A stretch of DNA of 64,000 nucleotides, from positions 4,180 through 68,179 of IMG/VR virus record IMGVR_UViG_3300037478_000343. One strand, written 5' to 3'. Shown here one piece after another: positions 1 to 64,000 of this stretch; the stretch's first letter is position 1; each line of letters begins with the position of its first letter. The translations under genes were made by a program, and so were the position numbers. The stretch is from a virus. The notes under the pieces are model-generated. The model was given only the letters and a program-made list of their open reading frames with translations. It was not told where the DNA came from and did no database searches.

Positions 1-80
1 TGGCAGTCGTCGGTATGTGATAACTGAGCGCGGCGGTCGGGCTGCCCACCATTCCCACCAATCAACCAGAGTCTTTGTCG

Positions 81-239
81 TCATTGCTCTTTGTGCACAA
101 CAAAGATGGCAACACCGGCTATGACGCTCATCGGGATTACTGTTAGCCACCATTGCCAGTCAAGAAACGTCCATCCCCACCTAAGCGCAAGTGCCGTCGA
201 TATGAACATGCCAATTACAAAAATCATAAAATGCGTCAT
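81..239 (-). CDS. small membrane protein, 52 aa, two predicted TM helices (MTHFMIFVIGMFISTALALRWGWTFLDWQWWLTVIPMSVIAGVAIFVVHKEQ)
   Basis: Below the 60-aa ORF-track cutoff; found by hand translation of the minus strand. GGGAGGTG RBS 6 nt upstream; its ATG directly abuts the stop of the upstream gene at 241-243. Confidence 0.35.
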   Translation of the reverse strand: MTHFMIFVIGMFISTALALRWGWTFLDWQWWLTVIPMSVIAGVAIFVVHKEQ

Positions 240-240
240 C

Positions 241-483
241 TTAAGCACCTCCCAACAAACCGCTTGTATCTTTTGTCGGCCAGTCGTGCATGTTGTTCAT
301 CCTCGCTTCTTGTCTGGCGTGTCCATGGAAGCGCCAGATGAACGGCAGGCAGTCGCCATACTCGGTGGTGACGTAGCGCCTCACCCAGCACAGGTTGCCG
401 TCCACGCGCTCCACAATGCCCTGCGGCTCGCCCTGATAGACGATCTCCTGTCCATTGACTGGCTTTCGATCTTCGAATGTCAT
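241..483 (-). CDS. hypothetical protein (about 80 aa)
   Basis: ORF track 241..525 (-). Internal ATG at 483 is preceded by an AGGAAG RBS. Same strand and GC3 bias as the surrounding leftward operon. Confidence 0.45.
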   Translation of the reverse strand: MTFEDRKPVNGQEIVYQGEPQGIVERVDGNLCWVRRYVTTEYGDCLPFIWRFHGHARQEARMNNMHDWPTKDTSGLLGGA

Positions 484-680
484 CTCGCTTCCTCTGATAC
501 CCATTTTGGGGATGTTCGTACCCAATTTGGGTATGTGCTTAGTTTGTATGGGGCAGTTACCCTTCGTAATCCGCTTCAGCCAGCGTGTCCGGCTTGTCGT
601 TGTGTATTGGGCACGTCTCGCTCACAAGAGCGGCACCGCTTTCTGGCTCCGGGTTTTCGCAATCGCAAATCATTTCGTTG

Positions 681-1680
681 TCAATAATGTCCATGCTGCT
701 CGCACCACAGCCGGAACTTGGCCGTTTCCAATGGCTCTAAGTCGGTCCACCCGAGAGGCCACCCCATGAGCCACTCGACCCACGTCGGGTTCAGCGAGCC
801 ACCAACTTGTGTTTGCAAGTTCTCGCCGCCTTCGCGGCCCTGTGAGCCCGGACCCGTGCTGCAATTCGCGTGAGGTGTCGCCCAATTCACTGCCCGGCCG
901 AGTTCGTTTCCGCTCGGCCCGTTGCTCTTGCCGTCCGGACTGAACCCGTGTGGCGTCGGCCACAACCTCACCGCGGATTCCAGACCGAGCTGAACCTTCT
1001 TTCCCTTGTGATAGAACGTCCCGCCGATCTGCTCCGCGTGCGCCACGGACCGACCGCCGTTCGGCACGTTCGGAGTCGGCCATAGGTTGAATCTCGCCAT
1101 CGCTCCGAGTGTTGGTCGTAGAGCCGCGCCCTCGCTCGCGCTCCGGTTGAACATGCTCCCGGTATCCACTGTCGCTGGCGTAGGCAATACACCACCATCG
1201 ATCGCGGCGATGCGGAGCTCCTGTTTCGGCAGCGGATAGCCGACGCCATCGACAGTCATACCCGCTATCGGCCAGGTCCCCGAATATTCGTCTTGCGTAT
1301 TCGTGAGCAAGCAAACCTGGGACGTTCTCCAGGAGCGCGAATCGCGGTCGTACTGCGCGAATGACACCGATGGTTTCTGGCCACATATTGCGCGCGTCAG
1401 ACTCGCCTCCGCCCGCTCCAGCGACGCTGAACGGCTGGCACGGGAAGCCCGCGCTGACGACATCAGCCAGGCCCTTATAGCTGTCGGCGTACCCCTCACT
1501 GATGAATGCCCGGATATCGCCGAAGATTGGAGCTTCTGGCAAACAGCAGTCCCTGATCCGGGCGGCGAGGACTTTTTGACAGTAGTCGTCATATTCGACG
1601 TACCCTATCGGCGTCCAGCCAAGCAAATGACTTCCGAGAAGTCCGCCGCCGGCACCGCTGAAAAGGGAAAGTTCATACAA
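681..1680 (-). pseudogene. DNA (cytosine-5)-methyltransferase, reading frame broken near 1140-1175
   Basis: Frame of ORF 670..1680 carries motifs I (FSGAGGG), IV (GFPCQPFSVAG), VI (ENVPGLL) and VII/VIII (LADSGYDCRWRRL...GAPHRRDRWWCIAYAS) up to about 1165, then degenerates into low-complexity junk. Overlapping frame of ORF 681..1592 then carries a typical phage Dcm-like C-terminal part (repeated WPTP motifs, ...NPTWVEWLMGWPLGWTD). TTG start at 1680 with AGAAGG RBS. Confidence 0.65.
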
Positions 1681-1703
1681 CTGTCATTGCCTTCTGTGTG
1701 GAG

Positions 1704-2180
1704 TTACCGAAGCCGCTCGCGCAACAGTTCGGTCTCGCGATCCTTCTTGTTGACCAACTCCGTCAGCCCCTTGACGTGGCTTTCAAGGTCCAGGATGCGT
1801 TCGTTTTTTAGCAGATCGGCAAAGGCGTCAACCAGCTCGTGACGCTTCTGTATGCCTCCTGTTTCAAACAGGCGACCGTGGATCACATCCGACCCTCTGT
1901 CCCGCCCGGTGTAGCCGTACTTTTCGCATCCGAGGTAGCGTCGAAACATTTCCTCGTTCCCCGATAGCATCGACTCTATGGCTCGGTCGGTCATTTCCTG
2001 TACGTAGTACATAAGCTGGTCTGCCAGATCGTCCTTGAGCCACCACTCGACTTTGTCTGCGGCATCGCGGAACAGGCCCTCAATCTGCTCTGCAAGGGGT
2101 TTTACAACGTCCTCTGGCAGTCCTGCATTGAACGTCTCGCGCAGCTTGTCTCGGAATTCGATGTCTCGACTTTCGTTCAT
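1704..2180 (-). CDS. hypothetical protein (158 aa)
   Basis: ORF track. GGGAG RBS upstream of the ATG at 2180. Protein-like composition. Confidence 0.55.
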   Translation of the reverse strand: MNESRDIEFRDKLRETFNAGLPEDVVKPLAEQIEGLFRDAADKVEWWLKDDLADQLMYYVQEMTDRAIESMLSGNEEMFRRYLGCEKYGYTGRDRGSDVIHGRLFETGGIQKRHELVDAFADLLKNERILDLESHVKGLTELVNKKDRETELLRERLR

Positions 2181-2212
2181 TTCGTTAACTCCCTAAACAG
2201 GTCATAGTTCGT

Positions 2213-2533
2213 TCATTCGACCCCAACCACTTCTTCGTCTTCACCCTCGCCGAATATCTCGAACCTAGTTCGCGGAAACAGACAACGTCCATCTTGGCGC
2301 ATGAGGTTCCGAAAGAGACTGGTGCAGTCCCGACAATAATTCGGCTCTCCCGGCCATTGGCGTCGAGCTGGCGGCGGGTGGCCGGTCTCTTTAGACGCAG
2401 CCGCCAGCCAAGCCTCGTATTCGTCCACAGAACCAAAACACGGAGGGTGTTCACCAGCATCTGGGCGGGTGATGGGCTCGTGTTCTTGTCTCTGCACGAT
2501 CATCTCGAGCTTCCTAATTATTGGATCGTCCAT
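2213..2533 (-). CDS. hypothetical Cys-containing protein (about 106 aa)
   Basis: ORF track 2213..2542. ATG at 2533 preceded by a GTGAGA RBS. Overlaps the 3' end of the upstream gene by about 20 nt. Confidence 0.45.
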   Translation of the reverse strand: MDDPIIRKLEMIVQRQEHEPITRPDAGEHPPCFGSVDEYEAWLAAASKETGHPPPARRQWPGEPNYCRDCTSLFRNLMRQDGRCLFPRTRFEIFGEGEDEEVVGVE

Positions 2534-2888
2534 TGATCTCACTGAAGTCCTCGATAGGGATCATGACTTGGGGTATGCCGTCGATGTTTCTCACCGCGTA
2601 CTTCAACCCCGTATGTGGCATGAATGCCTTCCCGAGCATCTTCTTTCCCTTTGCTACGATGCGGAACGGCGTGACCGTGTCTGCCGACAGGGCCTTGACC
2701 ATCAGCCAGCGGGCAATCGGCACGCACACGCATTTGACCTCGTTGAATTCTGCGACTGTCGGTTTTTCGTGAAAACTCAGCCAGCCAGTCAGGGCTTCGT
2801 CGGCGTACACCGCGTGTACGGAAGACGAGTCGCTAGCCTCCGTGTAGAGAACGATCTGCCGCTTCCACGCAGATGACAGTTCCCCCAT
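2514..2888 (-). CDS. hypothetical protein (about 124 aa)
   Basis: ORF track 2514..2918. Internal ATG (MGELSS...) at 2888 has an AGAGGAG RBS 5 nt upstream. Confidence 0.45.
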   Translation of the reverse strand: MGELSSAWKRQIVLYTEASDSSSVHAVYADEALTGWLSFHEKPTVAEFNEVKCVCVPIARWLMVKALSADTVTPFRIVAKGKKMLGKAFMPHTGLKYAVRNIDGIPQVMIPIEDFSEINGRSNN

Positions 2889-2914
2889 GGACTCTCCTCT
2901 ATCTGCGCCCATGA

Positions 2915-3355
2915 TCAAAACGGAATATCGTCGTCGTCAAAGTCCTTTTTTATGTCTCTGGTTTCCTCAGGCTCCTGATCGGATTCCTGGCTGGCCGAAC
3001 GACCACCCCCGCCCGACTTGCCGCCCAACATGATCAGCCCGCCGAAGTTGTCGAGCAGAATCTCGGTGCTGTAGCGCGTGACGCCTTCTTTGTCGTCCCA
3101 CTTGCGGGTTTGCAGCTTGCCCTCGATGTAGACCTGAGAACCCTTGCGGACGTACTCAGCGATGATCTCGGCGGTCTTGCCGAACGCGACACATTTATGC
3201 CACTCGCATTGCTCCTTCACTTCACCGGTGGATTTGTCGGTCCACTTCTCGCCGGTGGCGACGGAAAAGTTTGCAACCGCCTTGCCGTCAGGAAGGAATC
3301 GCGTCTCCGGGTCTTGGCCTAGTCGGCCGATCAGCATGGCTTTGTTCAGGTCCAT
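2915..3355 (-). CDS. ssb: single-stranded DNA-binding protein
   Basis: OB-fold SSB pattern ([11 protein letters not shown]...[11 protein letters not shown]...[14 protein letters not shown]), Gly-rich linker and the canonical acidic C-terminal tail DDDIPF. AAGGAG RBS. Confidence 0.95.
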
Positions 3356-3383
3356 CTACTTGCTCCTTAAATGAATACTTGCA

Positions 3384-4136
3384 TCAGAAGATACGCAGGC
3401 TCTCTGATTCGATGAATTCGGCCCCGCTAATTTCCTTGACGCCCTTCTTCAGCATCAGTTGGGCGAGGGTGTTCAGGCCGGACCTTTTCAGGTCCACGAC
3501 TTGCTCCAGCACGAGACCGTCCAGGTCGTCCAGCGCAGAGGGTAGGGCCGCCAGGAATTGGCGCAGGTTCTTAACCTCAGTGTTGTACTTCTTCGCACTC
3601 GAGGTGGACGAACCGTAGTTGCCTCTCGTCACGCCTACTCTGGCTTTCTCGATCAGCTTTTCGGTGACCTTCGTCGCCTCCTCAAGAACCTCGTTCTGGT
3701 CCTCCTCAGTGGTTTCTGCCTCGGCTTGCGCTAGAGCTTCCTCCTCAAGGCGTCGTGCTTCCTTGGCGGCCTCCTCGCGTAGGCGGGCATCTTCGGCGCG
3801 TTTCCACGTCACCATCTTCCGCTCGACGATGGTGCGTACCTTGTCGAACTCGCCAGTAACCGGCTTGAACGCCTTGTTGATGAGCGTGTACAGGTTGTAG
3901 AACGGGGAGGTTATTTCCTTGCGCAGGTCCTCCGCTTTGCTCCCTTGCGTGCGCGCGATCTTAATCAAATCGCCGCCCTTGGCGTATGACTCCGAGTCCG
4001 TGACCTCGGCCCTGTCGGCCTGCGCGATCAGGTTGTTCGCGGTCTCCTGAAATTCCGCAAGCGCTACCTGTAGCCGTCCGACTTTCTCGGCGGTCGGAAG
4101 CCCGGTGGTGGAAATTGTTACTGCTTTGCTCGTCAT
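3384..4136 (-). CDS. coiled-coil protein of the recombination module (possibly Gp157-like)
   Basis: ORF track 3384..4202. ATG at 4136 (MTSKAV...) has a GAGAGG RBS and overlaps the stop of the YqaJ-like gene. Long Glu/Ala/Lys/Arg coiled-coil segment. Sits between ssb and the exonuclease/recT pair. Confidence 0.55.
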   Translation of the reverse strand: MTSKAVTISTTGLPTAEKVGRLQVALAEFQETANNLIAQADRAEVTDSESYAKGGDLIKIARTQGSKAEDLRKEITSPFYNLYTLINKAFKPVTGEFDKVRTIVERKMVTWKRAEDARLREEAAKEARRLEEEALAQAEAETTEEDQNEVLEEATKVTEKLIEKARVGVTRGNYGSSTSSAKKYNTEVKNLRQFLAALPSALDDLDGLVLEQVVDLKRSGLNTLAQLMLKKGVKEISGAEFIESESLRIF

Positions 4137-4146
4137 GTCTGGCCTC

Positions 4147-4836
4147 TCAAAACAGGGACGGGATGCCGTCCAGTTCGTTTGCGTACTCTGGTCGTTCATC
4201 ATTGACCAGCATATGATTTATCTGCACCAGTCGTTCGTAGAACCGCGCCTGCATGCCCTCGTCAAGTGGAACGTCCTCCTGGTGTAGCTGCTCCAGCGGC
4301 TTTGCCTCCGGATGGAAGCTGACGAACCTTATCTTTGGCCGGCCAGTGACAAATGCCTCGAACTGAACCTGTACGAAGTACTCCCACATGCACTGCTTCA
4401 CGCCAAATCTAAGCAGGTCTTTGTGCCTATCCAGAATCAGCGGGCACTTCACCTGCCCGGTCGTGTCGTCACCCTCAAAAAAGTCTGGGGTTGCGCTCGC
4501 GATGTCGAATGTGGGGTGAATAAACATGCCGGGGTTGATCTGCACCTTGCCGGTGGTAAACCGCAGCATGTCGTACTCACGGATGGCGCGCTCCTCGTAG
4601 GCGTGGCCATGCTCGAAGGCGGCGCACGTCGCTCCATCGACTGCCGGCTTCGTCAGTTCCTCCGCCATCTCGTCCAACATCCGACCGATCGTGGCGGGGC
4701 GACCGTACATTATCTTGTACGCACGGTCAGAGGCCGTGATGCGACCGCGCCGAGCGTCCATCCAAATCGGCGTGTTCTGCGGAATCCCCTTGGCCGGGTC
4801 CTTCGGCTTGTACAGTAGGCTGAAGTCGTACTTCAT
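4147..4836 (-). CDS. YqaJ-like viral recombinase-type exonuclease
   Basis: PIWMDARRGRITASDRA...AFEHGHAYEERAIREY matches the YqaJ/lambda-exonuclease family signature. Immediately downstream of recT, as in Sak/RecT-YqaJ modules. Start taken at Met-59 of track ORF 4147..5010. Confidence 0.8.
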   Translation of the reverse strand: MKYDFSLLYKPKDPAKGIPQNTPIWMDARRGRITASDRAYKIMYGRPATIGRMLDEMAEELTKPAVDGATCAAFEHGHAYEERAIREYDMLRFTTGKVQINPGMFIHPTFDIASATPDFFEGDDTTGQVKCPLILDRHKDLLRFGVKQCMWEYFVQVQFEAFVTGRPKIRFVSFHPEAKPLEQLHQEDVPLDEGMQARFYERLVQINHMLVNDERPEYANELDGIPSLF

Positions 4837-4867
4837 GACCGGCGCCCAATAAGAACGACCGAAACAA

Positions 4868-5986
4868 TCATCCCTTTTTGCCTTTGCTGGTCGCCTTACC
4901 CCGCGGCTCCTTGGCCGCGGGCTTAGCGCTTTCCTTCGCGCCCTCCGGGGGGTCGCCCCCCTCCTCAGCATTCTGTTTCGCGGCCTCGTTGACCTTTTTT
5001 TGCCGGTCAAGCAGCTTGGCTTCGATTTCTTCGAAGTAGCGAACCGGAATTTTCTTCAGGCTGTTGGTCTTGTACGTCTCGGCTACCTTCGCCGGTGCGA
5101 GCCCCTGCGTATTACACAGGTCACGTATTCTCTTGGCCTGCTCGTCCGATATTTTCTCGCCCATATCGGCACGTAGAGATTCCTCGTCAATCGCCGACGC
5201 CTGCTCGTTGGCCTCGGCCTCGTTGTCGATATGGACTGCCGTCTGCAGACGCTTATAGGCTTCGCCATCCGACACCGGCCACTGTTTGTAGCCGCGCTTG
5301 ATGCCGCTCTTTTTGGACATCTCTCCGGGCCACGTGACCCACGGTCCGCTCGGTTTCCGTTTGGGGTCGCGTGGATTGAATGCGTCACTGGCGCGGGCAA
5401 CAGTCAGTATCTCGCCGATGTCCATCACGGTGATATGCGGGTTCGGTGCGTCCCGTAGCTGCGCGATGCAGTAGACGCCGATCATGCGGTTGCGCTCTCC
5501 GTTTACGAGGTCGATAACGCGCTCCTCACGCGGCGCAAACAGCTTCGGCTTGTGTTTCAGGTACGGAGTGCTACCGAGGTCCACGTCGAACGTGTCCTCC
5601 TCGCAGAGAAACACCACGTCGGCCCTGATGTTCGAAATTACGCCGGTGTCGGTCGCCAGCTTCATCAGTCCTCGGTACTGGGGGGAGGCGGTGCATTCGA
5701 CTCGGTTACGCTTCGAGTTCCACCGCGGCAGAAGCGCCGCCTGCTGGCCGGCCGGATTCAGGCTCAGGCCCATCGCGGCCAGGTTGACGAACGCATCCTT
5801 GATGGTCTCCGGGTCGCACTCCAGTAGCTTCTCGTTGTTCGAGATGGCCTGCAGCGCGAACCGCGCCTCGTTGTTGTAGTCGAGGAGCTTGTGCGTGTTC
5901 TGCGCGTTGAACTTGCGCTTCGCATCCCGGATGGCAAGAGCCGCCTTCTCTCGGGCCTGCGGTTTGGCGACGACCTTGTTTGCCAT
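4868..5986 (-). CDS. recT: RecT-family single-strand annealing recombinase
   Basis: Central RecT core (GLSLNPAGQQAALLPRW...YRGLMKLATDTGVISNIRADVVFLCEEDTFDVD...) with a Lys/Glu-rich C-terminal tail. GGGGAG RBS. Confidence 0.9.
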   Translation of the reverse strand: MANKVVAKPQAREKAALAIRDAKRKFNAQNTHKLLDYNNEARFALQAISNNEKLLECDPETIKDAFVNLAAMGLSLNPAGQQAALLPRWNSKRNRVECTASPQYRGLMKLATDTGVISNIRADVVFLCEEDTFDVDLGSTPYLKHKPKLFAPREERVIDLVNGERNRMIGVYCIAQLRDAPNPHITVMDIGEILTVARASDAFNPRDPKRKPSGPWVTWPGEMSKKSGIKRGYKQWPVSDGEAYKRLQTAVHIDNEAEANEQASAIDEESLRADMGEKISDEQAKRIRDLCNTQGLAPAKVAETYKTNSLKKIPVRYFEEIEAKLLDRQKKVNEAAKQNAEEGGDPPEGAKESAKPAAKEPRGKATSKGKKG

Positions 5987-6624
5987 GTCTCTCCCCTGCG
6001 AAAATTAGAGCGGTTGGCCAAGTTTGATATAAAGGGCGACCGCGACTACCCTTACATGTTTCCCCGGTGACCTCCGGAGCCAGCTGATTCAGTGTCTCTA
6101 CGGTCCCCACCGATCTACTGGTGAGCTTTGTTCCGTCTCGGAGACAAGGCGTCTGAAATGTACGCCCAGCTGGAGCATGGTTTGGACGATACCCGCTAGA
6201 ATCAGGTGCGTCTACAACTTGCCGATTTTATTTTCCGGTCGCGGAGTGTACCAGAGTTTGCCCGGTCAACTTCGTTGCCGAAACGGTGGCGGAGCGGTGG
6301 CCGTATGTTTGGGAAATGTGGTTTCATGCTCGCCGCGAACGAGAGGGCGAACTCGATAAAAAGCGCAGGTAGGGGTCGGGAGCGCCTTAGCTTTCGGTCT
6401 GGGGACGCCGAATAGAACCCCAGAGCCGCCGTGCGGCCAGCTTCCTAGAAACCACTTTAACAAAGTGCGTCTAGGGGGTAAGGGGGCCGCTGTGCCGCCA
6501 GGGAGGCGATAACTACTGAATAGTAAGACAACAGACTCAGGTATTAAGTTAAATTGCGCCCGAGTTTCGCGAGTTCTGTAAGGTCGGGCATTTCAGGCAT
6601 TTCAGAAATCGGAGTAAGATTCTT

Positions 6625-6942
6625 ATGTCCACATGTTACGTCTACTTCATCCAGGAAGCTCCGCGCGGCTCAATAAAAGTTGGCATGTCAAGCGATCCAG
6701 AGAAACGTCTGAAGACTTTGCAGACCGGCGCCCACAAAAAATTACGGCTGATCGCTCGGTTCCCATTCCAATGTCGGCAGGAGGCACATACGGTGGAGCA
6801 AGAGATTCACCGTAAATTCTCCCACTTACGACTGTCCCAAGGCGAGTGGTTCAAGCGGACGATCCTGAAAGAGATGAAGCAGGGACGGAAACGTGTAATC
6901 GGTGGGTCCTACGAGAATCCGACAGTAACCACCCCGTCTTGA
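6625..6942 (+). CDS. T5orf172 / GIY-YIG-like domain protein
   Basis: YVYFIQEAPRGSIKVGMSSDPEKRLKTLQTG...EQEIHRKFSHLRLSQGEWF is the characteristic T5orf172 (MUG113-like) pattern. First gene of the rightward operon. Confidence 0.65.
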   Translation: MSTCYVYFIQEAPRGSIKVGMSSDPEKRLKTLQTGAHKKLRLIARFPFQCRQEAHTVEQEIHRKFSHLRLSQGEWFKRTILKEMKQGRKRVIGGSYENPTVTTPS

Positions 6943-6995
6943 GAAAAAACAGCCAACCCCTAGAACGGTCCCTCGCTACTTGGTAGGGTTTTCTG

Positions 6996-9509
6996 ATGCA
7001 ACTGTTCGACTACCAGAGCCGTGTTCTCGACGACGTGCGCTACGCCATCCGCGGAGGCGCACGCTCGATCTTAATGGTGCTCCCGACCGGTTCAGGAAAA
7101 ACGGTCTGCGGTGCCCACATGATTCATTCCGCTGAGTCGAAAGGCAACCCGACGCTATTCACCGCGCATCGGCGCGAGCTGGTGAACCAGACCGTCGACA
7201 AGTTGCAACGTTTCGGCGTACAGCATGGGACGATCATGGCCGGCAAGACGCCGTCCCTTTGGCATGGCGTGCAGGTTGCCAGCGTCGATACTTTGCGGGC
7301 TCGCTGCATGAGCCCACGCAAGAAGATGGAATTGCCACGCGCATCTATCCTGATGGTGGACGAAGCGCACCGGTCCTGCAGCCCGACCTACACGAAGCTG
7401 ATCGACCATTACCGTAAGGACTCGCTGGTGATTGGGCTCACGGCTACGCCGATTCGCGGCGACGGCAAGGGCCTTGGCCGCCACTACGACGAGATGGTTG
7501 TCGGACCCACGGTGCAAGAACTGATCGACATGGGGCGCCTGGTACAGCCCAAGTATTTCGTGCCGAGCATTCAGGACCTGACTGGCGTGCCTATCGCGAA
7601 GGGCGACTACGTCGAGAAGCACCTCGGCAACATCATGGGCACGAAAGAGGTGATCGGCGACGTCGTGGAGCATTACGGCAAGCTTGGCGAGGGCCCGGCC
7701 TTGCTGTTTGCGCCAGATGTGAAGTCGTCCATCGGCTACATGGAAGCATTCAATCGTGCTGGCATTTCTGCGGCTCATATTGATGCGTCCACGCCAGCGG
7801 ACGAGCGCGACCGCATCATCGCAGGACTCCTTGGCGGCCGGTTCGATGTTTGCTGCAACGTAATGGTGCTTTGCCTTGACACCGAAACCGAGATTCTCAC
7901 CGACCGAGGATGGACAAACTACCGGGAAATGACCAAGCAGCACAAGGTGGCTAATTGGGAAGGCGGTCGCGTGTGGTTTGAGGGGCCGCAAGATGTGGTC
8001 GTGAGGGACCGAGATCCAAGTGAGCGCATGTTCTCCATAGAGACGCGCAAGAAAAGCATCCGGGTTACCTCAGGGCATAGGATGCTGTACAGAACGAAGC
8101 ACGGAGGACGGTTCCTCAAATGCCCCGTGGACGAACTTGAAGGACGAAGCGTGCAGCTTCCGATTACCGGTCGCATTGATATAGAGCCCGCTGAAGTCAC
8201 ATTGGACGAATGTATGTTCGCGGGGTTCTTTGTTGGCGATGGCTCAAGGTGCCAACTACAGAGAGGAGGTGTCGAGTACGTTGTTTCTCAGAGCTTCGCT
8301 TATCCGAAGATAATTGCATGGTTCGATGCGCTGATTCTCAGGTGCGGTCTGCATTGCGTGCGAAAGGAGAGGGCATACGCAGTCAAATTCGTGCGCTGGA
8401 GCTTCTGCCGCGGAACCGGCGGAAAATCACAGAAACGCAACGGTGGCGTGGCTCGTCTAGAGTGGCTGCTGGACAAATCTTGCTCCTCCATCAGTAGTTT
8501 GAGCGCCTCTCAGTTCGAGGCGTTTATGCATGGTCTCTGGATGGCCGACGGCAACCACGGAGATGGCGCGACTCCAGTCAAGAACAAATATATAACCTCC
8601 TGCAACAAGTACATGCTAGACAACATTCAGGCCGCAGCCACTGTTCGCGGCATGCGGGTGTCGCTGTCTTCTGAGATTCTTCCACGTAAGGCAAACCACC
8701 GGTCGCAATGGACCCTATCGTTCTGCCATAGAGATTACTGCTCCACGAGCTGCTCTGAGTTTAAGGCAGAGAACATCTGGCGCCCAGAGAAGGTCTGGTG
8801 CGTCAAGACCACGTCAAAAAACATCATCACCAGGCGGCAAGGCAAGGTTGTTGTCATGGGCAACACCGAGGGCTTCGACTGTCCACCAGTGCGCACCATC
8901 ATCATGTGCCGACCAACCCGAAACATCGGTTTGTATTTGCAGATCGGCGGTCGGGGCCTGCGCACGTCGGACGGAAAGGACTCCTGCATAGTCATCGACC
9001 ACTCTGGGAGCGTGTACGAGCACGGCCTGCTGGAATGGGACCACGAGTGGAAACTGACCGATGCCGAGGGCTGCGAGTCTCGCGAGGAGCGCCAGAAAAA
9101 GCTGGACGAGAAGAAGCCTATAACCTGCGTCCAGTGCTCCCATGTGTATACCGGCCAGCTTATCTGTCCCAACTGCGGACACATGCCGAAGAAGCACGGA
9201 AAAATTGTCGAGAGTCGCCAGGCCGATCTGGTTGAGTTACGGACCCTGGCGCGCCAGAAAAAGGAGCGCAAAGACAAGCCCCGAGAGTACACGAAGGAGG
9301 AGAAGCAGCTGTTCTTTTCCATGGCGCTCCAGTACGCCGCTGACAGAGGACACAAAGATGGTTCAGTGGCTTGGAAATTCAAAGACCGCTTTGGCCACTT
9401 CCCTCAAGACATGCAGAGGATACCGACAGAGCCTTCACCGGAATTCATGCGGTTCATCCAGCACCTGAATATTAAAGCCGCCTACCGCCGGAAGAAGGAA
9501 GCGGCATGA
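6996..9509 (+). CDS. SF2 DEAH-box DNA helicase with C-terminal zinc ribbon, interrupted by an intein (extein about 506 aa)
   Basis: Walker A LPTGSGKT, motif II MVDEAH, motif III GLTATP, motif V split as VMVL|...|TEGFDCP, C-terminal CVQCS...CPNCGH zinc ribbon. A 331-aa insertion separates the two halves of motif V. Confidence 0.85.
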   Translation: MQLFDYQSRVLDDVRYAIRGGARSILMVLPTGSGKTVCGAHMIHSAESKGNPTLFTAHRRELVNQTVDKLQRFGVQHGTIMAGKTPSLWHGVQVASVDTLRARCMSPRKKMELPRASILMVDEAHRSCSPTYTKLIDHYRKDSLVIGLTATPIRGDGKGLGRHYDEMVVGPTVQELIDMGRLVQPKYFVPSIQDLTGVPIAKGDYVEKHLGNIMGTKEVIGDVVEHYGKLGEGPALLFAPDVKSSIGYMEAFNRAGISAAHIDASTPADERDRIIAGLLGGRFDVCCNVMVLCLDTETEILTDRGWTNYREMTKQHKVANWEGGRVWFEGPQDVVVRDRDPSERMFSIETRKKSIRVTSGHRMLYRTKHGGRFLKCPVDELEGRSVQLPITGRIDIEPAEVTLDECMFAGFFVGDGSRCQLQRGGVEYVVSQSFAYPKIIAWFDALILRCGLHCVRKERAYAVKFVRWSFCRGTGGKSQKRNGGVARLEWLLDKSCSSISSLSASQFEAFMHGLWMADGNHGDGATPVKNKYITSCNKYMLDNIQAAATVRGMRVSLSSEILPRKANHRSQWTLSFCHRDYCSTSCSEFKAENIWRPEKVWCVKTTSKNIITRRQGKVVVMGNTEGFDCPPVRTIIMCRPTRNIGLYLQIGGRGLRTSDGKDSCIVIDHSGSVYEHGLLEWDHEWKLTDAEGCESREERQKKLDEKKPITCVQCSHVYTGQLICPNCGHMPKKHGKIVESRQADLVELRTLARQKKERKDKPREYTKEEKQLFFSMALQYAADRGHKDGSVAWKFKDRFGHFPQDMQRIPTEPSPEFMRFIQHLNIKAAYRRKKEAA
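7872..8864 (+). mobile_element. intein with LAGLIDADG homing-endonuclease domain, inserted in helicase motif V
   Basis: Starts with Cys (CLDTETEILT, block A), TSGH block B, two LAGLIDADG-type motifs (MFAGFFVGDGS and FMHGLWMADGNHGDG), ends ...KVVVMGN followed by Thr+1 (TEGFDCP). Removing it restores a contiguous helicase motif V. Penultimate residue is Gly rather than His. Confidence 0.75.
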
Positions 9510-9913
9510 AGCGTCGCTATCGCATCTCCATCCGGATCAACGGCAAGCGCGTCTACACGAAGCTGTACCGACGCTGGATGGATATGAAGGGCCGCACGAA
9601 AGGCCACTCGACCCGATCACCGCACTTGTACGACGGCCTTGATCTCCACTGGACATCCTTCGCGGAGTTTCGTTCGTGGGCGCTGGTGAACGGGTTCAGC
9701 AAGGGAACGTCGTCTCCTGATAGAAAAGATGCTGATAAGGGCTACGTGCCGGGCAATGTGAAGTTCGTCCCGTGTGTCGAAAACTACTCATCCCGCCGAA
9801 GCTGGCAGCACATGAGCGACTACGCCGTGCGCGGCGATGAGCCGCCCGAGCCCAAGCACGGACCTCATTGTTCGTGCGAATTTTGCGCGGACTATTGGGC
9901 GGCCACGGCATGA
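9506..9913 (+). CDS. HNH-family endonuclease-like protein (phage homing-endonuclease-type)
   Basis: Pattern KLYRRWMDMKGRTKG...YDGLDLHWTSFAEFRSWALVNGF...DRKDADKGYVPGNVKFVPCVENYSSRR resembles the common phage HNH (HNH_3-like) free-standing endonuclease family. ATGA overlap with the helicase stop. Confidence 0.5.
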   Translation: MKRRYRISIRINGKRVYTKLYRRWMDMKGRTKGHSTRSPHLYDGLDLHWTSFAEFRSWALVNGFSKGTSSPDRKDADKGYVPGNVKFVPCVENYSSRRSWQHMSDYAVRGDEPPEPKHGPHCSCEFCADYWAATA

Positions 9914-10851
9914 GCCGGCCCAGCCTCATTTCCGAAGTGCGAGAGACCGCGCGCGGCCGGTGGCCAAACGTCTTGCGTGCGATCGGTGTAGACCCAGCGG
10001 TGCTGAGCGGAAAGCACCAGCCATGCCCGATGTGTGGCGGCGAGGACCGGTTCAGGTTCACCGACCACCAGTCCGAGGGGCGGTATTTTTGCTCCGGGTG
10101 TGGTCCGGGTGACGGGTTCGATCTGGTTGTAGGGGTGTTGGGTGTGTCGATGCGGGATGCGGCGAAAGAGATCAGGAAAATATGCGGTGGTGTGCCGGAG
10201 GCGGACGAGGTTTTTACAGAGCCAGACGTGGACTCGAGAAAGAACGCGCTCAACAGCATGTGGCAGTCCGCTGGTCTGTGGGTGGCTGCGCGCAGGTATC
10301 TGACTACGCGGGGCTGCTTTCGAATGGACGCGGATTTATACCAGGATCTTCGCGGCGGGAATATCTGGCACAAGGAGAAGGGTAGGAGGATGCGTGCCAT
10401 GCTGGCGCTCGTGCGCGACCCCCATGGCCGGCCAGTATCGATCCATCGCACCTTCCTGGACGAGGATGGCAAGCGGTTCGAGCGGAAGATGATGCCGCCC
10501 GTTGGAGACATATCTGGATCGTCGATCAGGCTTGGCATCATCGCTGACAAGGTAATTATTGGCGAGGGTATCGAGACAGTTCTGTCCGGATGCCTCAAGT
10601 TCGAATGGCCCGGCATGGCCGCGATCAGCGCAAACCTGATGCAGATGGTGAAGTTACCCGCTTCCGTGAAGGACGTCATCATCTTGGCGGACAACGACAA
10701 ATCGTTCACCGGTCAGGCCGCGGCATTCACCTTGGCGCGCCGGCTGGACAACGAGAAGCGGCGCGTGTCGGTGTATCTCACGGAGCGGCGCGGAGACTTT
10801 AACGACGACCAGGATCACTACCAGATTTGGAATAACGAAACAGGGGACTAA
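9910..10851 (+). CDS. DNA primase (P4-type Zn-ribbon plus TOPRIM)
   Basis: CPMCGGEDRFRFTDHQSEGRYFCSGCG zinc-binding motif, then a Toprim-like region (IIGEGIETVLS...ILADNDKSFTGQ). ATG at 9910 overlaps the upstream stop (ATGA). Confidence 0.8.
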   Translation: MSRPSLISEVRETARGRWPNVLRAIGVDPAVLSGKHQPCPMCGGEDRFRFTDHQSEGRYFCSGCGPGDGFDLVVGVLGVSMRDAAKEIRKICGGVPEADEVFTEPDVDSRKNALNSMWQSAGLWVAARRYLTTRGCFRMDADLYQDLRGGNIWHKEKGRRMRAMLALVRDPHGRPVSIHRTFLDEDGKRFERKMMPPVGDISGSSIRLGIIADKVIIGEGIETVLSGCLKFEWPGMAAISANLMQMVKLPASVKDVIILADNDKSFTGQAAAFTLARRLDNEKRRVSVYLTERRGDFNDDQDHYQIWNNETGD

Positions 10852-10854
10852 CCA

Positions 10855-11121
10855 ATGCAGCCCGCCACGAACAATCGAAAACAACCACCGCAGCAAGGAA
10901 GCCGCGGCTGGCTTCAGACCTACCTAGACGTGCTTGCAGCAGTCTGCGGTCGAGGCATCAAGCACTACACCAAGACGTTCAGTACACCGCGCGAATGGAT
11001 CGAATTTCAGGTCGGCGGCAGATGCGTGCGGCCTGAACCACGACAGCCTATAGGTGGTCAGAGCTACGCGCAGATCGAACGAGGTCGCTCTATCCGAAAG
11101 AAAGCGCAACTTAGAAAATGA
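10855..11121 (+). CDS. hypothetical protein (88 aa)
   Basis: ORF track, same strand and operon. Confidence 0.4.
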   Translation: MQPATNNRKQPPQQGSRGWLQTYLDVLAAVCGRGIKHYTKTFSTPREWIEFQVGGRCVRPEPRQPIGGQSYAQIERGRSIRKKAQLRK

Positions 11122-11786
11122 ACACACTGGATATAGTTGCCTACAAGGGCGACGTAGAACTCGAGGAGTCCCGATGGTGTAACGCATGGGGCATGACCGT
11201 AAAGGTCAAGCTGGAGCAGCGGCCCCACGAACTGAATGCGGCGAACCCATTTAAGAAGTACAGCAGGATGCGCAAGAACAGGGTTGGCACGAGATTTCAG
11301 GCCGTGTTCGCTGCTGGCGAGGACGACATCTCGTACAACGACGAGGTGATGCTTAAAGGCTGGTCTGACGGCACCACGGGCTGGAAGCTGACGCTCTGGA
11401 TACATGCAAACGATGACGGCCTGCATCCGTTCATGGATAGCCAGAAGGGCACCACGTACGGGCTGGTGATGGTCGAACTCGATGACGATAATGTCGCGAT
11501 AAATCAAAAGAAGAGAGACCGCGTTGAGGCCGCCAAGGACGCGCGGAAGCATGGATACCGGTTGTCGAGCTACGCGGCGATGCTGTGCCGTGAACCGCAG
11601 TTCATGCAGTGGCTGAATACCGGCCCACACGACGAGATCTTCGAGAGCGAGGAGCAGGTCGCCACATGGATGCGCAACCTACTGAGCATCGAGAGCCGCG
11701 CGGATCTGGATCACAGCGAGGCGAAGGCTCAGATGTTTCACGAGGAGGTAAGGAAGCCGTACTCGAAATGGAGCGGGGAACGATGA
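11118..11786 (+). CDS. hypothetical protein (222 aa)
   Basis: ORF track. ATGA overlap with the upstream stop. Globular, protein-like composition. Confidence 0.55.
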   Translation: MNTLDIVAYKGDVELEESRWCNAWGMTVKVKLEQRPHELNAANPFKKYSRMRKNRVGTRFQAVFAAGEDDISYNDEVMLKGWSDGTTGWKLTLWIHANDDGLHPFMDSQKGTTYGLVMVELDDDNVAINQKKRDRVEAAKDARKHGYRLSSYAAMLCREPQFMQWLNTGPHDEIFESEEQVATWMRNLLSIESRADLDHSEAKAQMFHEEVRKPYSKWSGER

Positions 11787-11941
11787 TCAGAATTATCCTA
11801 ATGGCGCTGTTCTACCCGATCCTGGGGGTTTTAATTCTCGCGTTTCTGATCTTGCTGGGTATTGCGATCACCGGGCGCGTGATGTTTGCGTGTGCTGAGG
11901 AAGGGCTGGAGGAGCTATTGTGCGCTTTCCGACGACTGTAA
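11783..11941 (+). CDS. small hydrophobic membrane protein (52 aa)
   Basis: MIRIILMALFYPILGVLILAFLILLGIAITG... ATGA overlap with the stop of the preceding gene. Confidence 0.35.
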   Translation: MIRIILMALFYPILGVLILAFLILLGIAITGRVMFACAEEGLEELLCAFRRL

Positions 11942-12271
11942 AGGCTCACCACGATCGCGTGCGCGCGTGTAGATGTGTCGTGACCGCATCGCCACAAGTC
12001 ACCATTCACCATTGCCACGGCGGTTCGATGAAAGACGCTGGATTTCACTCTGGCGGTGCTCAGAGGGGAGTGGGGGAGGCGCTGGTGCTGCCTTTGAAAG
12101 CGGGGTTCCATTTCGGGGATAACGGTATCGACAACGGTGTCGGTGTCGAGACGTGGGAAATTTGGTACGGGACTCAGGTAGGGTTTTTGAAAGAGATTTC
12201 TGAGCTACTTGAGTATGATGTCTTCGAACTACACCGCCTTTGGGAAAAGGAGCCGCCGCCACGAGGATGAC

Positions 12272-12769
12272 ATGGAAGTCAAGATACGCCCATTAGTAGC
12301 AGGTCCGCGGCTCGAGATCGACGAGCAGAAGGAAGCGTGGAAGTGGCTGGCCAGCGTTCAGGTTGGTGACAAGTGCCTTCAAGACTACAGCTTTATGTGC
12401 CCTAACGGCACCCAGCTAGCCGGCGGCCGCAACCGCCGTGCGCAATACATGTCGAGCCTGAAGGCGCAGGGATTCAAGACCGGCGTCAGCGACCTTGTGA
12501 TTGCTTATCCGGTCGGAGAGTTCCATAGCGGAGATTACCCCGGTGGCGCGTTCCATGGCGCCTATATTGAGCTGAAGCGTGTGCGGGAGGCATTCAAGGG
12601 ACCCGCGGCCTTGGCGGCCAGCGTCAGTGAGGACCAAAAGGGCTGGCTTCGGCTGATGGCCTCGGTCGGCTACTGGGTGTACGTGGCGTACGGCGCGGAA
12701 GACTTTAAGGTTGCCGTCAGATCGTACCTGCAAAGAAAAAATCAGCCACCCCTTGATTTTTCTCTGTGA
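12272..12769 (+). CDS. VRR-NUC domain nuclease
   Basis: GVSDLVIAYPVGEFHSGDYPGGAFHGAYIELKRV...KGWL fits the VRR-NUC (PD-(D/E)xK) pattern. In-frame ATG at 12272 (MEVKIRPL) within track ORF 12209..12769. Confidence 0.65.
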   Translation: MEVKIRPLVAGPRLEIDEQKEAWKWLASVQVGDKCLQDYSFMCPNGTQLAGGRNRRAQYMSSLKAQGFKTGVSDLVIAYPVGEFHSGDYPGGAFHGAYIELKRVREAFKGPAALAASVSEDQKGWLRLMASVGYWVYVAYGAEDFKVAVRSYLQRKNQPPLDFSL

Positions 12770-12824
12770 CCCGCTAACCTCAGTGTGAACGTGAGGTATC
12801 AGCATTCGATGAGGATTTGCATGC

Positions 12825-13139
12825 ATGAGTAGATTAAGATCCGAGTGCCACGACTCAAAAAATCCGGCACTCCCAAACGACACGGCGCTTTTCTTGATAC
12901 GCGATTCGGTGGCGCGTCGTCGATCACTGATTCACGGTAGGTTGCATGACGGAAGCGGCAAGCATTGCGCCATTGGAGCGTTCTGGGATGACAACCCAGG
13001 TACAACCCTGAGTTCGTCGCTCATTGATGAGGTCGCTGCGGTGAATGATTCGCTCCCGTCTACGGCCACGCCGAAAGAGCGCTGGAAAAAAGTCAACGAA
13101 TGGTTGCGGTGGAAGATTAAAGCGCTGTCAGCCAAGTAA
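12825..13139 (+). CDS. hypothetical protein (104 aa)
   Basis: ORF track. GAGGA RBS upstream. Confidence 0.45.
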   Translation: MSRLRSECHDSKNPALPNDTALFLIRDSVARRRSLIHGRLHDGSGKHCAIGAFWDDNPGTTLSSSLIDEVAAVNDSLPSTATPKERWKKVNEWLRWKIKALSAK

Positions 13140-13259
13140 CAGAAACTTTCAAGCCGATGTAGGCAACGAAAAGTGCTCAGGCAGACTGACCTGAGGGGGC
13201 TGGGACACCGGGAACTTTTGGACCAGAGCTGGTGTATCCGCGAGTCCACATACGAGAAA

Positions 13260-13296
13260 GGCCCCGCCAGTTCGGTGCCGGTGGGGCCTTTATTTC
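13260..13296. terminator. rho-independent terminator, probably bidirectional
   Basis: GGCCCCGCC-N-GGTGGGGCC stem-loop followed by TTTATTT on the plus strand and preceded by an A-run. Lies between convergent genes ending at 13139 (+) and 13399 (-). Confidence 0.45.
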
Positions 13297-13398
13297 GTGG
13301 ACGCTGGTCCGGTGGTTGTGCATACTATGGACTCTGCGGCCGGTAGCTCCCCACTCCCGATGCTTCTCCCCCTAAAAAGAAGGGAGCGCCGGCCCTTT

Positions 13399-13647
13399 TC
13401 ACACTCCCCGCAGGAATCCTCGAGCGCCCTTGGTTATGCCGTACTGGCGTCCTATTTTGCGATAGCGTCTGGCGGCCTTCTTGATTGAGCCGTCCAGGGA
13501 CGAGGTATACCGGTCAACCTCTGCGTTCGCCATCTTATGCATCCTGATTGGAAACTCGATCACGACATACGGGGTGAACTTTCGCCCCGGCTTGCCCATG
13601 AGGGCGGTACGGGTGCCTTCGTCATCGCGCAGTCTTACTAATCGCAT
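13399..13647 (-). CDS. hypothetical basic protein (about 82 aa)
   Basis: Track ORF 13399..13683. Internal ATG at 13647 (MRLVRL...) preceded by a strong GAGGAGAAG RBS. Confidence 0.45.
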   Translation of the reverse strand: MRLVRLRDDEGTRTALMGKPGRKFTPYVVIEFPIRMHKMANAEVDRYTSSLDGSIKKAARRYRKIGRQYGITKGARGFLRGV

Positions 13648-14066
13648 GGTCTTCTCCTCGTGAAAATTTTTCGGCCTACTCATAGATTGCTACTTTGGTT
13701 CCGTGCTAATGTCCTGCCACTACAAGGATAAACGTCGCAACCATCTGATAGACTTGTATTTTACAGGACGCCGAGCAAACTGTCAACGGGTAGGTTTTTC
13801 AGGGACTTACGGATGTGATTACGGACCAGGAAGGAAGAATATGCGCCTCGGAACTCATAATTTCGCTGGATGACATGGATGCAATGCAGCGCGCTATCAG
13901 GGTTGGTCCATATTTGTACGCGGGGATCTTGCACGCGGTACGCGACCTGGCCGGCCTTGGGATCGAATTGGAAAAAGGATCGGTGTCTTTCGCAAGAGAT
14001 ATTGAACTGAACATTACAACGGTGACGGTCCGGTCTGATTGGCGACCGCCGTCGAGGAGGTAAGTG

Positions 14067-14315
14067 ATGCTCGCACCACACAGCGTCTATGGCTACGTGT
14101 CCGAGAAAGACATCGAGGAGGCCATCGAAAAGAGGCTGAGGACCACCGGCGCCGACAAGAAGGACGTTCTGGCGTCGCTGCTTGGGGAGGCCATCAACAC
14201 TCTCTTGAAGATTAACTCAGCGATACCCATCAGCTCACGACACCGGCACCTGATCTCGGGTCCGATGGAAGAATTTGCGAATGGCAGCGGCAAAGAAACA
14301 TATCCGACATCCTAG
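14067..14315 (+). CDS. hypothetical protein (82 aa)
   Basis: ATG at 14067 with a GAGGAGG RBS. Track ORF 14064..14315. Confidence 0.45.
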   Translation: MLAPHSVYGYVSEKDIEEAIEKRLRTTGADKKDVLASLLGEAINTLLKINSAIPISSRHRHLISGPMEEFANGSGKETYPTS

Positions 14316-15135
14316 TAGGGGTCGCGAAACGATCTGCGGACGGATGTCGGTAACGTTCGCCGCGAAGGACGGTGATGCGACTTGCGGTGTGTGCCGGTCG
14401 ATGGCGACGAACGGAAACCTTGAGAAGCTACGGCTGAACGACTCCAAGGAGAAGTTTCCCGGCGCCAACCAGAGCGGCAATCCCCGCATGACGGACCTGC
14501 AGAAGGCATTTGCAGCTCATCCTCTGGTGACGACCAACCCACGTCGCGCGGCGATTGAGGTTGGTTACAGCGAGTCCTACGCAGAGGATCACGCGCACGC
14601 GCTCAGGAAGCAGTTGTCGTTCGCCATTATCGCGAACCAGGAGGAGGCCAGGAAGCTATCTGCAATTTCGGCTGCTCGAGTGCAGCAGGAGCTTGCATCG
14701 ATGGGATTTGCAAATATTTTGGATTACTACGATGTTTGCGCTGAGACCGGGGAAGCCACCCCGAAGCAACTGAACGAACTGACGCGCGAGCAAGCGGCGG
14801 CCGTTCAGGAGGTAGAGATGTTGGAAATCGAGGATGCTGATGGCACTAAGAGAAAGGTGCTGGGGCGCATCAAGCTCACGGACAAGCGTGCGGCATTGGT
14901 TGAACTGGGAAAAACCATTGGACTTTTCAACAAATTTACCATTGAGGACCGCCGGCAGAACACGCTAGACCTTGAGCAGGTACCTACCGAGGACCTTGAG
15001 AAGGTCGAACGGTACCTGTTGAACGCCGCCCGCAAGACGCGGGACAAGATCGACAATCATGAGGCCATACCTGGCGAATACGCCGAGGCCGGGACATTAC
15101 TAGAGGGGCCACAGGATGGCGGTCAAGAAAACTGA
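14281..15135 (+). CDS. terS: terminase small subunit (Terminase_2 / P27-like); start uncertain (14281-14488)
   Basis: MTDLQKAFAAHPLVTTNPRRAAIEVGYSESYA...KLTDKRAALVELGKTIGLF matches the Terminase_2 small-subunit pattern, including the conserved C-terminal KLxDKxxALELLGKxLGxF-like segment. Confidence 0.75.
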   Translation: MAAAKKHIRHPSRGRETICGRMSVTFAAKDGDATCGVCRSMATNGNLEKLRLNDSKEKFPGANQSGNPRMTDLQKAFAAHPLVTTNPRRAAIEVGYSESYAEDHAHALRKQLSFAIIANQEEARKLSAISAARVQQELASMGFANILDYYDVCAETGEATPKQLNELTREQAAAVQEVEMLEIEDADGTKRKVLGRIKLTDKRAALVELGKTIGLFNKFTIEDRRQNTLDLEQVPTEDLEKVERYLLNAARKTRDKIDNHEAIPGEYAEAGTLLEGPQDGGQEN

Positions 15136-16300
15136 TTTAGATGGACTGGATCAATTCTGTACAAACGACGGGCAGAAGGCACTGCTTGCTGCAATTCGAG
15201 AATCCCGAACGCACAGGGAGGCCGCCAACAAGCTCGGGACTACCGAGAGAAACGTAGCCTACAAGCTCCAGAGACTGCGAGAGAAGGCTGCAAAGGCCGG
15301 ATACTCCCCGCAGCACGACATGACCAAGACGACTCCCGAGGGATTTAGCGTCAAGGGCACATCGACGCTCTACGATCCAGGCGGCGTGGTCAAGCTGCAG
15401 TGGGTCAAGACGCAGCGCGATCAGGAACTGCGGCAAGAGATCATGCGGCAGTTCGTGGAGGAACTGAGCGACACCGTGACACCCCGTAAACGCATCGCGC
15501 TCGGCAAGAAATCTACGGCCAAGGATCTGATGGTTGGCTACCCCATAGGCGATCATCACTGGGGCATGTACGCATACGCCGCGGAGACCGGCGGCGACTA
15601 CGATTGCAAGATCGCGAAGAAGGTCCTTGCAGACGCGGTAGACAATCTCGTGGACGCGGCCCCTGCGGCCGAGACAGCCCTTCTCGCGAACTTGGGCGAT
15701 TACCTGCACATGGATAACCGATCGAACGTAACTCCGGCCAGCGGGCACATGCTGGACGTTGACACGCGATACAGCCGCGTCATTCGCTTGGCGGCCTTCG
15801 GGTTGGCCCATTCCATAGAGAGGCTTTTGGAGAAGCACAAGCGTGTTCGAATGGTCAATGTTCCCGGTAATCACGATCAAGACTCCGCTTCGTGGCTGTC
15901 TCTTGTGATGCAGGCGTATTTTCGCAACGAGCCACGCGTCGAGATAGATATGTCTCCGGCTGTGTTCCTGTTTTACCGCTTCGGCGCCAACATGATATGC
16001 ATGACGCACGGTCATACCGTGAAGCTGGAAAACCTACCCAGCATCATGGCGAGCCTGCAACCCCAAATGTGGGGAGAGACCACATACCGCGTTGGATGGA
16101 CCGGCCACGTCCATCACAGCCAGACGGTCATTGGCAAGGAGAATCATGGTGCTGTCGCCGAGTCTTTTGGTGTTCTCGGGCCGTGCGACGCCTACAGCGC
16201 ATCCAGGGGCCACGGTGCCCGGCGGGAGATGAATGCGATTACCTTCAAAAGAGACGGCGGCATCAAGTGTCGCGCCACATACAACGCCGACTTGCCATGA
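15116..16300 (+). CDS. HTH domain fused to a calcineurin-like metallophosphoesterase
   Basis: N-terminal sigma70-r4/LuxR-like HTH (THREAANKLGTTERNVAYKLQRLR), then metallophosphoesterase motifs GDHHWG, GDYLHMDN, GNHD, MTHGH, GHVHH in the canonical order. GAGGGG RBS. Overlaps the terS end. Confidence 0.7.
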   Translation: MAVKKTDLDGLDQFCTNDGQKALLAAIRESRTHREAANKLGTTERNVAYKLQRLREKAAKAGYSPQHDMTKTTPEGFSVKGTSTLYDPGGVVKLQWVKTQRDQELRQEIMRQFVEELSDTVTPRKRIALGKKSTAKDLMVGYPIGDHHWGMYAYAAETGGDYDCKIAKKVLADAVDNLVDAAPAAETALLANLGDYLHMDNRSNVTPASGHMLDVDTRYSRVIRLAAFGLAHSIERLLEKHKRVRMVNVPGNHDQDSASWLSLVMQAYFRNEPRVEIDMSPAVFLFYRFGANMICMTHGHTVKLENLPSIMASLQPQMWGETTYRVGWTGHVHHSQTVIGKENHGAVAESFGVLGPCDAYSASRGHGARREMNAITFKRDGGIKCRATYNADLP

Positions 16301-16644
16301 GCGCGCCTTTGGATGCAAAGGTTCGCAAGAACCTGCCATTGTGGCGAGGCTTTCTGCGCTACTTCCCGGATGCGTCGCTCGCGGTGGCGAAGCTGTCCTT
16401 GATCGGGAACGAGCAACACAATCCTGGGGAGGAACTGCACTGGGCGCGTGGCAAGTCCATGGACCAATACGACTGCCTCGCTCGCCATCTGCTGGACGCC
16501 GACCTACTCGACTCCGATCTTGTGCCGCACGCAGTCAAGGTCGCATGGCGCGCCATGGCCGGCCTACAGACTTACCTTGAGCAGAATCCGTGGGACACGT
16601 CCGTTGAGGAGTGCCTTGCGGCAGCGAAGAAGGGGAATGACTGA
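16297..16644 (+). CDS. DUF5664-like protein (resembles the N-terminal domain of phage dATP/dGTP diphosphohydrolases)
   Basis: PLWRGFLRYFPDASLAVAKLSLIGNEQHNPGEELHWARGKSMDQYDCLARHLLDADL... pattern recalled from that family. ATGA overlap with the upstream stop. Assignment by memory of the motif only. Confidence 0.45.
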   Translation: MSAPLDAKVRKNLPLWRGFLRYFPDASLAVAKLSLIGNEQHNPGEELHWARGKSMDQYDCLARHLLDADLLDSDLVPHAVKVAWRAMAGLQTYLEQNPWDTSVEECLAAAKKGND

Positions 16645-16853
16645 TGCCGCCCATCTACGAATATGTGTGCGAAGACTGCGATTCGGTGTTCTCTATCCTG
16701 ACGACCTTCGATCATCGCAGGGACGCACAGATATGTCCGAATTGCGAATCGCGGGACAACCATCCGATCTTGTCTCCGACCAGAACCACCTTCAAATTCG
16801 CTGACAGATGTGCAGAGAAGCGCATACGGGCCCCCAAGGAGAAACGGCGATGA
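16644..16853 (+). CDS. FmdB-family zinc-ribbon protein
   Basis: MPPIYEYVCEDCDSVF...ICPNCES: classic FmdB CxxC...CxxC ribbon. ATGA overlap with the upstream stop. Confidence 0.55.
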   Translation: MPPIYEYVCEDCDSVFSILTTFDHRRDAQICPNCESRDNHPILSPTRTTFKFADRCAEKRIRAPKEKRR

Positions 16854-17500
16854 AAGAACTGGATCGCATAGGCGTCGAGGATGACGCTTGGATGATGACC
16901 GCTCTTGGCGGCGCGGTTTACTTTCTGAGGCCGGCCGACTCCGACATAAACATTGAGGCAGTAGCCCTGCACGCGGGCAAGCTGTGTCGGTGGGGCGGTG
17001 CTGTATCGAGATTCTACTCTGTTGGGCAGCACCAATGCATGGTTGGGACATTGATCCAGCGCCAGCTTGATGCCGATGGCATTTCGGATGCCACAGAGGA
17101 GTACTGGGACCAGATACTGGCCGGCCTTTTGCACGATGGCGGCGAGTCATTCACAAATGACGTCGTCAGCCCGCTCAAGCACATCATGGGGGGCAAGTAC
17201 GATTGGATCGAGACCGGACTGGTTCGTGAGCTATTCCACCGCTACGGGGTGGACTGGGCCTACTACAACCAGACCGTGAACGACGCCGACAGGCTTGCAT
17301 CCGAGATCGAGCGCACGTTTCTTCTGCCCGATCATCCGCGGTTCCCAAAGAAGGACCCGGCAACACTGCCGTACCGGATTGAAAAAGAAGATTGCTGGGG
17401 TCCGGACGTTGCCGGCGACAAGTACCTTCAGGCCGTCAGGTACGTTATGGAAAGGCGCAAGCAGACCAGAATTGAGGGTCGAAATGCAACGTCTGGTTGA
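16850..17500 (+). CDS. HD-domain phosphohydrolase
   Basis: H...(ALHAGK)...QH...LLHDGGESF...D arrangement typical of HD-superfamily hydrolases (YfbR/5'-deoxynucleotidase-like). AAGGAG RBS. ATG overlaps the upstream stop. Confidence 0.6.
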   Translation: MKELDRIGVEDDAWMMTALGGAVYFLRPADSDINIEAVALHAGKLCRWGGAVSRFYSVGQHQCMVGTLIQRQLDADGISDATEEYWDQILAGLLHDGGESFTNDVVSPLKHIMGGKYDWIETGLVRELFHRYGVDWAYYNQTVNDADRLASEIERTFLLPDHPRFPKKDPATLPYRIEKEDCWGPDVAGDKYLQAVRYVMERRKQTRIEGRNATSG

Positions 17501-17678
17501 CTGGAGCACTGCATACGTCACAAGGGCGCGCATGTGGATATTCAGCGGCCACTGGCGCGCTGTGTCACGGTACGCGATTAACGTACGGTTCCTGGAATGC
17601 GTGCGATGCAGGGATGAGGAGAACGCGCGGGCCGTAGCTGAGATTCACAACAGCTCGCGCGGTTTGTGGAGTTTCTAG
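17484..17678 (+). CDS. hypothetical small protein (64 aa)
   Basis: In-frame ATG with GAGGGT RBS. Overlaps the 3' end of the HD gene. Confidence 0.3.
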   Translation: MQRLVDWSTAYVTRARMWIFSGHWRAVSRYAINVRFLECVRCRDEENARAVAEIHNSSRGLWSF

Positions 17679-17938
17679 GCGGCTATGTCGCCCGTGCGCG
17701 GGTCTTTTGCCCACTCGAATTCCTGGCCCTCGTCTTCGTGGTGCGGGACAAATCCCGGGTCGTCGAGGAATTTCTTCAGGTGTGCGTTATTGAGCGCGAG
17801 CCTGTGCAGGCGCTCGTAGAGGCATGGCAGCACTGCATCGTGCGGTATGAAGCCACCTTTCGCCCTTTGGATCTGTAGTTCGTTCTCTGCGGTGATGATG
17901 TGGATCAGTTGCTTGGCGTTGTCCGTGAGTACGGTCAT
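17675..17938 (-). CDS. hypothetical protein (87 aa)
   Basis: ORF track. GGGGA RBS 7 nt upstream of the ATG. Convergent with the plus-strand cassette. Confidence 0.45.
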   Translation of the reverse strand: MTVLTDNAKQLIHIITAENELQIQRAKGGFIPHDAVLPCLYERLHRLALNNAHLKKFLDDPGFVPHHEDEGQEFEWAKDPRTGDIAA

Positions 17939-17975
17939 CGTTTGTCCCCATGCGAAGTTTAATAACTACGGCTCC

Positions 17976-18004
17976 AACGTAGCAAATCGCCGACAGGAGA
18001 TCAA
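17976..18004 (-). promoter_or_regulatory. candidate sigma70-type promoter for the 17938..17675 gene
   Basis: On the minus strand: TTGATC (-35), 17-nt spacer, TACGTT (-10), about 30 nt upstream of the start codon. Confidence 0.25.
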
Positions 18005-18037
18005 GGGTTATGTGAATTTTCTTTGATGGTCGTCACA

Positions 18038-18066
18038 TAAAAAAAGACCCGGACTCGCCGGGCCTT
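18038..18066 (-). terminator. rho-independent terminator of the leftward small-gene operon
   Basis: Minus-strand reading: CCCGG-CGAGT-CCGGG hairpin followed by TCTTTTTTT, directly downstream of the gene ending at 18084. Confidence 0.45.
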
Positions 18067-18083
18067 TGAGAGTGATGGGTTTT

Positions 18084-18269
18084 TCACTGGGCATTTGGTA
18101 ATGGTGGCTGATCGGACGTGAATGCGTACGTTGGGTCCTCCGGGATCAGTTCCGCAATTTTGTCGACCTCTCTTTGCAGATCCTGCAGCTTTTGTCTCAG
18201 CTCGATAATTACGTCTCCCTTGATGTAGTAGTAAGCATCGGCCTGTAGGGTTGTTTTTGTTGGTCCCAT
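18084..18269 (-). CDS. hypothetical protein (61 aa)
   Basis: ORF track, followed by the terminator. Confidence 0.4.
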   Translation of the reverse strand: MGPTKTTLQADAYYYIKGDVIIELRQKLQDLQREVDKIAELIPEDPTYAFTSDQPPLPNAQ

Positions 18270-18280
18270 GGGTGGCTCCT

Positions 18281-18946
18281 TTATGCCGCGATGTCTTGCA
18301 GTACGTCCCGGTCTGCATCGGATTTTATGGCCTTCTGGTCCACGAGGAGGGCGATTCCGTCTGCGGCGGTCTGTAGAATTGCTTCAGCCTCTTTCCGCTT
18401 GGACGGCCTCACATATCCGGCCTCCAGGATTAGCTTCCTCATGACCAGCTGCAGACGAGTATGTACGCCCGTCTCCCCCATCCAGTCATCGATCTGAGTG
18501 ATTTTGGCTCTGTTGCGCTCGGCCTTCAGCCTCTCTTTCTCGGCCCTATCACGGATCGCGGTCGACAGGGCGTCACGCAGGGACCGCTCCGAGCCGAACT
18601 CGCGCGGATCGAGGCCGAATTTCATGGAGCGCACGATGCGGCTCTTGAACTGAGCCCATGCCGGCATGCGGGTCTTCACGTTGGATATTTCGTGCTTTTC
18701 CTTGTAGCGATCCTCCGCGTAAGCGCATGCCCCGCGAAATACTACAAGCGCCTCTTTCAGGTTAGCACTGTCGTCGCAGGCTTTGGTTGCGAGCTTGTAG
18801 ATGTGGGACGCTACGCCCTCTCTCTTGGTGTCAAGCTCTGTTTGGACTTCCGCGTAGCCGCCATCGGCGAAGTAAGCTTCATCGAATCCATTGATGGCCG
18901 CGACCGCCGCTCGGCGCAGTTTTGCCGATATGGTGACTTCCTTCAT
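18281..18946 (-). CDS. hypothetical protein (221 aa)
   Basis: ORF track. AAGGAGG RBS upstream of the ATG at 18946. Confidence 0.55.
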   Translation of the reverse strand: MKEVTISAKLRRAAVAAINGFDEAYFADGGYAEVQTELDTKREGVASHIYKLATKACDDSANLKEALVVFRGACAYAEDRYKEKHEISNVKTRMPAWAQFKSRIVRSMKFGLDPREFGSERSLRDALSTAIRDRAEKERLKAERNRAKITQIDDWMGETGVHTRLQLVMRKLILEAGYVRPSKRKEAEAILQTAADGIALLVDQKAIKSDADRDVLQDIAA

Positions 18947-18961
18947 TTGTGGCCTCCTTGT

Positions 18962-18986
18962 ATGTTGTTAAACGCATCAACAACAT
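18962..18986. promoter_or_regulatory. perfect inverted repeat ATGTTGTT-N9-AACAACAT (operator-like) just upstream of the RBS of the 18946 gene
   Basis: Read directly from the sequence. 8-bp arms, 9-bp spacer, AT-rich. Not followed by a T-run on either strand. Confidence 0.3.
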
Positions 18987-19121
18987 AAGGAAAGAGGGGC
19001 CGCAAGTCAATATATTTTATGCGGATATCTTGGAGGGCGCGAGATTTGGTAGTCGGGGGTCTGGGACGGGGTTGACCGGTCAAACATAATGCGGCCAACC
19101 CCGCCAGCACTGCATGGGGCG

Positions 19122-19397
19122 CTAGAGCCCGAAGCGCACCCCACAGCTTACCTGGTTGAGCGAGTCCTCCTCATGGCTGGCGCCGAATGGCGGCCCCACA
19201 AGCAGGTGGGAAACGTGCTCATATTCGCATACGACGCGCTCAGAGACGGCCTTTTCAAGCCTCAGGGTAGCGGTAGGCCCCTGTCCGTAGAACCCCCCGT
19301 CGCGGACTTTTGTGCCTACCAGGGCGGTGGCGTTCATGTTTGCGCAGCCGGTGGTCAGCACTGCATAGAGCGCTATTGTTGTGTTGATCTTTTTCAT
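19122..19397 (-). CDS. lipoprotein (about 91 aa)
   Basis: MKKINTTIALYAVLTTGC... signal peptide with lipobox LTTGC. AAGGAG RBS. Start overlaps the stop of the upstream small ORF (TAATG). Confidence 0.55.
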   Translation of the reverse strand: MKKINTTIALYAVLTTGCANMNATALVGTKVRDGGFYGQGPTATLRLEKAVSERVVCEYEHVSHLLVGPPFGASHEEDSLNQVSCGVRFGL

Positions 19398-19561
19398 TAT
19401 GTATTTTCTCCTTCGGCTTCGTTCAACAATGCGGCGATTCGCACCGCGTCCGATTCGTGGCTGCACACTGCGATTGTGCGGTCCGTGTTTGAGTAGTCGT
19501 TATTGGCTCCCAGGACGTACCATCTGCTGCGTCCGAAGTAGTGTACTGTGTAGCGTTCCAT
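19397..19561 (-). CDS. small protein, 54 aa (MERYTVHYFGRSRWYVLGANNDYSNTDRTIAVCSHESDAVRIAALLNEAEGENT)
   Basis: Below the track cutoff; hand-translated. AGGAG RBS about 9 nt upstream. Protein-like composition. The track ORF in the other frame (19423..19674) looks like junk. Confidence 0.3.
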   Translation of the reverse strand: MERYTVHYFGRSRWYVLGANNDYSNTDRTIAVCSHESDAVRIAALLNEAEGENT

Positions 19562-19564
19562 AGT

Positions 19565-19741
19565 TCATTGCTCCTGTGTTTGGCGCGCCTCTTGGGGTGC
19601 TGGCCATAGGCGATTGAATGTTTCGCACGCCCTGTTATAGCAATCAGCGTCCCATTGCGAGAGGCTGCGTTCACGCATCAGGCGTTCTGCGGCGTCCCAT
19701 GCGGCGGCCATTGCGAGTTTGTGGGTTATGGTCATCATCAT
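19565..19741 (-). CDS. small protein, 58 aa (MMMTITHKLAMAAAWDAAERLMRERSLSQWDADCYNRACETFNRLWPAPQEARQTQEQ)
   Basis: Hand-translated. ATG overlaps the stop of the Cro-like gene (ATGA). Confidence 0.3.
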   Translation of the reverse strand: MMMTITHKLAMAAAWDAAERLMRERSLSQWDADCYNRACETFNRLWPAPQEARQTQEQ

Positions 19742-19938
19742 TGGTTTTTCCTCGGCAGTGATTCAAGCGCGAACTGCACGGTATACGGGAATGACCGTTG
19801 CCCCGACAGGTAGTAGCGCATGGCCCGCTCGGATATCCCGATCGCTCGAGCCGCGGCCCGTTGAGAGAGACCTGCGCCCTCAATGAGAGAGCGCAGGTAC
19901 TCGGGGGAGGGCTCATATTGACTAGGGTCAGGGCGCAT
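19738..19938 (-). CDS. XRE/Cro-like helix-turn-helix DNA-binding protein
   Basis: LSQRAAARAIGISERAMRYYLSGQRS is a typical XRE-family HTH. 66 aa. Confidence 0.7.
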   Translation of the reverse strand: MRPDPSQYEPSPEYLRSLIEGAGLSQRAAARAIGISERAMRYYLSGQRSFPYTVQFALESLPRKNQ

Positions 19939-20327
19939 TACAGCGGCACCGCCCAGCCTGACTCCTCGCCGCCCCAGGTGTTTGACTTGCCGTCAGCGCG
20001 GAATAGCTTTACGACTGTGCCGCGCGGATCGCCGCCGAGATTAACGCCGGTGACGCCTGGCAGAGTCTTTACCAGTTCCCTTACTCGGGCCTGACGCTGA
20101 TCTGTCTGGCGCTCTACGCGCTCCTGCCATCGGTCGTATATGTGGCCGGCCTCGGGATACGGGACGTTGTTCACCCAGTCTCCGGGCCCGTTGCATTCCT
20201 CCTCGGCGAGCCTCTGCAGGCTGGCAGCATGTCGCATTATCAGTGAGCATGTTTCAGCGTCGGCGCCAAAGCCTGAGAGGCCCAGTTCATGGGCCAATTC
20301 GCGGCCCTTGCGTGTAATCGTTGCCAT
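19938..20327 (-). CDS. hypothetical protein (129 aa)
   Basis: ORF track. GAGGAG RBS. Stop overlaps the start of the Cro-like gene. Confidence 0.5.
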   Translation of the reverse strand: MATITRKGRELAHELGLSGFGADAETCSLIMRHAASLQRLAEEECNGPGDWVNNVPYPEAGHIYDRWQERVERQTDQRQARVRELVKTLPGVTGVNLGGDPRGTVVKLFRADGKSNTWGGEESGWAVPL

Positions 20328-20409
20328 GTCGTTCTACTCCTCGTTGAGCCATAGCGTTATTGCTTGGCGTGATCTTCAAAATGGCCCATTGTGTGAGCCA
20401 TTCTGCAGG

Positions 20410-20625
20410 TCACTTGCGGCAATCCCAGCAGAGCGCATGCACCAGGGAGTGAGCCTCGCCGCACTTGGTACAATGTCCGACTGAGAACATGTTCCAGCGA
20501 ATGCCTATGCAGTCGGCCGGGTTGTCGGATTCAAGATCCTGTACGTTTCTCTGTATCTCGGCCGGGCTGGCGCCACGCCCCGCGGCTCGAGTGCGGGCTA
20601 GCATAATGGCTGCATCGTTGTTCAT
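20410..20625 (-). CDS. small Cys-rich (zinc-ribbon-like) protein (71 aa)
   Basis: C-terminal CTKCGEAHSLVHALCWDC. GAGGAA RBS. Confidence 0.45.
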   Translation of the reverse strand: MNNDAAIMLARTRAAGRGASPAEIQRNVQDLESDNPADCIGIRWNMFSVGHCTKCGEAHSLVHALCWDCRK

Positions 20626-20642
20626 GTCTGTATATTCCTCGC

Positions 20643-20975
20643 TTAGAACTGCTGATAAACAAAGCTACCTTCTGACGTGATGCCCACAAGGCTGGTATGG
20701 TCCTGCAGGTATTCGGCGACGGCATCTTTGATTTCGTCATCATCTTCGCAGTCGGAAATGTCGATGCTGTAGCTATCGGCAACGTCTTTTGGTGAGTCTT
20801 CCGAGAACTCGCAACATACGGCGATAACATCGAGCATTGGCCCGCCCTCTTCGGGGCAGCCAGTCTCTTCCAGATAGTCATATATCAGGCCAAGCGCCTC
20901 ATAGCTGAACTGATCCTCGCGGCCCATATCACGGAAGGCGTCGCGGAAGTCGGAAACGGTTACATTGGTTTTCAT
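20643..20975 (-). CDS. highly acidic protein (110 aa), weak ArdA-like resemblance
   Basis: About 30 % Asp/Glu. Segments DYLEETG and SDCEDDDEIKDAVAEYL recall the ArdA antirestriction motifs YYIEETG and DCDDMYDVARYY; weak, from memory. GAGGTGA RBS. Start overlaps the upstream stop. Confidence 0.5.
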   Translation of the reverse strand: MKTNVTVSDFRDAFRDMGREDQFSYEALGLIYDYLEETGCPEEGGPMLDVIAVCCEFSEDSPKDVADSYSIDISDCEDDDEIKDAVAEYLQDHTSLVGITSEGSFVYQQF

Positions 20976-21127
20976 TTCGTCACCTCAAAATGAGCAAAAT
21001 ATGCCCGGTAAGATTCTGGCGCGTCATCAATGCTTGCGAATTCTGCTACAAGGATGTCGCTCGGTTCGATCATTTCCGGCTCGCCCTGCTTGGCGGCCCT
21101 CTGGTGTAAGTATTCGTAATAGTCCAT
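20972..21127 (-). CDS. small acidic protein (about 51 aa; MDYYEYLHQRAAKQGEPEMIEPSDILVAEFASIDDAPESYRAYFAHFEVTK)
   Basis: Met-31 of track ORF 20972..21217 with a GTGAGG RBS. First gene of the leftward operon. Confidence 0.35.
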   Translation of the reverse strand: MDYYEYLHQRAAKQGEPEMIEPSDILVAEFASIDDAPESYRAYFAHFEVTK

Positions 21128-21331
21128 TGGTCGGTACCTCACTCTTGCGGTTGGTGTTGCGCCATAGCGGTATCGCTTGGCATATGTTGAGTATAGGCAC
21201 GTTGTGCCCAATGTCAAGCACTTTCTGCAAAAACCTTCAATTCACGCCGAAAACCGCGCCAACCAAGGGACAGCAGGGCGCCGATATGTTAGGATTTTGC
21301 GCTTACCTGATGGGATTTTCGAGGGCTCGGG

Positions 21332-21676
21332 ATGGGCGTAACGCAAGCAGTAAAGACCGCCCTTAGCACAGACATGCAGGCACTGCATGACGAGCTGCTA
21401 TCGGGCGCGCCGGACTTCCTCGACCTACCCGACAGACGCCGCAAGGAGCTTGAAAAGAACGTCATGCGGCGCGAGCGGGTGTTCTGGCTGCAGACGCGCA
21501 GGGTGATGAAGAATTTTGTATCCGAGGCCCTGGTGCGCCGGGCCATCTACGCCGAGGAGCGAGCCCACGATGCTGAAATGAGGCTCGGCGAGCTGGCCCT
21601 GATCTGCAACGGCATGAAGGACGAAGTAGACAGGCTGCAGGGTGAATTGACGAAACTTGCGAAGGGGATCAAGTGA
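21332..21676 (+). CDS. hypothetical coiled-coil protein (114 aa)
   Basis: ORF track. GAGGG RBS. Divergent from the leftward operon. Confidence 0.5.
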   Translation: MGVTQAVKTALSTDMQALHDELLSGAPDFLDLPDRRRKELEKNVMRRERVFWLQTRRVMKNFVSEALVRRAIYAEERAHDAEMRLGELALICNGMKDEVDRLQGELTKLAKGIK

Positions 21677-22245
21677 ACTTCCAGGACGGCACATTGAGCC
21701 GCCCCAGCCGTCGACGCTGGTTCGATTGGTACGGCCGCGAAGGTCGCCGCGTTCCCGTGTTCGGGCGCAAACTAATCGGCGATGGCGGATGCTCGTATCA
21801 TGTTGGCGGGCTGCGCGTACGCATCCGAGGTCGCAGCAATTTAGCCAACCCAAGCGGGCGGGTAATTGTGTCATTGGGGCGGTGGCAGTGGTTGCTGCTC
21901 CCTACGAAACGCTGATTTTGATGGTGCGGCCCGAAATGGATGCGACGTGCGCCGGCAGGCGGAAAGCATGCCCTCGGGCCTCTGCAACCCATAGCATCGG
22001 GGACTCACGGACCCCGGCCACCATCGAATGCAATTGAATGGCGCCTGACCCTCCTGGCGGCCCCAACCAAGCCTAGCGCAGCGACAGCCCGACCCCCACC
22101 ATAGAGGGATAACCCCCATACCCAACCCCTCCCGTATTATCCTCGCGTCTATCAGCGCTTCTCACTGCCCCGTGACTAACACCAGACCGAACACTAACAC
22201 CAGCCCCGTTAGTATCCATCCCGCTGTTACTGTCAGGGACAATAC

Positions 22246-22286
22246 GCAACCCAGCGGTTGCATATAAAGCGCAACCCCTAGGTTGC
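22246..22286. repeat. two adjacent 16-bp palindromes GCAACC-N4-GGTTGC (centres about 25 bp apart)
   Basis: Read directly: gcaacc-cagc-ggttgc and gcaacc-ccta-ggttgc, inside a 1.4-kb gene-free region. Confidence 0.6.
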
Positions 22287-22625
22287 ATGTCTATGCGCAA
22301 CTAAACAGAGCCCAACGCGCCATATTATCGGCCTATGCGCAATGATCCCGAGCGGGAGGAATCAGGCCTTATGCACCGTAGGGAGCTGATATGCTACCGA
22401 GCGGGAACGAAACCTCGGACAATAACGAAACCAGCTGAGGAAACGTAACACAGCCAGCCATACGCGCAACGAAACCTCGCGTATGACTGTGTTTTGATGC
22501 GCCACGCCAGGCCCAGCCACACACCCACACACCGGGACAAATACCTGTTTCTGACGCTTGTCCTCTCCGCCGGCTCCGCATGGCCGCACCCTCGAGCGCC
22601 TGCAGCTCAATGTCTATGCGGGTTA
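22287..22625. repeat. iteron-like short direct repeats (atgtctatgcg x2; tatgcgcaa x3; aacgaaacctcg x2)
   Basis: Read directly. Copies at about 22287/22609, 22292/22334/22460 and 22407/22468. Flanked downstream by AT-rich tracts at about 22800-22830 and 23020-23080. Confidence 0.45.
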
Positions 22626-23076
22626 CGCAACACCCCGACCCCATGGATGGCCGATCCCGTGGCCGGTAGTTGGTAGGTCAAGTGGGAAACGCGGGTCAGG
22701 GGGCAGGGCTGGGCGCTACCAGCTATCAACGGGTTGGCGCTGATACCTCGACATATGGCGAGTGGGCAATAGCATGCAGCGCTGTAGGCCGCATGGTTGT
22801 GCGGTTTATTACATAATAGTTATTATACGCACATGAGGGGAAACGTAGCGTATGTGGGGAATTGGGGCGATTGCTCATCCTGGCCGGCCCTGTCCGTAAG
22901 GGGCCCACGGCAGAGATGGGACCCGTCACCGCCACACAGGAAAGGCCATGCCGCTGAGAGATTCGGGTCCCATTGTCATGGTACCAAGTCTCTCTCGCAT
23001 ACGATTACGGAACTTTTGGAAAAGTGCCCTAAATTTTTTTGAAAAATATTAGGAAATTCAGTTACTAATTTGATGC

Positions 23077-23604
23077 TTACGCAAGGTCAATATAGGCTAG
23101 TGCGCGCTCCAAGCCCTCTCTAGAGTCTCCTAGGGCGGCGATGCCCAAGTTACACTTGTGGCAAAGCCACCCTCGGAATTGACCCGTTTCGTGACAGTGG
23201 TCTAGGCAAAGGTTTCTTTTTTTCGGTGGTCGGCCGCAGAGTTCGCAAAACCCAGGGTCCGCCCTTGTAGGCTTTGGAAGTCCCTGCCAACGTCGTGCCT
23301 GCTCTAACAGCGTTGTTCTGTTCTCGGTGGCGTACTTTCTCTTATGCGCTTTGTTAATTTTGTTCCAGCCGCGCCTTCTTGAAAGGATTCTTTCGTGGTT
23401 CGCATAGTAGTACACCTTTTCGCAGGCTCTGCACTTCGCTTGCAGGCCATCTTGCTTGGCGTTGTTCTTATTGAACTCTGACAGCGGCTTATCGCGCCTG
23501 CATGTCCGGCATTTCTTAGATTGATCGTTCACTAAAGTCCTTTTTGGTGAGGTGAAGCCACTCCTCTGAAGTTCACTGCCGATTATACCGAAAACCAGAT
23601 GCAT
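23077..23604 (-). CDS. endonuclease VII (T4 gp49-like) family nuclease
   Basis: CRTCRRDK...CRACEK...FCELCGRPPKKRNLCLDHCHETGQFRGWLCHKCNLGIAAL matches the Endo VII zinc-binding/HNH-like core. Visibly lower GC than its surroundings. Confidence 0.8.
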   Translation of the reverse strand: MHLVFGIIGSELQRSGFTSPKRTLVNDQSKKCRTCRRDKPLSEFNKNNAKQDGLQAKCRACEKVYYYANHERILSRRRGWNKINKAHKRKYATENRTTLLEQARRWQGLPKPTRADPGFCELCGRPPKKRNLCLDHCHETGQFRGWLCHKCNLGIAALGDSREGLERALAYIDLA

Positions 23605-23615
23605 GATTATACGCT

Positions 23616-23831
23616 TTGGCCTATATTTGTTTTGTGAAAAAAAATAGCCATCTCATTGCGCTCCTGTTGCTGTCCTTGGTAGTGTCGGGTTGTGCCTCAA
23701 AACTGAGCGCACCGCACCCACACGAGTTGGAGTACGAGAAATGCAAGATGCGCGGCGGCATTCTCATCACGACCGGGACCGCCGGCAGGCTCAGGACGGA
23801 GCCATGGACGGTACAGTGCGTTCGACGTTGA
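23616..23831 (+). CDS. possible small lipoprotein (start uncertain: TTG 23616 or GTG 23634)
   Basis: ...KKNSHLIALLLLSLVVSGCAS: signal peptide with lipobox VSGC. Overlaps an alternative-frame ORF. Confidence 0.3.
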   Translation: MAYICFVKKNSHLIALLLLSLVVSGCASKLSAPHPHELEYEKCKMRGGILITTGTAGRLRTEPWTVQCVRR

Positions 23832-24193
23832 AAGTCAGCGACGTTGAGCGCTGGGACTCCATGGTTGAGGACGAGGCGATTGATTTTTGCCGCTCGCTGT
23901 TCGTGGAGCGAGATGGACTTGCTAAGGCCCTGGCCGGCCGTCAGGGGACCAACATCAAAGCTTTCGGACACGTCAGGCCCTACGCGAACGAGGCTTCGCC
24001 AGCGCTGGCCCTGTCAGATTTCAAAGTGTCGTTCCTGACGTACGCTCGCTCACTGAACGCGACAGCAAAGAGCCACTATCTGTACTGGCGCAAGAAGCCG
24101 ACCATAGAGTTTATGAAGGACCGATTCATGCTGTCGGCGGTTGGGGTTCTGCTGACGAAAAAGAAACCACTGGTGAGTGGTAACATTGGTTAA
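23804..24193 (+). CDS. hypothetical protein (about 129 aa)
   Basis: Met-39 of track ORF 23690..24193. The downstream part is protein-like. Confidence 0.35.
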   Translation: MDGTVRSTLKVSDVERWDSMVEDEAIDFCRSLFVERDGLAKALAGRQGTNIKAFGHVRPYANEASPALALSDFKVSFLTYARSLNATAKSHYLYWRKKPTIEFMKDRFMLSAVGVLLTKKKPLVSGNIG

Positions 24194-24220
24194 CGCAAAA
24201 CCACAACTGAGGACATTCTA

Positions 24221-24361
24221 GTGGAAATTGTACTGTTTTTCATATTTGCCGGCGCGCTGGCGTGGGGAGTCTCCAGGCTCACCGAGTCGTCGTACGATGA
24301 TGACTACGATGATGATGACGGGGAATACGGGGACTATCCTCCAGACGACTGGAAGGAATAA
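24221..24361 (+). CDS. small protein with N-terminal TM segment and acidic tail (46 aa)
   Basis: Hand-translated (VEIVLFFIFAGALAWGVSRLTESSYDDDYDDDDGEYGDYPPDDWKE). GAGGA RBS. GTG start. Confidence 0.25.
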   Translation: MEIVLFFIFAGALAWGVSRLTESSYDDDYDDDDGEYGDYPPDDWKE

Positions 24362-24363
24362 GG

Positions 24364-24519
24364 GTGACCGGTCAACCTCCATTCTGTGACATCCCAGACG
24401 ACGAAGATGAGTGGGACGAGACATTGGAGGATGACATGCCGGACGACGGTATGGGGTTCGGGATCATTGATGACGACGAGGACCTCACCGCATACCTGCC
24501 GAAGCTAGATCTGGAATAG
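24364..24519 (+). CDS. small highly acidic protein (51 aa)
   Basis: Hand-translated (VTGQPPFCDIPDDEDEWDETLEDDMPDDGMGFGIIDDDEDLTAYLPKLDLE). GGAAGGA RBS. GTG start. Confidence 0.25.
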   Translation: MTGQPPFCDIPDDEDEWDETLEDDMPDDGMGFGIIDDDEDLTAYLPKLDLE

Positions 24520-24608
24520 CTCGCTGCCGAACCGAAGTCCGACCGGATGCAGGCGCGCCGCCTCCGGTGCTAAACTGCGGGGATATAAGAAAACCCCAAG
24601 GTTTCCCC

Positions 24609-24836
24609 GTGATTCAAGCCGTGACAGAAGCCGCTTCCCGGTTTCGTAAAAAGTACACCCTTGTCATTCTCATGTTCGTGAGCGGCACCACGCTTGCGTT
24701 CCTTCAGACATGGACGGCCGAGGATTACCGCTGGTTCTGCATCGTGCTGCTGGCGATCTTCGGGCCCATGGACCTGGCAGACAACGGCACCCTGCCGTGG
24801 GGCAACTCGAAGAGCAAGGAAGCACCAAAAGCATGA
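24609..24836 (+). CDS. small membrane protein (about 75 aa, two hydrophobic segments)
   Basis: Within track ORF 24567..24836. GTG start chosen so the first TM is included. Stop overlaps the next ATG (ATGA). Confidence 0.3.
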   Translation: MIQAVTEAASRFRKKYTLVILMFVSGTTLAFLQTWTAEDYRWFCIVLLAIFGPMDLADNGTLPWGNSKSKEAPKA

Positions 24837-26788
24837 ATCGACTGATCCGACATCTTGCCGGCGGCTTGCTGCTGTCTGTTGCTCTGGCGTTCGTGTCTAT
24901 TCAGACCAACGTAGAGTTTCTGGGCGGAGGTATCGACGTAAGCATCAGCAGCGACGCCCATGCGCTGCTGGTCAAAAAGCAGCTCGCGGAAAACCCGGAC
25001 GGCACTCGGGATACGGCGTTCCCGACCGGCAACAAACCGATCGGTGGGAGTGTCTGTTCGACGTGGACCTGCGATGATTTCGGCGCGGCCGTGGCCGACA
25101 TCGACGAGGATTCGGCGACGCAAGTTACCCTCGCTGTGGATTCTCCAACGGATGAAGGAGAGATCGGACTAGCTTATAAGTCGTTTGCCAGCGGCGACAT
25201 CAATGCGCGCGCCCTGCTGCCAGCAATTGCATCGTGGGACGGATACACGGGGCATAATTTTACAGGCGTCGGTGTCGGCATTCGGGAGACGACAGAAGTC
25301 AATCCGGAGGATGACTATTTTGCTCAGTGCTGGCTACCGAAGACTGGCGGACTGAGATGCAAATACGGAACGCCAGGCAATACTTCAAACTTCACAGGCG
25401 AGCTATCGGAAGTCGGTCCGATACATACTGTGGCGCAGTATGACGAGAGCGCAACCGATCTAAAGTTCGGCTATTCATCTGACGGGAACACATTCACGCA
25501 ACTCGGCGAGACGGTCGACAAGACGCTCACTTGCACTGTCTCCGACCCCTGTCTGGGTTATGCGTTTGTCACTTCGCACGCCACTGGTCAGACGACCATT
25601 CTCAGCGTTACGGAGTTTACGGCCAACTCCACGCTGACAAATATTGGCGCGCCTCCAACTGATCCGGGACCGCGTCAGGTTTTTGCCTCGATCAATTTCG
25701 AGAGCGGCCAGCTACAGGCAAACGGTACTGACCCGGACGGCGTGTTCCTGGCAACCCTGCCGGAGCCTCAGACCGATACCAATGCTTGCCCGCACATCGG
25801 TACTTTTTCGAGTGGCGGGGATACGCTGGTCAAGCAATGCAGTATAGGCAGCGGTGGCGCGGGGCCATTGACGAGCATAGATGCTCGCGTGGCTGCCTCC
25901 GACACCGTGCCGGCAAGCGGCAATGGCGGCGGTGCAGAGGTAGTAAACCCGAGAGCGGGCGACTTTTTCTTTCGGAATGCAATTTACTTCGGCAAGGATT
26001 ATTCGCAATTCACCGGTAACAGTCTGAAAAACAAGCCCCGCGTCACCATGGTGCAGAACAACACGTATCGCACTACTTTCGACAAGGAGGGCTATACCTC
26101 GATCTCTGTCTACTTGCCGGAGAATTTCGAGCACGAGACTGGCAAGAAGGGAGATGTCGGCAGAAATAACATCCTGAACATGTCCAATGCTCAGGCGTTT
26201 TTTGCCATTCAGTATTTTGTTCCGACAGCCGGCACGGTCGCACACTGGCATCTACAGAGGAACGACAGCGACAGCACAACTGATTGGAACGACACGCCCA
26301 ACATCTATACCGACATAGGATCTGTCGTTCCCGATCTTGGCAAATGGACAGATTTTATCATCCGCTGGCTATGGAATCCCGCCAGAAGCGGGCAGGGCTA
26401 TGCGTGTCCTCGCAACTTTACGTCTGCCCCTGCTGTTTCTGGCGCGATCAATGCGTCCTACGATTGTGACGTGGGCATTTTGCAAGTGTGGAAATCGACC
26501 GGAGATCCCGATGTAAACGGTGACCGGCAGATGGAGCTTGTCCATAGTCAGTTGAATACCATGGTCGGGCTTGTGCCACTAGCGAGCCAGCCGTTAATTG
26601 CACACAGCATCCGTCAGTACAAGTTCGGATGGCATTCGCAGCCGACAGATGTCGCTGGCCCGATCTGGCACGGCTATGATGAGATTTATTGGGGCGAGGT
26701 CGTGCGAGACGGCACCACCTGGCAGGACGTGCATCCGACGCAGAAGGCGTGCGCGGATATCGCGGTTGAGCCTCTGGATTGTCCATGA
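24833..26788 (+). CDS. secreted protein (651 aa) with Sec signal peptide; C-terminal region resembles a jelly-roll lectin or polysaccharide-lyase-like domain
   Basis: MNRLIRHLAGGLLLSVALAFVS signal peptide. Thr/Ser/Gly/Asp/Asn-rich, beta-rich. C-terminal W/Y/H-rich segment (...AIQYFVPTAG...HWHLQ...YKFGWHSQ...IWHGYDEIYWGE). ATGA coupling to the upstream gene. Confidence 0.7.
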   Translation: MNRLIRHLAGGLLLSVALAFVSIQTNVEFLGGGIDVSISSDAHALLVKKQLAENPDGTRDTAFPTGNKPIGGSVCSTWTCDDFGAAVADIDEDSATQVTLAVDSPTDEGEIGLAYKSFASGDINARALLPAIASWDGYTGHNFTGVGVGIRETTEVNPEDDYFAQCWLPKTGGLRCKYGTPGNTSNFTGELSEVGPIHTVAQYDESATDLKFGYSSDGNTFTQLGETVDKTLTCTVSDPCLGYAFVTSHATGQTTILSVTEFTANSTLTNIGAPPTDPGPRQVFASINFESGQLQANGTDPDGVFLATLPEPQTDTNACPHIGTFSSGGDTLVKQCSIGSGGAGPLTSIDARVAASDTVPASGNGGGAEVVNPRAGDFFFRNAIYFGKDYSQFTGNSLKNKPRVTMVQNNTYRTTFDKEGYTSISVYLPENFEHETGKKGDVGRNNILNMSNAQAFFAIQYFVPTAGTVAHWHLQRNDSDSTTDWNDTPNIYTDIGSVVPDLGKWTDFIIRWLWNPARSGQGYACPRNFTSAPAVSGAINASYDCDVGILQVWKSTGDPDVNGDRQMELVHSQLNTMVGLVPLASQPLIAHSIRQYKFGWHSQPTDVAGPIWHGYDEIYWGEVVRDGTTWQDVHPTQKACADIAVEPLDCP

Positions 26789-28602
26789 ATCGTTTCGGTC
26801 TCTTATCTTTGTTGCTTATTAGCACATCCGCGTTGGCTGATGTTGCTGTCGTTGGAACGCCGAATGCCAGTGTGGCGGATGGGGGTTCGTATACTTGTGA
26901 AACTGGATCTGATCGCGCTTGCATCTGGGTGCCGGCTTATCGTCTAACAGGAACTTTCCTCGACTTGCAGTCCGCAACCTATGGCGCTGCGTCGATGGCG
27001 ATACAGGCCGAAGCGACAAACTCGACCGTTGGCAGTAACGGACAAGGTATCGCTCTGGCGCATTTGCTGGAAGCAGCTATTCCAGGCGGCTCTAATATTT
27101 TCACAGGAACCTGGGATACTCCGCCGGGCTTTACCATTGGAGCAGCTTTTACTCTTTCTGGCATAGATCAATTTACGCCGATTGTCGATTTTGATGTACA
27201 AACCGGTACCGGTGCGAGCGATGCTGTTATTTCCAATCTCTCGGTGGTTGAGGGTGGAATCGCGATTTTTGGTGTCGTGACCAATGCCGGGATTACCAGC
27301 GTTCCATCGGGGCATACGGCTATATGGGACAACGTGCTGATCGACGGTGGATCGGTTGAAACGTCCCTTTCCTATATATTGAATTCTGCAGATGGAACGG
27401 AAACCTCGACTTGGACTAAAGGTACCGGCGTCTGGTGGGCGTTTGGAGTTTCTTACGCTCCGGCAGGAGCAGTGGCCACACCGGATTTTGATTCCGGCCC
27501 GACGCTGGATTCCGTTACTGCAAGCAGCATCACGCTGGATTACGACGCCAATGCCGATGCTGAGAACGTTCAGTGCATGGCGACGGACACGGCTGCAGCG
27601 GCACCAACAGCCGCAGCGATCGAGGCACAGACTGGCTCGCATGGCTATGCGACGGAAGTAACGACCGGCAGCGCTGACACCATCACGGTCGATATCACCG
27701 ATGCGCAGGTGTTTCCTCTCTACGACGTGCATTGCATGGTCGAGGAAGGAACGAGTAATTACAGTGCTGTCGTAACGGTCAGCGATATTGCAATGACCGC
27801 GCCCACGGGCAAGCAATTTGCCGAAATAACCTCGATCGGCACCGGCAGTCCTTGCGAGGATTTCAATACCGCGACCAATCCGGATATCGCAGCCGGGGAT
27901 TACCTGCGAGCCGACAACACGACTACTCCGGGCTCTTATGCCCTGACGATCAGCGCGGCCTGTCAGTTCATCTATACCGGTGACGATAGCCAGCAAACGG
28001 CACTGGATACGCTGGTGTACGACCTGTCGGCCGGCGATTATCACGCGGATGACATTGATTTCGTCTCGAACAACCACGCGCCGGTCTGCGAGGAAGAAAC
28101 GCTCGTCTATGTTTTTGACGAAGATGTGGCAATTGATGAGATTGATTTCAATGCGGTCTGTGAAGACGAAGATCCATCTGACACACTGACGTTTGCGGTT
28201 ACGGCTGGAATCCTGCCGAATGGTCTGACGCTAAGTAGCGCCGGAGTGCTCAGCGGTACGCCAGATACTGAAGACGAAGCGGGTGTTGCGATCACAGCCG
28301 AAGCCTGCGATCAGTGGGACGATTGCGATACCTTCTCCCCCTTTTTGTACGTAGTGAACACTGTGACTCTGCCGAACTACGTTGGGGGAAGTCTGGCAAG
28401 TGCCACAAGCGCCCACGCGGCGGCATTCCCTTGGCAGAATGAGGAGCTTTCGTTGATCGCAACGTTCAGTTGCTCAGATGAGGCTGCCAACGAGGTCATC
28501 AGTCAGGACCCTGTTGCCACTACTGAGGTTACGGCATTCGATGGAGTGTCGATAAAGGTTTCGAGCGGCCGCACATGTTCCGCCATCAGGAGACGACGTT
28601 GA
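26785..28602 (+). CDS. secreted protein (605 aa) with Sec signal peptide, FN3-like and cadherin-like (He_PIG) domains
   Basis: MNRFGLLSLLLISTSALA|DV signal peptide. PTLDSVTASSITLDYDA (FN3-like). LPNGLTLSSAGVLSGTPDTEDEAGV (He_PIG/dystroglycan-type cadherin-like motif). ATGA overlap with the upstream stop; same ATGAATCG start context as the previous gene. Confidence 0.7.
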   Translation: MNRFGLLSLLLISTSALADVAVVGTPNASVADGGSYTCETGSDRACIWVPAYRLTGTFLDLQSATYGAASMAIQAEATNSTVGSNGQGIALAHLLEAAIPGGSNIFTGTWDTPPGFTIGAAFTLSGIDQFTPIVDFDVQTGTGASDAVISNLSVVEGGIAIFGVVTNAGITSVPSGHTAIWDNVLIDGGSVETSLSYILNSADGTETSTWTKGTGVWWAFGVSYAPAGAVATPDFDSGPTLDSVTASSITLDYDANADAENVQCMATDTAAAAPTAAAIEAQTGSHGYATEVTTGSADTITVDITDAQVFPLYDVHCMVEEGTSNYSAVVTVSDIAMTAPTGKQFAEITSIGTGSPCEDFNTATNPDIAAGDYLRADNTTTPGSYALTISAACQFIYTGDDSQQTALDTLVYDLSAGDYHADDIDFVSNNHAPVCEEETLVYVFDEDVAIDEIDFNAVCEDEDPSDTLTFAVTAGILPNGLTLSSAGVLSGTPDTEDEAGVAITAEACDQWDDCDTFSPFLYVVNTVTLPNYVGGSLASATSAHAAAFPWQNEELSLIATFSCSDEAANEVISQDPVATTEVTAFDGVSIKVSSGRTCSAIRRRR

Positions 28603-29267
28603 AAAGACTATGGCTATTGCTGCTTCCCGCCATCGCAGGAGCGGATCAGAACATCACTCGTGACTACGGCGTATCGACCACGATTAACACATGCCTGGCG
28701 GTCTATGCTGACCCGGTGGATTTCGAGGCTTCTGCGACATTCGAGGCCGGCGATGTCGTGGTCATGAAGGATGAGGGTACGCCTGCAAACATCGGAACTT
28801 TGCCGACAGACGAGGGAACCTGCTATTCGATACCGTTGACCGCCACGGAAATGCAGGCCGAGCGAGTCACGGTCACTCTGGTTGACCAGACTGGTACCAA
28901 GGTGTGGATGGATCATGCCATCTATATCGAGACTTACGGCGATGCGTCGAGCCAGCATCCGGATATTGATCCGGCCACTGCCCAGCAAAGACTGGAAATA
29001 TTGCAGCGTGGCCTGTCCCAGAACGATACCACCATCGCCACGCTGGCCAGCCAGGTCAGCTTTACCCTCACCGCCGGCAGCTCCGACGACGATGCTTACA
29101 ACCCCTGCACGGCCATGATTACGGATCAGTCCACCGCTGAGCAGATCGCGATGGGTGACATCATGGACTACACCGGCAGCACCAAGACGGTATTGCTGCG
29201 GTTTGATCCGGGCATTTTCACTATGGCCACAGGCGATCTGGTTACGATCACCTGTCTGGGGCGGTAA
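28575..29267 (+). CDS. secreted beta-rich protein (230 aa) with signal peptide
   Basis: ...KRLWLLLLPAIAGA|DQ signal peptide. Thr/Asp-rich. Confidence 0.55.
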   Translation: MFRHQETTLKRLWLLLLPAIAGADQNITRDYGVSTTINTCLAVYADPVDFEASATFEAGDVVVMKDEGTPANIGTLPTDEGTCYSIPLTATEMQAERVTVTLVDQTGTKVWMDHAIYIETYGDASSQHPDIDPATAQQRLEILQRGLSQNDTTIATLASQVSFTLTAGSSDDDAYNPCTAMITDQSTAEQIAMGDIMDYTGSTKTVLLRFDPGIFTMATGDLVTITCLGR

Positions 29268-29269
29268 CC

Positions 29270-29830
29270 ATGTGGTGGGTTAAATCAGGGTCGGTCGACC
29301 GAAAGATTCCCTTCAACATGGGAGATATTGGACTGTCCAGCTTCACCGTGTACCGCTCACGCAACGGCGGCACACCGGCGGCCATGACCAGCCCGACCAT
29401 CGACGAGTTGGACGACACCAATATGCCGGGTGAATACGCCGTGACATTTGACGAGGACACCACCATGGACGCCGGTAGCATTACGGAACCGATGGTGCTG
29501 ATGGTCTCGCATGCCGGTGTCGCTCCGGTACGGATCGAGGTGACCTTGTTCAACAACCTGCCATCGGACATCGTTCTGGTCAACGGCGCGGCAACCGGGG
29601 TCATCCTCGGAGAGGCCGAGACTGGCACCCTGTCGACAACCCAGATCACATCTGACCTGACCGGCTTTACCGCTGACCAGCTCGAAGGCCGAAGACTGGT
29701 GGTGATCGGAGGGCCGGCAGAGGGCGAGTCGCGCGCCATTGATGCCTACGTCGAGTCCGGTGGCCTGATCACTTTCGCCGAGGCCATGACCGTCGCGATG
29801 GAAGACGGGGACCCGTTCAAGATCGTCTAA
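29270..29830 (+). CDS. beta-rich protein (186 aa), paralogous to the C-terminal region of the preceding protein, no signal peptide
   Basis: Shared pattern ...GTPA...PTxDE...VTL... between the two proteins. Confidence 0.5.
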   Translation: MWWVKSGSVDRKIPFNMGDIGLSSFTVYRSRNGGTPAAMTSPTIDELDDTNMPGEYAVTFDEDTTMDAGSITEPMVLMVSHAGVAPVRIEVTLFNNLPSDIVLVNGAATGVILGEAETGTLSTTQITSDLTGFTADQLEGRRLVVIGGPAEGESRAIDAYVESGGLITFAEAMTVAMEDGDPFKIV

Positions 29831-30076
29831 AAATAAATCGGCCAAGTTCTTTCGCGACCCTGTTTCATGGTCTACGATAAAAACCTCAATCGAATGGGAG
29901 AGTACCGTGCAATGGTATTTGATCGTATTGCTGATGCCCCTCAACGAAGACCCAAGGGTGTTCGAGTTCACAGTCAAGAGTGAGCAGGCGTGCGCGGAAG
30001 CTGCCCTTGAGGTCGAGATTGGACTGGACTCCGAGAAGGACCTCTACGAGGGATACACCATCCTGTGTGAGGCTCG

Positions 30077-30433
30077 GTGAGCGTTTTGGGCGACGGCTGG
30101 AAGGACGATGGTCGCTGGGACAAGAGCGACCGCCCGCGTCCATGGGTTGTTACTTCGTACGTGCTCAGCTTCGTCCTTGTGTTTGTCATGGGGGCCTTCT
30201 GGAGCGCCACGGACGGACCTAAGCGGTCACCGGAAGCATCATGCTTTTTCCACATGATGGAATTCACCGCCCTGAAGGCATGCTACGAAAAGGTCGGTTG
30301 CCATCTCACCAAAGACGAGGTGGCGACACTCGACGAACACCACAAGCAGAGCGTCCTGCAGTGTGAGCGTTACATCTTCATCAATTCCTTGTCAGTGGGA
30401 TTGGTACCAGATGCTCCCAGCGAGGGGACTTGA
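30077..30433 (+). CDS. membrane protein (118 aa, one TM)
   Basis: ORF track. TM segment WVVTSYVLSFVLVFVMGAFW. GTG start. Confidence 0.4.
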   Translation: MSVLGDGWKDDGRWDKSDRPRPWVVTSYVLSFVLVFVMGAFWSATDGPKRSPEASCFFHMMEFTALKACYEKVGCHLTKDEVATLDEHHKQSVLQCERYIFINSLSVGLVPDAPSEGT

Positions 30434-30659
30434 AGTGAGCAATCCAAAACTAACCGGTGTTGGCTGGGCGTGGGAATTTCAGGACCTCGACGGCAAATGG
30501 GTCATCTGCAATTGGGCTGTGCCTTTCAAGGAATGGCTCAAAGACGATTACTCGAAACCCAGCGACGAAGCACGACCGATCCGCGTAGAAATAATCCCAA
30601 CGTCGAAGCGAAACCGCAAAAGGTACGGGATCAAAGTACCGGAGACGTCAAATGTCTGA
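30411..30659 (+). CDS. hypothetical protein (start uncertain: ATG 30411 or GTG 30435 with GAGGGG RBS)
   Basis: Track ORF 30363..30659. Confidence 0.35.
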   Translation: MLPARGLEVSNPKLTGVGWAWEFQDLDGKWVICNWAVPFKEWLKDDYSKPSDEARPIRVEIIPTSKRNRKRYGIKVPETSNV

Positions 30660-30870
30660 CGGCGTATCACAACCGCACGAAAAGCGCCCGATCAAGTGGT
30701 GGTTTGGCGATCGTCAAGATCGCTCTGGGTGGGTCACAGAATCGGTGGCGATCCTCAGACAGGACGAAAGTGTGATCTACGTTCACCATGGATACCGACC
30801 GCTCCTGGACGGCGACAAGACGGCACGGAAGGAGTTCTTCTTCAGGGGAGCGCGCGTGTGTCGAGCTTAG
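30652..30870 (+). CDS. hypothetical protein (72 aa)
   Basis: ORF track. GGAGACG RBS. Confidence 0.4.
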   Translation: MSDGVSQPHEKRPIKWWFGDRQDRSGWVTESVAILRQDESVIYVHHGYRPLLDGDKTARKEFFFRGARVCRA

Positions 30871-30911
30871 GGCCATTCGCAACCCAGAGGAAATCCCGGT
30901 GGGTTAGCAAG

Positions 30912-31241
30912 ATGCTGACCGGCATAGACAGCGGGTTCGGTCATGAAGATCTGTCTTGGGCCAACAGGGCCATGCTGGCGATTGATGGCCTCGACTTGGC
31001 CGGCCAAGAGGTAACCGCAAACTATCTCCGCGATCACTTGGCTCCGGTCGTGGGATTCCCCCCGCATAAGTCACACTTGGGCACTCTGATCCGACGAGGG
31101 ACAGAAACCGGACTGTTGCGCCGTACCGGGAGAAAGGTACGGATAGATGGGAACGTCGCCTGTAGTGGTTACGTTATCGCAGGCCGGGCTGAGGTTGACC
31201 GGTCAAATCGTTTGGTGGTGCTTCCAAGGGAGGAGAAATGA
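30912..31241 (+). CDS. hypothetical protein (about 109 aa; start uncertain)
   Basis: Track ORF 30696..31241. First ATG (MLTGIDSG...) taken as the start. Confidence 0.35.
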   Translation: MLTGIDSGFGHEDLSWANRAMLAIDGLDLAGQEVTANYLRDHLAPVVGFPPHKSHLGTLIRRGTETGLLRRTGRKVRIDGNVACSGYVIAGRAEVDRSNRLVVLPREEK

Positions 31242-31495
31242 TGGACAGATCAGCAATAGAAAGCACATCCGACGAGGTTCGGCGCAAGCTCTACTGCCGA
31301 ATCGAGAAGGCCCCTCCAGGCGCAACCGAGGTTGAGGTGTCTCTGCTGAAGGATGTGACTGCTTTGCTGCTGGACTACTCTTTTGAACTGGCACAGGCAG
31401 ACCGGCATGCGGATGACCTATGGTCGCAGCTTCTGAAGGAGAAGCGTGCCGTATTGTATCGAGATCGTGTTATTTCCAAGTACCGGGCGGGGTAG
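31238..31495 (+). CDS. hypothetical protein (85 aa)
   Basis: Strong GGGAGGAG RBS. ATGA overlap. Confidence 0.5.
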   Translation: MMDRSAIESTSDEVRRKLYCRIEKAPPGATEVEVSLLKDVTALLLDYSFELAQADRHADDLWSQLLKEKRAVLYRDRVISKYRAG

Positions 31496-31496
31496 A

Positions 31497-31712
31497 ATGG
31501 AAACCTCCGCGGCACCGGTTGGGACTCCATTCAGGGTGTGGATAAGCTGCCGCAGGAAAAAGCGCTACGGGCACAAGAAGGATGCGCGGATGGCCTTGCT
31601 GCAGTGCTGGAGGCGTGGCAGGAGCGAACGATCATTCTACCAGTGCGAGCATTGCAATGGCGGATTTCACCCGACCAAAAAGGAGCCCGGAGAGGGCGGT
31701 AGGGAAACGTAA
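31497..31712 (+). CDS. small zinc-finger protein (about 71 aa), possible late-gene regulator
   Basis: Within track ORF 31446..31712. Cys spacing C...C...CEHC with basic patches. Lies immediately upstream of the packaging/structural genes. Confidence 0.4.
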   Translation: METSAAPVGTPFRVWISCRRKKRYGHKKDARMALLQCWRRGRSERSFYQCEHCNGGFHPTKKEPGEGGRET

Positions 31713-32291
31713 ATGCAGGCTTTCGACTTCCTAAATGACCTCATGCAGTGGCTGGGCGAACTGGCGCCGCGGTGGGATTTGTTGGAGCCTACTCACGGCG
31801 GGGTCAAATTCAAGTGGCGGGGCAAGGTTTCGCAACTGACTCCGGGACGCATTTACTGGTGGTGGCCTGTTACTACTAAGGTCAGAACAATACCGATCAA
31901 GCGCCAGACAATGGTGATCGGACAGCGCCTGACCACCAAGGATGAAATATCCGTGGCGGCCAACATCGTGGTGGCATACGTGATTGACGACGTGACTCTG
32001 GCCCTTGTAGAGACCATAGACCATAGCGACACCATTGGTGAGATTGCCCAGAAGCTAACGATCAAGCCCCTGATGGGCCGCACCTTCGACGAAATTATCA
32101 CGGACATGGCAGACAACAACAACATGCGAAACGAATGCACGCGGGAGGCCAAGAAGCTTCTGCGGGAATACGGTGTGGGGGTGCTTGATGCGTACGTGAG
32201 TGACTTTACCGAGACAACGGTGTTTTCTCACGATGGGGACGGGATGGTGATCAACCGAGGATACGAGCATGGCGAGGAAGACTATTCGTAG
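31713..32291 (+). CDS. SPFH/band-7 (stomatin/prohibitin-like) domain protein
   Basis: VIGQRLTTKDEISVAANIVVAYVIDDVTLALVETIDHSDTIGEIAQKLTIKPLMGRTFDEIITDM...AKKLLREYGVGVLDAYVSDFTE follows the SPFH domain pattern. Confidence 0.6.
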   Translation: MQAFDFLNDLMQWLGELAPRWDLLEPTHGGVKFKWRGKVSQLTPGRIYWWWPVTTKVRTIPIKRQTMVIGQRLTTKDEISVAANIVVAYVIDDVTLALVETIDHSDTIGEIAQKLTIKPLMGRTFDEIITDMADNNNMRNECTREAKKLLREYGVGVLDAYVSDFTETTVFSHDGDGMVINRGYEHGEEDYS

Positions 32292-32547
32292 CAGGATTCG
32301 CAAATGGGTTTGGCTGGTCAGTGGCGCGCAGGCCGAACTGGACAAGCAAGACCGCCACATGCTTCTCGTACGTCGAACGCTCGGGGATGCACTCGAAAAT
32401 CTTCGTAAAGCACGGGGCAGGAAGATAGGCGCCCTCATGGGCGGCAGCAAAAAAGCCAGCTCGGAAGATTATCCATATTCTTCCGCTCACATAACCGAGG
32501 AAGGAATGGAGTATCGGGTTCAGGAGCCCTATCGCCCAAAAGAATAA
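32269..32547 (+). CDS. hypothetical basic protein (92 aa)
   Basis: ORF track. Overlaps the end of the SPFH gene. Lies directly upstream of the large terminase. Confidence 0.3.
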   Translation: MARKTIRSRIRKWVWLVSGAQAELDKQDRHMLLVRRTLGDALENLRKARGRKIGALMGGSKKASSEDYPYSSAHITEEGMEYRVQEPYRPKE

Positions 32548-34194
32548 TTGAGTGCCGCTGCCCCCGTCCAAAACCTAACCCAGATTCAGGCCGAGCTTGC
32601 ACGGCGTGATCAGTATCGTTTTTTCAAGGACGCGTGGACAATCATGGACCCCGCGCCGTTCCACGATACGTGGCATCTTGAGGTTATCTCCGAGTTCCTG
32701 ACCTACGTGACGCTGGGAGACATCACTCGCCTAGTCGTCAGCATGCCGCCTCGCATGACAAAAAGTTTAATGTGTTCAGTCAGTTGGTGCGTATGGTCCT
32801 GGGTGCAGAACCCCAAACTGCAGTTCCTCACCGCCTCCTACGACCTCGATCTGTCCAAGCGAGATACCCTGAAGTCTCGCCGCCTTATTGAATCTGCATG
32901 GTTCCAAGAGCGATGGGGTAGAGAATTCAAGCTATCCGCCGACGAGAACATGAAGGGCCGCTACTCGAACACCAAGGGTGGTCACCGGATCGCCATCACG
33001 TCTGGCGGTAAGACTACCGGGGAGGGGGGCGATGTCATCCTGATCGACGACGCGCACAACGCGAGAGAAGTTTACTCCGATGTAAAGCGTGAGGGCGTGC
33101 TGGAGTGGTACGACAACGCTATGCGATCCCGCCTGAACAACCAGAATACCGGCGCCATCGTGCATGTCGGCCAGAGAACACACGAGGGCGACGTGATCGG
33201 GCATGTGCTCAGGAAGGAGGGCAAGGTCCAGCTCAACGACGACGGTAAGTGGGTGCATCTGGTTCTGCCGAACGAGTACCGCCCGAGTAAGCGCTGCGTG
33301 GTGTACCTACCGAAGGATGTGAAGCGCTCCAAAGAGGACCCTGACTTTGAGCCAGTTCCGATCTTCGAAGATCCGCGCCAAAAAGAGGGCGAGCTTCTGT
33401 GCCCAGGCAGGCTGGGTAAGGAGGCGACAAACGCGCTGAAGCCGCCTCACGGCATGAGTGAGCGAGACTACAACTCTCAGTACCAGCAGGACCCCGCGGC
33501 CGACCAGGGTCTCATCCTCAAAAAGCACTGGTGGCAGCCGTGGGTATATCCGGAATGGCATCCGCACCACCACCGGCGACGAGAGATGCCGAAGTGCGAG
33601 ATGTTGATCCAGATTTACGACACCGCGTTCGAGACCGAGGAGGAGAACGACTACTCGGCTCGGACCACATGGGGCGTGTTCACGTATTCGCCGGAGTCCA
33701 TGCATCACCAGACTCGCGCCATACTCAAGGGAAAGCCAAAGAGATGCGCCATTCTGGTCGAGGCATGGCGGGACAAGATCGCGTTTCCGCAGCTCAGGCG
33801 GGAGGCGATCCGCGCCTACAACAAGATGGACCCAGATATGGTTCTGATCGAGAAGAAGGCGTCGGGGCACTCCCTGATTCAAGAATTGAGGCAGTCCGGG
33901 GTGAGGGTCAAGGCCGTCGACCCCAAGGGCAAGGACAAGGTGCTGCGCGCCCACGTGAGTTCGGCGCCACTGGAACAGGGATGCATATTCTACGTGCCCG
34001 GCCACAACGAGGCGAACGACGTAATTGAGGAAGCGTCGAAATTTCCGATGGGCATCAACGACGACTATGTCGACACCGTGGTCATGATGCTGGCGTACCT
34101 GAGGCGGATGGGCTCGATTGAGTACTTCGACGAGGAGGACGACAACGAGCTTAATTTGTTCAAGCCCCGCAGGGAAAGGGGCATCTATGGCTAG
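32548..34194 (+). CDS. terL: terminase large subunit (start uncertain)
   Basis: N-terminal ATPase region (FKDAWTIMDPAPFHDTWHLEVISEFL...LVVSMPPRMTKS Walker-A-like ...VILIDDAHN Walker B) and a C-terminal RNaseH-like nuclease region, typical of Terminase_6-type TerL. 548 aa. Confidence 0.85.
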   Translation: MSAAAPVQNLTQIQAELARRDQYRFFKDAWTIMDPAPFHDTWHLEVISEFLTYVTLGDITRLVVSMPPRMTKSLMCSVSWCVWSWVQNPKLQFLTASYDLDLSKRDTLKSRRLIESAWFQERWGREFKLSADENMKGRYSNTKGGHRIAITSGGKTTGEGGDVILIDDAHNAREVYSDVKREGVLEWYDNAMRSRLNNQNTGAIVHVGQRTHEGDVIGHVLRKEGKVQLNDDGKWVHLVLPNEYRPSKRCVVYLPKDVKRSKEDPDFEPVPIFEDPRQKEGELLCPGRLGKEATNALKPPHGMSERDYNSQYQQDPAADQGLILKKHWWQPWVYPEWHPHHHRRREMPKCEMLIQIYDTAFETEEENDYSARTTWGVFTYSPESMHHQTRAILKGKPKRCAILVEAWRDKIAFPQLRREAIRAYNKMDPDMVLIEKKASGHSLIQELRQSGVRVKAVDPKGKDKVLRAHVSSAPLEQGCIFYVPGHNEANDVIEEASKFPMGINDDYVDTVVMMLAYLRRMGSIEYFDEEDDNELNLFKPRRERGIYG

Positions 34195-34253
34195 CGTGCC
34201 AATACGGTCCTCATCCAAGGATTTGCAAATACCTTCGGTGTTATATTGTCGAG

Positions 34254-34535
34254 GTGAAGGACAAGCCCAAATACAAGCCTACCCGAACCGACCGAGCGAT
34301 GGCCGAAGGGGTGGACGATCTCCTGACGGCCCTTATGCACGGCGATCTGGTGGGTCTTGGGGTGTGCGCAACCACCAAAGAGGGCAGGCCGGTGTATTTC
34401 TATCTAGATAAGCTGGAGAGCCACGACTCTCTCTCTGGTCCTATGTCGAAGCTAATGGGACTGTACACGATGAACCGTAATTTCAACAAGCAAATCACGG
34501 CCCCCAAGCAAAACCGAAGCTTTATGGTTCACTGA
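34254..34535 (+). CDS. hypothetical protein (93 aa)
   Basis: ORF track, between terL and the portal gene. Confidence 0.35.
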   Translation: MKDKPKYKPTRTDRAMAEGVDDLLTALMHGDLVGLGVCATTKEGRPVYFYLDKLESHDSLSGPMSKLMGLYTMNRNFNKQITAPKQNRSFMVH

Positions 34536-36916
34536 TGGCGGGCAAGTACAACTACGAAGACGAAGACGTGATGCTCGACGGGGATGACCCGTTCGCGGAC
34601 GTGAAGCGCACCGATGACGGCACCGCAGTCTATTCTGACGGGGACGACATTGTCGTAGACCTGACTGGCCGGGGTCCGTATGACGATGACGGGGAAGAAT
34701 CTGATCACGACGAAAACCTTGCGGAAAAGCTGGATGCTGACGAGCGACGCAAGGTAGGAGAGGATTTGGTTCTGGCCGTCAAGGCCGACGACGAGTCCCG
34801 CGAGAAATGGAAGCGCCGGCTGCGTGAAGGTCTGGAGCTGATCGGAGTAGAGGACATCCCGACCGACTCCTCGGCGTTCGACGGATCAAGCACCGTCAAC
34901 CATCCCGCCATCGCCGAGGCCATGGTTCGGTTTCAGGCCAACGCTATCGAGGAGGTATTTCCCGCGGAGGGTCCGGTCAAGTGCGTCGTGATCGGCGAAT
35001 CGAATCCTGAACTTCAGGACCAGGCGGTTCGCGTTCAGGACTTTATGAACTACCAGCTGACCGAGGCCGACGACGAGTATTTCGAGCAATCCGACCAGCT
35101 GACCATGTACCTTCCGTACGCCGGCAGCGCATTCCGAAAGGTCTACTACGACCACACGGAGGAGGTTTCCGTGTCCCGCTTCGTGGATGCGCAACACTTC
35201 ATCGTGCCGTACGATGCAACATCCCTGAAGACCTCCAAGCGCTACACCCACTGGTACACCCTGAGTGACGTAGAGGTCGATGCCCGCAAGCGCTCCGGTG
35301 AGTTTCTGAAAGACGCGAAGCTGGACCCGGACGGGAAGCTTGGCGGACGCGGGGAAGACAGCCTGTCGGACGTTTCTGACGACCGCGAGGAATCACGGGC
35401 CGAGGACGATGTTACCTACGACTTCTACGAAGTACACGTTGAGATGTGCTTCGAGCAGTTCGACCAGGAGGAAGGCGAGGATATCGCCTACCCATACGTG
35501 GTCACGGTCGAACTCGAGTCCGGCGAGATCATGGCAATCCGCCGGCTATGGAAAGATGGCGATCGGCGCCGCCGCAAGCGTGTCCACTTCATCCACTACA
35601 AGTTCCTGCCGGGACTTGGTTTCTACGGATGGGGATACCTGCACATCATCGGTTCCCTCGGGAAGGCCGCGTCTGGCGCGCTGCGTGCGCTTCTGGACGG
35701 CTCCGCGACCGCTTCCCTGCAGGGTGGCTTCAAGTCCAAGGAATCGAAGGTAGCCGGGGAGTTCGTCTTCAAGCCGGGGGTATGGCAGGACGTGGACATG
35801 ACCGCGGAGGACCTTGCGAAGTCGTTCTATACGCCGCCGTTCAAGGAGCCGTCTCCGGCCCTGTTTCACACCCTGGATTTGCTGGTCAACGGCATCAAGA
35901 CATTCGCCTCTACTACCGAGGCCATGACCGGCGCCGCCGACAACAAAGGACCCGTGGGGACCACTCTGGCCCTGATCGAGCAGGGGTCCAAGATCTACTC
36001 CGGCATCCACAAGCGCATGCACAATTCGGCCCGGCGCGAGTTCAAGCTCCTGGCGGCCCTCAACTACGAGTGCATGGAAGAGGAAGCATACCCCTACGAC
36101 GTGTCTGGCGGGGACCGGTCTGTGTTCAAGTCCGACTTCGACGGCAGGGTCGACATCCTTCCCGTGTCGGACCCGAACATATATTCCAGCGTGCAGCGCA
36201 TCGCTCAGGCTCAGGCCGTCCTTGAGTTGATAACTCAAGACGCGTCCATGTACGACGAGGAGGCCAAGCGTATTGCCCACCTAGAAATGTACAAGGCCCT
36301 GCGCATTCCCAAGCCGGAACGGTTCCTGCCGAAGAAGCGCACCAAGCGCATGGACCCGGTTACGGAGAACCAGATCATCCTAACCGGAGGTGGCACCGAG
36401 TCATATCCGGAGCAGGACCACGAGGCCCACATCCACGTCCACCAGATGTTCTTGATGGAGGTTCAGGGTATGGGGCTGGACCCCAAGGCGGTTGAGGCCG
36501 TCACGTTCAGCATGCAGGCTCACTTGGTTTCGCACCACGCTCACGCGTATAGGCTGCGCATCGAGCAGCAGATCGGGGTACCTCTGCCAGACACCGACTT
36601 CACCGCGATCCGGGACGAGGAAGATGTGCCGGTCGAGATCGACAACGCCGTAGCGCGCGCCGTGGCGGCCAATGTCGCTCCACCGCCGCCCCCTCAGGGT
36701 CCCGAGCCAGATCCGCTCGAGATGAAGCAGCAGGAGCACGAACAGCGCCTGGCTCACAAGGACGAGGAGCACAAGCAGAAGCTGTCTCACAAGCAGTCTG
36801 AGCATGATCTGGATATTTCGTCCGATGAGGAATCGCACGATCAGGCCCTTCGTAAGAAGGCAGCAGACAACATCATAGACTCAGCCGCACGGGTCGACAA
36901 GATGTCGAGTGAGTAA
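34535..36916 (+). CDS. portal (head-to-tail connector) protein
   Basis: 793 aa immediately after terL. Acidic N-terminus, long central conserved-looking region, charged C-terminal tail. ATGG overlap with the upstream stop. Assignment by size and position. Confidence 0.75.
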   Translation: MAGKYNYEDEDVMLDGDDPFADVKRTDDGTAVYSDGDDIVVDLTGRGPYDDDGEESDHDENLAEKLDADERRKVGEDLVLAVKADDESREKWKRRLREGLELIGVEDIPTDSSAFDGSSTVNHPAIAEAMVRFQANAIEEVFPAEGPVKCVVIGESNPELQDQAVRVQDFMNYQLTEADDEYFEQSDQLTMYLPYAGSAFRKVYYDHTEEVSVSRFVDAQHFIVPYDATSLKTSKRYTHWYTLSDVEVDARKRSGEFLKDAKLDPDGKLGGRGEDSLSDVSDDREESRAEDDVTYDFYEVHVEMCFEQFDQEEGEDIAYPYVVTVELESGEIMAIRRLWKDGDRRRRKRVHFIHYKFLPGLGFYGWGYLHIIGSLGKAASGALRALLDGSATASLQGGFKSKESKVAGEFVFKPGVWQDVDMTAEDLAKSFYTPPFKEPSPALFHTLDLLVNGIKTFASTTEAMTGAADNKGPVGTTLALIEQGSKIYSGIHKRMHNSARREFKLLAALNYECMEEEAYPYDVSGGDRSVFKSDFDGRVDILPVSDPNIYSSVQRIAQAQAVLELITQDASMYDEEAKRIAHLEMYKALRIPKPERFLPKKRTKRMDPVTENQIILTGGGTESYPEQDHEAHIHVHQMFLMEVQGMGLDPKAVEAVTFSMQAHLVSHHAHAYRLRIEQQIGVPLPDTDFTAIRDEEDVPVEIDNAVARAVAANVAPPPPPQGPEPDPLEMKQQEHEQRLAHKDEEHKQKLSHKQSEHDLDISSDEESHDQALRKKAADNIIDSAARVDKMSSE

Positions 36917-37140
36917 TGGCGTCAGCGCTCCCAAAGGAAACGCGTAAAGCTCGCGCCTTCCTGAGAAGCAAGGGCATCTCGACTCAGGAGATTCCCCCGC
37001 GGAAGCTAGCGAACGCCGCCAAGGAACTGAATAAGGGCTTCAGGGAAGTTTTGCGGCTCCTGATGCGGCTCCGCTCTGGCGGCCAGAATCAGGCCCAGGA
37101 AAGACGGGAAAACATACGGAAAGCGGCTGCGGCCGAGTAA
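36916..37140 (+). CDS. hypothetical small basic protein (74 aa)
   Basis: ATG overlaps the portal stop. Confidence 0.4.
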   Translation: MASALPKETRKARAFLRSKGISTQEIPPRKLANAAKELNKGFREVLRLLMRLRSGGQNQAQERRENIRKAAAAE

Positions 37141-37167
37141 ATCGGGTGTTAACGGAGGTACAAACGG

Positions 37168-37410
37168 ATGGATCGGGAAATTCAGGTTTTTAGCGGCGTG
37201 TCGTGGTTGCACGACCGTCTTGTGAAAGACATCAACGAGCGCATAAGGTGGCTTGAGGAAAACCTCGGTAAGGGCGTGCCCCTACACGAGTACGGAAATT
37301 TCGTGGGTCGCATCAAGGAACTGAGGCGCACGCGGGACGATCTTGTGCCAGAGGCGTTCAAGGACCTTTCCGGGTCCGATGATGACGACGATAACGAGGA
37401 GGAGGCGTAA
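37168..37410 (+). CDS. hypothetical protein (80 aa) with acidic C-terminus
   Basis: GGAGGT RBS. Confidence 0.5.
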   Translation: MDREIQVFSGVSWLHDRLVKDINERIRWLEENLGKGVPLHEYGNFVGRIKELRRTRDDLVPEAFKDLSGSDDDDDNEEEA

Positions 37411-37772
37411 TGTCGGAGGCAATACCTGTAGCGATTGGCTGGAAAGTGATCGTGCGTCCTCTTGACGGAAAGACCACCTCCAAGGGCGGAATAGACGTGA
37501 GCGCCACCGTGGACGCTCAGGAGCACCTGAACTACATCGGCGAGGTGGTGGCCATAGGGGAGGCCGCGTTCAAGTCTAGAACGCAGGGCGGGCTGGATAT
37601 GAGCACATGGCAGGCCGTTCCCCAGGTCGGGGACTACGTGCTTTACCCGCCGTACGCTGGCATGAAGATATCGCGAGCCGGTGAGCGGAAGCCTCTGCGA
37701 CTTATGAACGACACCGACCTCGTCGCGATCATAGGCGATCCGGACGATTTTTACTCTTGGGTGGACGTTTAG
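37410..37772 (+). CDS. GroES-like co-chaperonin (Cpn10)
   Basis: IGWKVIVRPLDGKTTSKGGI...IGEVVAIGEAAFK...VGDYVLYPPYAGMKI...DLVAII aligns with GroES, including the mobile-loop region and the final hairpin. Confidence 0.8.
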   Translation: MSEAIPVAIGWKVIVRPLDGKTTSKGGIDVSATVDAQEHLNYIGEVVAIGEAAFKSRTQGGLDMSTWQAVPQVGDYVLYPPYAGMKISRAGERKPLRLMNDTDLVAIIGDPDDFYSWVDV

Positions 37773-37775
37773 AGC

Positions 37776-38147
37776 GTGATCAAGCGCTGCCCAAAATGTG
37801 CTCAAGGCAAGCCTTACGGCGAGTTTGATAAGAATAGTGCCAAATCCGATGGGCTACAGACTCAGTGTCGTGACTGTCGCAGAGGGAATTCACGATGGAG
37901 CAGGATTAAGTCTGAATACGGCATTCATCGTGCTACGTTCCTCGAGATGGAGCGCTCGCAAAACGGGAAGTGCGCTATATGCCTTCAGCCTCCAACAGAT
38001 CGCTATGGCGTGCTTGTGGTCGATCACTGTCACGATACGGGTAAGGTTAGAGGGCTCCTATGCAGGGATTGCAATTGCGGTATAGGCAGACTGAAAGACG
38101 ACCCTGAGATTCTGCAGAAAGCGCTAACTTATCTTTCGGACGCCTAA
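37776..38147 (+). CDS. endonuclease VII-family nuclease (second copy)
   Basis: CPKCAQGK...CRDCRRG...CAICLQPPTDRYGVLVVDHCHDTGKVRGLLCRDCNCGIGRL has the same Endo VII core as the 23077..23604 gene. Lower GC than its neighbours. Inserted between the GroES-like and scaffold genes. Confidence 0.75.
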   Translation: MIKRCPKCAQGKPYGEFDKNSAKSDGLQTQCRDCRRGNSRWSRIKSEYGIHRATFLEMERSQNGKCAICLQPPTDRYGVLVVDHCHDTGKVRGLLCRDCNCGIGRLKDDPEILQKALTYLSDA

Positions 38148-38260
38148 ACAGTTCATTGCCAGAACCGCATCCGGAAGGTGGACACGAAACCTAAACGTGG
38201 TAGACAATAAGCACTGCTCGTATCTGGGCAAGCACGGCTCCTAAAGAAGCCGGAGGAAAA

Positions 38261-39286
38261 ATGGGAAAGTACCAAGTCGATTCAGATTTCGATGATCTGC
38301 ACGACGACGGCGAAGACGAGGAGTTGGATCAGTCCAACCCTATCATCAAGGCGGCCTTCCAGGACGATGAGGACTGGGAATCCCGCGAAAAAGATGATAC
38401 GGACGAAGACGACTCTGAGGACGACGCCGACGACGATGAAACCGAGGACGAGGAGGAGGACCAAGAATCCGATTCCGATGAATCCAAGGACGACGACCAG
38501 GACACTGAGGACGATGATGATTCCTCCTACAGTAAAAAGGTCCAGCAGAGAATCGATCGCGAACGCAACCTCCGTCTGAAGACAGAGAGGGACGCGAACC
38601 GGAGAATCCTTAAACTGGAGAACCGGGAAAAGCTCAGAGACGCCAAGGACGACTTCCGCACCAAGCAGTCGGAAGCCGAACAAGCACTCAAGGGTCTACG
38701 CAAGAAAAAGCGCGACGCGAAAGAAGCTGGTGACTCGGACGAAGAAATCGAGGTTGATGAAAAGATCCTCGACATCAAGTCCGAACTCAGGGTGTCAGAG
38801 TCCGAATTCAAGAAATTGGAAAAGGACCTCACAGCCGAACCAGCCGACGAAGACGACACCAGCGGATTGCCGGAACCGGCCCGTAAGTGGCTTGACAAGT
38901 ATCCCCAGTTTTACACCAACAACAAGTTTGGCCGGGCCGTTCGCCTCGCCGACCAGATGGTGAATCTCCGGGGCCTGGACAAGAACACAGACGGGTATTA
39001 CGCAGAGATCGAAAAGATCCTCGCGCCACAGTTCCCGGAAATCGTAAAGCCGGCCAAGCAGTCCACGAAGGGCGACAAACGAAAGGAGTCAGCCCGGAAG
39101 GAACTCAAGAGACGGCGAGGCGCGGTGGGGGGTACCACGAAGGCAGGAACCCGGAGGCCAGAGGGCAAGACCCGAAAAGGCCAGAAGCGGATTACCGCCG
39201 GAGACAAAGCAATGATGCTCAACTTCGGACTGGACCCCGCGAACCCGGAACACTGCAAAGAGTGGGCCCTGAACAGGACAGACTGA
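38261..39286 (+). CDS. probable scaffolding protein (341 aa)
   Basis: Extremely acidic N-terminal third (poly D/E), coiled-coil centre, Lys/Arg-rich C-terminus. Located between portal and capsid genes. GGAGGA RBS. Confidence 0.55.
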   Translation: MGKYQVDSDFDDLHDDGEDEELDQSNPIIKAAFQDDEDWESREKDDTDEDDSEDDADDDETEDEEEDQESDSDESKDDDQDTEDDDDSSYSKKVQQRIDRERNLRLKTERDANRRILKLENREKLRDAKDDFRTKQSEAEQALKGLRKKKRDAKEAGDSDEEIEVDEKILDIKSELRVSESEFKKLEKDLTAEPADEDDTSGLPEPARKWLDKYPQFYTNNKFGRAVRLADQMVNLRGLDKNTDGYYAEIEKILAPQFPEIVKPAKQSTKGDKRKESARKELKRRRGAVGGTTKAGTRRPEGKTRKGQKRITAGDKAMMLNFGLDPANPEHCKEWALNRTD

Positions 39287-39296
39287 GGCTTATCCC

Positions 39297-39899
39297 ATGG
39301 CAACCACGAAAGCACAAAGAAGGCTGCACGGAAAGGCAGCCGCAGCCCGCCGAGAAAGCAACGCTCTGGCGGACGGACAGAGGCAGGAAGACCCACACCA
39401 GGTCGACCACCTACAAGACAGCCGAGAGACGGAACAGGATGTTCTGGCCTCTTACGGGGTCAACCGCGAGGCCGACAGTGAGCCTTGGGTCAGGCCCAAT
39501 CAGCTATACGCTCCTGATCCACGACCGGGTTATACCCAGCGGTGGGTCAGGATCAGGCTCGGTAACACGGAAGACGTGAACAACTCGAGCAGGAAATTCC
39601 GAGAGGGCTGGTTGCCCCGGAGACCGGACACGGTCCCCAAGGGCGATTTACCACCGACCTCCTCTCACCCCCGGTTGGGGGACATTATCGGTGTCGAGGA
39701 CCTGATTCTTTGCGAAATGCCAGTGAACAAGGCCAAGCAGCGAAACGCGTTCTACCGCGCACGTATTGACCGGATGGTCGAGGGTATCGAGAACGATATC
39801 AACACCGTCTCGAAACACGGGCCGCGGATAGACAAGGTCCAGAGCACGAAAGTATCGAAACGTCGACGCCGGATACCGGACGACCCAACCGAAGACTAA
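39297..39899 (+). CDS. hypothetical head-module protein (200 aa)
   Basis: ORF track; position. Confidence 0.45.
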   Translation: MATTKAQRRLHGKAAAARRESNALADGQRQEDPHQVDHLQDSRETEQDVLASYGVNREADSEPWVRPNQLYAPDPRPGYTQRWVRIRLGNTEDVNNSSRKFREGWLPRRPDTVPKGDLPPTSSHPRLGDIIGVEDLILCEMPVNKAKQRNAFYRARIDRMVEGIENDINTVSKHGPRIDKVQSTKVSKRRRRIPDDPTED

Positions 39900-39977
39900 C
39901 CCCTCCATGGGGCCGTGTCTTTCGGCCCCGTCTTCCACCTCCTGCGTTGGCACTTAACCAACATATGAGGTGGAAGC

Positions 39978-40559
39978 ATGGCTTTCAGTCAGAACCCAAA
40001 CGGTCCGCGAGGACTCGATGTATTCCGCGCAAATCGCGGTACGCCCGGCCGCCTGGCTGAGTACAGGATTGACGGCACGTACGCTACCAAGATCTACAGC
40101 GGCAACCCGGTGGAGCTACACACTGATGGGACGCTTATCGTTCCCGCCAGCGTTGACTCCAAGATCCTTGGCGTCTTCCAGGGATGTCAGTACATCGACG
40201 TAGCTGGCGAAACCCAGTTCAAGCCCTTCTGGCCGGCACCCGGCGCGGTCAAGGCGAACACCGTTGTAAGGGCGTTCGTTACCGAAGCGGCTGGAGAGCT
40301 GTTCCTGATCAAGTCCGACGAGGATCTGGTTCAGGCAGATGTCGGTGAGTACTTCACCATGACGTCTATGGTCACCGGCAGTGACGCCACGGGGCGAGCA
40401 AACACGTCTCTGGACGGCTCTACCAACGGCACGGCCGTTGCCGACAAAGTCCTGAAGCTGCGCGAGATCGCACAGTTCGACGGCACCTCACAGCTTGCGG
40501 TAGTTCAGTTCATCCGAACCGAGAACAACGAAGCACAGATGTTCCCGGCAACGAGCTAA
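39978..40559 (+). CDS. head protein (193 aa), possibly decoration or capsid-associated
   Basis: GAGGTGGAAG RBS. Lies immediately upstream of the capsid gene. Confidence 0.5.
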   Translation: MAFSQNPNGPRGLDVFRANRGTPGRLAEYRIDGTYATKIYSGNPVELHTDGTLIVPASVDSKILGVFQGCQYIDVAGETQFKPFWPAPGAVKANTVVRAFVTEAAGELFLIKSDEDLVQADVGEYFTMTSMVTGSDATGRANTSLDGSTNGTAVADKVLKLREIAQFDGTSQLAVVQFIRTENNEAQMFPATS

Positions 40560-40592
40560 CGGCTGACACTGGATTCTAGGAGTTAAAACAAC

Positions 40593-41507
40593 ATGGCAAT
40601 GAACCGAGCACAATTCCGCAAGCAGCTTCAGGATGGCCTTAACACGGTCTTCGGGCTGACCTACAAGCGGCACAAGGAACAGTGGAAGTCGATCTTCAAG
40701 GTCGAGACCTCCACCAAGGCGTTCGAGGAAGACGTACTGATCGTCGGACTTGGCGCGGCCCCCGTGAAGAACGAGGGCGGTACCGTCGCGTACGACGAGG
40801 GCGCGGAGTCGTGGGTTGCTCGATACAACCACGAAACCATCGCTCTGGCTTTCGCGATCACTGAGGAAGCTGAGGAAGACGGCCTATACGGGTCCCTAGG
40901 CGCCAAGTACGCGAAGTGCCTTGCGCGGTCCCTGCAGCACACCAAGGAAGTGAAGGGTTCGAATGTCCTGAACAATGGCTTTGACTCTGCATTCCCCGGC
41001 GGGGACGACGTTCCCTTGTTCTCTACTGCCCACCCCCTGTGGGGCGGTGGTACCCAGAGCAACAAGCTGGCAACCCCGGCTGACCTGTCCGAGGCATCCC
41101 TTGAGGAAGCCTTCATCCAGATCGGCGACTGGGTCGACAACCGAGGTATTCCGGTCGACATCTCAGCCAAGAAGCTGATCATCCCGACCGACCTGCAGTT
41201 CACCGCAGAGCGCCTGCTGGCCAGCGCTGCACGACCTGGAACGGCTGACAACGACGTAAACGCCATCAAGAGCACGGGTGCCCTTCCTGGCGGATACGAG
41301 ACCAACCGTCGCCTGACCGACCCTGACGCGTGGTTCATCATCACGGACTGCGAAGACGGCCTGAAGCACATGGTGCGAAAGAAGGTTACTCGCAAGATTG
41401 AGGGTGACTTTGAGACAGGCAATGCTCGCTATCGTGCGAGGGAAAGGTACTCATTTGGGTTTTCTGACCCACTGGGAGCTTTCGGCAGCGAAGGCGCAGC
41501 GGCGTAA
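40593..41507 (+). CDS. major capsid protein (304 aa)
   Basis: AGGAG RBS. Position after the scaffold gene. Followed by a GC-rich hairpin. Composition and length are consistent with an HK97-fold capsid protein. Assignment by context, not homology search. Confidence 0.6.
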   Translation: MAMNRAQFRKQLQDGLNTVFGLTYKRHKEQWKSIFKVETSTKAFEEDVLIVGLGAAPVKNEGGTVAYDEGAESWVARYNHETIALAFAITEEAEEDGLYGSLGAKYAKCLARSLQHTKEVKGSNVLNNGFDSAFPGGDDVPLFSTAHPLWGGGTQSNKLATPADLSEASLEEAFIQIGDWVDNRGIPVDISAKKLIIPTDLQFTAERLLASAARPGTADNDVNAIKSTGALPGGYETNRRLTDPDAWFIITDCEDGLKHMVRKKVTRKIEGDFETGNARYRARERYSFGFSDPLGAFGSEGAAA

Positions 41508-41520
41508 TAACCGAAGAGGT

Positions 41521-41564
41521 GGCGGGTTTCCGGTGAGAGCCGGCGCCCGCCGCCCGATGTTTTA
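41521..41564 (+). terminator. possible terminator/attenuator after the capsid gene
   Basis: GGCGGG...CCCGCC inverted repeat (with nested CCGG-TGAGAG-CCGG), then GTTTTA a few nt later. Confidence 0.25.
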
Positions 41565-41608
41565 GTCTGGTCAGGTAAAAGCTGACTGTCCAATAGAGGA
41601 TTGACGAA

Positions 41609-42310
41609 ATGCCAACAGGCAAAGGCCAACGCCACACCATCTCCCACGCGGAGTTCCTTTTCTCTGGAACCGCGCAGTACAACGCGGCCAACAACTCGAA
41701 GCGCGGCGTTCCATTCAGCCCGCTGCTGAAGGTCTCTCTCGGCACGCCAGATGTAGCCGACGTAGACCTCGTGCTGGACGGTGCTAGCCTGACGGCCGCA
41801 ACAGACGGCCTGACGACGGATGTGGTTCTTGATGTTCCGCGCAACCTGCAGATCGTAAGCACTGACGCCGGGGATGACGATGTAGTTACCATCTCCGGCC
41901 TTGACCAGTATGGCGAGGCCGTTTCCGAAGAATTCACCGTGAACGGCACAACTCCGGTTGTCGGGTTGAAAGCCTTCAAGACCGTACAGAGTGTCATATC
42001 GGCAACCACTCCTACTGGAGACTTTGACGTTGGAACCGGAAGCGCTCTGGGTCTGCCGTACCGCGTAGACGCTGGTGGCCTTCTGATGGCTTACGAGGAC
42101 AGCGCTCTGGACCTTACGACCAGCGCGGTTCTTGGAACGTTCCTGCCGGCAGACACGACCGATCCGGCAACGGCAACAGACGGCGACGTGCGCGGGACCT
42201 ACGATCCGAACGGCACACTGGACGGTTCCGCTGAGTTCACCGTCCTGATTCAGATCGCTGACGTAACCTCAAAGACCGGAGCCTACGGCGTCGCGCAGTT
42301 CTCGGCATAA
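41609..42310 (+). CDS. virion structural protein (233 aa), paralog of the next gene
   Basis: AGAGGA RBS. Thr/Asp/Gly/Val-rich beta-type composition. Shares a ...ISEE(F/V)T(V/G)...K(A/Q)FKTV(Q/T)S(V/I) segment with the next protein. Confidence 0.55.
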   Translation: MPTGKGQRHTISHAEFLFSGTAQYNAANNSKRGVPFSPLLKVSLGTPDVADVDLVLDGASLTAATDGLTTDVVLDVPRNLQIVSTDAGDDDVVTISGLDQYGEAVSEEFTVNGTTPVVGLKAFKTVQSVISATTPTGDFDVGTGSALGLPYRVDAGGLLMAYEDSALDLTTSAVLGTFLPADTTDPATATDGDVRGTYDPNGTLDGSAEFTVLIQIADVTSKTGAYGVAQFSA

Positions 42311-42313
42311 GCC

Positions 42314-42961
42314 ATGACTGTGAACACCATCATTTTGCCGGGGGTTACCGCCGACGACGACGGTATCGTGACCGCGGTGACTCCGGCCGCAGGCGGGGAG
42401 CAGTCCCTGACTATTGCCGGCCAGCCTCCGCAGCCGATTATCATCGACATCACAAGCGATGGCGCCGATTCCGGGCGGACGTTCACCGTGGTCGGAACCG
42501 ACCGTTTCGACAACGTCATCTCAGAGGAAGTGACCGGTCCTGCCACCGGGACCGTACAGACCACCAAGCAGTTCAAGACTGTCACCAGCATCACTGTGGA
42601 TGACGACACTGCCGGCGAAATCACTGTCGGCTTTGCGGCCGTCGTGTATAGCGCGTGGTTCCCGCTGAACACCTACCCGGAATCAATGGAAGTTTCGATT
42701 GCCATTACGGTTGAGGGAACGGTGGACTTCGATTTGGAGTACACCTTCGAGAATCTGCAGCAGCAGCGCGACGATAAGTTCACCGACAAGCCATATGGCG
42801 ACTTCGAGATGACGGTCGACACCTTCACCGACGAGGACCTCGACGGAGATACCGGAAGCATTGCGAAGGTCCTGACGTTCCGCGCGACCGCCATACGGCT
42901 CTTGTTGAACTCGGGTACTGGAACACTCACGGCGAGGGTTATTCAGGCCTGGAATCGGTAA
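42314..42961 (+). CDS. virion structural protein (215 aa), paralog of the previous gene
   Basis: See the previous entry. Confidence 0.55.
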   Translation: MTVNTIILPGVTADDDGIVTAVTPAAGGEQSLTIAGQPPQPIIIDITSDGADSGRTFTVVGTDRFDNVISEEVTGPATGTVQTTKQFKTVTSITVDDDTAGEITVGFAAVVYSAWFPLNTYPESMEVSIAITVEGTVDFDLEYTFENLQQQRDDKFTDKPYGDFEMTVDTFTDEDLDGDTGSIAKVLTFRATAIRLLLNSGTGTLTARVIQAWNR

Positions 42962-42972
42962 GGGGGTCGTAA

Positions 42973-43683
42973 ATGGCTGCCTCTGGTGTCCACACTGTTT
43001 ACCAAATCACCAATCTGATACATGGCAAGCGCTACATCGGGGTTACCGTACGCCCATTCTCTGCGCGCCTGTCTAATCATTTCTCTGCCGCGAATTCCGG
43101 AAAGCAATCGCATCTGCACCGATCCATACGGAAGCACGGAAGGGACTTGTTTAGAGCCTCTATATTGAAGGTATGCAACTCGCGAGAGGAGATGTTGGCC
43201 GAAGAGATCCGTTTGATATCAGCCCTTCAGCCCGAGTACAACATGACAGACGGAGGTGAGGGGTGCATAGGCTATAAACACACCCCCTCTTTTATCCGGA
43301 ATAAGAAACTTCAGATGCTTGGCAACCAGAACAGGAGGGGCACCAAGACCAACCCTGAAGGCAGGCGTCGCATGTCTGAGGCCAAAAGGTTGGCGCCCGT
43401 CCGGTATTGGCTAGGCAAGGAGAGAGACGAGGAAACAAAAAGAAAGATGTCTGAATGCAGGATTGGCGTACCACGAACTCCGAGCGATCAGTATCACAAA
43501 TTCACTCCGGAAGAAATAGCCAACCGAGCAAAGAATACTGTATGTCTGAACGATGGACTGGCGTACCAGTCAGCCGCGGCTGCCGCGAGGCACTATGGAC
43601 TAAACAAGGAATCGGTAACATCTGTCTGCAATGGCAGGCGTAATGCTGTTTATGGCTTTAGGTTCGCATATGTCGAGCAGTAA
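42973..43683 (+). CDS. GIY-YIG homing endonuclease (I-TevI/Seg-like)
   Basis: VYQITNLIHGKRYIGVT (GIY...YIG), downstream R...H...E catalytic residues, several NUMOD/IENR-like basic helices. Lower GC than its neighbours. GGGGG RBS. Confidence 0.8.
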   Translation: MAASGVHTVYQITNLIHGKRYIGVTVRPFSARLSNHFSAANSGKQSHLHRSIRKHGRDLFRASILKVCNSREEMLAEEIRLISALQPEYNMTDGGEGCIGYKHTPSFIRNKKLQMLGNQNRRGTKTNPEGRRRMSEAKRLAPVRYWLGKERDEETKRKMSECRIGVPRTPSDQYHKFTPEEIANRAKNTVCLNDGLAYQSAAAAARHYGLNKESVTSVCNGRRNAVYGFRFAYVEQ

Positions 43684-44401
43684 CGCCCACAATTTCAACC
43701 CAGAACTTGCCGAGCACATTGATGAGGGGTTCGAGCGCTGCGGCATTGATCCGGCCGACCTCACCGCGCGCCACCTCCGGTCAGCAATACGTTCCTCAAA
43801 CCTCGTGCTGTCCGACTGGCAGAACTTCGGATACAAGCAGTTCACGCTCGCATTCCTGTCCCATACCCTGATAGCGAACGATGCCACCTTCCTCCTGCCG
43901 GTTGGAGGGGTGGACATCTTCCACGCGACCCTGAAACGCGACAGCCGCGAGACAGAGATGTATTCAATATCCCGGTCCGATTACAACGCGCTCCATGACA
44001 AGACAGCCACTGGCCGGCCAGACAGATACTTTGTTGACCGGTCAACCTTCATCGGAGACGCCCCGGCTTCGACTGTGAATCTGTGGCACGTTCCAGACGC
44101 CGGCTCCGACACCATGGAAATATGGTACATCCTGGCCCATCAGAATGCCGGCAACATGCAAAACACGCTCGGAATATCCCCAGGGTATCAGGAGGCATTC
44201 GCATGTGGTCTGGCGTTCCACCTGTCGAGGAAGTACGCACCCGACAGACGATCGGCGTTGCGAGACGACTACTTGGGCGCCAACTACAACGAGTTCTCTC
44301 ACAGCGTCCCTGGCGGCGCCATGGGGCGAGCCCTGACCGAAGACCGTGATCGGTCCCCTGCGGTCTTCAAGGTGGAGTTCGGACGCCGAGGAAGGCGCTA
44401 A
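43670..44401 (+). CDS. virion/tail-module protein (about 243 aa)
   Basis: Met-14 of track ORF 43631..44401. Overlaps the last 14 nt of the GIY-YIG gene. Confidence 0.5.
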   Translation: MSSSNAHNFNPELAEHIDEGFERCGIDPADLTARHLRSAIRSSNLVLSDWQNFGYKQFTLAFLSHTLIANDATFLLPVGGVDIFHATLKRDSRETEMYSISRSDYNALHDKTATGRPDRYFVDRSTFIGDAPASTVNLWHVPDAGSDTMEIWYILAHQNAGNMQNTLGISPGYQEAFACGLAFHLSRKYAPDRRSALRDDYLGANYNEFSHSVPGGAMGRALTEDRDRSPAVFKVEFGRRGRR

Positions 44402-44793
44402 TGTCCGCCCGGTACGCGATCGGCAAGCGCGCTTGGGGTCACTGTCAGCGGTGCGGATTTCGGTACTATCTGAGGGAGCTGCGGTACGACGGTCAGCAGC
44501 CTCACCTTCAGGTATGCGAGGATTGTTGGGACCCGAAACACCCCCAGGAGTACCTGCCTGATGTCTTCGACCCTGTTACACTTCTAGCTCCTACAGGTGA
44601 CACCGAAAAGTCTGTAGCGAACCTGCAGGTTATAGATTACCCGCCGTTCCTTGGGTCCGAGACGGTACTGATGCCGATCCAGATCGGGATTGGCCTCAGG
44701 TCGTCGGTTGCCCAGTTGGTGGCGGTGGATCTTGATCCGGAAGTGGGTCTGATCACTACCATGAGCCTGCTTGGCTTGCCCGGTGTCCCTTAA
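44401..44793 (+). CDS. Cys-cluster (zinc-binding) structural-module protein (130 aa)
   Basis: CQRCGF...CEDCW. TAATG overlap. Confidence 0.5.
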   Translation: MSARYAIGKRAWGHCQRCGFRYYLRELRYDGQQPHLQVCEDCWDPKHPQEYLPDVFDPVTLLAPTGDTEKSVANLQVIDYPPFLGSETVLMPIQIGIGLRSSVAQLVAVDLDPEVGLITTMSLLGLPGVP

Positions 44794-44812
44794 CATAACG
44801 GGTTTTGCGTAG

Positions 44813-45295
44813 ATGATTACGACAGGCGTGGGTAAAAAGTTCAGAGAGGAACTGCCGCTCGGCATCCATACCCTGTCCGAGGGTACGCCAGACGTGGTCA
44901 AGGCCGCTCTGTATGGCCCCCTGGCGGAGATCGGGCCAGACACCGACGCGTACACCTCCGTAGGCGAGATCGCCGCTGTGGGGGCCTATACGGCCGGTGG
45001 AGTGGCGGTTCCCCTGACGGTGGTGGGCGCAATCGGTTCGGACCGGAACGGAGGTACGCAGTTTGACGCGTTCCCGTACGTACAGCCAACCAATGACTTC
45101 ACGGTGACGCTGTCGTCGGCTGTCGGTGTTCGAGGAATCATGCTGTACAACTCGTCCCAGAGCAACAGGAACATATTCACGCTGGACTTCGGGGGGGTCA
45201 TAACCCCCGTATCTGGTGTGGCCATTCCGTGGGCCGTGGCTGACGTAGTCGCTATTACGGACGTACTGGTACCGCTGCTGGATAGGGCTCTGTAA
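44813..45295 (+). CDS. structural protein (160 aa)
   Basis: ORF track; operon context. Confidence 0.5.
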   Translation: MITTGVGKKFREELPLGIHTLSEGTPDVVKAALYGPLAEIGPDTDAYTSVGEIAAVGAYTAGGVAVPLTVVGAIGSDRNGGTQFDAFPYVQPTNDFTVTLSSAVGVRGIMLYNSSQSNRNIFTLDFGGVITPVSGVAIPWAVADVVAITDVLVPLLDRAL

Positions 45296-45951
45296 TGGAA
45301 TATACCTACACCACATTGAGGTCAGCAATTCTTGCTTTCGCAGACGATCCAGGGTCGGAGTTCTCGGGACGGGTTGACGATTTTATAAGCAAGGGCGAAA
45401 CCAGATGCGTTCGAGACCTCGACCTCGAGAATAGCGAGCAGTGGGTAAATCTAACGATTAGCGAAAGCAGCCGCTCCGTGCCGAAGCCTACCGACGCCAT
45501 TCACGTTAACTCGGTGTTCATCAGGGACCCGGTCGATCTGGTGTGGGCCGAACTGCCGCGGCGCTCGTTCGAGTACCTGATTGTGTACGCGCCCACGGAG
45601 GCCACTGAGTCTGCGCCCGTGTACTTCGCCGAGGAAGACGAGGAGAACCTCTACCTCGCGCCGACCCCTGACCAGGACTACGTAAGCGGCAACGCCAAAT
45701 GTCGCGCGACCATCAGGCCCGAGGGTCTGTCCTCATCGAACGAGGAATCGTTCCTTGGTAATCACTACGGTGACCTTCTGTTCAACGCGGCCATGATAGA
45801 GGCCAAGGAGTTCCAGAAGTCAGAAGCTGGAGCCCGCTGGTACGCGGCCAAGTACGAGAGCCTTCTACCGAGCACGTCTAAGGAAATCGAGGATGCTCGA
45901 CGCAAGCGATATAAGAACCTAAACACCGGAAAACAAGGGGCAGATGACTGA
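45295..45951 (+). CDS. structural protein (218 aa)
   Basis: ORF track. Stop/start overlap. Confidence 0.5.
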   Translation: MEYTYTTLRSAILAFADDPGSEFSGRVDDFISKGETRCVRDLDLENSEQWVNLTISESSRSVPKPTDAIHVNSVFIRDPVDLVWAELPRRSFEYLIVYAPTEATESAPVYFAEEDEENLYLAPTPDQDYVSGNAKCRATIRPEGLSSSNEESFLGNHYGDLLFNAAMIEAKEFQKSEAGARWYAAKYESLLPSTSKEIEDARRKRYKNLNTGKQGADD

Positions 45952-46865
45952 TGCCAAGTACCTTCACAGATATCCTACGGCTTGAACTGCAGGCCGATGG
46001 CGAGAACGAAAACACGTGGGGCCAGAAGCTCAACGAAGTCGTCGATAAGCTCGAAACCGGCATTGCTGGACGCAAGGCAATCACGCTGGGAGCCAGCGAC
46101 GTAACCCTTACCACCAACAACGGTGGTGACGGTGACGACGAGCAGGCCGCGGCAATGATTCTGGACCTGACGGGCGCACTTTCTGCGAACGTCAACATCG
46201 TCGCGCCCAACAAATCCAAGATATATCTCATCAGGAACGGCTGCACACAAACCGCATCTGAGACCGTAAGCATCAAGACCGCCGATGGAGATGCACTTGA
46301 AATCCCAAACGGTTCTGCTTTCTTCGCGTGGTGCAATGGATCGGATGTGTTTCGAGGTGCGGCAAACGATGCATCAGGTCTTACGTCCGGAACCCTCTCC
46401 GACGACCGCCTGTCCGCGAACGTGCTAACGCCAAGTGTAATCGCCGCCCTGACCGCTCTAGACATTTCCGGCCTTGACGCAACTGACGGTATTTACATCG
46501 ACGACGCCGGTACCGCCAAGCGAATGGCGATACAGGACATGGGGGTGCGGGTCGTTGATCTTTCTACGACTCAGACCTTCGCGCTGGTCGATGCCAACAG
46601 CCTGCAAGTTCTTACCGGCAGCACGAACAGGGTATGGACCATTCCGGCAAACGCGACTGTCCCATTCAAGATCGGCGCAATTCTCTATGTGGCCGCACGT
46701 GATACCGCAAAGATCACGGTCACCGCAGCTTCTGGCGTAACGCTAACCAGCGCTTTTGCCAGTGGCGTCGCAGGCTCAATTGATGTCGTTCCCGGTGGCA
46801 CGGCTGCTTTTGTCAAGGTTGCTACGAACGAATGGATGGCCAACGGGGACATCGTTCCGGCATGA
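45951..46865 (+). CDS. structural/tail protein (304 aa)
   Basis: ORF track. TGATG overlap. Confidence 0.55.
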   Translation: MPSTFTDILRLELQADGENENTWGQKLNEVVDKLETGIAGRKAITLGASDVTLTTNNGGDGDDEQAAAMILDLTGALSANVNIVAPNKSKIYLIRNGCTQTASETVSIKTADGDALEIPNGSAFFAWCNGSDVFRGAANDASGLTSGTLSDDRLSANVLTPSVIAALTALDISGLDATDGIYIDDAGTAKRMAIQDMGVRVVDLSTTQTFALVDANSLQVLTGSTNRVWTIPANATVPFKIGAILYVAARDTAKITVTAASGVTLTSAFASGVAGSIDVVPGGTAAFVKVATNEWMANGDIVPA

Positions 46866-47278
46866 GCGCGCTACTGATGATGTTCGTCTCCGGAGGGAGC
46901 AAGGGGTCGCGAGGCATCATAACCGTGGGCGATGGCTCCACTTCGTTTGGTTTCGATTCGGGTGTCTTCGGGTCGTTGTCGAGTGACAGTTTTCTGTTTA
47001 ACGGCACGAAGGCGACGATATTCAGGCTTCTCTCTACGTCAACGATTGATCTGCGACTGGAACTTATTCAGACAGGAGGTGATCCGGGGCAGGATGTTTT
47101 CTCGAAAATTGTCATTGAGCGAGGCAACGGATCAGTTCAAGAGTACGATTCCAGCGCGGCATCGTACTTCTTCTTTGCTGGCCCTGGCGCAGCACAGTGG
47201 CAATGGGGAGCGGGCTCGAGTCCGGTTTATCAGTCTGGTCATGTAGCACAGACGCATCCTTTTGCGATCGTGCTTTAG
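46862..47278 (+). CDS. structural protein (about 138 aa)
   Basis: ATGA overlap. Met-11 of track ORF 46832..47278. Confidence 0.5.
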   Translation: MSALLMMFVSGGSKGSRGIITVGDGSTSFGFDSGVFGSLSSDSFLFNGTKATIFRLLSTSTIDLRLELIQTGGDPGQDVFSKIVIERGNGSVQEYDSSAASYFFFAGPGAAQWQWGAGSSPVYQSGHVAQTHPFAIVL

Positions 47279-47710
47279 TTATTCGGTACAGTGCCAAACA
47301 TCGCGATCAGACCGCCATTCAAATGAATGGCAGGGCTTCTCTGTCGGTTGACCGCATAAACCTGAGTCACAGTTTTGATAAACCATATATCCGTGGTAAA
47401 CGGTTCCGCCGACTTGCCACCATCGACGCCATTTAGATGGCAGGGCAAGGCTTATTAGATAGTGAGATAGACCCAGCGTGGCGAAGTATTGCCATGTATC
47501 TGAAGTAGACGGATGCGCACCCAGCATTGACCGTGTGACTGGCTCGTGTTCTTCGATGCCGTCATGGTACTGAATGCGGGTGGTCGTGTATGCATCGGAG
47601 GCTATGGCCGAGACGTATGCTATTTCGTATAGCGTATCGGTTTTCGTCCAGTTTCCTGATGCGCATCCCGATACAAGAGCGAGTGAAAGTACGATGATTA
47701 TCCTGACCAT
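47279..47710 (-). CDS. lipoprotein encoded antisense within the tail module (moron; about 143 aa)
   Basis: MVRIIIVLSLALVSGCAS...: signal peptide with lipobox LVSGC. Strong AGGAGGT RBS. Only minus-strand gene in a 30-kb plus-strand block. Confidence 0.55.
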   Translation of the reverse strand: MVRIIIVLSLALVSGCASGNWTKTDTLYEIAYVSAIASDAYTTTRIQYHDGIEEHEPVTRSMLGAHPSTSDTWQYFATLGLSHYLISLALPSKWRRWWQVGGTVYHGYMVYQNCDSGLCGQPTEKPCHSFEWRSDRDVWHCTE

Positions 47711-47847
47711 TTCTACCTCCTGAGCGGGACAGTTGCCACCCGAAACGACCCGCAGTCTACCGCCTGAAATCTCCGGTCCTGTTACACTTTTCGACCCGGT
47801 GGCAGGTAAAAGTCTGTCACAAACACATATAGAGCGCAATAGTTTAG

Positions 47848-49662
47848 ATGGGCATTTTTTCAGGCCAACCAATTCCGCTGGAAATACCCCCTGGCATTCT
47901 CTCTGAGGAAACTCAGGTCGGAGTCGGGGCCAGGTGGTTTGATGCGGATCGCATACGTTTCAAGAACGGCCTGCCAGAGAGTATCGGGGGCTGGGTCAAG
48001 CAGACGCTATCGGATGTGTTGCTCGGCATCCCGCGCTCGATCCACGACTGGATTGCTCTGGACGGCACCAAGTTCATCGTGGTTGGTACCGAGAAGCGCC
48101 TCTATCTGATTGATGAATCATTGGGTGTTTTCAACATCACTCCGATTCGGGATAGTGGCACAGATACGGATATATTCTCGACCGACACCGACGGGGCTTA
48201 TGACCCCAACTCCACGGGCGACGCCTCCTACTTCAGCGTGGGGATAGATGGACACGGGGTTTCTGTTGGGGACATCGTGACCTTCTCAGACTTTGACGCC
48301 GTTGGGGGTTTGGATGTTAACGGAGACTTCGAGGTTCAGGACGTCACGGACACCGATAACTTTGTGCTCAAACATAGCTCTGACGCAACCTCGACAGTAT
48401 CTGGCGGTGGTGGAGAAGGGGACTACATTTTTGAAATACCCGTAGGAGGCGCGCTGGCGGCCATCCAAAATGGGTTTGGCACCGGGACGTATGGTACCGA
48501 AACATATGGCACCCCGAGATCTGCATCTACCTTCTTGGAGCAATTGCGTACGTGGTCTTTGGACAACTGGGGGGAGGACCTGATCGCGTCCCCAAGGGGC
48601 GGAAGCATCTTTGTGTGGGACAAGTCGGTAGGAACTGGCACCAGAGCCCAGATAATCGCAAACGCTCCGATAACCAACCAGATTGTGCTTGTGTCGCAGG
48701 AGACCAGGCAGCTTATTGCCCTTGGCGCGCACGACGGGTCCGCGAGCGATCCACTGTTCATCGCATGGAGCGACACCGAGGACTACGACACGTGGATCGC
48801 AGACGTTACGAACAATGCCGGAGACTCCCGAATCAACAAGGGATCTGAGATCGTGGGTGCGGTCTCAACGCGTGTCGGCATCCTGATCTGGACAGACGTT
48901 GGCCTACACGTGATGCAGCCGGTAGCGAGCAACGATGTGTTCTCTGTTCGTCCCCTCGGGTCAGGTATTGCGGTTGCAGGTCCGTCTGCGGCAGTGGACG
49001 TGAACGGGGTTGGGTATGCCATGGGGAAGAACAACTTCTACTCCTACGACGGGGTCATCAGCGTCATGCCATGTACCGTGTGGGGGCATGTTTTCAGGGA
49101 CATAAACATCACTCAATCGTTTAGCGTGATGTGTTCTCACAGCAAGGACTTCAACGAAATATGGTGGTTTTACCCTAGCGCCAATCAAAACTCCAACGAC
49201 CGGTACGTGATCTTCAATTACGTCGAGAACATCTGGTACTACGGCGTTCTCAGCCGCGCCAGCTTCCACGACTTCTCGCCGTTCTTTAACAAGCCGTACG
49301 GGTTTGACAACCAAGGCAACCTGTATGTCCACGAGGAGGGCGTAGACGACGACGTGGCAGCCATGGGCTCGTACATTGAATCAGGATTCATGACGGTCTC
49401 AAAAATGGTTGTTCAGATCAACAAGATGATCCCAGACTTCAAAACCCTGGTCGGCTCTATCTCACTCACCTTGAAGGGCAAGAAGCGTCCGCAGGGCGAG
49501 ACCATTACAAAGGGTCCGTACGCAGTCAGCTCCGTTGATGACGAGGTCGGGGCTCGAATACGGGCGCGTCACGTTGCATTGCGAGTCGAGCAGGACGGTA
49601 TCGGCGAGCGGTTTCGCATGGGTACATGGGGCGCTGAGGCCGAGCCGGACGGGGACCGGTAA
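47848..49662 (+). CDS. tail protein (604 aa)
   Basis: Large Gly/Asp/Thr-rich protein directly upstream of the tailspike-like gene. Confidence 0.55.
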   Translation: MGIFSGQPIPLEIPPGILSEETQVGVGARWFDADRIRFKNGLPESIGGWVKQTLSDVLLGIPRSIHDWIALDGTKFIVVGTEKRLYLIDESLGVFNITPIRDSGTDTDIFSTDTDGAYDPNSTGDASYFSVGIDGHGVSVGDIVTFSDFDAVGGLDVNGDFEVQDVTDTDNFVLKHSSDATSTVSGGGGEGDYIFEIPVGGALAAIQNGFGTGTYGTETYGTPRSASTFLEQLRTWSLDNWGEDLIASPRGGSIFVWDKSVGTGTRAQIIANAPITNQIVLVSQETRQLIALGAHDGSASDPLFIAWSDTEDYDTWIADVTNNAGDSRINKGSEIVGAVSTRVGILIWTDVGLHVMQPVASNDVFSVRPLGSGIAVAGPSAAVDVNGVGYAMGKNNFYSYDGVISVMPCTVWGHVFRDINITQSFSVMCSHSKDFNEIWWFYPSANQNSNDRYVIFNYVENIWYYGVLSRASFHDFSPFFNKPYGFDNQGNLYVHEEGVDDDVAAMGSYIESGFMTVSKMVVQINKMIPDFKTLVGSISLTLKGKKRPQGETITKGPYAVSSVDDEVGARIRARHVALRVEQDGIGERFRMGTWGAEAEPDGDR

Positions 49663-51920
49663 TGAAGATCAACCCCATTCTCTTGCCGCAGTTCGGGGAT
49701 GCGTACGATCCACATAAGGTAAAAACCTTAGTGGAAGAATTGGAGCGTCTGTATTCCTCGCTCCGGTCCCTCAATGTACCGCTGCTAGATGAAGGCAATG
49801 TCTTTACCGGCAACATGGAAATCGGAGGAACATTGCAATGGGGCGGTGGCACCGCAATACCTTCTAGCGACGACGTGCAAAGGATTTTCGACACCACCCC
49901 AGCAGAAACAGCCGCTGGAGTAACCCCGGTCAACAAGCAGTATCCGCCCGGATATGTACTGAGGTTTATCGAAACATTCGTATCCGGCACTACGGACATG
50001 ACGGCCGCGATTCAGTCAGCCCTCGATTCCGCTCCGATAGTCGTGTTTCCAGATGGCGTTCTGATGGTCAGCGACACCGTAAGGGCGCCATCGAATAGGA
50101 TGCTGTTCGGCTCTGGCAAGCCACTTGTAACGCCTAATACCTACCCGACCGCCCCGACCTTTTCCGGCGGTACCTTGATTCGCATGTTGTCGTCAGTTGG
50201 CAGGGCCACCAATGTCCTGCAGATTGGCACGCGCGACACACCGTCTAATAACGTCACGCTTTCCGATCTGGGCGTTGATTTCAACAGAGCCCGATGGTCC
50301 GAAAGCGGTGGCGACAATGACGGCGAGGAAATGCACTCAACCGCTATCGGAATCTATGGCTCAGAGAATGTGCGTCTCAATCGAGTAGCAGCCGCAGATG
50401 GGTATAAGCATTCTGTGGACGTTACGGCGCCGGATTACGGACGCGGACAAAGTGCGGCGACAGTTTATGACGACCAGCCCGCACGCTACGTGTGGCTTAA
50501 CGAGGTGTATGCGTGTGGTGCTGGTGACGACAATATCACGACCCACCAATGCGAATACGTCTACATCAATGATTGCGTATCCGAGCATCCAACCGGAGAA
50601 GCTGTTCCCGGAAACTCAAACCCGTTTGAAATAGATGACGGTTCTCGCAGTGTTTTTATTACGAACTGCGTGGGTATTGGTGGCGACAACGGGCTACAGA
50701 TCAAGGGACACAACGACGCGCCAGCACCTTATGACATCGTTGTCAATGGCTTCCAAGCAATCAATAACAGGCTTGGTGTAGAGGTACGGCATACGGGCTG
50801 GTATTCCGCGACCGATACCGACCTTGCCGACGAGACGGTTGACGAGGACGGGAATCCCTTCGAGTTTACCGGGGCATCGCCGAACGCTCGTAACTTGATC
50901 CTGAACAATATCACTATCGTTGCACCGACCAATGTAACGCCTAACGGTACGGCTGGACTGGGATTTGGCGGGTTCCGTCTTCGTTCCTATGAAAACGTCA
51001 TTATCAACAACCTGATTATCACAGACGGAGTGTTAGGCGCCGATGGGGATTTCGAGCCGTTCGATGATATATCGAACAACCTGATCCGAATCTACAGCGG
51101 TGCACGTCATGTGCAGATGCGCAATACCGCTATCTACGGGTTTCCAGATATAACCCCGTCAGGAACGGCCGCATTTTGGGTGACTTCGAGCTTTGCCGGA
51201 CCTATGCTGGTTGATGGTTTGACGGCTATTGATGGTCCTTCGGAGATATTCCGTGCCTCGGGTGCGGCTGGTCCGATTCAACTCGACAACTACTTTATTC
51301 TCGGCGACCACCCCACGGTCACCCCCATTATCCTTGTCGGCAGCAACAAGAGAACCGAGGGCGGTATTATTTCCGGGTACCTCCGACAATCTCCAGCGGC
51401 CACGGGACCCCTGCAAGAGCTTCGCAAGGCGGCCGTTACTACTGGAGGCAGCGCCGGCACTCCAGCGCCATTCTTGTCAATGGTTTGGGAGGAAGGCGTT
51501 CAAGACCTTGGAGCGGGCGAGGGCATATCGTTGAACTTCGCTTGTAATCTGGTGGATAACGGCGCTGGCGTAGATTTTGATGGAGTTGATTACCCATTCG
51601 GAAATATACAGTTCCGCAAGACCATCGGAGACGATAGCAGCGCCGCCCATGATTTCGCCATTCAGCTTATCGAAGCTACAGACGAGAGTGCTCCAAGAGA
51701 CGTATTCTCAATACAGTCCACAGGGGCCGTCAGTCACGGCCTTGCATCAGCAACGGCTACCGAAATAGCCGACATAGGAGATGTCATAAATACCGCCAAT
51801 AAGTTTACTGGCAAGCAAGTTATAGACACCACCAATGATCGCCTGCTTTACGCATCTGGTGTTGACGCTGGCGACCCGTGGCATGTTGTTGATGGCAGCG
51901 CCACGGTAACCCCGTCATAA
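49662..51920 (+). CDS. tail fiber/tailspike protein, beta-helix-like, possible depolymerase (752 aa)
   Basis: Very Gly/Asn/Thr/Asp/Val-rich with repetitive short beta-strand periodicity typical of right-handed parallel beta-helix tailspikes. ATGA overlap. Confidence 0.6.
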   Translation: MKINPILLPQFGDAYDPHKVKTLVEELERLYSSLRSLNVPLLDEGNVFTGNMEIGGTLQWGGGTAIPSSDDVQRIFDTTPAETAAGVTPVNKQYPPGYVLRFIETFVSGTTDMTAAIQSALDSAPIVVFPDGVLMVSDTVRAPSNRMLFGSGKPLVTPNTYPTAPTFSGGTLIRMLSSVGRATNVLQIGTRDTPSNNVTLSDLGVDFNRARWSESGGDNDGEEMHSTAIGIYGSENVRLNRVAAADGYKHSVDVTAPDYGRGQSAATVYDDQPARYVWLNEVYACGAGDDNITTHQCEYVYINDCVSEHPTGEAVPGNSNPFEIDDGSRSVFITNCVGIGGDNGLQIKGHNDAPAPYDIVVNGFQAINNRLGVEVRHTGWYSATDTDLADETVDEDGNPFEFTGASPNARNLILNNITIVAPTNVTPNGTAGLGFGGFRLRSYENVIINNLIITDGVLGADGDFEPFDDISNNLIRIYSGARHVQMRNTAIYGFPDITPSGTAAFWVTSSFAGPMLVDGLTAIDGPSEIFRASGAAGPIQLDNYFILGDHPTVTPIILVGSNKRTEGGIISGYLRQSPAATGPLQELRKAAVTTGGSAGTPAPFLSMVWEEGVQDLGAGEGISLNFACNLVDNGAGVDFDGVDYPFGNIQFRKTIGDDSSAAHDFAIQLIEATDESAPRDVFSIQSTGAVSHGLASATATEIADIGDVINTANKFTGKQVIDTTNDRLLYASGVDAGDPWHVVDGSATVTPS

Positions 51921-52030
51921 TTCGATCCGCGCCACCGCGCTTCCTCCCCGAAACCGGCCGCGGTGGGCGGCATGCCTCGTGGTTCTTGGGTATACTCCGA
52001 GTTTCGTCATAACCGCGCCAGAGGTCCGGC

Positions 52031-52537
52031 ATGGCAGATAAAAAAATCAGGGTACGGAGAGCTGAGCCCAAGGATGTTGTAAACATCTGCAAGCTGCTGC
52101 AGTCAGGATGGAAGACTCAAACCGTCGAGTACGCGCCAATCAATGATCTGCGGGGGTACCGGTGGATTATAGACATCCTGGAAGCCGGCGTGGTGGCGGT
52201 GGCGGACTTGAACGGAAGGATAGTTGGGGCCGTTTGCGCAAGTCCATACCAGCCGGGGTTTTCTCTGGGCTGGCTACTGGAGGTCGAGTTCCTGTACGTG
52301 ATGGAGTCCTTCAGGAAAGAGGGCGTTGCACATAGCCTCTTGGAGGCCGTAGAGCGTTTCTCAGACCGGCACGGGGTGTCGCTGACATTCACGATGCAGA
52401 CCGGCGAGCGCCCTGAAGTGAAAGACAGAATGATGACCATGGCCGGCTGGACGTATGCCGGTGGAAACTTCTTAAGGCCGGCGAAGAAAAAAAATGTCGA
52501 AGGGCAAGACCACACAGACGACCAACCAGACAAGTAG
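52031..52537 (+). CDS. GNAT-family N-acetyltransferase
   Basis: VRRAEPKDVVNICKLL...GRIVGAV...FLYVMESFRKEGVAHSLLEAVERFSDRHGV fits GNAT motifs A/B. Confidence 0.7.
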   Translation: MADKKIRVRRAEPKDVVNICKLLQSGWKTQTVEYAPINDLRGYRWIIDILEAGVVAVADLNGRIVGAVCASPYQPGFSLGWLLEVEFLYVMESFRKEGVAHSLLEAVERFSDRHGVSLTFTMQTGERPEVKDRMMTMAGWTYAGGNFLRPAKKKNVEGQDHTDDQPDK

Positions 52538-53414
52538 GCAGGACTACCAACTGCCCGCGTACATGCGTCAGGGCTCGGAGACCGCAGTAGCCGGAGCTAC
52601 GGAGCGCCTAAACACCCCCTACAAGAAATTCGAAGGTCAGCGAATCTCTGACCTCTCCCAGAACGAACAGATGGGTATGGCGGCAGCCCGTAGCAACTAC
52701 GGCGCGTTCGATGCGGACTACGACAGGGCCAGAGAATACGCCGGTGGCGTAGGGTCGGTTGCGGACGAGGGCGCTCTGGAAGGGTACATGAACCCGTACC
52801 TTGACGCGGTTCTCGACCCTCAGGTTCGACGTCGCAACGAAGCGTACGGAGCAGAGACCGCCGAGATGCAGCGCACCTCTGGCATGCGTGGAGCGTTCGG
52901 TGGGCGTCAGGGCGTCGCCGAAGATCAGGCGGCACGGCGCCACCAAGAGGGGCTATCTGACCTCTACGGTGAAACCTACTCAGGCGCGTTTGACCGGGCA
53001 ACCTCCCTGCACCAAGCCGAGCAGGACCGTAAGCTCCGGCAGTCCGGCGCTTTCACTGACATTGCCACCTCGCAATCCGCAACCAACCGCGCTGCACTTC
53101 GAGACCTGATGGCGACCGGTCATACAGAGCGCACCAGGGATCAGGCCGATCTGGACTTCAAGTACCTCGAACACCTTGAGAGCAGGGACTGGGACATCAA
53201 CAATGTCGCCACCCTTGTGGATGTTCTGGCGTCCGTTCCGCACGAGTACTCACAGACCGGGGAGTCTTCCGGGACAACCACCGAGACGAAGTCCAGCAGC
53301 CCCCTGAAAACCATTGCTGGTATAGGCGCCATCGCTGCCGGCGCCATCATGACGGGAGGTGCCTCGCTGGCGCTGACCGCCGCTGGTAGCGCGATGCTGG
53401 GCGGTGAGGAATAA
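52494..53414 (+). CDS. internal virion protein (306 aa)
   Basis: Gln/Ala/Gly/Arg-rich with a hydrophobic Gly/Ala C-terminus (AGIGAIAAGAIMTGGASLALTAAGSAMLGG). Position before the giant protein. Confidence 0.55.
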   Translation: MSKGKTTQTTNQTSRQDYQLPAYMRQGSETAVAGATERLNTPYKKFEGQRISDLSQNEQMGMAAARSNYGAFDADYDRAREYAGGVGSVADEGALEGYMNPYLDAVLDPQVRRRNEAYGAETAEMQRTSGMRGAFGGRQGVAEDQAARRHQEGLSDLYGETYSGAFDRATSLHQAEQDRKLRQSGAFTDIATSQSATNRAALRDLMATGHTERTRDQADLDFKYLEHLESRDWDINNVATLVDVLASVPHEYSQTGESSGTTTETKSSSPLKTIAGIGAIAAGAIMTGGASLALTAAGSAMLGGEE

Positions 53415-54602
53415 ATGCCAGTCTTCAATCCCAAGCCAGCCAACAGCAAGTGGAGCCGGTACGACGTCTCGCCTCTCCTTGCTCTCGATCCAAGAAATGC
53501 GCCCCCTGCGCCAATCCCGAGTGCAGCAACCTCCGAGGGCGCGTTTGGGTCCCCGGCTCCGGCCGGGGGTAACCCAGCGTTCGGGCCGGTACCGCACTCG
53601 CCTCCGGGAGCGTTTGAGGCAACCACGAGCCTCATCGACAACCAGATGCAGGGCATCAAGAAACGGGACTCGGAGGGTAAGCCGTTCTTTAAACTGTGGC
53701 AGGAGAGTAGCGACGAGGACAAGGATGCCGTTGCCGATAATGTGGAGCAGGGATTCAAGGGCAAGAACATCGACATGCGTGAGCAGGCCGAGAAGATTGC
53801 CGGCGCCGACCCAGCCTCGGCCGAGCTGGCGGCACAGTTCGGATATGGTGGAAACAAGGCCGGAGCGTTCTCTGGTCCTGAGGGTAAGAAGCCCAGGTGG
53901 GATCGAAAAGCGTGGGGCGGATTCCTTATGGAGGCTGGCCTCAGGATTCTAGCATCCAACCGTGACGATGCCGGCGGCGCTATAGGCGAAGGTGTGCTTG
54001 GGACCATGGAGGCTCAAAGGGGTCGCGGAATCGAGGATGCCAACCGCACGGTCGCAATGGAGGAACTGGAGCGCGACAGGATGCGTGATGCCGCCTCAGA
54101 CAGGCGAGCGGAGAGCGCGGACCAGCGGGCCGGCAGAGCCGAATCGCGAGCTGACCGTCAGGAAGATCGTCTGGCCGAATCAAGCACGTGGAACAACCGA
54201 CGTATCCAGGCTGGGCTCAAGGACAAGACCCTTGAGAAGATCGTTGCCGAAGACGGCACCACCTACTACGTCGAGAAGAAGGAAGGGATGGTGCGTGACG
54301 AGGACGGTAAGCCGATCAAGGCCATGAACCCGTACACCCTGTCGGCCGCTCAGCTTGAGACCAACAAGCGAGCGCAGGCCCAGATGAGGGCAACGGAGTA
54401 TCGCAAGATCGAAACCGCCCTCGCTGACTTCGTGATGAATGATCCGGAACTGGAGGCCATTCAGGAGGCCACAGGCGACGATCGTCGGAAAATGATCGAC
54501 GCCTTGGTCGATCGGCGGGTAGCGAAGTACATGTCTGGCGGTGCGATGGCAACCGGCAGCGAACCCAGCGGAGAAGTCCTCGACTACAACGACTGGCAGT
54601 AA
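53415..54602 (+). CDS. internal virion protein (395 aa)
   Basis: ORF track. Coiled-coil/charged composition. Confidence 0.55.
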   Translation: MPVFNPKPANSKWSRYDVSPLLALDPRNAPPAPIPSAATSEGAFGSPAPAGGNPAFGPVPHSPPGAFEATTSLIDNQMQGIKKRDSEGKPFFKLWQESSDEDKDAVADNVEQGFKGKNIDMREQAEKIAGADPASAELAAQFGYGGNKAGAFSGPEGKKPRWDRKAWGGFLMEAGLRILASNRDDAGGAIGEGVLGTMEAQRGRGIEDANRTVAMEELERDRMRDAASDRRAESADQRAGRAESRADRQEDRLAESSTWNNRRIQAGLKDKTLEKIVAEDGTTYYVEKKEGMVRDEDGKPIKAMNPYTLSAAQLETNKRAQAQMRATEYRKIETALADFVMNDPELEAIQEATGDDRRKMIDALVDRRVAKYMSGGAMATGSEPSGEVLDYNDWQ

Positions 54603-54623
54603 AACAACAACAAGGCTGGGCCC

Positions 54624-57600
54624 ATGCCCCGTAACATCCGCATGCCGAACGGCGTCGTCATTTCGAACGTACCGGACGGTGTTAGCAAGCAGGAATTTCA
54701 AGACAAGTATATCGCCAATTTCGGGCAGGAGAAATGGCAGGAACTTGTTGCTGCGCCCGTTGCCGAGCAGATGCCGGCCGGCATCGCCGAGCCCGCTCCT
54801 GAGGTAGCACCGCCCCAGCCAACCGGCATGACCGCAGATGAGCAGATGGTCGCCCGTGACACGCTCGCGGTGCAGCCGGCCACCGACCCATCCCTGTCCC
54901 AGTTCGAGGACGATCCCGCCGGAGCCCAGCAAGAGCAGGGCAAACTCCAGCGCCGCCTGATCGATCTTGGTATCCGCAAGCCCGAGGACTACCACCTACC
55001 CGAGGAAGAATACGACAGGATCACGCAGGACCGCCTGCAGGCATCCATGGCGGCCCGGCAGGCCCCTGCTATGGAAGGCGCCCCACCAGTCGAGAGCGGC
55101 GGCGGCTGGGGCGACGAAGTCGAGGACGACCGCCAGAGAGGCTGGTGGAAACTTTTCAAGGAAACATGGAAACAGCTTCCGGCTCAGATCGGTTCCGGTG
55201 CCCGCATGAAGTCTGCCGCCACGGATCGCATGGCGGCCGAGAACACCACCATCGGCGGGCTCTATCTCGAAAGCCTGCAGGAGCAGTACGTCTCAGGAGA
55301 GGTGAGCGAGGGCGCCTCCCGAATGGCTGAGGATGCCGCGTCGAAGCATGGCATGGAGCCAGAGCAATACGCGGAGTACGTGGCCGGCCAGATAGATGCC
55401 GCCACCGCAGAAGAATTCGCGTCCATGGAGGACTACCAAGCGGCCCGCGAGCAGATCGAGGCGGTCAAGCCTCAGTCTGCGACCGAGGGCGGGTGGATTC
55501 CTCACATATCCTCGATGATCATCGAGAACACCCCGCAACTCAGCTACATCATCGCCGGTGTCGCGACCGGCAACCCGGCTCTGACCATGTCCTTGTTTGG
55601 TACCGACGTGTACGCACGCACGTTCGCGCAGGCCCGCTCAGAGGGTCGGGATGTAGGCGGGGCCGCGCAGGATGCGTTTGCGTCGACCGTGATCGAGGCC
55701 GCTACCGAAGGCGTACCAGTTTACAAGATTGCAAAGCTGATGCGTGCTGGCAACAAGGGCAAGGCAATGAAGCTGTTGTCCGGTGTGGGAACCGAGGCAA
55801 CACAGGAGCTTCTCGCAGAAGGCGGTCAGATTTTGTACGACTACGGCGTCCTCGAAAAGGAAATGACGTGGGGCGAGGCGTTCTCACGTATGCGAGACGC
55901 TGGTGTGGTAGGCGGTGTGCTCGGTAGCGTCGTGTCTGCGCCGGCCGCCGTGTTCGGTGACGACAAGATGGCGGACGCCAACACCGCCGTCAACGATGCC
56001 AAGAAGAAGCTCCAGTCCGTAATCGCTCGTGTACAGAACCCGAACGAGGCCATCAGCGCAGCCGAGGTTAACGAAGCGAAGGACGCCTACAAGAGCGCCC
56101 TCACCGGCAAGCGCAAGCTGGTCGAGGAAAGGCTCGAAGCCAAGAAAGAAAAGAAGGCTGCCAAGGAGAAAAAGAGCGAGGTCAAGGCCGTCAAGAAAAT
56201 GGCCCCGGTCGAGCGTACCCGTCACGACAAGCAGAAGAAGCAAGCAGAATCTGACCAGTCCGTAACCGGTGAGGTTACACCCGAAGACGTGCAGTCCGTC
56301 GAGACGCTGGAGAAAATCGGCGGGGGCACGATTACCGCCAAAGACAGCGATGCCCTGAAAGAGGTCATGGATCAAGGGTACGTGAAGGTCGCCAAGAGCG
56401 GAGCGCTTCTTGTTCTGCCGGCCGGGAAGCGTCGCATAAAGGCCGTACGCGACACCATAGAGAGTAATGCGACAGCAAAACCAGAGGTTGTCGAGCCGGT
56501 TGTCGAACCAGTCAAGACAAAGCAGCCAGCCGAGACGCCCAAGGTCGAGGCTACAGTCGACGCTACGCCGAAGGAACAGCCTAAGGTCGAAACGGATACC
56601 CAAATTGGGGACGTAGATACCCAAATTGGGAATGCTTTGCGCGGGAAGCGTATAGACGACGAGTGGACTGCGTTTTCTCCTGAAGCTGGCAGCCTCAATA
56701 TCCCGCGGGACCAGATGCCGCAGATCAAGGCAAAGCACCGCGGCGCGCTCACCAATTTCCTGAAGGCCCGAGGCATCGAAGGTACCGAGGCGGAAGTGCC
56801 GGCGTCGTCTCTGAAGACAACCCAAGTGGAGTTCTCCGAAGCCAAGGTCGACAAAGCGAAATCATTTACCGATAGCAACCGGGCCATCCTGGTGTCCTCC
56901 GATGGCTACGTGCTGGACGGCCATCACCAGTGGCTGGCGCAGGCCGACAAGGGAGAGGGCATTCGGGTCATCAAGCTGGATGCGCCGATGAGCCGCCTGA
57001 TCGAGGAGGCGAAAGCGTTCCCTAGCTCGGAAGCGTCTGTAGTTCCGACCTCTTCTGAGCCCGCTTCCGAGCGACAGGATAAGACCAACGATCGTTTGCG
57101 CGACCTACTGGACAGTGGGATGAGACGCTTCGCGATGGAAACCCAAGGTCAGGCCATTCTCGATGACATGCAGGAGTCCGGCACCTCGCCGGCAAGTGTG
57201 TCAGATACGTTCTGGCGCAAGACCTACTTCTCTCTGAACGCGCAGGCCCAAGCACGGTTTCAGCGGATGATGCGCGGGCTGGGATTTAAGCCAGGCGATG
57301 TCGGTAGCGTTGCAGCGGATGGCACACAACATACCCTCGACGATTGGGTTCAAGTGGGCCAATTTATCGGCGAGGACTTGGGGGAATCCGCCGAGCACCT
57401 AGAAGGCACCGAGCGCGGTTATGTTTCGCTAATGAAATGGGCGAACGATCAGAGCGCTGCTGCAGAGGCGGAGGCTGCTAAGAGGCCACGATTGACCGAG
57501 GGAGATAAAAAGCAGAAGACCAAGGCCACGCTGCCCGAGAAGACACCGACCAAAAAGAAGTCTAAGAAAAAGAAGAAGAAGACCACGAAGAAGAAGGGCG

Positions 57601-60600
57601 CCACTCCGGATGTTCCTCGATCACAGTTCAGCGTACCCCGTGCGAAACAGACGGCCCCAGATAGGCAGGTCGCGGTCGATGAATTCATGGGAGAGTTCCG
57701 CGACGGTACAGAATCCACCCCGCTGAACCCGGACGCCCGAGTACTCGACAAGAAGGCATTTATCGAAGCCCGCCCAACCCAAGGCGTGGTCTACATAGAC
57801 TTCTTGGCGTCTATCGAGCATGGCAAGGGACACGGCAACAAGGCTCTCAAGTACACCATCGACCTAGCAGATAAGCATGGCGTCGAACTGATGCTGACCG
57901 CGACGTCTATCGACACCAAGAATTTCTCTCAGGAGGATCTGGTGGACTGGTACCAGCGCAACGGTTTCCGTGGCACCAAGGTCATGATTCGCAAGCCTCG
58001 GGCCGGTAGCGCTACGTCGAACTTCCGTGAGATTGACTCGGCCAAGGATGGTCTGGGAAGTGTATCTAAGGCGACCATCGACGAGATGATCCAGAAGCAC
58101 TTCGCCCCTTGGTTCGGTCTGACGAACTTCCAGGTGGTGGAATCCGTCAGTGAGCTGCCCGCCATGGCCAGCCAAGAGATCAAACGCTTCGGCCTGAAGG
58201 TTATGGGTTTGTTCGCGGAAAGCGACGTCGACGGCAGCCCAACCATCTACATAGTGTCTGAGAATCAGTGGAGCACGCAATCCGCTATCCAGACCATCCT
58301 GCACGAGACCGTGGGTCACTACGGCCTGCAAGCTCTGCTTGGGCCGAAGGGCTACAAGAAGATGATGCGCACGATCCTGCGAGACTTCCCGTCCGAGGTA
58401 GCCGCGAACTCTGGAGTCAAAACGGACTCACTCGTGTTTGCCGGCGAGGTTGATAGGATGCAGCAAGCCGAGGAATTGGTGGCACGCGTCGCCGAGTCTG
58501 TCGTCAATGGCCACGAGCTGAACAAGAACCGTATGCGGCTGTGGGAGAGGGTGGTCGCAGCGATCAACATGGCTCTGGTGAAGCTGGGTATCAAGAAGAT
58601 GTCCCAAGCCGACCTTGGTTATCTGGTGCAGAAGGCGGCTCACTACGTTCGGACTCACCAGCAGTCCGACATCTCGATGCGCTCGCAGCAGGTCAGGCGC
58701 ATGAAGGACGCCATGCGTGCCATGGAGTTCGCAACCAGCGAGGCGGTTGGCAGTGACTTCAGCGTGCTAGACAAGTCCCGCGACAGTGACCCGGAACTTG
58801 ACCGGTTCCTGTCCAAGATTGGCCACGACCGCGGCTCGAAGCTGAAGCCGTTTCGCGACTGGTGGTCTACCAAGAAGGGTCGCATCAAGCAGATATTTGA
58901 GATCGAGATATTCGACCAGTTCGCCGGCATCAAGCACCTCGAACAAGAACTGGACATCATCGACTCTCAGGAGAGCGCGTACGTGAGCGTGCGCCTCACC
59001 GCCGGTACCGACACCATGATTCGAGCCGCGCTCGAGGACGGTGTGCCGCTCTGGGACAAGGACGGTGTGCCAGCCATCAAGAAGGGCACGCGAGGTCTGA
59101 TTGATATCCTGGCGCCGGTCGGTCAGAACGCCGAGATGCTGAAAATGTTCGAAGCGTTCATCGTTGCCAGACGAGCGAAGCACCTACTGGAGGAAAACCG
59201 AGAGAAGCTTCTGAGCATGGAAGAAATCGCCGCCGTCCGTAACTACGTCCGCAAGAACAAGCTAGAGGCACTGTTCAACCAGACCGCGCAGGAGATGGCT
59301 GAGTACAAGAAGGGCGTGCTGGACTTCGCGCAGGACGCTGGCCTTATCGACAAGGACTCCCGCGCTCTTTGGGAGCGGGCTGACCACGTGCCGTTCTACC
59401 GCGTGCTGGCCGACAAGAACACCGCAGGTCCGTTCGCGCACGCCAAGATGGGGCAGCTCGGGAAGGTCATCCACAGGCTTAAGGGTGGCACTGACGTTCT
59501 GAAGAACCCGCTTGAGTCGATCGTTCAAAACATCGCCATGCTCATAGAAGCGTCCGTCAAGAACAAGGCCATGGCCGATGTAGTGCGGAACTTCGAAGGC
59601 ACCGGCGCCATCACCAAAGCACCGCAGGCTGTCATCTCGTCTGCGCTGATTCCGCTCGGACAGGTGAGAACCATGCTGGATGAGGCCGGCGTGTCGCTGG
59701 ACGCCGTGGGGCAGGACCTCCTGACCGGCATGGCCAAGCTGATGTCGATGCAGCCACCGCAGGGGGACAACGTGTTCTCAGTCCAGGAGAACGGCAAGAA
59801 GCGCTACTACTACGCGCATGACGCCGGCCTGATGCGCGGAATGAGCAACATCAACCCGAACCAGTGGACCTTCCTGATGAAGGCGCTCAGGTTCCCAAAG
59901 AGGGTAATCACGCGCGCCATTACCCTTACCCCGGACTTCATCCTCAAGAACTGGTTCCGGGACATGCTGCACTCGTACGTGCTGGGCAGACACGGGACCG
60001 TGGTGCCGATCTACGACTCGCTCAAGGGTTGGGGCAAGGCCATCGCTCAGGACGAGACCTTCAAGGACATCATGTCCGGTGGGGGTATGTTCGACAGTGG
60101 CTACGTGAACGCGTCCGATCCGCACGCACAGCACATCGCCATTCGTCGCAAGGTGCTGTCTGAGGGCAGGGGAAATATCCTCGACACCCCAGAGAAGCTG
60201 ATGAACTTCTACATGCGTCTCGCGAACGGCGCGGAAAACGCCCACCGAATCATCGTGTACCAGAAGGCCCTGGAAAAGACCGGCAGCCGTAAGGCGGCTC
60301 TGTTCGAGGCCAGAGACATTATGGACTTCGCGGTCCGTGGCGCAAACCCTGCCATTCGCTTCCTGACCGAGACAGTGCCGTTCTGGGGCGCGCGCGTACA
60401 GGGCTTGCAGCGCACCGGGAAAGGATTCACTGAGCACCCGATCCAGACAACCCTGAAGGCCATTCCGATTGTATTTGCAAGCGTTGCGCTGTACGCCATC
60501 AATCGCGATGACGACCGCTACAAGGCATTGTCTGGCTATGAAAAGAGGCTTTACTACCACTTCTTCGACGTGTTTGAGCAAGGCGACACATGGCGCCTGC

Positions 60601-61607
60601 CGAAGCCGTTTGAAATTGGCGCCATGTTTAGCTCCGTGCCGGAAGTGCTCTCTGAGTACATTCTGAGCAAGGAACCAGACCGCGGCAAGCAGATGGGTGA
60701 GAGCATAGGCTGGATCGTGCGCGAGATGCTTAGCCTATCGCCAGACGTGCAGCTTATCCATCCCATGTACGAACTGGACAAGAACTGGAACGACTTCACC
60801 GATTCTCCGATTGTCTCCTACTGGGAGCAGCAGTTGCCGCCAGAGGATAGGTGGTCTCACACCACTTCTCCGTCCGTGAAATGGCTTGCGCAGAAAATGC
60901 CAGAGGGCGCGCCAGAGTGGTTTCGTTCCCCGAAGCAGCTTGAGTATCTACTCAAGGGATACTTCGCGTCCATGATGGACTACGCGCTGGTGGCGAGCGA
61001 CATGCTCTACCACAAGGCAAACCCGGATGAGCCTCAGCCACCCGTGCGCAGGCTGGACGAGACACCGTTCGTCAAAGCTTTCCGCCGCGAGGAAACCAGA
61101 AAATACGACAAGTACATCGGAGAGCTGTACGAGGTTCTTTCGGAGGCCGAGAAGATTCACAACGGCATCCAGCGCAACAGGAAGATGGGCACCGACGAGG
61201 GGCAGGCGAGGGCCAAGAAGCTGCAGGAGGAGAACCTGCCGCTGCTATACGCGCGCGCGGCGATGAAGCCGGCAAGCAAGGCACTCAGCAAAATCAACGA
61301 CGGCATCCAGCGCATCTATCGCCACCCAACCATGACGCCGGAGGAGAAGAAGGAGCGCATCGACGAGCTGTTGGAGAAGCGATCCGAGATTGCGCAGAAG
61401 GTGTATGGCTTCCGTCCTGGCGGCACTGAGAACAAATTCGAGGGAGGCGAGGAGGTAGAATCCATCATGGAACTAATCCAGCGTATCAGCGGAAAACCCA
61501 AGCAAGAGCAGGTTGATGACCTTATAAGCTCCAACCTTCCACACACGGCCATACTGATCCACGACATAAACATCAAACCGGAGAAGCTGCGTCAAGCGGC
61601 CACATAA
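54624..61607 (+). CDS. giant multidomain (polyvalent) internal virion protein, 2327 aa
   Basis: Contains a ParB/sulfiredoxin-like segment (NIPRDQMPQIK...VSSDGYVLDGHHQWLAQ), a GNAT-like segment (VVYIDFLASIEHGKGHGNKALKYTIDLADKHGV...WYQRNGF), an HEXXH zincin motif (QTILHETVGHYGL), plus Lys-rich linkers and long regions without recognisable motifs. Confidence 0.8.
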   Translation: MPRNIRMPNGVVISNVPDGVSKQEFQDKYIANFGQEKWQELVAAPVAEQMPAGIAEPAPEVAPPQPTGMTADEQMVARDTLAVQPATDPSLSQFEDDPAGAQQEQGKLQRRLIDLGIRKPEDYHLPEEEYDRITQDRLQASMAARQAPAMEGAPPVESGGGWGDEVEDDRQRGWWKLFKETWKQLPAQIGSGARMKSAATDRMAAENTTIGGLYLESLQEQYVSGEVSEGASRMAEDAASKHGMEPEQYAEYVAGQIDAATAEEFASMEDYQAAREQIEAVKPQSATEGGWIPHISSMIIENTPQLSYIIAGVATGNPALTMSLFGTDVYARTFAQARSEGRDVGGAAQDAFASTVIEAATEGVPVYKIAKLMRAGNKGKAMKLLSGVGTEATQELLAEGGQILYDYGVLEKEMTWGEAFSRMRDAGVVGGVLGSVVSAPAAVFGDDKMADANTAVNDAKKKLQSVIARVQNPNEAISAAEVNEAKDAYKSALTGKRKLVEERLEAKKEKKAAKEKKSEVKAVKKMAPVERTRHDKQKKQAESDQSVTGEVTPEDVQSVETLEKIGGGTITAKDSDALKEVMDQGYVKVAKSGALLVLPAGKRRIKAVRDTIESNATAKPEVVEPVVEPVKTKQPAETPKVEATVDATPKEQPKVETDTQIGDVDTQIGNALRGKRIDDEWTAFSPEAGSLNIPRDQMPQIKAKHRGALTNFLKARGIEGTEAEVPASSLKTTQVEFSEAKVDKAKSFTDSNRAILVSSDGYVLDGHHQWLAQADKGEGIRVIKLDAPMSRLIEEAKAFPSSEASVVPTSSEPASERQDKTNDRLRDLLDSGMRRFAMETQGQAILDDMQESGTSPASVSDTFWRKTYFSLNAQAQARFQRMMRGLGFKPGDVGSVAADGTQHTLDDWVQVGQFIGEDLGESAEHLEGTERGYVSLMKWANDQSAAAEAEAAKRPRLTEGDKKQKTKATLPEKTPTKKKSKKKKKKTTKKKGATPDVPRSQFSVPRAKQTAPDRQVAVDEFMGEFRDGTESTPLNPDARVLDKKAFIEARPTQGVVYIDFLASIEHGKGHGNKALKYTIDLADKHGVELMLTATSIDTKNFSQEDLVDWYQRNGFRGTKVMIRKPRAGSATSNFREIDSAKDGLGSVSKATIDEMIQKHFAPWFGLTNFQVVESVSELPAMASQEIKRFGLKVMGLFAESDVDGSPTIYIVSENQWSTQSAIQTILHETVGHYGLQALLGPKGYKKMMRTILRDFPSEVAANSGVKTDSLVFAGEVDRMQQAEELVARVAESVVNGHELNKNRMRLWERVVAAINMALVKLGIKKMSQADLGYLVQKAAHYVRTHQQSDISMRSQQVRRMKDAMRAMEFATSEAVGSDFSVLDKSRDSDPELDRFLSKIGHDRGSKLKPFRDWWSTKKGRIKQIFEIEIFDQFAGIKHLEQELDIIDSQESAYVSVRLTAGTDTMIRAALEDGVPLWDKDGVPAIKKGTRGLIDILAPVGQNAEMLKMFEAFIVARRAKHLLEENREKLLSMEEIAAVRNYVRKNKLEALFNQTAQEMAEYKKGVLDFAQDAGLIDKDSRALWERADHVPFYRVLADKNTAGPFAHAKMGQLGKVIHRLKGGTDVLKNPLESIVQNIAMLIEASVKNKAMADVVRNFEGTGAITKAPQAVISSALIPLGQVRTMLDEAGVSLDAVGQDLLTGMAKLMSMQPPQGDNVFSVQENGKKRYYYAHDAGLMRGMSNINPNQWTFLMKALRFPKRVITRAITLTPDFILKNWFRDMLHSYVLGRHGTVVPIYDSLKGWGKAIAQDETFKDIMSGGGMFDSGYVNASDPHAQHIAIRRKVLSEGRGNILDTPEKLMNFYMRLANGAENAHRIIVYQKALEKTGSRKAALFEARDIMDFAVRGANPAIRFLTETVPFWGARVQGLQRTGKGFTEHPIQTTLKAIPIVFASVALYAINRDDDRYKALSGYEKRLYYHFFDVFEQGDTWRLPKPFEIGAMFSSVPEVLSEYILSKEPDRGKQMGESIGWIVREMLSLSPDVQLIHPMYELDKNWNDFTDSPIVSYWEQQLPPEDRWSHTTSPSVKWLAQKMPEGAPEWFRSPKQLEYLLKGYFASMMDYALVASDMLYHKANPDEPQPPVRRLDETPFVKAFRREETRKYDKYIGELYEVLSEAEKIHNGIQRNRKMGTDEGQARAKKLQEENLPLLYARAAMKPASKALSKINDGIQRIYRHPTMTPEEKKERIDELLEKRSEIAQKVYGFRPGGTENKFEGGEEVESIMELIQRISGKPKQEQVDDLISSNLPHTAILIHDINIKPEKLRQAAT

Positions 61608-61609
61608 AA

Positions 61610-61975
61610 ATGAAATTCCTAGAAAAGATCGTACCGCCCGGTGACCCATTTGCAACGTGGAGATTCTGGATCGCCATGTTCGTAGTGATGTTGTCTTTAA
61701 ACGGCCTGTCGGGCCGGGGATCAATATGGGGTCTGGGTCAGTATGCCTATGCATCTGACGTACAAGAGCAAGGCCGAAAGATAGATCAGCAGGGTAAGAA
61801 AATAGACCGGATTCTGACCCTGCAAATCGCATCCACATTGCGCTCGTTGAGGCAGGACGAATGTCGGTCAAATGGCAACAGATCGGTCATTCAGTCAACG
61901 ATAGAGGATTACCAGCAGCAAATGCTATCCATCACCGGTAACCGTTACCCATTGCCATCATGTGAAAAGACGTAA
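61610..61975 (+). CDS. candidate holin/lysis membrane protein (121 aa, one TM)
   Basis: TM segment WRFWIAMFVVMLSLNGL. Immediately precedes, and is translationally coupled to, the lysozyme gene. Confidence 0.4.
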   Translation: MKFLEKIVPPGDPFATWRFWIAMFVVMLSLNGLSGRGSIWGLGQYAYASDVQEQGRKIDQQGKKIDRILTLQIASTLRSLRQDECRSNGNRSVIQSTIEDYQQQMLSITGNRYPLPSCEKT

Positions 61976-62397
61976 TGGACCAGCACCTACTCAACAGTAT
62001 CAAGCTGCATGAGGGGCTTCGTCTTGAGGCTTATCTTGATAGTGAGGGGGTATGGACGATTGGTTATGGCCGGAATCTTCAGGTACTGAAGATCACAGCA
62101 GGACAAGCAGAAAAGTGGCTTCGAGAAGACATCGAGACGGCACACCTTGAGGCCGAGAGATTCCCTGAATGGGAATACCTTAATACTGTGGCGCGCCGGA
62201 ATGTTTTCGTTGAAATGGTGTTTAATTTGGGAGCCTCTCGCCTGAGAGGATTCGGGAAGATGCTGGAGGCGATTCGCTCTAGCGATTGGGCAGAAGCCGC
62301 CGTGCAAATGCTGGACTCTAAATGGGCTCGGCAAGTTGGGTATCGAGCTAAGTCTCTCTCGGGGGTAATGGAATCCGGGTCTTATGGTAACAACTGA
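61975..62397 (+). CDS. endolysin, T4-type lysozyme (GH24)
   Basis: LHEGLRLEAYLDSEGVWTIGYGRN... aligns with the T4 lysozyme catalytic Glu/Asp/Thr region. ATGG overlap. Confidence 0.85.
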   Translation: MDQHLLNSIKLHEGLRLEAYLDSEGVWTIGYGRNLQVLKITAGQAEKWLREDIETAHLEAERFPEWEYLNTVARRNVFVEMVFNLGASRLRGFGKMLEAIRSSDWAEAAVQMLDSKWARQVGYRAKSLSGVMESGSYGNN

Positions 62398-62426
62398 CCC
62401 CAAACCTTGAAAAAACCGGGGTTAGT

Positions 62427-62723
62427 TCAAGGTTGCGCGGGCTGGGCTTGCCTGATCTCGTCTATCTGTCCATTGCAGCGGTCAATTGCCGAGTAAAGCT
62501 CGGCGGTTAGGTTCCACACGTCCTCGACCAGCGCTCGATCCGGGAACGGGGGCTTCTTGCAGGGTCGGGTGAGGCCCTCAGGCAGCGGCACGAACGCCGG
62601 CACAATGACCGGGACCGTATCCGTCCTAACGACCTGCCGAGTGCTTCCGCAACCGCTCAAGTACAGCGGGGCATGCAGCACCAATATCAACAGCAGCCAG
62701 TTCCTCGCAGCTCTGGTTTTCAT
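62427..62723 (-). CDS. o-spanin (Rz1-like outer-membrane lipoprotein)
   Basis: MKTRAARNWLLLILVLHAPLYLSGC... lipobox LSGC. Pro-rich, short (98 aa). Start embedded in the 3' part of the i-spanin gene in another frame. Confidence 0.55.
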   Translation of the reverse strand: MKTRAARNWLLLILVLHAPLYLSGCGSTRQVVRTDTVPVIVPAFVPLPEGLTRPCKKPPFPDRALVEDVWNLTAELYSAIDRCNGQIDEIRQAQPAQP

Positions 62724-63102
62724 GCTTCAGGTCCTCAAGCTCTCTCAGGGCTCCTGAGAGGCGATTTGCGGTATCCGCCTCCCGGCGGGACAGGTTTTCG
62801 GCGATCTCACGTACACGCTCATCTGAGGCAGTCAGTGCGCCGGCCAGGGCAATATTTGCCGAGCGTAGCTGCCCGATAGTGCCTTGGTTGGATTCGTTCG
62901 CGTCCTGACAGGCCAGCAGGTCACTCTCGGCAACGGACAGGTCGTCCTTCAGGTTGTCGATCCTATGCCCCTGCCACCATATCCAGAGCGTCAGGCCGGC
63001 CGCCACCGCTGCCACGATCAGCGACTTTGTTCCGCCCATGAACTTGGCCGCCGGGGCAAGCCGGAGCAGGAATGGGAGACGTGTCAGTATCCACGCGATC
63101 AT
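62626..63102 (-). CDS. i-spanin (Rz-like); start uncertain (63102 or 63039)
   Basis: N-terminal TM segment (LIVAAVAAGLTLWIWW), then a periplasmic coiled-coil with Cys residues. Overlapped arrangement with the Rz1-like gene. Confidence 0.55.
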   Translation of the reverse strand: MIAWILTRLPFLLRLAPAAKFMGGTKSLIVAAVAAGLTLWIWWQGHRIDNLKDDLSVAESDLLACQDANESNQGTIGQLRSANIALAGALTASDERVREIAENLSRREADTANRLSGALRELEDLKHENQSCEELAAVDIGAACPAVLERLRKHSAGR

Positions 63103-63160
63103 CCAGATATTCTATCATGGGTCATGTTAATATCTCTTGGTTTACACGAGAACCGTACCC

Positions 63161-63511
63161 ATGACCACCATAACTCCAGTACAAAATTCCTTGAGCAGCG
63201 CGGTGTACTTCGGTGACGCTGGCACCGGGGACAACGACGTTCTGATAGATGCTGGAGGCATCGCGGAGTTCGATACGTTTATGTTGTCTGTCGGGGCCGG
63301 AGTGGTGGATGTGATTGTACATGATGGAAAAAACTGGCTCACGGACCCTCTTTCTCTTGGCGACCTCGGGGCCGACGCCGCGGTTTCGGTCTTGGAAGCA
63401 ACGGCTCTTAGGCAGTTCTGCTTCAGGGGCAATTTCAATCGGATCAGGGTGCTGCAAAAGGGAGCAACGTCCGCCACGGACTCGGTGCTGCGCTGCTTCA
63501 GACTGAGTTAA
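63161..63511 (+). CDS. hypothetical protein (about 116 aa)
   Basis: Met-9 of track ORF 63137..63511. Convergent with the next gene; the two stop codons overlap. Confidence 0.4.
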   Translation: MTTITPVQNSLSSAVYFGDAGTGDNDVLIDAGGIAEFDTFMLSVGAGVVDVIVHDGKNWLTDPLSLGDLGADAAVSVLEATALRQFCFRGNFNRIRVLQKGATSATDSVLRCFRLS

Positions 63512-64000
63512 AGGCCCAGTCTCTGGATGGAGCCATGCAATGACAATCCGGTGTACGGGTAGCTCAACTCTGCAGGCGGAGGCGATTGCCCACCCTGCGC
63601 TGTTGCTGTCTCCGCCTGAACTGCGCCACTACCAAAATTGACTGTGATCACGTTGCCCGATACCGAAACAACGGACGCCTGAACATTTCCAGATCCGCGA
63701 TTGACCGTTCGCGCGGTCCCGTCAGCGGTCGCGCTTTGGGCTTGCGGCGATCCACTGCCAAAGATCGGCCCTACAACCTGTCCCGAGCCTTCAGCGGTAG
63801 CAGTCTGGGCTTGTGGTGAGCCGGTGCCGCTGTTTTCGGTGACGGCCGCGCCTGTCGCTGTTGCCGTTTGAGCTTGAGGACTACCGGAACCAACATTCTC
63901 GTTGATACCGGTGCCGCTTGCGGTCGCGGTATCTGCCTGTGGCGTACCGGCGCCGGTAATGGCTTCCGTCTCGACAGTGCCAGAGCCGTCAGCCGTTGCG
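63508..64000 (-). CDS. repeat-containing protein, 3' part only (gene continues beyond the window end)
   Basis: Hand translation of the minus strand gives about 21-aa tandem units built on G(S/T)GSPQAQTATAxG..., ending ...QSPPPAELSYPYTGLSLHGSIQRLGL. The DNA shows matching 60-63-nt periodicity. Confidence 0.5.
   Translation of the reverse strand, partial: ATADGSGTVETEAITGAGTPQADTATASGTGINENVGSGSPQAQTATATGAAVTENSGTGSPQAQTATAEGSGQVVGPIFGSGSPQAQSATADGTARTVNRGSGNVQASVVSVSGNVITVNFGSGAVQAETATAQGGQSPPPAELSYPYTGLSLHGSIQRLGL

Follow-up and report, generated by a model that had tools for sequence, protein, structure and literature searches.

The window, a 64,000-nt stretch of an IMG/VR virus record (IMGVR_UViG_3300037478_000343), belongs to a phage whose genome measures about 66 kb or more; among recorded contigs with its genes, the longest has 74.7 kb. 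Within the window, the 1.4 kb between the genes that end at 21676 and 23077 is gene free, also in the output of an independent caller (the calls that Logan provides for the source contig). The left flank is a plus-strand ORF of 114 amino acids (aa) (21332-21676) that was called in Logan, has a codon log-odds score of +0.44, and has no assigned function. The right flank is a minus-strand gene for an EndoVII/HNH-type endonuclease (23077-23604; PF02945, 3e-15; phrog_2633, 1.4e-26), which has an atypical codon usage. Both genes are transcribed toward the gene-free region. The original prediction had transcription diverging around the region. However, the immediate flanks are convergent, and the divergence point is farther left, at about 21130-21330. 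The sigma-70-like promoter of the leftward small-gene operon is located there (21190-21217, minus strand), and its TTGACA-16-TATACT matches the consensus at 11 of 12 positions.

Thirteen ORFs inside the region were tested, and their codon log-odds were -0.12 to -0.36 per codon, compared with +0.27 to +0.44 for the neighboring genes. No ORF inside 21677-23076 had a Pfam or PHROG match. In an alignment of the gene-free region with that of a related phage, the indel lengths were not multiples of three. Together with the lack of a Logan call, these results bear out the earlier statement that no convincing ORF exists here. We rejected a coding or pseudogene reading because of the negative codon scores and the lack of Pfam and PHROG matches.

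The sequence comparison was made with one close relative only; the phage lineage is known from two assemblies. Homologs of the 114-aa ORF, the EndoVII, and a 150-aa ORF were found only in the source genome and this relative, whose copy of the 114-aa ORF is 88% identical at the amino acid level. L208 is identical (100%) to the relative. More distant loci had only the 114-aa ORF in common, and others had only an unrelated EndoVII. The 692-aa protein had no match in viral contigs, and the 114-aa family had none in metagenomes. Searches for DNA similarity to known phages and to plasmids gave nothing useful, and Roseobacter phage CRP-901, whose TerL is 41% identical, has no gap comparable to the gene-free region. 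At third codon positions, which gave the neutral level, identity to the relative is 0.55 to 0.74, whereas six blocks of the gene-free region are 0.90 to 1.00 identical. Because the block identity is above the neutral level, parts of the region appear to be under constraint. The original prediction proposed functions for a gene-free region; the region is noncoding, and function is indicated for its conserved blocks.

The conserved blocks alternate with variable segments. The leftmost 373 nt (21677-22049) are a variable slot, in which the internal ORFs have negative coding scores. In the relative, the slot measures about 600 nt and includes a DUF4326-like gene, and in a distant homologous locus the equivalent slot is occupied by an Acb2/Tad1-like gene. 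The DUF4326-like gene is on the plus strand and stops about 150 nt before block A, which holds the C-rich tract, long hairpin, and twin palindromes described below. Therefore, block A is located at the 3' end of a rightward operon in both phages. It is followed by a second variable segment (22301-22540; identity, 0.00 to 0.50), in place of which the relative has about 75 unrelated nt. A plus-strand hairpin followed by TTTT lies inside this segment, at about 22447-22499.

Block B (22540-22745) reaches its highest identity at 22550-22589 (0.95) and 22650-22689 (0.97). Part of a second C-rich tract (22512-22611) falls within the block, which also holds a degenerate palindrome unit at 22610-22631 and has no ORF in common with the relative. 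Block C (22788-22835, plus strand; identity, 0.95) consists of a hairpin with a T-rich tail, followed by AT-rich DNA. The hairpin (GCCGCAT/GTGCGGT, 22788-22805; z = -2.84) looks like a plus-strand intrinsic terminator with a short T run. A poorly conserved linker (22836-22913; identity, 0.40 to 0.65) with a 10-nt indel separates block C from block D (22914-23133), which is 0.90 to 1.00 identical from 22930 onward. Block D contains a 10-bp inverted repeat, ATGGGACCCG/CGGGTCCCAT (22916-22973), and continues past the EndoVII stop codon to cover about 55 nt at the 3' end of that gene. Neither block B nor block D has excess folding energy relative to shuffled sequences (minus-strand z = +0.74 for B and -1.42 for D). 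Small ORFs in these two blocks were also discarded, since they are cut short or frameshifted in the relative, as seen by inspecting the alignment by eye. Exact-word scans of viral contigs for blocks D and B returned the relative only.

The twin palindromes, GCAACC-N4-GGTTGC, are located at 22246-22261 and 22271-22286. They are 25 nt apart from start to start and are the only such pair in the window, in agreement with the original prediction of two 16-bp palindromes about 25 bp apart. The single pattern has three matches in the 64-kb window, versus 0.2 expected, and none of 100 shuffled sequences reached three. The full unit, CGCAACC-N4-GGTTGCAT, is an imperfect palindrome of 19 nt with a stem of 6 to 7 bp. 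Its two copies are in direct orientation and are separated by a 9-nt A/T-rich spacer, ATATAAAGC. The pair as a whole (22245-22288) is 0.97 identical in the relative and folds as DNA with -11.9 kcal/mol (z = -3.73). The loops are CAGC and CCTA; because they differ, loop-specific RNA recognition is unlikely. Read on the minus strand, the second hairpin is followed by CTTTATAT, and a terminator-like match (TGCAACCTAGGGGTTGCG plus CTTTATAT, 22287-22260) is present in both phages. This hairpin, too, resembles an intrinsic terminator with a short T run. Next to the pair on the plus strand is an inter-unit spacer with a third, truncated half-unit (ATGTCTATG-CGCAAC, 22287-22301), which in the relative has the half-site CGAAAC.

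The short direct repeats that had been taken as iteron-like were present to different degrees. Both predicted pairs were found: atgtctatgcg at 22287 and 22610 and the 12-mer aacgaaacctcg at 22406 and 22468, although 3 of 100 shuffles also reached two matches to the 12-mer. The claim of three copies of tatgcgcaa did not hold. There are exactly two (22292 and 22334), and the would-be third copy reads tacgcgcaa. The 10-mer CTATGCGCAA, which includes tatgcgcaa, occurs at chance level when one mismatch is allowed. Tandem Repeats Finder detected no iteron array, its sole output being CCACACAC in two copies. The 9-mer and 12-mer repeats, as well as degenerate half-units at 22334-22342 and 22462-22470, sit in the 240-nt segment (22301-22540) that is absent from the relative. 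The extra half-sites and the 12-mers are missing or mutated in that phage. We suggest that these "iterons" are decayed pieces of ATG-CGCAACC-N4-GGTTGCAT-GTC, the unit behind the twin palindromes. Half-sites of the sequence CGCAAC number 5 in the 1.4-kb region and 36 in the 64 kb.

To the left of the palindromes, the plus strand of 22050-22230 is rich in C and poor in G; the part most similar to the relative is 22090-22129, at 0.90. No other 100-mer of the window has as strong a C skew as 22111-22210 (45 C and 12 G; skew, -0.58; mean, 0.03; standard deviation [SD], 0.13), and 22512-22611 ranks fourth. A rut site was taken to be a stretch of at least some 80 nt of RNA that is rich in C, poor in G, and unstructured and that precedes pause hairpins. 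Hairpins do come after 22111-22210, and the resemblance to rut is one of composition only. The minus strand of 22050-22230 has five conserved G runs, and the same composition could equally mean a G-rich leftward RNA, because G is enriched in the sense strands of this genome.

An imperfect hairpin of 80 nt with 24 pairs overlaps this tract (22164-22243). It includes G-U pairs and is stable on the minus strand only; folded as DNA, its z score is -2.93 on the minus strand and -0.56 on the plus strand. Seven of the 24 pairs vary between the two phages (three on both sides and four on one side), and none is broken, whereas slid controls were 33 to 50% paired with no compensatory pairs. However, 66 of 500 shuffles matched this covariation, which carries no statistical weight with two sequences only. 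Folded as RNA, the whole of block A is more stable than shuffled sequences on both strands (z = -4.85 on the minus and -3.08 on the plus strand), and a 1-kb fold gave -2.89 on the minus and -1.95 on the plus strand. Rfam 15 gave no match at the gathering score in the whole window or at E values up to 5 in 21100-23700, and a tRNA and tmRNA search found none.

AT-rich stretches had also been noted at two places. The one next to the EndoVII gene is indeed extreme: 23014-23073, with a GC content of 0.23, is the most AT-rich 60-mer of the 64 kb (mean, 0.57; SD, 0.064). It is 100% conserved, abuts the EndoVII stop codon, contains AT hairpins on both strands, and lies about 750 nt downstream of the palindromes (22245-22288). 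The other, 22805-22864, has a GC content of 0.37 and is only among the top ten AT-rich 60-mers.

The palindrome unit also occurs outside the phage. A freshwater Sandaracinaceae (Myxococcota) metagenome-assembled genome, JBILQT01, has 14 twin units and 34 palindromes in 7 loci of up to 8 kb. The twins are extragenic and mostly 3 to 60 nt past stop codons, in either orientation, and among the copies the stems are constant and the loops variable. The junction between units, GGTTGCAT-GTCAATG-CGCAACC, matches phage positions 22287-22301, and no homology between block A and these loci was found beyond the palindromes. From these 7 loci, we infer that the twin is a dispersed REP-like repeat. In the passages of PMC3733652 that treat them, REPs are 20- to 40-bp palindromic repeats that are thought to act in termination and mRNA stabilization and that carry a tag, GTAG or CGTC, at one end. 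Several Sandaracinaceae copies have GACG just before them, which is only suggestive of such a tag. Like the REP, BIME, and REPIN elements of Escherichia coli, Pseudomonas, and Stenotrophomonas, the phage unit is a short imperfect palindrome that forms a stem-loop and occurs in a close pair, and the Sandaracinaceae unit is dispersed, extragenic, and mostly located just after stop codons. However, the phage has a single locus, its units are direct, in contrast to the inverted ones of REPINs and the alternating ones of BIMEs, and its copies are flanked by CAATA and ATAAAG instead of a GTAG or CGTC tag. By analogy, the single unit pair of the phage may have a REP-like origin.

In metagenomes, at least 120 loci carry the twin palindrome, with a spacing of 25 nt in 50 and 27 nt in 30 of those listed. 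Among the listed loci, the spacer usually holds a -10-like hexamer, TTGAC is often just upstream of the first palindrome, and at least half have an AHSA1-type gene start within 120 nt. In soil bacteria, ArsR/SRPBCC operons have this palindrome core as their twin operator. The ArsR/SmtB operator-promoters of AHSA1(SRPBCC)-ArsR operons in high-GC soil bacteria have the identical core twice, and the phage shares their 25-nt spacing and A/T-rich 9-nt spacer. However, the core is flanked differently in the phage (CGCAACC...GGTTGCAT versus typically GGCAACC...GGTTGCC), the -10 and -35 elements are poor, and no ArsR or AHSA1 gene is adjacent. No neighbor protein was common to other loci with the palindrome pair, and literature searches on the palindrome and on the sample accessions gave nothing relevant.

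These observations bear on several explanations. The original prediction offered an origin of replication with iterons and a DNA-unwinding element. The twin palindromes would then bind a dimeric initiator, a hairpin or cruciform and bent DNA would assist, and 23014-23073 would unwind. Like lambda ori, P4 ori/crr, and plasmid oriV, the region is noncoding, with protein-site-like repeats and an extreme AT tract. The tract is fully conserved, with a GC content 5 SD under the mean, the region has extra half-sites, and conserved stems with variable loops suggest double-stranded half-site recognition. However, iteron origins were taken to have at least three regularly spaced direct repeats of about 17 to 22 bp. 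The phage has two intact palindromes and scattered degenerate half-units rather than a tandem array, the extra half-sites and 12-mers are not kept in the relative, and the AT tract is distant. There is no initiator-like gene among the neighbors by Pfam or PHROG, the genes for helicase and primase form a module at 7-11 kb, and the cumulative GC skew has its minimum near 6 kb. Since the palindrome pair is found at promoters of bacteria and many times in the genome of one bacterium, it is neither origin specific nor phage specific. An origin here is therefore improbable. Packaging would assign block D or the whole region to a pac/cos site or to a terminal repeat collapsed during assembly, and a block of about 200 nt that is nearly identical in phages differing by 13 to 29% elsewhere is typical of sites for conserved machinery. 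The DNA is AT-rich, potentially bent, and noncoding, and it lies just upstream of a long rightward gene block with the structural module. However, neither the Terminase_2 small-subunit-like gene (14275-15135) nor TerL (32548-34194) is adjacent. The more remote characterized relatives of TerL are those of T1-like phages and mycobacteriophages, whose terminases package by the headful mechanism, which argues weakly against fixed ends. The region has no second copy in the window, and none of three assemblies has a contig end inside it; the Logan contig ends at about window position 776. We consider packaging sites or physical genome ends, both also proposed originally, very unlikely.

Two further explanations involve transcription. 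The palindromes may be operators around a -10-like TATAAA (22263-22268), as in ArsR/SRPBCC promoters, so that a phage helix-turn-helix (HTH) protein, such as the 66-aa Xre-type protein (19738-19938), or a host ArsR-type repressor would control a rightward transcript running through the terminators toward the late genes. The operator-like spacing and spacer, the promoter elements and AHSA1-type starts at the listed metagenome loci, and an Xre-family HTH_31 protein encoded 2.3 kb away (29.9 bits; cutoff, 27) are consistent with this. However, TATAAA lacks the invariant final T of a -10 element, the -35 position is poor (CAATAC or ACAATA), and no plus-strand promoter call at the site exceeded the scan threshold. 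The site is on the 3' side of an operon and not upstream of a gene, and the only HTH protein found among the neighbors is the Xre-type one, with no ArsR/HTH_20 or AHSA1 protein. Such a promoter seems doubtful, with only a slim chance of being correct. An N4-like hairpin promoter was dropped because no RNA polymerase was recognized. For the 2327-aa protein, the only matches were to families of unknown function. Alternatively, a leftward noncoding RNA may span most of 23076 to 22050. It would be transcribed on the minus strand, either on its own or as part of an EndoVII mRNA with a long 3' extension. Blocks D, C, and B would then be functional RNA, with the twin and 80-nt hairpins as a protective 3' domain. 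The clearly better folding of the 80-nt hairpin and of all of block A on the minus strand favors this, as do the seven G-U pairs of the hairpin on that strand, the continued pairing at all seven varying positions, and the strand preference of the 1-kb fold. In addition, 22000-22650 is G-rich on the minus strand, as the sense strands of this genome are, and block conservation exceeds the neutral level. However, no Rfam family was found even at E values up to 5, blocks B and D fold no better than shuffled sequences, a search for a conserved promoter gave none, the relative does without a 240-nt segment in the middle, and two sequences cannot establish covariation. We consider a leftward noncoding RNA unlikely.

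We suggest instead, with a probability of roughly 0.4, that the region serves as a composite zone of termination and insulation that has hairpins of host type and also includes conserved blocks with a possible cis function. A short rightward early operon, made up of the 114-aa ORF and variable cargo, would meet the leftward EndoVII transcript in the gene-free junction. Plus-strand transcripts would enter the most C-rich, G-poor tract, which has the signature of Rho loading, and then meet stable hairpins. Farther on, they would pass the second C-rich tract and the conserved hairpin with its T-rich tail. On the minus strand, the EndoVII transcript would pass the AT-rich hairpins and may end at the 80-nt hairpin and at the twin hairpins, the second of which has CUUUAUAU after it. 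Because the twin unit is also a dispersed, stop-codon-proximal repeat in Sandaracinaceae, a role as a 3'-end hairpin is probable. The palindromes are probably orientation-independent hairpins that terminate transcription or stabilize mRNA, and they may additionally bind a host protein. Termination and protection of mRNA 3' ends are also the roles proposed for REPs, as far as these are treated in PMC3733652 and PMC2817692.

The termination and insulation zone may be compared with lambda cro-nutR-tR1. In that region, rut sites surround the boxB hairpin and termination depends on Rho. In both, a C-rich, G-poor tract and then small hairpins lie downstream of a short early rightward gene, and further terminators precede the next gene block. 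The likeness is an analogy, and the phage differs in that no boxA/boxB similarity or N-like protein was identified and the gene that follows lies on the other strand. A scan found no sigma-70-like promoter inside the region that is common to both phages. Two facts count against termination as the full account. The region is 1.4 kb long, which far exceeds what termination needs, and blocks B and D are 0.95 to 1.00 identical without significant folding, a constraint that terminators do not require. The constraint on the sequence of B and D suggests a further element, either an RNA or a site acting in cis. In a further scenario, which has a low probability, the phage took up, or converged on, the Sandaracinaceae hairpin repeat. 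The repeat and the 80-nt hairpin would then form the structured 3' domain of a conserved leftward noncoding RNA of about 1 kb or of a cis module that insulates early from late genes.

On present evidence, the region belongs to an ordinary category, that of conserved intergenic control and termination zones. It illustrates that comparative support is needed before palindromes, short repeats, and AT-rich DNA are interpreted as an origin of replication. Blocks B and D, being almost invariant, unstructured, and noncoding, are concrete targets in the search for a new cis-acting site or RNA. If the repeat shared with Sandaracinaceae reflects the host, it would be a cheap lead for predicting the host of an uncultured phage, and the first clue to the host of this lineage.

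The original observation of a gene-free region was largely right, and the stretch from 21677 to 23076 contains no convincing ORF. Logan gene calls are empty across it. The codon log-odds of every ORF inside are negative (-0.12 to -0.36, versus +0.27 to +0.44 for neighbouring genes), and none of these ORFs matched Pfam or PHROGs. Indels relative to the only close relative are not multiples of three. Transcription was also predicted to diverge around the region, and it does not: a 114-aa ORF on the + strand flanks it on the left and an EndoVII gene on the - strand on the right. Therefore, the region is bounded by two 3' ends. A divergent promoter region lies further left (TTGACA-16-TATACT, - strand, 21217-21190), and within the region itself the two phages have no promoter-like call in common.

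The slot after the 114-aa ORF (21677-22049) has nothing callable in the window. In the relative it is replaced by about 600 nt including a DUF4326-like gene (L207 7528-8181), and at a distant locus (L190 751-1221) the slot holds an Acb2/Tad1-hairpin gene of anti-defence type. The cargo thus differs from genome to genome. At the other end, the codon usage of the EndoVII/HNH gene (23077-23604, -) is atypical (log-odds 0.01, GC3 0.57), and on either side of the gene lie the window's two most AT-rich 60-mers, 23014-23073 and 23591-23650. The former, with a GC of 0.23, is the most extreme and confirms the AT-rich stretch noted near 23020-23080. In the relative, EndoVII has an additional YAcAr-domain gene next to it. 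EndoVII with its flanks resembles a mobile endonuclease cassette.

The window belongs to the genome of a tailed phage, and its recognised genes include those for TerL (32548-34194), portal (34535-36916), SF2 helicase (6996-9509), primase, RecT, exonuclease, SSB and methyltransferase. Among cultured phages, the Roseobacter phages CRP-901 and CRP-902 come nearest, at a TerL identity of only 41%. The Logan source contig is 66,459 bp, and the longest recorded contig with this phage's proteins is 74,680 bp. Searching 5.8 billion protein clusters with three region-adjoining genes returned only the source genome and one relative, IMG/VR UViG_3300037755_000910 (33.7 kb; identical to L208). A Terminase_2 small-subunit-like gene (14275-15135, +; 61 bits) lies within the replication/recombination module, 17 kb from TerL, and is kept in the relative. 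In the relative, about 1011 nt interrupt the TerL gene in frame after residue ~72 (L062 8998-10037; equivalent to ~32763 in the window, whose TerL lacks this insertion). Because TerL and insertion are called as a single in-frame 884-aa ORF with a faint LAGLIDADG_3 match, the insertion is probably an intein. Downstream of a DNA-ejection-protein homologue, a 2327-aa protein (54624-61607, +) had matches only to PHROGs without an assigned function, among them a 3431-position profile; this may be a large virion protein that is ejected.

We aligned the region with this one relative and scored identity in 40-nt windows. Third-codon identity was 0.55 to 0.93 in five genes and 0.55 to 0.74 in four of them, and we took the latter range as the neutral level. 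Identity reached 0.90 in a C-rich tract (22090-22129) and 0.90 to 0.97 across the twin palindromes (22230-22289), both in block A (22050-22305). It was 0.95 and 0.97 in block B (22550-22589 and 22650-22689), 0.95 in block C (22790-22829), and 0.90 to 1.00 in block D (22930-23069), which runs on into the last ~55 nt of EndoVII. In place of 22301-22540 the relative has about 75 unrelated nt, and 22836-22913 aligns poorly.

The predicted twin palindromes, GCAACC-N4-GGTTGC at 22246-22261 and 22271-22286, are present and have no other copy in the window. Of the three short repeats first described, two are confirmed; tatgcgcaa occurs exactly twice, not three times. Its second copy and the near-copy counted as a third both lie inside the dispensable segment 22301-22540, as do the "iteron-like" 12-mers. 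Judged from sequence, a single unit, ATG-CGCAACC-N4-GGTTGCAT-GTC, explains both palindromes and "iterons". Two intact copies (22245, 22270) are followed by a truncated third, ATGTCTATG-CGCAAC (22287-22301), whose CGCAAC half-site is mutated in the relative, and more half-units lie at 22334, 22462 and 22610-22631. The atgtctatgcg and tatgcgcaa repeats correspond to the spacer between units joined to the left half-site. The region's 1.4 kb holds CGCAAC five times, versus 36 in 64 kb. Near the palindromes, the one candidate DNA-binding protein found is a 66-aa Xre-type HTH protein (19738-19938, -; HTH_31, 29.9 bits) in the leftward operon.

Block A folds far more stably than its dinucleotide-shuffled versions (z = -4.85 for the - strand, -3.08 for the + strand). 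Besides the twin hairpins, it holds an 80-nt imperfect hairpin (22164-22243), in which all 24 pairs hold in both phages although seven have changed, three at both bases and four at one. When the partners were slid as a control, pairing was 33 to 50% and no pair was compensatory. With two sequences, and 66 of 500 shuffles reaching the observed value, this compensatory support is suggestive only. Owing to G-U/G-T pairs, the DNA form of this hairpin is stable on the - strand alone (z = -2.93 versus -0.56). Neither block B nor block D had excess folding stability on either strand, and Rfam gave no match. The window's most C-skewed 100-mer (22111-22210; C 45, G 12) lies upstream of the 80-nt hairpin and the twins on the + strand, and the fourth (22512-22611) upstream of a conserved hairpin with a T-rich tail (22788-22810). 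On the - strand, palindrome 2 followed by CTTTATAT is a terminator-like call in both phages. Opposite the C-rich tract, five G-runs (22085-22130, -; GGGG-TT-GGG-TAT-GGGGG-N15-GGGGG-TC-GGG), kept in the relative, form a possible G-quadruplex motif.

The best-supported reading, to which we give a probability of about 0.4, is that the region may be a composite zone that terminates transcription and insulates the rightward early operon from the leftward transcript of EndoVII. Its parts would be the rut-like C-rich tract, the twin hairpins of host type, the long conserved hairpin, the terminator-like hairpin conserved on the + strand and, towards EndoVII, AT-rich hairpins. In the relative, about 150 nt separate the end of the DUF4326-like gene from this same block A, which supports a 3'-end role. 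However, the near-invariance of blocks B and D without structure is unexplained by termination and insulation, and the region likely holds a further cis-acting site or RNA.

The strand asymmetry would suit a leftward ncRNA or long 3' UTR, which we consider unlikely. An origin is more doubtful, and the form with iterons, one of the original proposals, is not supported. The extreme and invariant AT tract speaks for an origin; against it, TRF found no tandem array in the region, the AT tract lies about 750 nt from the palindromes, and no initiator gene was found among the neighbours. We scanned public collections for GCAACC-N4-GGTTGC twice within 5 to 15 nt. Among viral contigs, the relative and one unrelated high-GC contig had the pair, and metagenomes had at least 120 loci (L068-L187, soil contigs). 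Most of those listed are promoters of high-GC soil bacteria, ordered TTGAC, palindrome, CATAAT-like hexamer, second palindrome, AHSA1/SRPBCC gene and ArsR-type (HTH_20) gene; L083 1860-2675 and L165 6040-6918 are examples with the pair bracketing the -10 box. Other loci place the pair between divergent AHSA1-like and clpP genes. As a sequence pattern, this arrangement is a recurrent putative promoter/operator of both gene sets in high-GC bacteria. None of the loci listed has a gene in common with the phage. A repressible promoter of this ArsR architecture is improbable in the phage. Its palindrome spacing fits (among the loci listed, 25 nt in 50 and 27 nt in 30), but core promoter elements do not. 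A pac site or genome ends is the least probable, as the terminase genes are far off, the window has no duplicate copy, and the more remote, characterised TerL relatives package by headful.

A stricter pattern with the phage's asymmetric flanks (GGTTGCAT ... CGCAACC) matched five of 185,579 species genomes, and 9 of the 12 matches fell in one Sandaracinaceae MAG from Lake Mendota (JBILQT01). Seven of its loci (L195, L196, L198, L200, L201, L203, L205) together have 14 twin units and 34 single palindromes, all intergenic, mostly 3 to 60 nt past a stop codon and in both orientations. As many as five copies of the repeat, GCAACC-N4-GGTTGCAT-GTyrAATG-CGCAACC-N4-GGTTGCAT, fall within 8 kb, and the spacer between its units (GTCAATG, GTCGAATG) is similar to the second one in the phage (GTCTATG). 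Loops differ everywhere and stems are constant, which fits either stems recognised as double-stranded half-sites or selection for an any-loop hairpin. From these seven loci, the dispersed repeat looks REP/BIME-like; we found no description of it in the literature. The region is a conserved but probably ordinary intergenic control region. Two loose ends are of interest: the invariant blocks B and D, and the host-like hairpin repeat, whose Sandaracinaceae counterpart is a possible clue to the host of this phage.

Follow-up and report, generated by a model that had tools for sequence, protein, structure and literature searches.

Two endonuclease VII-motif genes in a phage genome as likely free-standing homing endonuclease genes of the F-CphI (DHHRN) class

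Two genes carrying an endonuclease VII motif, located in a 64-kb stretch of phage DNA (hereafter the window, 64,000 nucleotides of the IMG/VR record IMGVR_UViG_3300037478_000343), are likely to belong to F-CphI/DHHRN, a known class of free-standing homing endonucleases, which are to be expected in phage genomes. The gene found in the head module (copy 2) would be a recent, lineage-specific insertion, and the one adjoining a gene-free stretch (copy 1) would have been present for longer, at a variable accessory locus that separates the early from the late modules; taken together with the homing-type behaviour proposed for both genes, this is the explanation that we consider probable. The coordinates of both genes and of the features related to them are collected in Table 1.

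Table 1. Features of the window considered in this work, in order of position.
Feature	Position	Strand	Basis or remark
SSB	2915-3355	-	recombination/replication module
Exonuclease	3384-4202	-	recombination/replication module
RecT	4868-5986	-	recombination/replication module
VRR-NUC domain protein, candidate housekeeping junction-resolving nuclease	12209-12769	+	24.4 bits against a cut-off of 23.8, marginal
Gene-free 1.4-kb stretch downstream of copy 1	21677-23076	.	no called genes
Copy 1, Endo VII-motif nuclease, DHHRN/F-CphI-like	23077-23532	-	profile match, F-CphI alignment, motif residues
Leader/upstream region of copy 1	23533-23740	-	~80% identical to closest relative
GroES/Cpn10-like gene, left flank of copy 2	37410-37772	+	PF00166, E 1.5e-8
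Insertion carrying copy 2	37773-38185	+	34 bp instead in closest relative (L092 9891-9924)
Copy 2, Endo VII-motif nuclease, DHHRN/F-CphI-like, 123 aa	37776-38147	+	profile match, F-CphI alignment
High-identity tract, begins exactly at the copy 2 insertion	38186-40800	+	95.8% to closest relative
341-aa acidic protein in scaffold position, right flank of copy 2	38261-39286	+	
GIY-YIG + NUMOD free-standing homing endonuclease gene	42973-43683	+	GC 0.512

An earlier note, made from the sequence alone, had reported two ORFs of the Endo VII family, and both of them exist: one of 175 aa at 23077-23604 on the minus strand, and one of 123 aa at 37776-38147 on the plus strand. Their products match Pfam Endonuclease_7 (PF02945) above the gathering score (E 3e-15 for copy 1 and 1.3e-24 for copy 2), as well as PHROG families labelled endonuclease VII. 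The ORF of copy 1 is a maximal one, opening at ATG 23604; its true start is likely to be GTG 23532, giving 151 aa, since in the closest relative the counterpart of the extension up to ATG 23604 is a leader that is non-coding and interrupted by an in-frame stop, and since the alignment with F-CphI begins only at residue 24. An AAGGA sequence sits 5 nt upstream of this GTG.

The N-terminal zinc ribbon is formed by C32/C35/C58/C61 in copy 1 (in the numbering of the 175-aa ORF, used for this protein throughout) and by C5/C8/C31/C34 in copy 2. The catalytic residues are C120xxC123, D135-H136-C-H138, R144 and C148xxC151-N152 in copy 1, and C66xxC69, D83-H84-C-H86, R92 and C96xxC99-N100 in copy 2, the DHHRN residues and both zinc sites being invariant in an alignment of 70 sequences. 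In both proteins the chain ends 23 residues beyond the catalytic Asn (N152 and N100, respectively), and thus the dimerisation domain of the T4 enzyme is absent from both. Both proteins would therefore be described as site-specific DNA endonucleases of the Endo VII/beta-beta-alpha-metal superfamily, in its F-CphI-like (DHHRN) branch, with an N-terminal four-Cys zinc ribbon predicted to bind DNA and a putative C-terminal, zinc-stabilised His-Me-finger active site (CxxC...DHxH...R...CxxCN).

The two genes had also been called paralogous. They are certainly homologous, with 39% identity between their products (E 9e-28), but each has closer relatives in the databases, at 43-50% identity in the case of copy 2 and, besides its orthologue, at 46% over about two thirds of the length in that of copy 1. 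Since each copy is closer to other database proteins than to the other copy, they look like independent acquisitions. A duplication inside this genome, considered as the source of both copies, was rejected on the same grounds.

The DHHRN homing endonuclease family was defined on F-CphI by Fang et al. in 2018, with the motif CX2-4C, DH(D)H, R, CX2C, N (PMC6083498). According to these authors, proteins of the resolvase clade carry the Endo VII motif at the N-terminus and can be aligned with T4 gp49 throughout, and those of the endonuclease clade, which includes Hpy99I and intron-encoded enzymes, carry it at the C-terminus and can be aligned with F-CphI; the T7-like podoviruses represented in the latter clade have, in addition, endonuclease I as their resolvase (PMC6083498). 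In BLASTP comparisons with F-CphI of cyanophage S-PM2 (NC_006820), the alignment covers residues 1-120 of the 123 of copy 2 (31% identity, E 1e-21) and residues 24-172 of the 175 of copy 1 (29% identity, E 6e-16). Taking into account this whole-length alignment and the C-terminal motif, both copies belong to the endonuclease clade by the criteria of PMC6083498, an assignment based on these published criteria and on sequence and fold searches. The architecture of the resolvase clade, consisting of an N-terminal motif, a helical domain and full-length alignment with gp49, was found in neither of them.

Among proteins of solved structure, the top sequence match of both copies is Hpy99I, the beta-beta-alpha-Me type II restriction endonuclease of Helicobacter pylori (PDB 3fc3/3gox), with E 2e-10 for copy 2, where the match spans the zinc ribbon plus the catalytic domain, and E 1e-5 for copy 1. 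T4 endonuclease VII (gp49; PDB 1en7, 2qnc) aligns with copy 2 only through T4 residues 17-70, a catalytic core of about 50 residues (E 6e-5), and was not found among the PDB matches of copy 1 at E <= 1. When the AlphaFold (AF2) model of copy 2, with a mean pLDDT of 95.2, was used in Foldseek, the top hit was Hpy99I, over 132 columns (E 6.5e-7), followed by T4 Endo VII, over 85 columns (E 1.6e-3). Hpy99I is therefore the best solved relative in both sequence and fold, the match extending over zinc ribbon, catalytic core and C-terminal helix, and by analogy this likeness implies that these nucleases would cut duplex DNA in a sequence-specific manner. Hpy99I differs in that some 80 residues form an additional N-terminal domain and in being paired with a methyltransferase, whereas the genes described here are phage-borne and have no neighbouring methylase. 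The T4 enzyme shares with both copies the equivalents of D40, H41, H43, R54 and N62, the zinc site and the PF02945 match; however, its motif lies at the N-terminus, ahead of a helical dimerisation domain of about 95 residues that is absent here, whereas both copies have an additional N-terminal zinc ribbon, and copy 2 is dispensable in relatives.

The closest known system is F-CphI itself, for which Zeng, Bonocora and Shub are reportedly the original source, in 2009. With 142 aa, this enzyme falls in the same size class as the proteins of 123-151 aa described here, and shares with them the order of an N-terminal CxxC...CxxC zinc ribbon followed by a C-terminal CxxC-DHxH-R-CxxCN, a nearly full-length alignment, and a free-standing gene found outside any intron or intein and beside conserved genes. 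The differences concern the neighbourhood: F-CphI lies beside psbA and targets the intron-insertion site of intron-less psbA alleles, whereas here there is no intron, copy 2 lies among head-assembly genes, copy 1 adjoins a non-coding stretch, and the identity is about 30%. Homologues of copy 2 occur at 1159 places in 1076 phage records, often as several copies per genome; in T7-like phages they appear as lone genes between structural genes, and one cyanopodovirus carries three of them, together with an HNH gene, around its terminase genes.

A comparable arrangement is known for the seg (GIY-YIG) and mob (HNH) genes of T4-like phages, which are also single genes placed between conserved, and often essential, genes (Edgell et al., PMC2988022). 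As in these genes and in the so-called HEG islands, there is, in the case of copy 2, presence or absence among close relatives, with different elements in each relative (PMC2988022; PMC10055350), and the identity discontinuity at the nuclease gene resembles the exchange tracts bounded by homing endonuclease genes (PMC10055350). Copies 1 and 2 belong, however, to another catalytic family, and the high-identity tract found here measures about 2.6 kb in one genome pair.

The comparison of insertion sites relies on the relatives that could be recovered. The closest of them, IMGVR_UViG_3300037755_000910 (JGI Ga0395776_0001492, 33.7 kb; loci L082, L091 and L092), was found with the exonuclease and scaffold proteins as queries, and was not among the matches listed for the portal. 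A scan of JGI metagenomes with TerL gave 79 pattern matches, none of which was confirmed, and among cultured phages blastn matched no more of the head module (34500-42000) than 650 bp of the capsid gene, at about 66% identity.

Copy 2 was said to lie between a GroES-like and a scaffold gene, and so it does: a PF00166 gene is on its left, and on its right is the 341-aa acidic protein, whose identity as a scaffold is deduced from position and composition only. Its GTG start is 4 nt past the stop codon of the GroES-like gene, and the insertion starts immediately after that codon. In the alignment with the closest relative, window positions 32791-37772 correspond to L092 4912-9890 and positions 38186-41443 to L092 9925-13189, so that copy 2 is a single-gene presence/absence polymorphism of about 380 bp. 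The upstream region of the scaffold gene (about 113 bp, with the conserved GACAATAAG... and GCACGGCTCCTAAAGAAGCCGGAGGAAAAATG) is kept downstream of the insertion, and is still recognisable in a relative whose portal is 77% identical.

The phage lacking copy 2 is a very close one in this region, with 94.5% identity in the portal, 96% in the scaffold-position protein (dS 0.10) and 98.5% in the next gene. In five further relatives (L084, L085, L086, L104 and L105; portal 65-77%), the gap between the GroES-like and scaffold genes measures 114-126 bp. Among the matches listed for 80 more distant IMG/VR relatives (portal 33-45%), no Endo VII gene was found within about 10 kb of the portal; 54 of these 80 have a detectable GroES-like gene, and the spacing to the following gene is too short for an extra gene of 370 bp. 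Since copy 2 is absent from all relatives examined, a gain in the lineage of the window is the parsimonious reading, and its absence from a phage with head proteins 94-98% identical indicates that the gene is dispensable. The description of both genes as single-gene insertions could thus be demonstrated for copy 2 only, where six relatives and the 54 listed distant ones lack the gene; copy 1 has an orthologue at the same site in the one close relative. As mentioned above, the closest database relatives of copy 2 are just 43-50% identical, and neither a donor nor a second insertion site was seen among them. The exact protein is absent from a collection of 5.8 billion proteins, which is explained by the fact that the automatic gene caller did not call this intact gene on the source contig.

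The insertion coincides with a change in the divergence between the two phages. Over 32791-37772, upstream of copy 2, the window and the closest relative are 87.7% identical, a value that drops to about 85% for the final 600 bp; dS, which is 0.53 in the portal and 0.81 in the GroES-like gene, falls to 0.10 in the two genes just downstream of the insertion. The step in identity (from ~0.85 to ~0.96) ranks second in size within the 13 kb aligned, behind one that adjoins the site of an HNH insertion in the relative. Barth et al. have described nuclease genes at the boundaries of genetic exchange (PMC10055350), and the step at copy 2 fits that pattern, although, coming from one genome pair, it is only suggestive of such a boundary.

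Other elements of this kind are found in the same module. The GIY-YIG gene, 5 kb downstream of copy 2, is a clean insertion of about 690 bp missing in the same six relatives as copy 2; its first nine codons or so repeat, in diverged form, the 5' end of the adaptor-like gene located downstream, which has a new start inside the 3' end of the insertion. The closest relative, in turn, has an intein-like insert of about 336 residues in TerL (884 aa against 548) with a faint LAGLIDADG match, and a 302-aa HNH ORF that separates the capsid gene from the following one (PHROG HNH, E 4e-23; zero matches in Pfam). Thus, two head modules that are about 90% identical carry four different putative selfish elements at four sites. 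In a reading that we consider unlikely, copy 2 and the other head-module nucleases would actively drive the exchange of the scaffold-to-capsid segment between lineages, as a miniature HEG island.

Both genes had been described as lower in GC than their surroundings, and a check of GC and codon usage bears this out. The GC content is 0.511 in each copy against a window mean of 0.570, which places copy 1 in the lowest 3.0% and copy 2 in the lowest 4.9% of windows of equal size; the deficit is real yet modest, at about 2 SD. By a codon adaptation index for which the long genes served as training set, copy 2 ranks lowest of about 50 genes (z -2.2) and copy 1 fourth lowest (z -2.0). Low GC or codon adaptation is also seen in the GIY-YIG gene, in the lysis genes (61610-62397) and in the ORF at 91-687, the last two being non-nuclease.

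The situation of copy 1 is a different one. Its orthologue in the closest relative (P0122), at the same place, has 68% aa identity, with dN 0.27, dS 1.23 and dN/dS 0.22, so that the protein is still under purifying selection; it is nonetheless far more diverged than the core genes, which show 88-98% aa identity, dN 0.01-0.07 and dS 0.1-0.8 between the same two phages. In this relative, an extra YAcAr (SLOG) gene is inserted between the common leader and the copy 1 orthologue, and a DUF4326 gene occupies part of the stretch that is gene-free in the window, which makes the locus an accessory and variable one. A 150-aa protein without a family match is its neighbour in the window. Two TATAAT hexamers can be seen by eye in the upstream region, and a sigma-70 promoter scan there found neither a consensus promoter nor a consensus -35. 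An IMG/VR scan with copy 1 gave only homologues with up to 34% identity over most of the length, in unrelated contigs, and was uninformative as to the site. Mobility of copy 1 is plausible, judging by its family and its composition, and the gene would still be functional and may be partly domesticated; its conserved position and its dN/dS of 0.22 fit a useful phage gene as well as an active selfish one.

It was also claimed that copy 1 abuts an iteron region. The gene does adjoin the gene-free stretch of 1.4 kb, but scans for direct, inverted and tandem repeats in 20800-24000 revealed no convincing iterons, just short and weak matches in two or three copies and one microrepeat of 17 nt. Directly downstream of copy 1, a block of about 520 bp (22544-23064) is 78.5% identical to the closest relative. 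Its substitutions are distributed as 34/32/40 by codon position, without periodicity, and the alignment contains 35 gap columns, which points to conserved non-coding DNA; a protein gene hidden in this block was ruled out on the same data. No Rfam family was found at gathering score in the gene-free stretch, a search for tRNAs over the whole window found none, and the folding of the conserved block as RNA is nothing unusual (MFE z-scores of -0.85 and +0.10 for the two strands).

It is proposed that both genes behave as free-standing homing endonuclease genes, an explanation that we hold to be likely as a whole. In a co-infection, the enzyme would cut, at or near the cognate empty site, the genome of a related phage devoid of the gene, and the repair of this cut by recombination with the nuclease-bearing genome would copy the gene, with some flanking DNA, into the cut genome. 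The RecT, exonuclease and SSB of the phage itself would serve this repair. Copy 2, being placed at the stop codon of the GroES-like gene and upstream of an intact control region of the scaffold gene, would probably have its translation coupled to that of the GroES-like gene.

Alternatively, one or both genes could serve the phage as a housekeeping enzyme that, like T4 gp49, resolves Holliday junctions or debranches replication and recombination intermediates before packaging. Both proteins do match Endonuclease_7 and share the T4 catalytic residues, a recombination system made up of RecT, exonuclease and SSB would generate branched DNA, and the closest relative has copy 1 in the same position, with a dN/dS of 0.22. 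However, the T4 alignment is limited to the core of about 50 residues and to copy 2, the proteins extend only 23 residues beyond the catalytic Asn as against 95 in T4, so that the C-terminal dimerisation and junction-binding domain is missing, and the C-terminal motif and full-length F-CphI alignment are those of the endonuclease clade. Furthermore, copy 2 is missing in a phage with nearly identical head proteins, the VRR-NUC protein, although a marginal assignment, is a candidate for the resolvase function, and the codon adaptation of both copies is among the poorest in the window. Taking all this into account, a resolvase function seems to us very unlikely. The earlier opinion that these genes are of the homing type and not resolvases is thus well backed in copy 2 by architecture, indel, composition and identity step, and in copy 1 only by the family-level argument and low codon adaptation. 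Hardly any credit can be given to a third function, that of HNH accessory factors of the terminase (like HK97 gp74) or of a restriction-like nuclease with its methyltransferase (like Hpy99I), even if copy 2 is part of the head/packaging module, with TerL 3.6 kb upstream of it, and Hpy99I is the closest solved structure. Neither copy adjoins TerL (32548-34194) or the TerS-like gene (14275-15135): the portal and three other genes lie between TerL and copy 2, and copy 1 is 8-9 kb away from the TerS-like gene and from TerL. Copy 2 is, in addition, missing in a relative whose portal and terminase are about 95% identical (outside the intein-like insert), and no methyltransferase flanks the genes, their neighbours being the GroES-like gene, the scaffold-position gene, the 150-aa protein without a family match and non-coding DNA.

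As regards copy 1, it could be a domesticated former homing endonuclease, which would cut competing phages, satellites or host DNA, or would act on the adjacent non-coding DNA in the initiation of replication or packaging. Its maintenance at the same position under purifying selection, its own conserved leader, the adjoining 520-bp block, and the variable accessory locus, where the relative has the conflict-associated YAcAr/SLOG and DUF4326 genes, are all in line with this idea. This evidence, though, comes from one close relative; the divergence of the gene (dN 0.27, dS 1.23), above that of the flanks (0.1-0.8), together with its low codon adaptation, would rather be expected of a selfish gene or of one that is often exchanged, and the adjacent DNA has neither repeats nor an Rfam family nor unusual folding that would mark it as an origin or a structured RNA. 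We regard domestication as unlikely. A more specific version, decidedly unlikely too, would make of copy 1 a lineage-retained DHHRN nuclease, no longer selfish, that cuts or nicks the block 22544-23064 for the start of replication or packaging, or that excludes competitors; if true, it would be the first enzyme of the F-CphI type co-opted for a phage function. The interpretation as homing endonuclease genes, one recent and one older, is the one that we favour.

To our knowledge, just one homing endonuclease of the DHHRN/F-CphI family has been characterised biochemically. Homologues of this family are routinely labelled 'endonuclease VII' or 'recombination endonuclease', names that imply a resolvase. 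If copy 2 is a homing endonuclease gene, its locus, with about 90% nucleotide identity between the two phages, a junction defined to the base and a sharp divergence boundary, represents a natural pair of filled and empty sites, and therefore material to find the target site and to test homing and the co-conversion of flanking markers in the DHHRN family. It is also an example of a perfectly intact nuclease gene missed by automated gene calling.

With regard to the phage itself, proteins of the window are found, identical, on the Logan contig SRR12683089_255907 (66,459 bp) and on a JGI contig of 74,680 bp, which would give it a size of about 66-75 kb. Its recombination/replication module also has a helicase.

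Comparison of the window with its closest relative (IMGVR_UViG_3300037755_000910) revealed that DNA identity rises from ~85% to ~96-99% in a step placed exactly at the insertion of copy 2 (37772/38186), the Endo VII-motif nuclease gene located between the GroES-like and scaffold-position genes. In parallel, dS with respect to this relative falls from 0.81 in the GroES-like gene to 0.10 in both the scaffold-position gene and the one that follows it. The tract 38186-40800 looks like a recent exchange tract with the nuclease gene as its boundary. The end of the GroES-like gene (GGACGTTTAG, 37761-37772) is similar to that of copy 2 (GGACGCCTAA, 38138-38147) and to the GroES end in the relative (TGACGCTTAG). 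This likeness (7/10 bases) could be a short duplication resulting from the insertion, or could be due to chance. The ORF of copy 2 (37776-38147), intact and high-scoring, was left uncalled by the automatic gene caller of the source contig, which gave a 488-bp 'intergenic' gap instead, and for this reason its protein does not appear in the large protein collection.

The two genomes carry different insertions. Neither copy 2 nor the GIY-YIG gene is found in the closest relative, and the window lacks the TerL intein-like insert and the 302-aa HNH ORF that this relative possesses. The GIY-YIG gene is a ~690-bp insertion, missing in six relatives. In the relative, the downstream adaptor-like gene begins with MTASGTYTF; codons 1 to ~9 of the GIY-YIG gene (MAASGVHTV) duplicate this beginning in diverged form, and the adaptor-like gene of the window has acquired a new start (MSSSNAHNF) lying within the 3' end of the insertion. 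Taking into account that GC and codon adaptation are as low in the genes at both low-GC ORF locations listed below as in the nuclease genes, low GC is not exclusive to nucleases.

Features of the window and of loci L082 and L092 of the closest relative
Feature	Location	Strand	Remarks
198-aa ORF without family match	window 91-687	+	low GC
SSB	window 2915-3355	-	recombination/replication module
Exonuclease	window 3384-4202	-	recombination/replication module
RecT	window 4868-5986	-	recombination/replication module
Helicase	window 6996-9509	+	recombination/replication module
VRR-NUC nuclease	window 12209-12769	+	recombination/replication module; marginal Pfam match; weak PHROG 'Holliday junction resolvase' match
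Terminase_2 (small terminase-like) gene	window 14275-15135	+	early region
Non-coding block, 520 bp	window 22544-23064		adjoins copy 1 on its downstream side
GIY-YIG + NUMOD free-standing homing endonuclease gene	window 42973-43683	+	third low-GC nuclease gene
121-aa ORF without family match, then phage lysozyme gene	window 61610-62397	+	low GC
YAcAr (SLOG-family) gene	L082 9631-10023		between shared leader and copy 1 orthologue
DUF4326 gene	L082 11274-11519		in stretch without genes in window
~336-residue intein-like insert in TerL	L092 3880-4875		faint LAGLIDADG match; end ...VSN|S
302-aa HNH ORF	L092 13312-14220		between capsid gene and next gene

The locus of copy 1, the other Endo VII-motif gene, is a variable accessory region. 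The adjacent non-coding block shows 78.5% identity to the relative, with substitutions devoid of codon periodicity; an Rfam search of this block gave no match, and its folding energy is not unusual.

As for the real junction resolvase, the VRR-NUC protein is a candidate. In the early region, the Terminase_2 gene adjoins a 394-aa 'DNA repair exonuclease'-type gene and lies 17 kb from TerL (32548-34194), an unusual separation for two terminase genes.

Follow-up and report, generated by a model that had tools for sequence, protein, structure and literature searches.

Gene content and organization of the locus

The window (the whole stretch of 64,000 nucleotides analysed here) encodes TerL (32548-34194), portal, major capsid, nozzle and ejection proteins, a lysozyme and a spanin pair, a gene content that indicates a tailed phage with a Gram-negative host. 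A cluster of open reading frames occupies 24833-29830, 3 kb upstream of TerL, and the sequence-only reading was right to place it inside a phage genome. Its products are termed P1 to P4 here, and P0 denotes a small membrane protein encoded immediately upstream. The P1-P3 genes are co-oriented and coupled with the late genes. The features of the locus are as follows.

24609..24836, + strand: P0, small membrane protein of ~75 aa; GTG start, longest ORF from 24567; stop overlaps the P1 start (ATGA)
24820..29016, + strand: replaceable cassette; the nucleotide match to the related locus L006 (blastn) is interrupted here, with 80-82% similarity outside both ends
24833-26788, + strand: P1, 651 aa; leader, N-domain and C-domain
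24833..24889, + strand: P1 signal-peptide-like leader, residues 1-19, MNRLIRHLAGGLLLSVALA; heuristic score 37.7, the highest in the window
24944..25732, + strand: P1 N-terminal domain, residues ~38-300; forms the N-terminus of 41 cluster representatives
25733..26788, + strand: P1 C-terminal domain, residues ~300-651; beta-jelly-roll of PL20/PL13 (PF14099) polysaccharide-lyase type
26785-28602, + strand: P2, 605 aa; variable head, Ig-like beads including He_PIG, PASTA-like tail
26785..26838, + strand: P2 signal-peptide-like leader, residues 1-18, MNRFGLLSLLLISTSALA then D V; heuristic score 30.2; ATG overlaps the P1 stop (ATGA)
26839..27474, + strand: P2 variable N-terminal head, residues ~19-230; not conserved across the P2 family
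27475..28164, + strand: P2 conserved core, residues ~231-460; Ig/FN3-like beta-sandwich and a Cys-containing region (SPCEDFN ... CQF ... WHADDIDF)
28165..28296, + strand: P2 He_PIG (cadherin-like Ig) domain, residues 461-504, containing LPNGLTLSSAGVLSGTP; Pfam PF05345
28363..28602, + strand: P2 C-terminal alpha+beta domain (527-593, PASTA-like, sub-threshold) and basic tail RRRR
28599..29267, + strand: P3, probably 222 aa; leader, swappable N-domain (16-135), conserved C-domain (136-222)
29270..29830, + strand: P4, 186 aa; no leader, no cysteine; conserved with the right flank of the cassette

Every gene of the cluster had been described as coupled to its predecessor through an ATGA overlap. 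This holds for P0/P1 and P1/P2, which do share the start context proposed for genes 1 and 2 (ATGAATCG at both junctions), and fails for P2/P3 and P3/P4. At the P2/P3 junction, P3 begins either with TTG 28599, which has AGGAGA 5 nt before it and gives a TTGA overlap, or with ATG 28575, which gives an overlap of 28 nt; the AGGAGA ribosome-binding site of P3 is encoded within the C-terminal part of P2; P3 and P4 lie 2 nt apart, with no overlap. Because a 66%-identical relative aligns from the residue at the TTG start, P3 is probably 222 aa long, in place of the 230 aa given earlier.

Both flanking proteins are of uncertain membership in the module. In P0, one hydrophobic segment (YTLVILMFVSGTTLAFL) is clear and a second is weaker, and neither Pfam nor PHROGs yields a match. 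Its counterpart in L006 is 89% identical and forms the conserved left border of the cassette there, and L009 has a 99-aa ORF with two TM segments overlapping its P1-like gene, but P0 is missing from several module loci. P4 is 88% identical in L006, has no match in Pfam, PHROGs, NCBIfam or GenBank phages, and is probably cytoplasmic. It had been taken for a paralogous domain without a signal peptide; the leader is indeed absent, and paralogy to P3 finds no support at the sequence or profile level (BLASTP E = 1.6; hhalign probability 0.1%, two-sequence profiles).

Leader peptides and cysteine pattern of P1-P3

A Sec leader was defined by a positively charged n-region, 8-16 uncharged residues forming a hydrophobic core, and a cleavage motif with small residues at -3/-1. 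The N-termini of P1, P2 and P3 each show all three elements, with the predicted cut in P3 falling between MKRLWLLLLPAIAGA and D. Leaders were scored with our own crude heuristic, not SignalP; at a permissive setting, the heuristic flags 13 of the 84 ORFs. A score of >=24 was reached by only four of the 84 greedy ORFs, namely the adjoining P1, P2 and P3 (24.6 for P3) and one lipoprotein ORF; thus, by this crude measure, the canonical signal peptides claimed for P1-P3 are borne out. The cleavage site of P1 is ambiguous (MNRLIRHLAGGLLLSVALA, then F). Its leader aligns as a homologue of its relatives' leaders, and the conserved mature start of P1 homologues falls at P1 residue 44, after AHA, leaving P1 with an extra linker of 22-24 aa. 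P1 could be a membrane-anchored protein.

The leaders are conserved beyond the window. They are kept in all nine of the complete P2 relatives (9/9) despite differing mature N-domains, and in 32/41 P1 N-domain relatives, most of the exceptions forming a distinct leaderless subtype. The replacement proteins in L006, L009, L010, L012, L001, L002 and L004 also carry leaders, the P2 relatives in L006, L009, L010 and L012 have comparable ones, and a small leader-bearing protein follows P2 in L006, L009, L010 and L011 as well.

Cysteine content follows the same division. P1 and P2 contain 12 cysteines each and P3 contains four, arranged in neighbouring pairs (32/75 and 170/219 in P3), which amounts to 1.8-2.0% of P1-P3 residues against 0.35% in 16 structural proteins (5.5-fold, Fisher p = 1.8e-9). 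The cysteine count is even in 29/30 leader-bearing P1 relatives (binomial p = 6e-8), and their mean cysteine content is 2.21%, compared with 0.87% in seven leaderless relatives (p = 6e-5). In the leaderless relative from Marinobacter phage PS6, A and V stand at the positions of P2 C38 and C46. The paired, even cysteines lend independent support to export and suggest adaptation to an oxidising compartment.

The lysis genes of the window, a lipobox o-spanin, an i-spanin, a lysozyme and a holin-like gene, lie at 61.6-63.1 kb and form a canonical set, so that the lysis genes are found elsewhere than the P1-P3 cluster. The spanin pair marks the host as diderm, and exported P1-P3 would consequently reach at least the periplasm. 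Taken together, the conserved leaders, paired cysteines, cysteine-poor leaderless relatives and diderm host support the earlier suggestion of export in place of cytoplasmic assembly into virions, and we infer from these sequence features that all three almost certainly leave the cytoplasm.

Domain architecture of P1, P2 and P3

The N-domain of P1 contains the cysteine-bearing motif NPDGTRDTAFPxGNKP..C.TWTC, followed by a beta-sandwich region with a probable ConA-like fold. It has no sequence match in Pfam or PDB, and its counterparts in L006 and L004 match DUF1349 weakly, at 17-18 bits, below the cut-off. Among the 41 representatives, this domain is fused elsewhere to PF14099 (12), He_PIG (9), a beta-helix (2) or PL14 (1).

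For the C-terminus of P1, the earlier guess of a jelly-roll or lyase region proved sound. The domain is a PL20/PL13-type beta-jelly-roll superposable on a solved PF14099-type member. P1 itself scores 17-18.7 bits against PF14099, below the Pfam gathering score of 29.9, and the family is matched by 16/20 P1 homologues (best E 1.3e-8) and by 12/41 P1 N-domain proteins (E down to 8.9e-16). P1 retains the conserved Y390, Y596, R403, R565 and K554, and with them most invariant polar residues of the lyase-like family; a few conserved positions depart from the family consensus, among them L513, where 19/20 relatives have Arg. P1 thus looks like a polysaccharide lyase, with activity and substrate predicted from homology.

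P2 is modular. Its head is 43% identical in L001, is poorly modelled by AF2, and in one homologue is represented at the same position by Laminin_G_3. In the core, C357 and C393 are invariant and C459 near-invariant across the P2 family. An FN3-like module had been proposed for P2; the AF2 model does contain an Ig-like beta-sandwich at residues 235-345 (pLDDT 82-93), and Pfam returned no fn3 match. Foldseek searches with the P2 model retrieved Ig-like arrays of cadherin, RTX-adhesin and SraP, i.e., generic Ig, cadherin and FN3 folds. The predicted He_PIG domain was recovered outright (PF05345, 29.4 bits against a gathering score of 24). The AF2 model places an alpha+beta unit at residues 530-600, and the P2 C-terminus scores 13.8 bits against PASTA (PF03793), below the gathering score of 23.2. 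Its split-off counterpart in L004 exceeds that score (28.9 bits), two P2 homologues have precomputed PASTA matches, and the R-rich C-terminus is kept across the P2 family.

The two parts of P3 have different relatives. The leader and N-domain are 66% identical to a 258-aa protein in L010, and L006 retains the last 83 aa at 92% identity next to a replaced N-part.

Cassette exchange and distribution

L006 belongs to a close relative with flanks of 80-95% nucleotide identity and a different cassette at the same site, in which the first leader-bearing protein is another one, of 812 aa, P2 is 35% identical and P3 has a different N-part. Among related, distant podophages, the module occupies three different genome positions: between the portal and scaffold genes, before the tail adaptor gene, and upstream of TerS. 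A tblastn search of 50,697 GenBank phages returned no match for P1, P3 or P4, and only the P2 head weakly matched a hypothetical tail-region protein in two Marinobacter phages; the module is absent from cultured phages. No relative of P2 turned up among 185,579 species genomes, which leaves the module without known prophage copies.

Function of the module and alternative explanations

Among the functions proposed in the sequence-only reading, a secreted non-virion depolymerase/adhesin set fits best, because P1 has a PL20/PL13-type fold and other proteins join its N-domain to PF14099, PL14 or beta-helix domains. We lean, with a little better than even confidence, towards P1-P3 being a Sec-exported, disulfide-bonded, non-virion module that targets glycans. 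The three proteins would be made late and sequentially from translationally coupled genes, pass through Sec into the Gram-negative periplasm and fold there with disulfide bonds. P1 would be the depolymerase, joining a ConA-like carbohydrate-binding domain to a PL20/PL13-type beta-jelly-roll lyase directed at an acidic (uronic-acid) polysaccharide of the envelope or matrix. P2 would form an Ig-like rod whose variable, lectin-like head binds glycan and whose PASTA-like, arginine-rich tail binds peptidoglycan or another conserved partner, and P3 would be the small two-domain adaptor of a putative complex. The module may work on the host's own polysaccharide from the periplasm, and after lysis may persist as a free, stable enzyme. 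Stripping or masking the surface glycan would prevent superinfection, keep progeny from being trapped on debris and clear the surrounding matrix. Exchange of the cassette between phages would follow from the need for specificity to match strain-specific glycans. Sec delivers proteins only to the periplasm, and the proposed polysaccharide substrate is not obviously available there.

P1-P3 might instead be virion receptor-binding fibres or depolymerases, exported in order to fold with disulfides and calcium and docking on finished particles after lysis. We consider this unlikely, although several observations favour it. Leaderless relatives of both P1 and P2 occur in phages, and one is encoded where the tail-gene region of Marinobacter phage PS6, a cultured siphovirus, ends; this points to a tail-fibre ancestry and makes a virion role conceivable. 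In L002, the module is flanked by the head genes on one side and by the tail adaptor and nozzle genes on the other, and in L004, a leader-bearing 480-aa protein carries GLANVENTALSTWAGS, which we take to be a tail-fibre-like motif. Cassette exchange among close relatives is typical of host-range proteins, and the P3 C-domain and the whole of P4 are kept while upstream parts are swapped, as for an adaptor chain docking on a conserved structure. However, we know of no precedent in tailed phages for such two-compartment assembly. The position of the module varies between genomes, unlike that of core tail genes; the cluster does not lie at a conserved position in the tail module, and that module already holds a separate tail-fibre-like gene (45951-46865). 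PHROGs yielded no structural-protein match for any of P1-P4, and P4, the sole candidate for a cytoplasmic docking partner, bears no detectable relation to virion proteins. A related proposal, that the leader-bearing, Cys-rich and leaderless, Cys-poor versions record evolutionary compartment switching, with the exported proteins docking after lysis through the P3 C-domain or P4, strikes us as improbable. Equally doubtful is an auxiliary or conversion function in which the infected or lysogenic cell degrades external acidic polysaccharide as food. Stand-alone, leader-bearing relatives of the P1 lyase domain (~380 aa) are common in metagenomes, RecT is encoded in the window and is compatible with a temperate lifestyle, and prophage CAZymes with signal peptides have been reported (~5% of 64,678; PMC13507307). 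Against this, no integrase or repressor was found in the scanned parts of the window, no transporter or sugar-catabolism genes accompany P1-P3, the species genomes searched contain no P2 relative, and the cluster is coupled with late genes and runs in their orientation. The exchange of one cassette for another between close phages also fits strain-specific surface glycans better than nutrient polymers.

Two further explanations keep P1-P3 in the envelope. P2 and P3, with P1 acting as a lectin, could mask an envelope receptor or peptidoglycan in the periplasm and so exclude superinfecting phages non-catalytically, the lyase-like domain being inactive. The predicted export, the adhesin-like Ig array and PASTA-like tail of P2, the variable head domains and the departure of P1 from consensus at a few conserved positions (e.g., L513 for Arg) are all consistent with such a role. 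Yet P1 keeps most invariant polar residues of its family, and its N-domain is repeatedly paired with different depolymerase-type domains, suggesting that catalysis matters. Known exclusion proteins, such as T4 Sp and Imm, Sim of phage P1 and T5 Llp, are small and non-enzymatic, and no exclusion- or defence-family match was found in Pfam, PHROGs or NCBIfam. We therefore hold this, too, to be an unlikely account. Accessory lysis, in which the exported enzymes take apart an additional polysaccharide layer (capsule, sheath or holdfast-like) from inside as a step after endolysin and spanins, seems very unlikely. The coupled membrane protein P0 upstream recalls a holin-then-enzyme layout, the enzyme appears to be exported, and the canonical lysis set, complete for a diderm host, is without a function for outer polysaccharide layers. 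That set is nevertheless 32 kb distant, P0 is not a constant companion of the module, and P2 and P3 have no obvious part in lysis.

Comparison with known systems

With the glycan-targeting module as the favoured interpretation, the closest enzymatic counterpart of P1 is the PL20 endo-beta-1,4-glucuronan lyase of Trichoderma reesei (PDB 2ZZJ) and the PF14099 group, which includes PL13 heparinase I and relatives. The link is at family level, through the 16/20 homologues, and P1 shares with these lyases many conserved Arg, Lys and Tyr, as expected for an acidic polysaccharide. Unlike 2ZZJ, to which it is 15% identical, P1 has ~130 extra residues, an added N-terminal ConA-like domain and six cysteine pairs, and is phage-encoded. 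Like tailspike-borne or soluble phage depolymerases, P1 is a phage-encoded, predicted glycan-degrading enzyme that is cassette-swapped between close relatives, and its carrier domain is combined with alternative catalytic domains, beta-helix included. Known phage depolymerases are cytoplasmic, mostly right-handed beta-helix trimers with genes in the tail module, whereas P1 has a Sec-type leader, paired cysteines and two further leader-bearing partners, and lies outside the tail module.

Phage genes for carbohydrate-active or unknown proteins with Sec signals have been described before, as the prophage CAZymes (PMC13507307) and the unexplained signal-peptide genes of Porphyromonas phages (PMC10367356) illustrate. 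In contrast to those single prophage genes, P1-P3 constitute a three-gene, translationally coupled, exchangeable module with matching leaderless twins in other phages, and without a detected integrase in the scanned sequence. T4 Sp, Sim of phage P1 and T5 Llp resemble P1-P3 in being phage-encoded and, by prediction for P1-P3, envelope-exported and not virion parts; P1 and P2, at 600-650 aa, differ in being multi-domain, and no sequence or fold relation to those proteins was found. A relative from a cultured phage is the 732-aa protein of Marinobacter phage PS6 (MF959998.1, ATN93305.1), whose N-terminal 140 residues share 30% identity with the mature P2 head (pairwise E 6e-12). That protein differs from P2 in its lack of a leader and of both head cysteines, and its remainder is unrelated.

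Phage depolymerases and receptor-binding proteins are usually regarded as cytoplasmic virion parts. Judging from the P1-P3 module, some phages may export an enzyme together with its binders as a complete set that would fold in the periplasm and act off the particle. A leader together with an even, paired cysteine count provides a sequence signature by which exported and cytoplasmic versions of one phage protein can be told apart. The module is also relevant to virome surveys in which genes of this kind are classed as 'metabolic'. The P1 family represents a new group of PL20/PL13-like lyases, present only in uncultured phages, that could serve as capsule- or biofilm-degrading enzymes, and the module offers a test case for how phages handle host surface polysaccharide during and after infection.

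Genomic setting and organization of the gene cluster

The window belongs to a 74.7-kb metagenomic phage contig whose TerL (32548-34194) shares 41% identity with its counterpart in Roseobacter phages CRP-901/902, pelagiphage HTVC023P being more distant. TerL is followed by the portal and major head protein genes, a homing endonuclease gene and genes for tail and virion proteins, as well as by those for a nozzle-like protein, an acetyltransferase, an ejection protein and a giant 2327-aa protein. The early region encodes RecT together with a helicase and primase. The scanned parts of the window showed no integrase, and a tRNA search found none.

Several neighbors deserve mention in their own right. 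The homing endonuclease (42973-43683, plus strand; PHROG 314, E 2.8e-44; GIY-YIG/HNH type) sits among head and tail structural genes. No small terminase was recognized beside TerL, and a 286-aa Terminase_2 (small subunit) protein (14275-15135, plus strand, E 2.4e-16) is encoded 17 kb away in the early/replication region. Immediately 5' of TerL is an SPFH/Band 7 protein (31713-32291, plus strand, E 1.9e-12), an unusual neighbor for packaging genes. The 2327-aa protein (54624-61607, plus strand) comes after the ejection-protein genes and has no PHROGs matches other than to families of unknown function; it is presumably an oversized internal or ejection protein.

The cluster considered here comprises four consecutive, co-oriented genes (P1-P4) and, ahead of them, that of a small membrane protein (P0):

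about 24609-24836, co-oriented with P1-P4: P0, small membrane protein of about 75 aa
24833-26788, co-oriented: P1, 651 aa
26785-28602, co-oriented: P2, 605 aa
28599-29267, co-oriented: P3, 222 aa
29270-29830, co-oriented: P4, 186 aa

The sequence-only reading had every gene coupled to its predecessor through an ATGA overlap; such overlaps occur at P0/P1 and P1/P2, whereas the P2/P3 junction reads TTGA and a 2-nt gap separates P3 from P4. The start context it described for P1 and P2 is indeed common to both (ATGAATCG). P3 may start at TTG 28599, which overlaps the TGA stop of P2 and has AGGAGA 5 nt upstream, or at ATG 28575, giving a 28-nt overlap with P2; the TTG start is favored because the alignment with a 66%-identical relative on the related phage contig L010 begins at the MKRL/MRRL residue. 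Scans for promoters and terminators near the cluster gave results at or below chance level. About 1 kb upstream, a 71-aa ORF (23616-23831, plus strand) has a lipobox leader (LLLLSLVVSGC) and an N-terminus 61% identical in the close relative L006, its call being uncertain because a longer ORF overlaps it in another frame. Together with P0-P3, it would make the region rich in envelope-targeted products.

Evidence for export and oxidative folding of P1-P3

P1, P2 and P3 had been proposed to carry signal peptides, and our own simple leader test (not SignalP), which scores an n-region with net positive charge, 8-16 uncharged hydrophobic residues in a row and a small residue at both -3 and -1, agrees, with scores of 37.7, 30.2 and 24.6, respectively. 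Of the 84 greedy ORFs in the window, the only other one to score 24 or more is a lipoprotein ORF at 47279-47710 on the opposite strand. The heuristic alone is modest evidence, since a permissive setting flags 13 of the 84 ORFs; much stronger evidence comes from leader conservation, cysteines and a matched pair with a Marinobacter phage PS6 protein. Comparable leaders are present in all nine database relatives of P2, though the next 200 residues are mutually unrelated, and in 32 of 41 proteins with the P1 N-terminal domain, where most leaderless exceptions form a distinct subtype that starts ~35 residues deeper in the domain and is without the C..TWTC motif. Every replacement of P1, P2 or P3 in related loci bears a leader, as do extra small proteins in L001 (134 aa), L002 (186 aa), L004 (480 aa), L009 (120 aa) and L011 (117 aa). 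The leaders have neither a lipobox cysteine nor a twin-arginine motif, ruling out lipoprotein and Tat targeting of P1-P3.

Across 16 structural proteins of this phage, cysteine accounts for 0.35% of residues; in P1-P3 the share is 1.8-2.0% (Fisher p = 1.8e-9). There are 12 in P1 (75/80, 166/176, 234/240, 319/336, 525/545, 640/650), 12 in P2 (38/46, 264/317, 357/393, 435/459, 508/514, 563/598), four in P3 (32/75, 170/219) and none in P4. The count in the mature part is even in 29 of 30 leader-bearing P1 relatives (binomial p = 6e-8) and in 9/9 P2 relatives, and mean cysteine content is 2.21% in those 30 versus 0.87% in seven leaderless P1 relatives (Mann-Whitney p = 6e-5). The 732-aa PS6 protein has a leaderless N-terminus that shares 30% identity with the mature P2 head, and P2 SYTCETGSDRACIW aligns with PS6 SYTAAAGSNRAVVV; therefore, the cysteine pair travels with the leader. 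From these sequence patterns we conclude that P1-P3 probably fold outside the cytoplasm.

The canonical lysis and tail-fiber candidates sit elsewhere in the genome:

45951-46865, downstream of TerL: tail-fiber-like gene, 304 aa
61975-62397: lysozyme (PF00959), in the lysis cassette (61610-63102)
within the lysis cassette (61610-63102): holin-like gene, 121 aa
62626-63102, minus strand: i-spanin, overlapping the o-spanin
62427-62723, minus strand: o-spanin, with an LSGC lipobox

A spanin pair with a lipobox indicates that the host has two membranes (diderm), so that the destination of P1-P3 would be at least the periplasm. P0-P1 as the holin and endolysin of the phage was ruled out, given the lysozyme, holin-like gene and spanins at 61.6-63.1 kb. 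The 143-aa ORF at 47279-47710 (minus strand), with a textbook lipoprotein leader (MVRIIIVLSLALVSGC) and no Pfam or NCBIfam match, lies inside the tail-gene module between the tail-fiber-like gene and a 604-aa virion protein, a moron-like placement; it could be an exclusion lipoprotein.

Domain architecture of the cluster proteins

P1 consists of an N-terminal (about 38-300) and a C-terminal module (about 300-651). By itself the C-terminal module falls below the Pfam cut-off for PF14099, the class of PL20/PL13-type polysaccharide lyases, which 16 of its 20 homologues match (best E 1.3e-8). Its AF2 model, built with 20 sequences, has a pLDDT of 87.6 and a pTM of 0.88, and the invariant Tyr, Arg and Lys of the family are kept with few departures (L513 versus Arg in 19/20 relatives). 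We regard it as a lyase-type fold and a putative enzyme. The N-terminal module has no Pfam match and no PDB sequence match; its counterparts in L006 and L004 show weak matches to DUF1349 (ConA-like). Among 41 proteins its fusion partners are PF14099 (12), He_PIG (9), right-handed beta-helix (2), PL14 (1) and fn3 (1), which marks it as a carrier or binding module to which different polysaccharide-degrading domains can be joined. Searches of PDB by sequence and by profile returned nothing useful for either P1 domain or for the P1-like proteins of L006, L002, L004 and L009; BFVD matches were ConA-like, weak and generic only. A word-indexed homologue search recovered P1 itself alone, and one with the N-domain alignment, whose variability is too high for scanning genomes, gave no match.

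P2 comprises a variable head (19-230), an Ig-like sandwich (235-345, confident model), a conserved Cys-containing region, He_PIG and an alpha+beta C-terminal unit, ending in a conserved Arg-rich tail. The He_PIG motif suspected from the sequence is real by profile score (29.4 bits against a cut-off of 24). The C-terminal unit is PASTA-like (13.8 bits in P2, 28.9 bits in its split-off L004 counterpart). Foldseek returned cadherin, RTX-adhesin and SraP arrays, generic matches only because the full-length model is poor (pLDDT 65). A PEP-CTERM or sortase signal was ruled out as the reason for the RRRR tail, as no hydrophobic segment precedes it. No relative of the P2 family was found in 185,579 species genomes (one genome per species), which therefore offer no prophage or host clues. 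In L004 (8926-11289) and also L005, the P2 homologue stops after He_PIG and PASTA occupies a separate leaderless 124-aa ORF behind a 30-aa ORF, an arrangement that could reflect gene splitting, a frameshift or faulty assembly. This L004 ORF and several P2 C-termini have in common an FGFGFG-like motif that follows the Arg cluster.

P3 has two domains, and each half recombines independently of the other: the N-half is 66% identical in L010 and the C-half 92% identical in L006. No close viral relatives of P3 were found. P4 lacks a leader and shows no recognizable homology to P3 or any annotated protein, so its earlier description as a paralogue is not supported. PHROGs and NCBIfam gave zero matches for P0-P4, P1, P3 and P4 had no match in 50,697 GenBank phage records, and P4 as an anchor for further cassette variants in metagenomes recovered nothing.

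Cassette exchange and genomic contexts

The IMG/VR contig L006 is 80-95% identical to the window in nucleotide sequence on both flanks, with no nucleotide similarity from 24820 to 29016. In this slot, L006 has in place of P1 a different, leader-bearing 812-aa protein with a ConA-like domain and a C-terminal domain without a useful PDB match; its P2, which starts by GTGA coupling and bears a leader, shares just 35% identity, and its P3 has a different N-half with the leader and 4-nt coupling retained. The most similar P1/P2 pair is that of L001 (P2 core 63% identical), where the gene order differs from that of the window. A P1-like gene followed by P2 with a 1-4 nt overlap occurs in three different genomic contexts:

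L001: between the portal and scaffold genes
L002/L003: between head genes and tail adaptor and nozzle genes
L004/L005: upstream of the small terminase, adjoining methyltransferase and TnpB (OrfB_IS605) genes that lie just upstream of the module

The pair is also present on contigs L008-L012. Leaderless, cysteine-poor P1-like versions exist in other phage contigs (L013 177-3886, L015 1517-4161 and L014); in L013, the next gene overlaps such a gene by 4 nt, is likewise leaderless and resembles the head of the P2 relative P0010. Leader presence or absence seems to change in all genes of the module together. Adjoining the module in L004, the leader-bearing 480-aa protein (11305-12747; no PHROGs, Pfam or NCBIfam match) contains DVGLANVENTALSTWAGS, which we take to be a typical motif of phage tail-fiber proteins.

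Possible roles of the module

As an observation the module has good support, namely three coupled genes with products predicted to be exported and of the disulfide type, a lyase-type fold, an Ig-like adhesin architecture, cassette exchange and a diderm host. Among phage CAZymes, those with signal peptides are a documented minority, at 5% of 64,678 in prophages (PMC13507307), and signal-peptide genes were noted, unexplained, in Porphyromonas phages (PMC10367356). In the literature we found no description of a multi-gene, translationally coupled, exchangeable exported phage module, of its pairing with leaderless twins, or of a PL20-like lyase family in phages, and the module was not found in any cultured phage.

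Docking of P1-P3 on virions after lysis would fit the tail-region relatives and the way in which the P3 C-domain and P4 are conserved; we consider it unlikely, as the genome position of the module varies, the window has another fiber gene and no precedent is known. Masking of a receptor by non-catalytic means seems no likelier. A metabolic or conversion function serving the host is a little less probable again, with no integrase found in the scanned parts of the window, no prophage copies among the 185,579 species genomes and no transport or catabolic partner genes. An accessory lysis step appears the least likely of these roles.

On balance, we lean slightly towards an exported module that targets, outside the cytoplasm, an acidic polysaccharide in the envelope or matrix of the host. 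It would act from the periplasm, or as free enzyme after release by lysis, so that glycan would be stripped or masked and the matrix cleared. With its conserved PASTA-like tail, P2 may be held by a conserved anchor, for example peptidoglycan. Extracellular-type domains like these depend on disulfides, and often on calcium; export may therefore mainly serve the folding of P1-P3. Under the proposed action on envelope or matrix glycan, P2 through its variable head and P1 through its variable catalytic domain would keep pace with strain-specific glycans, and this would explain cassette exchange between close relatives.
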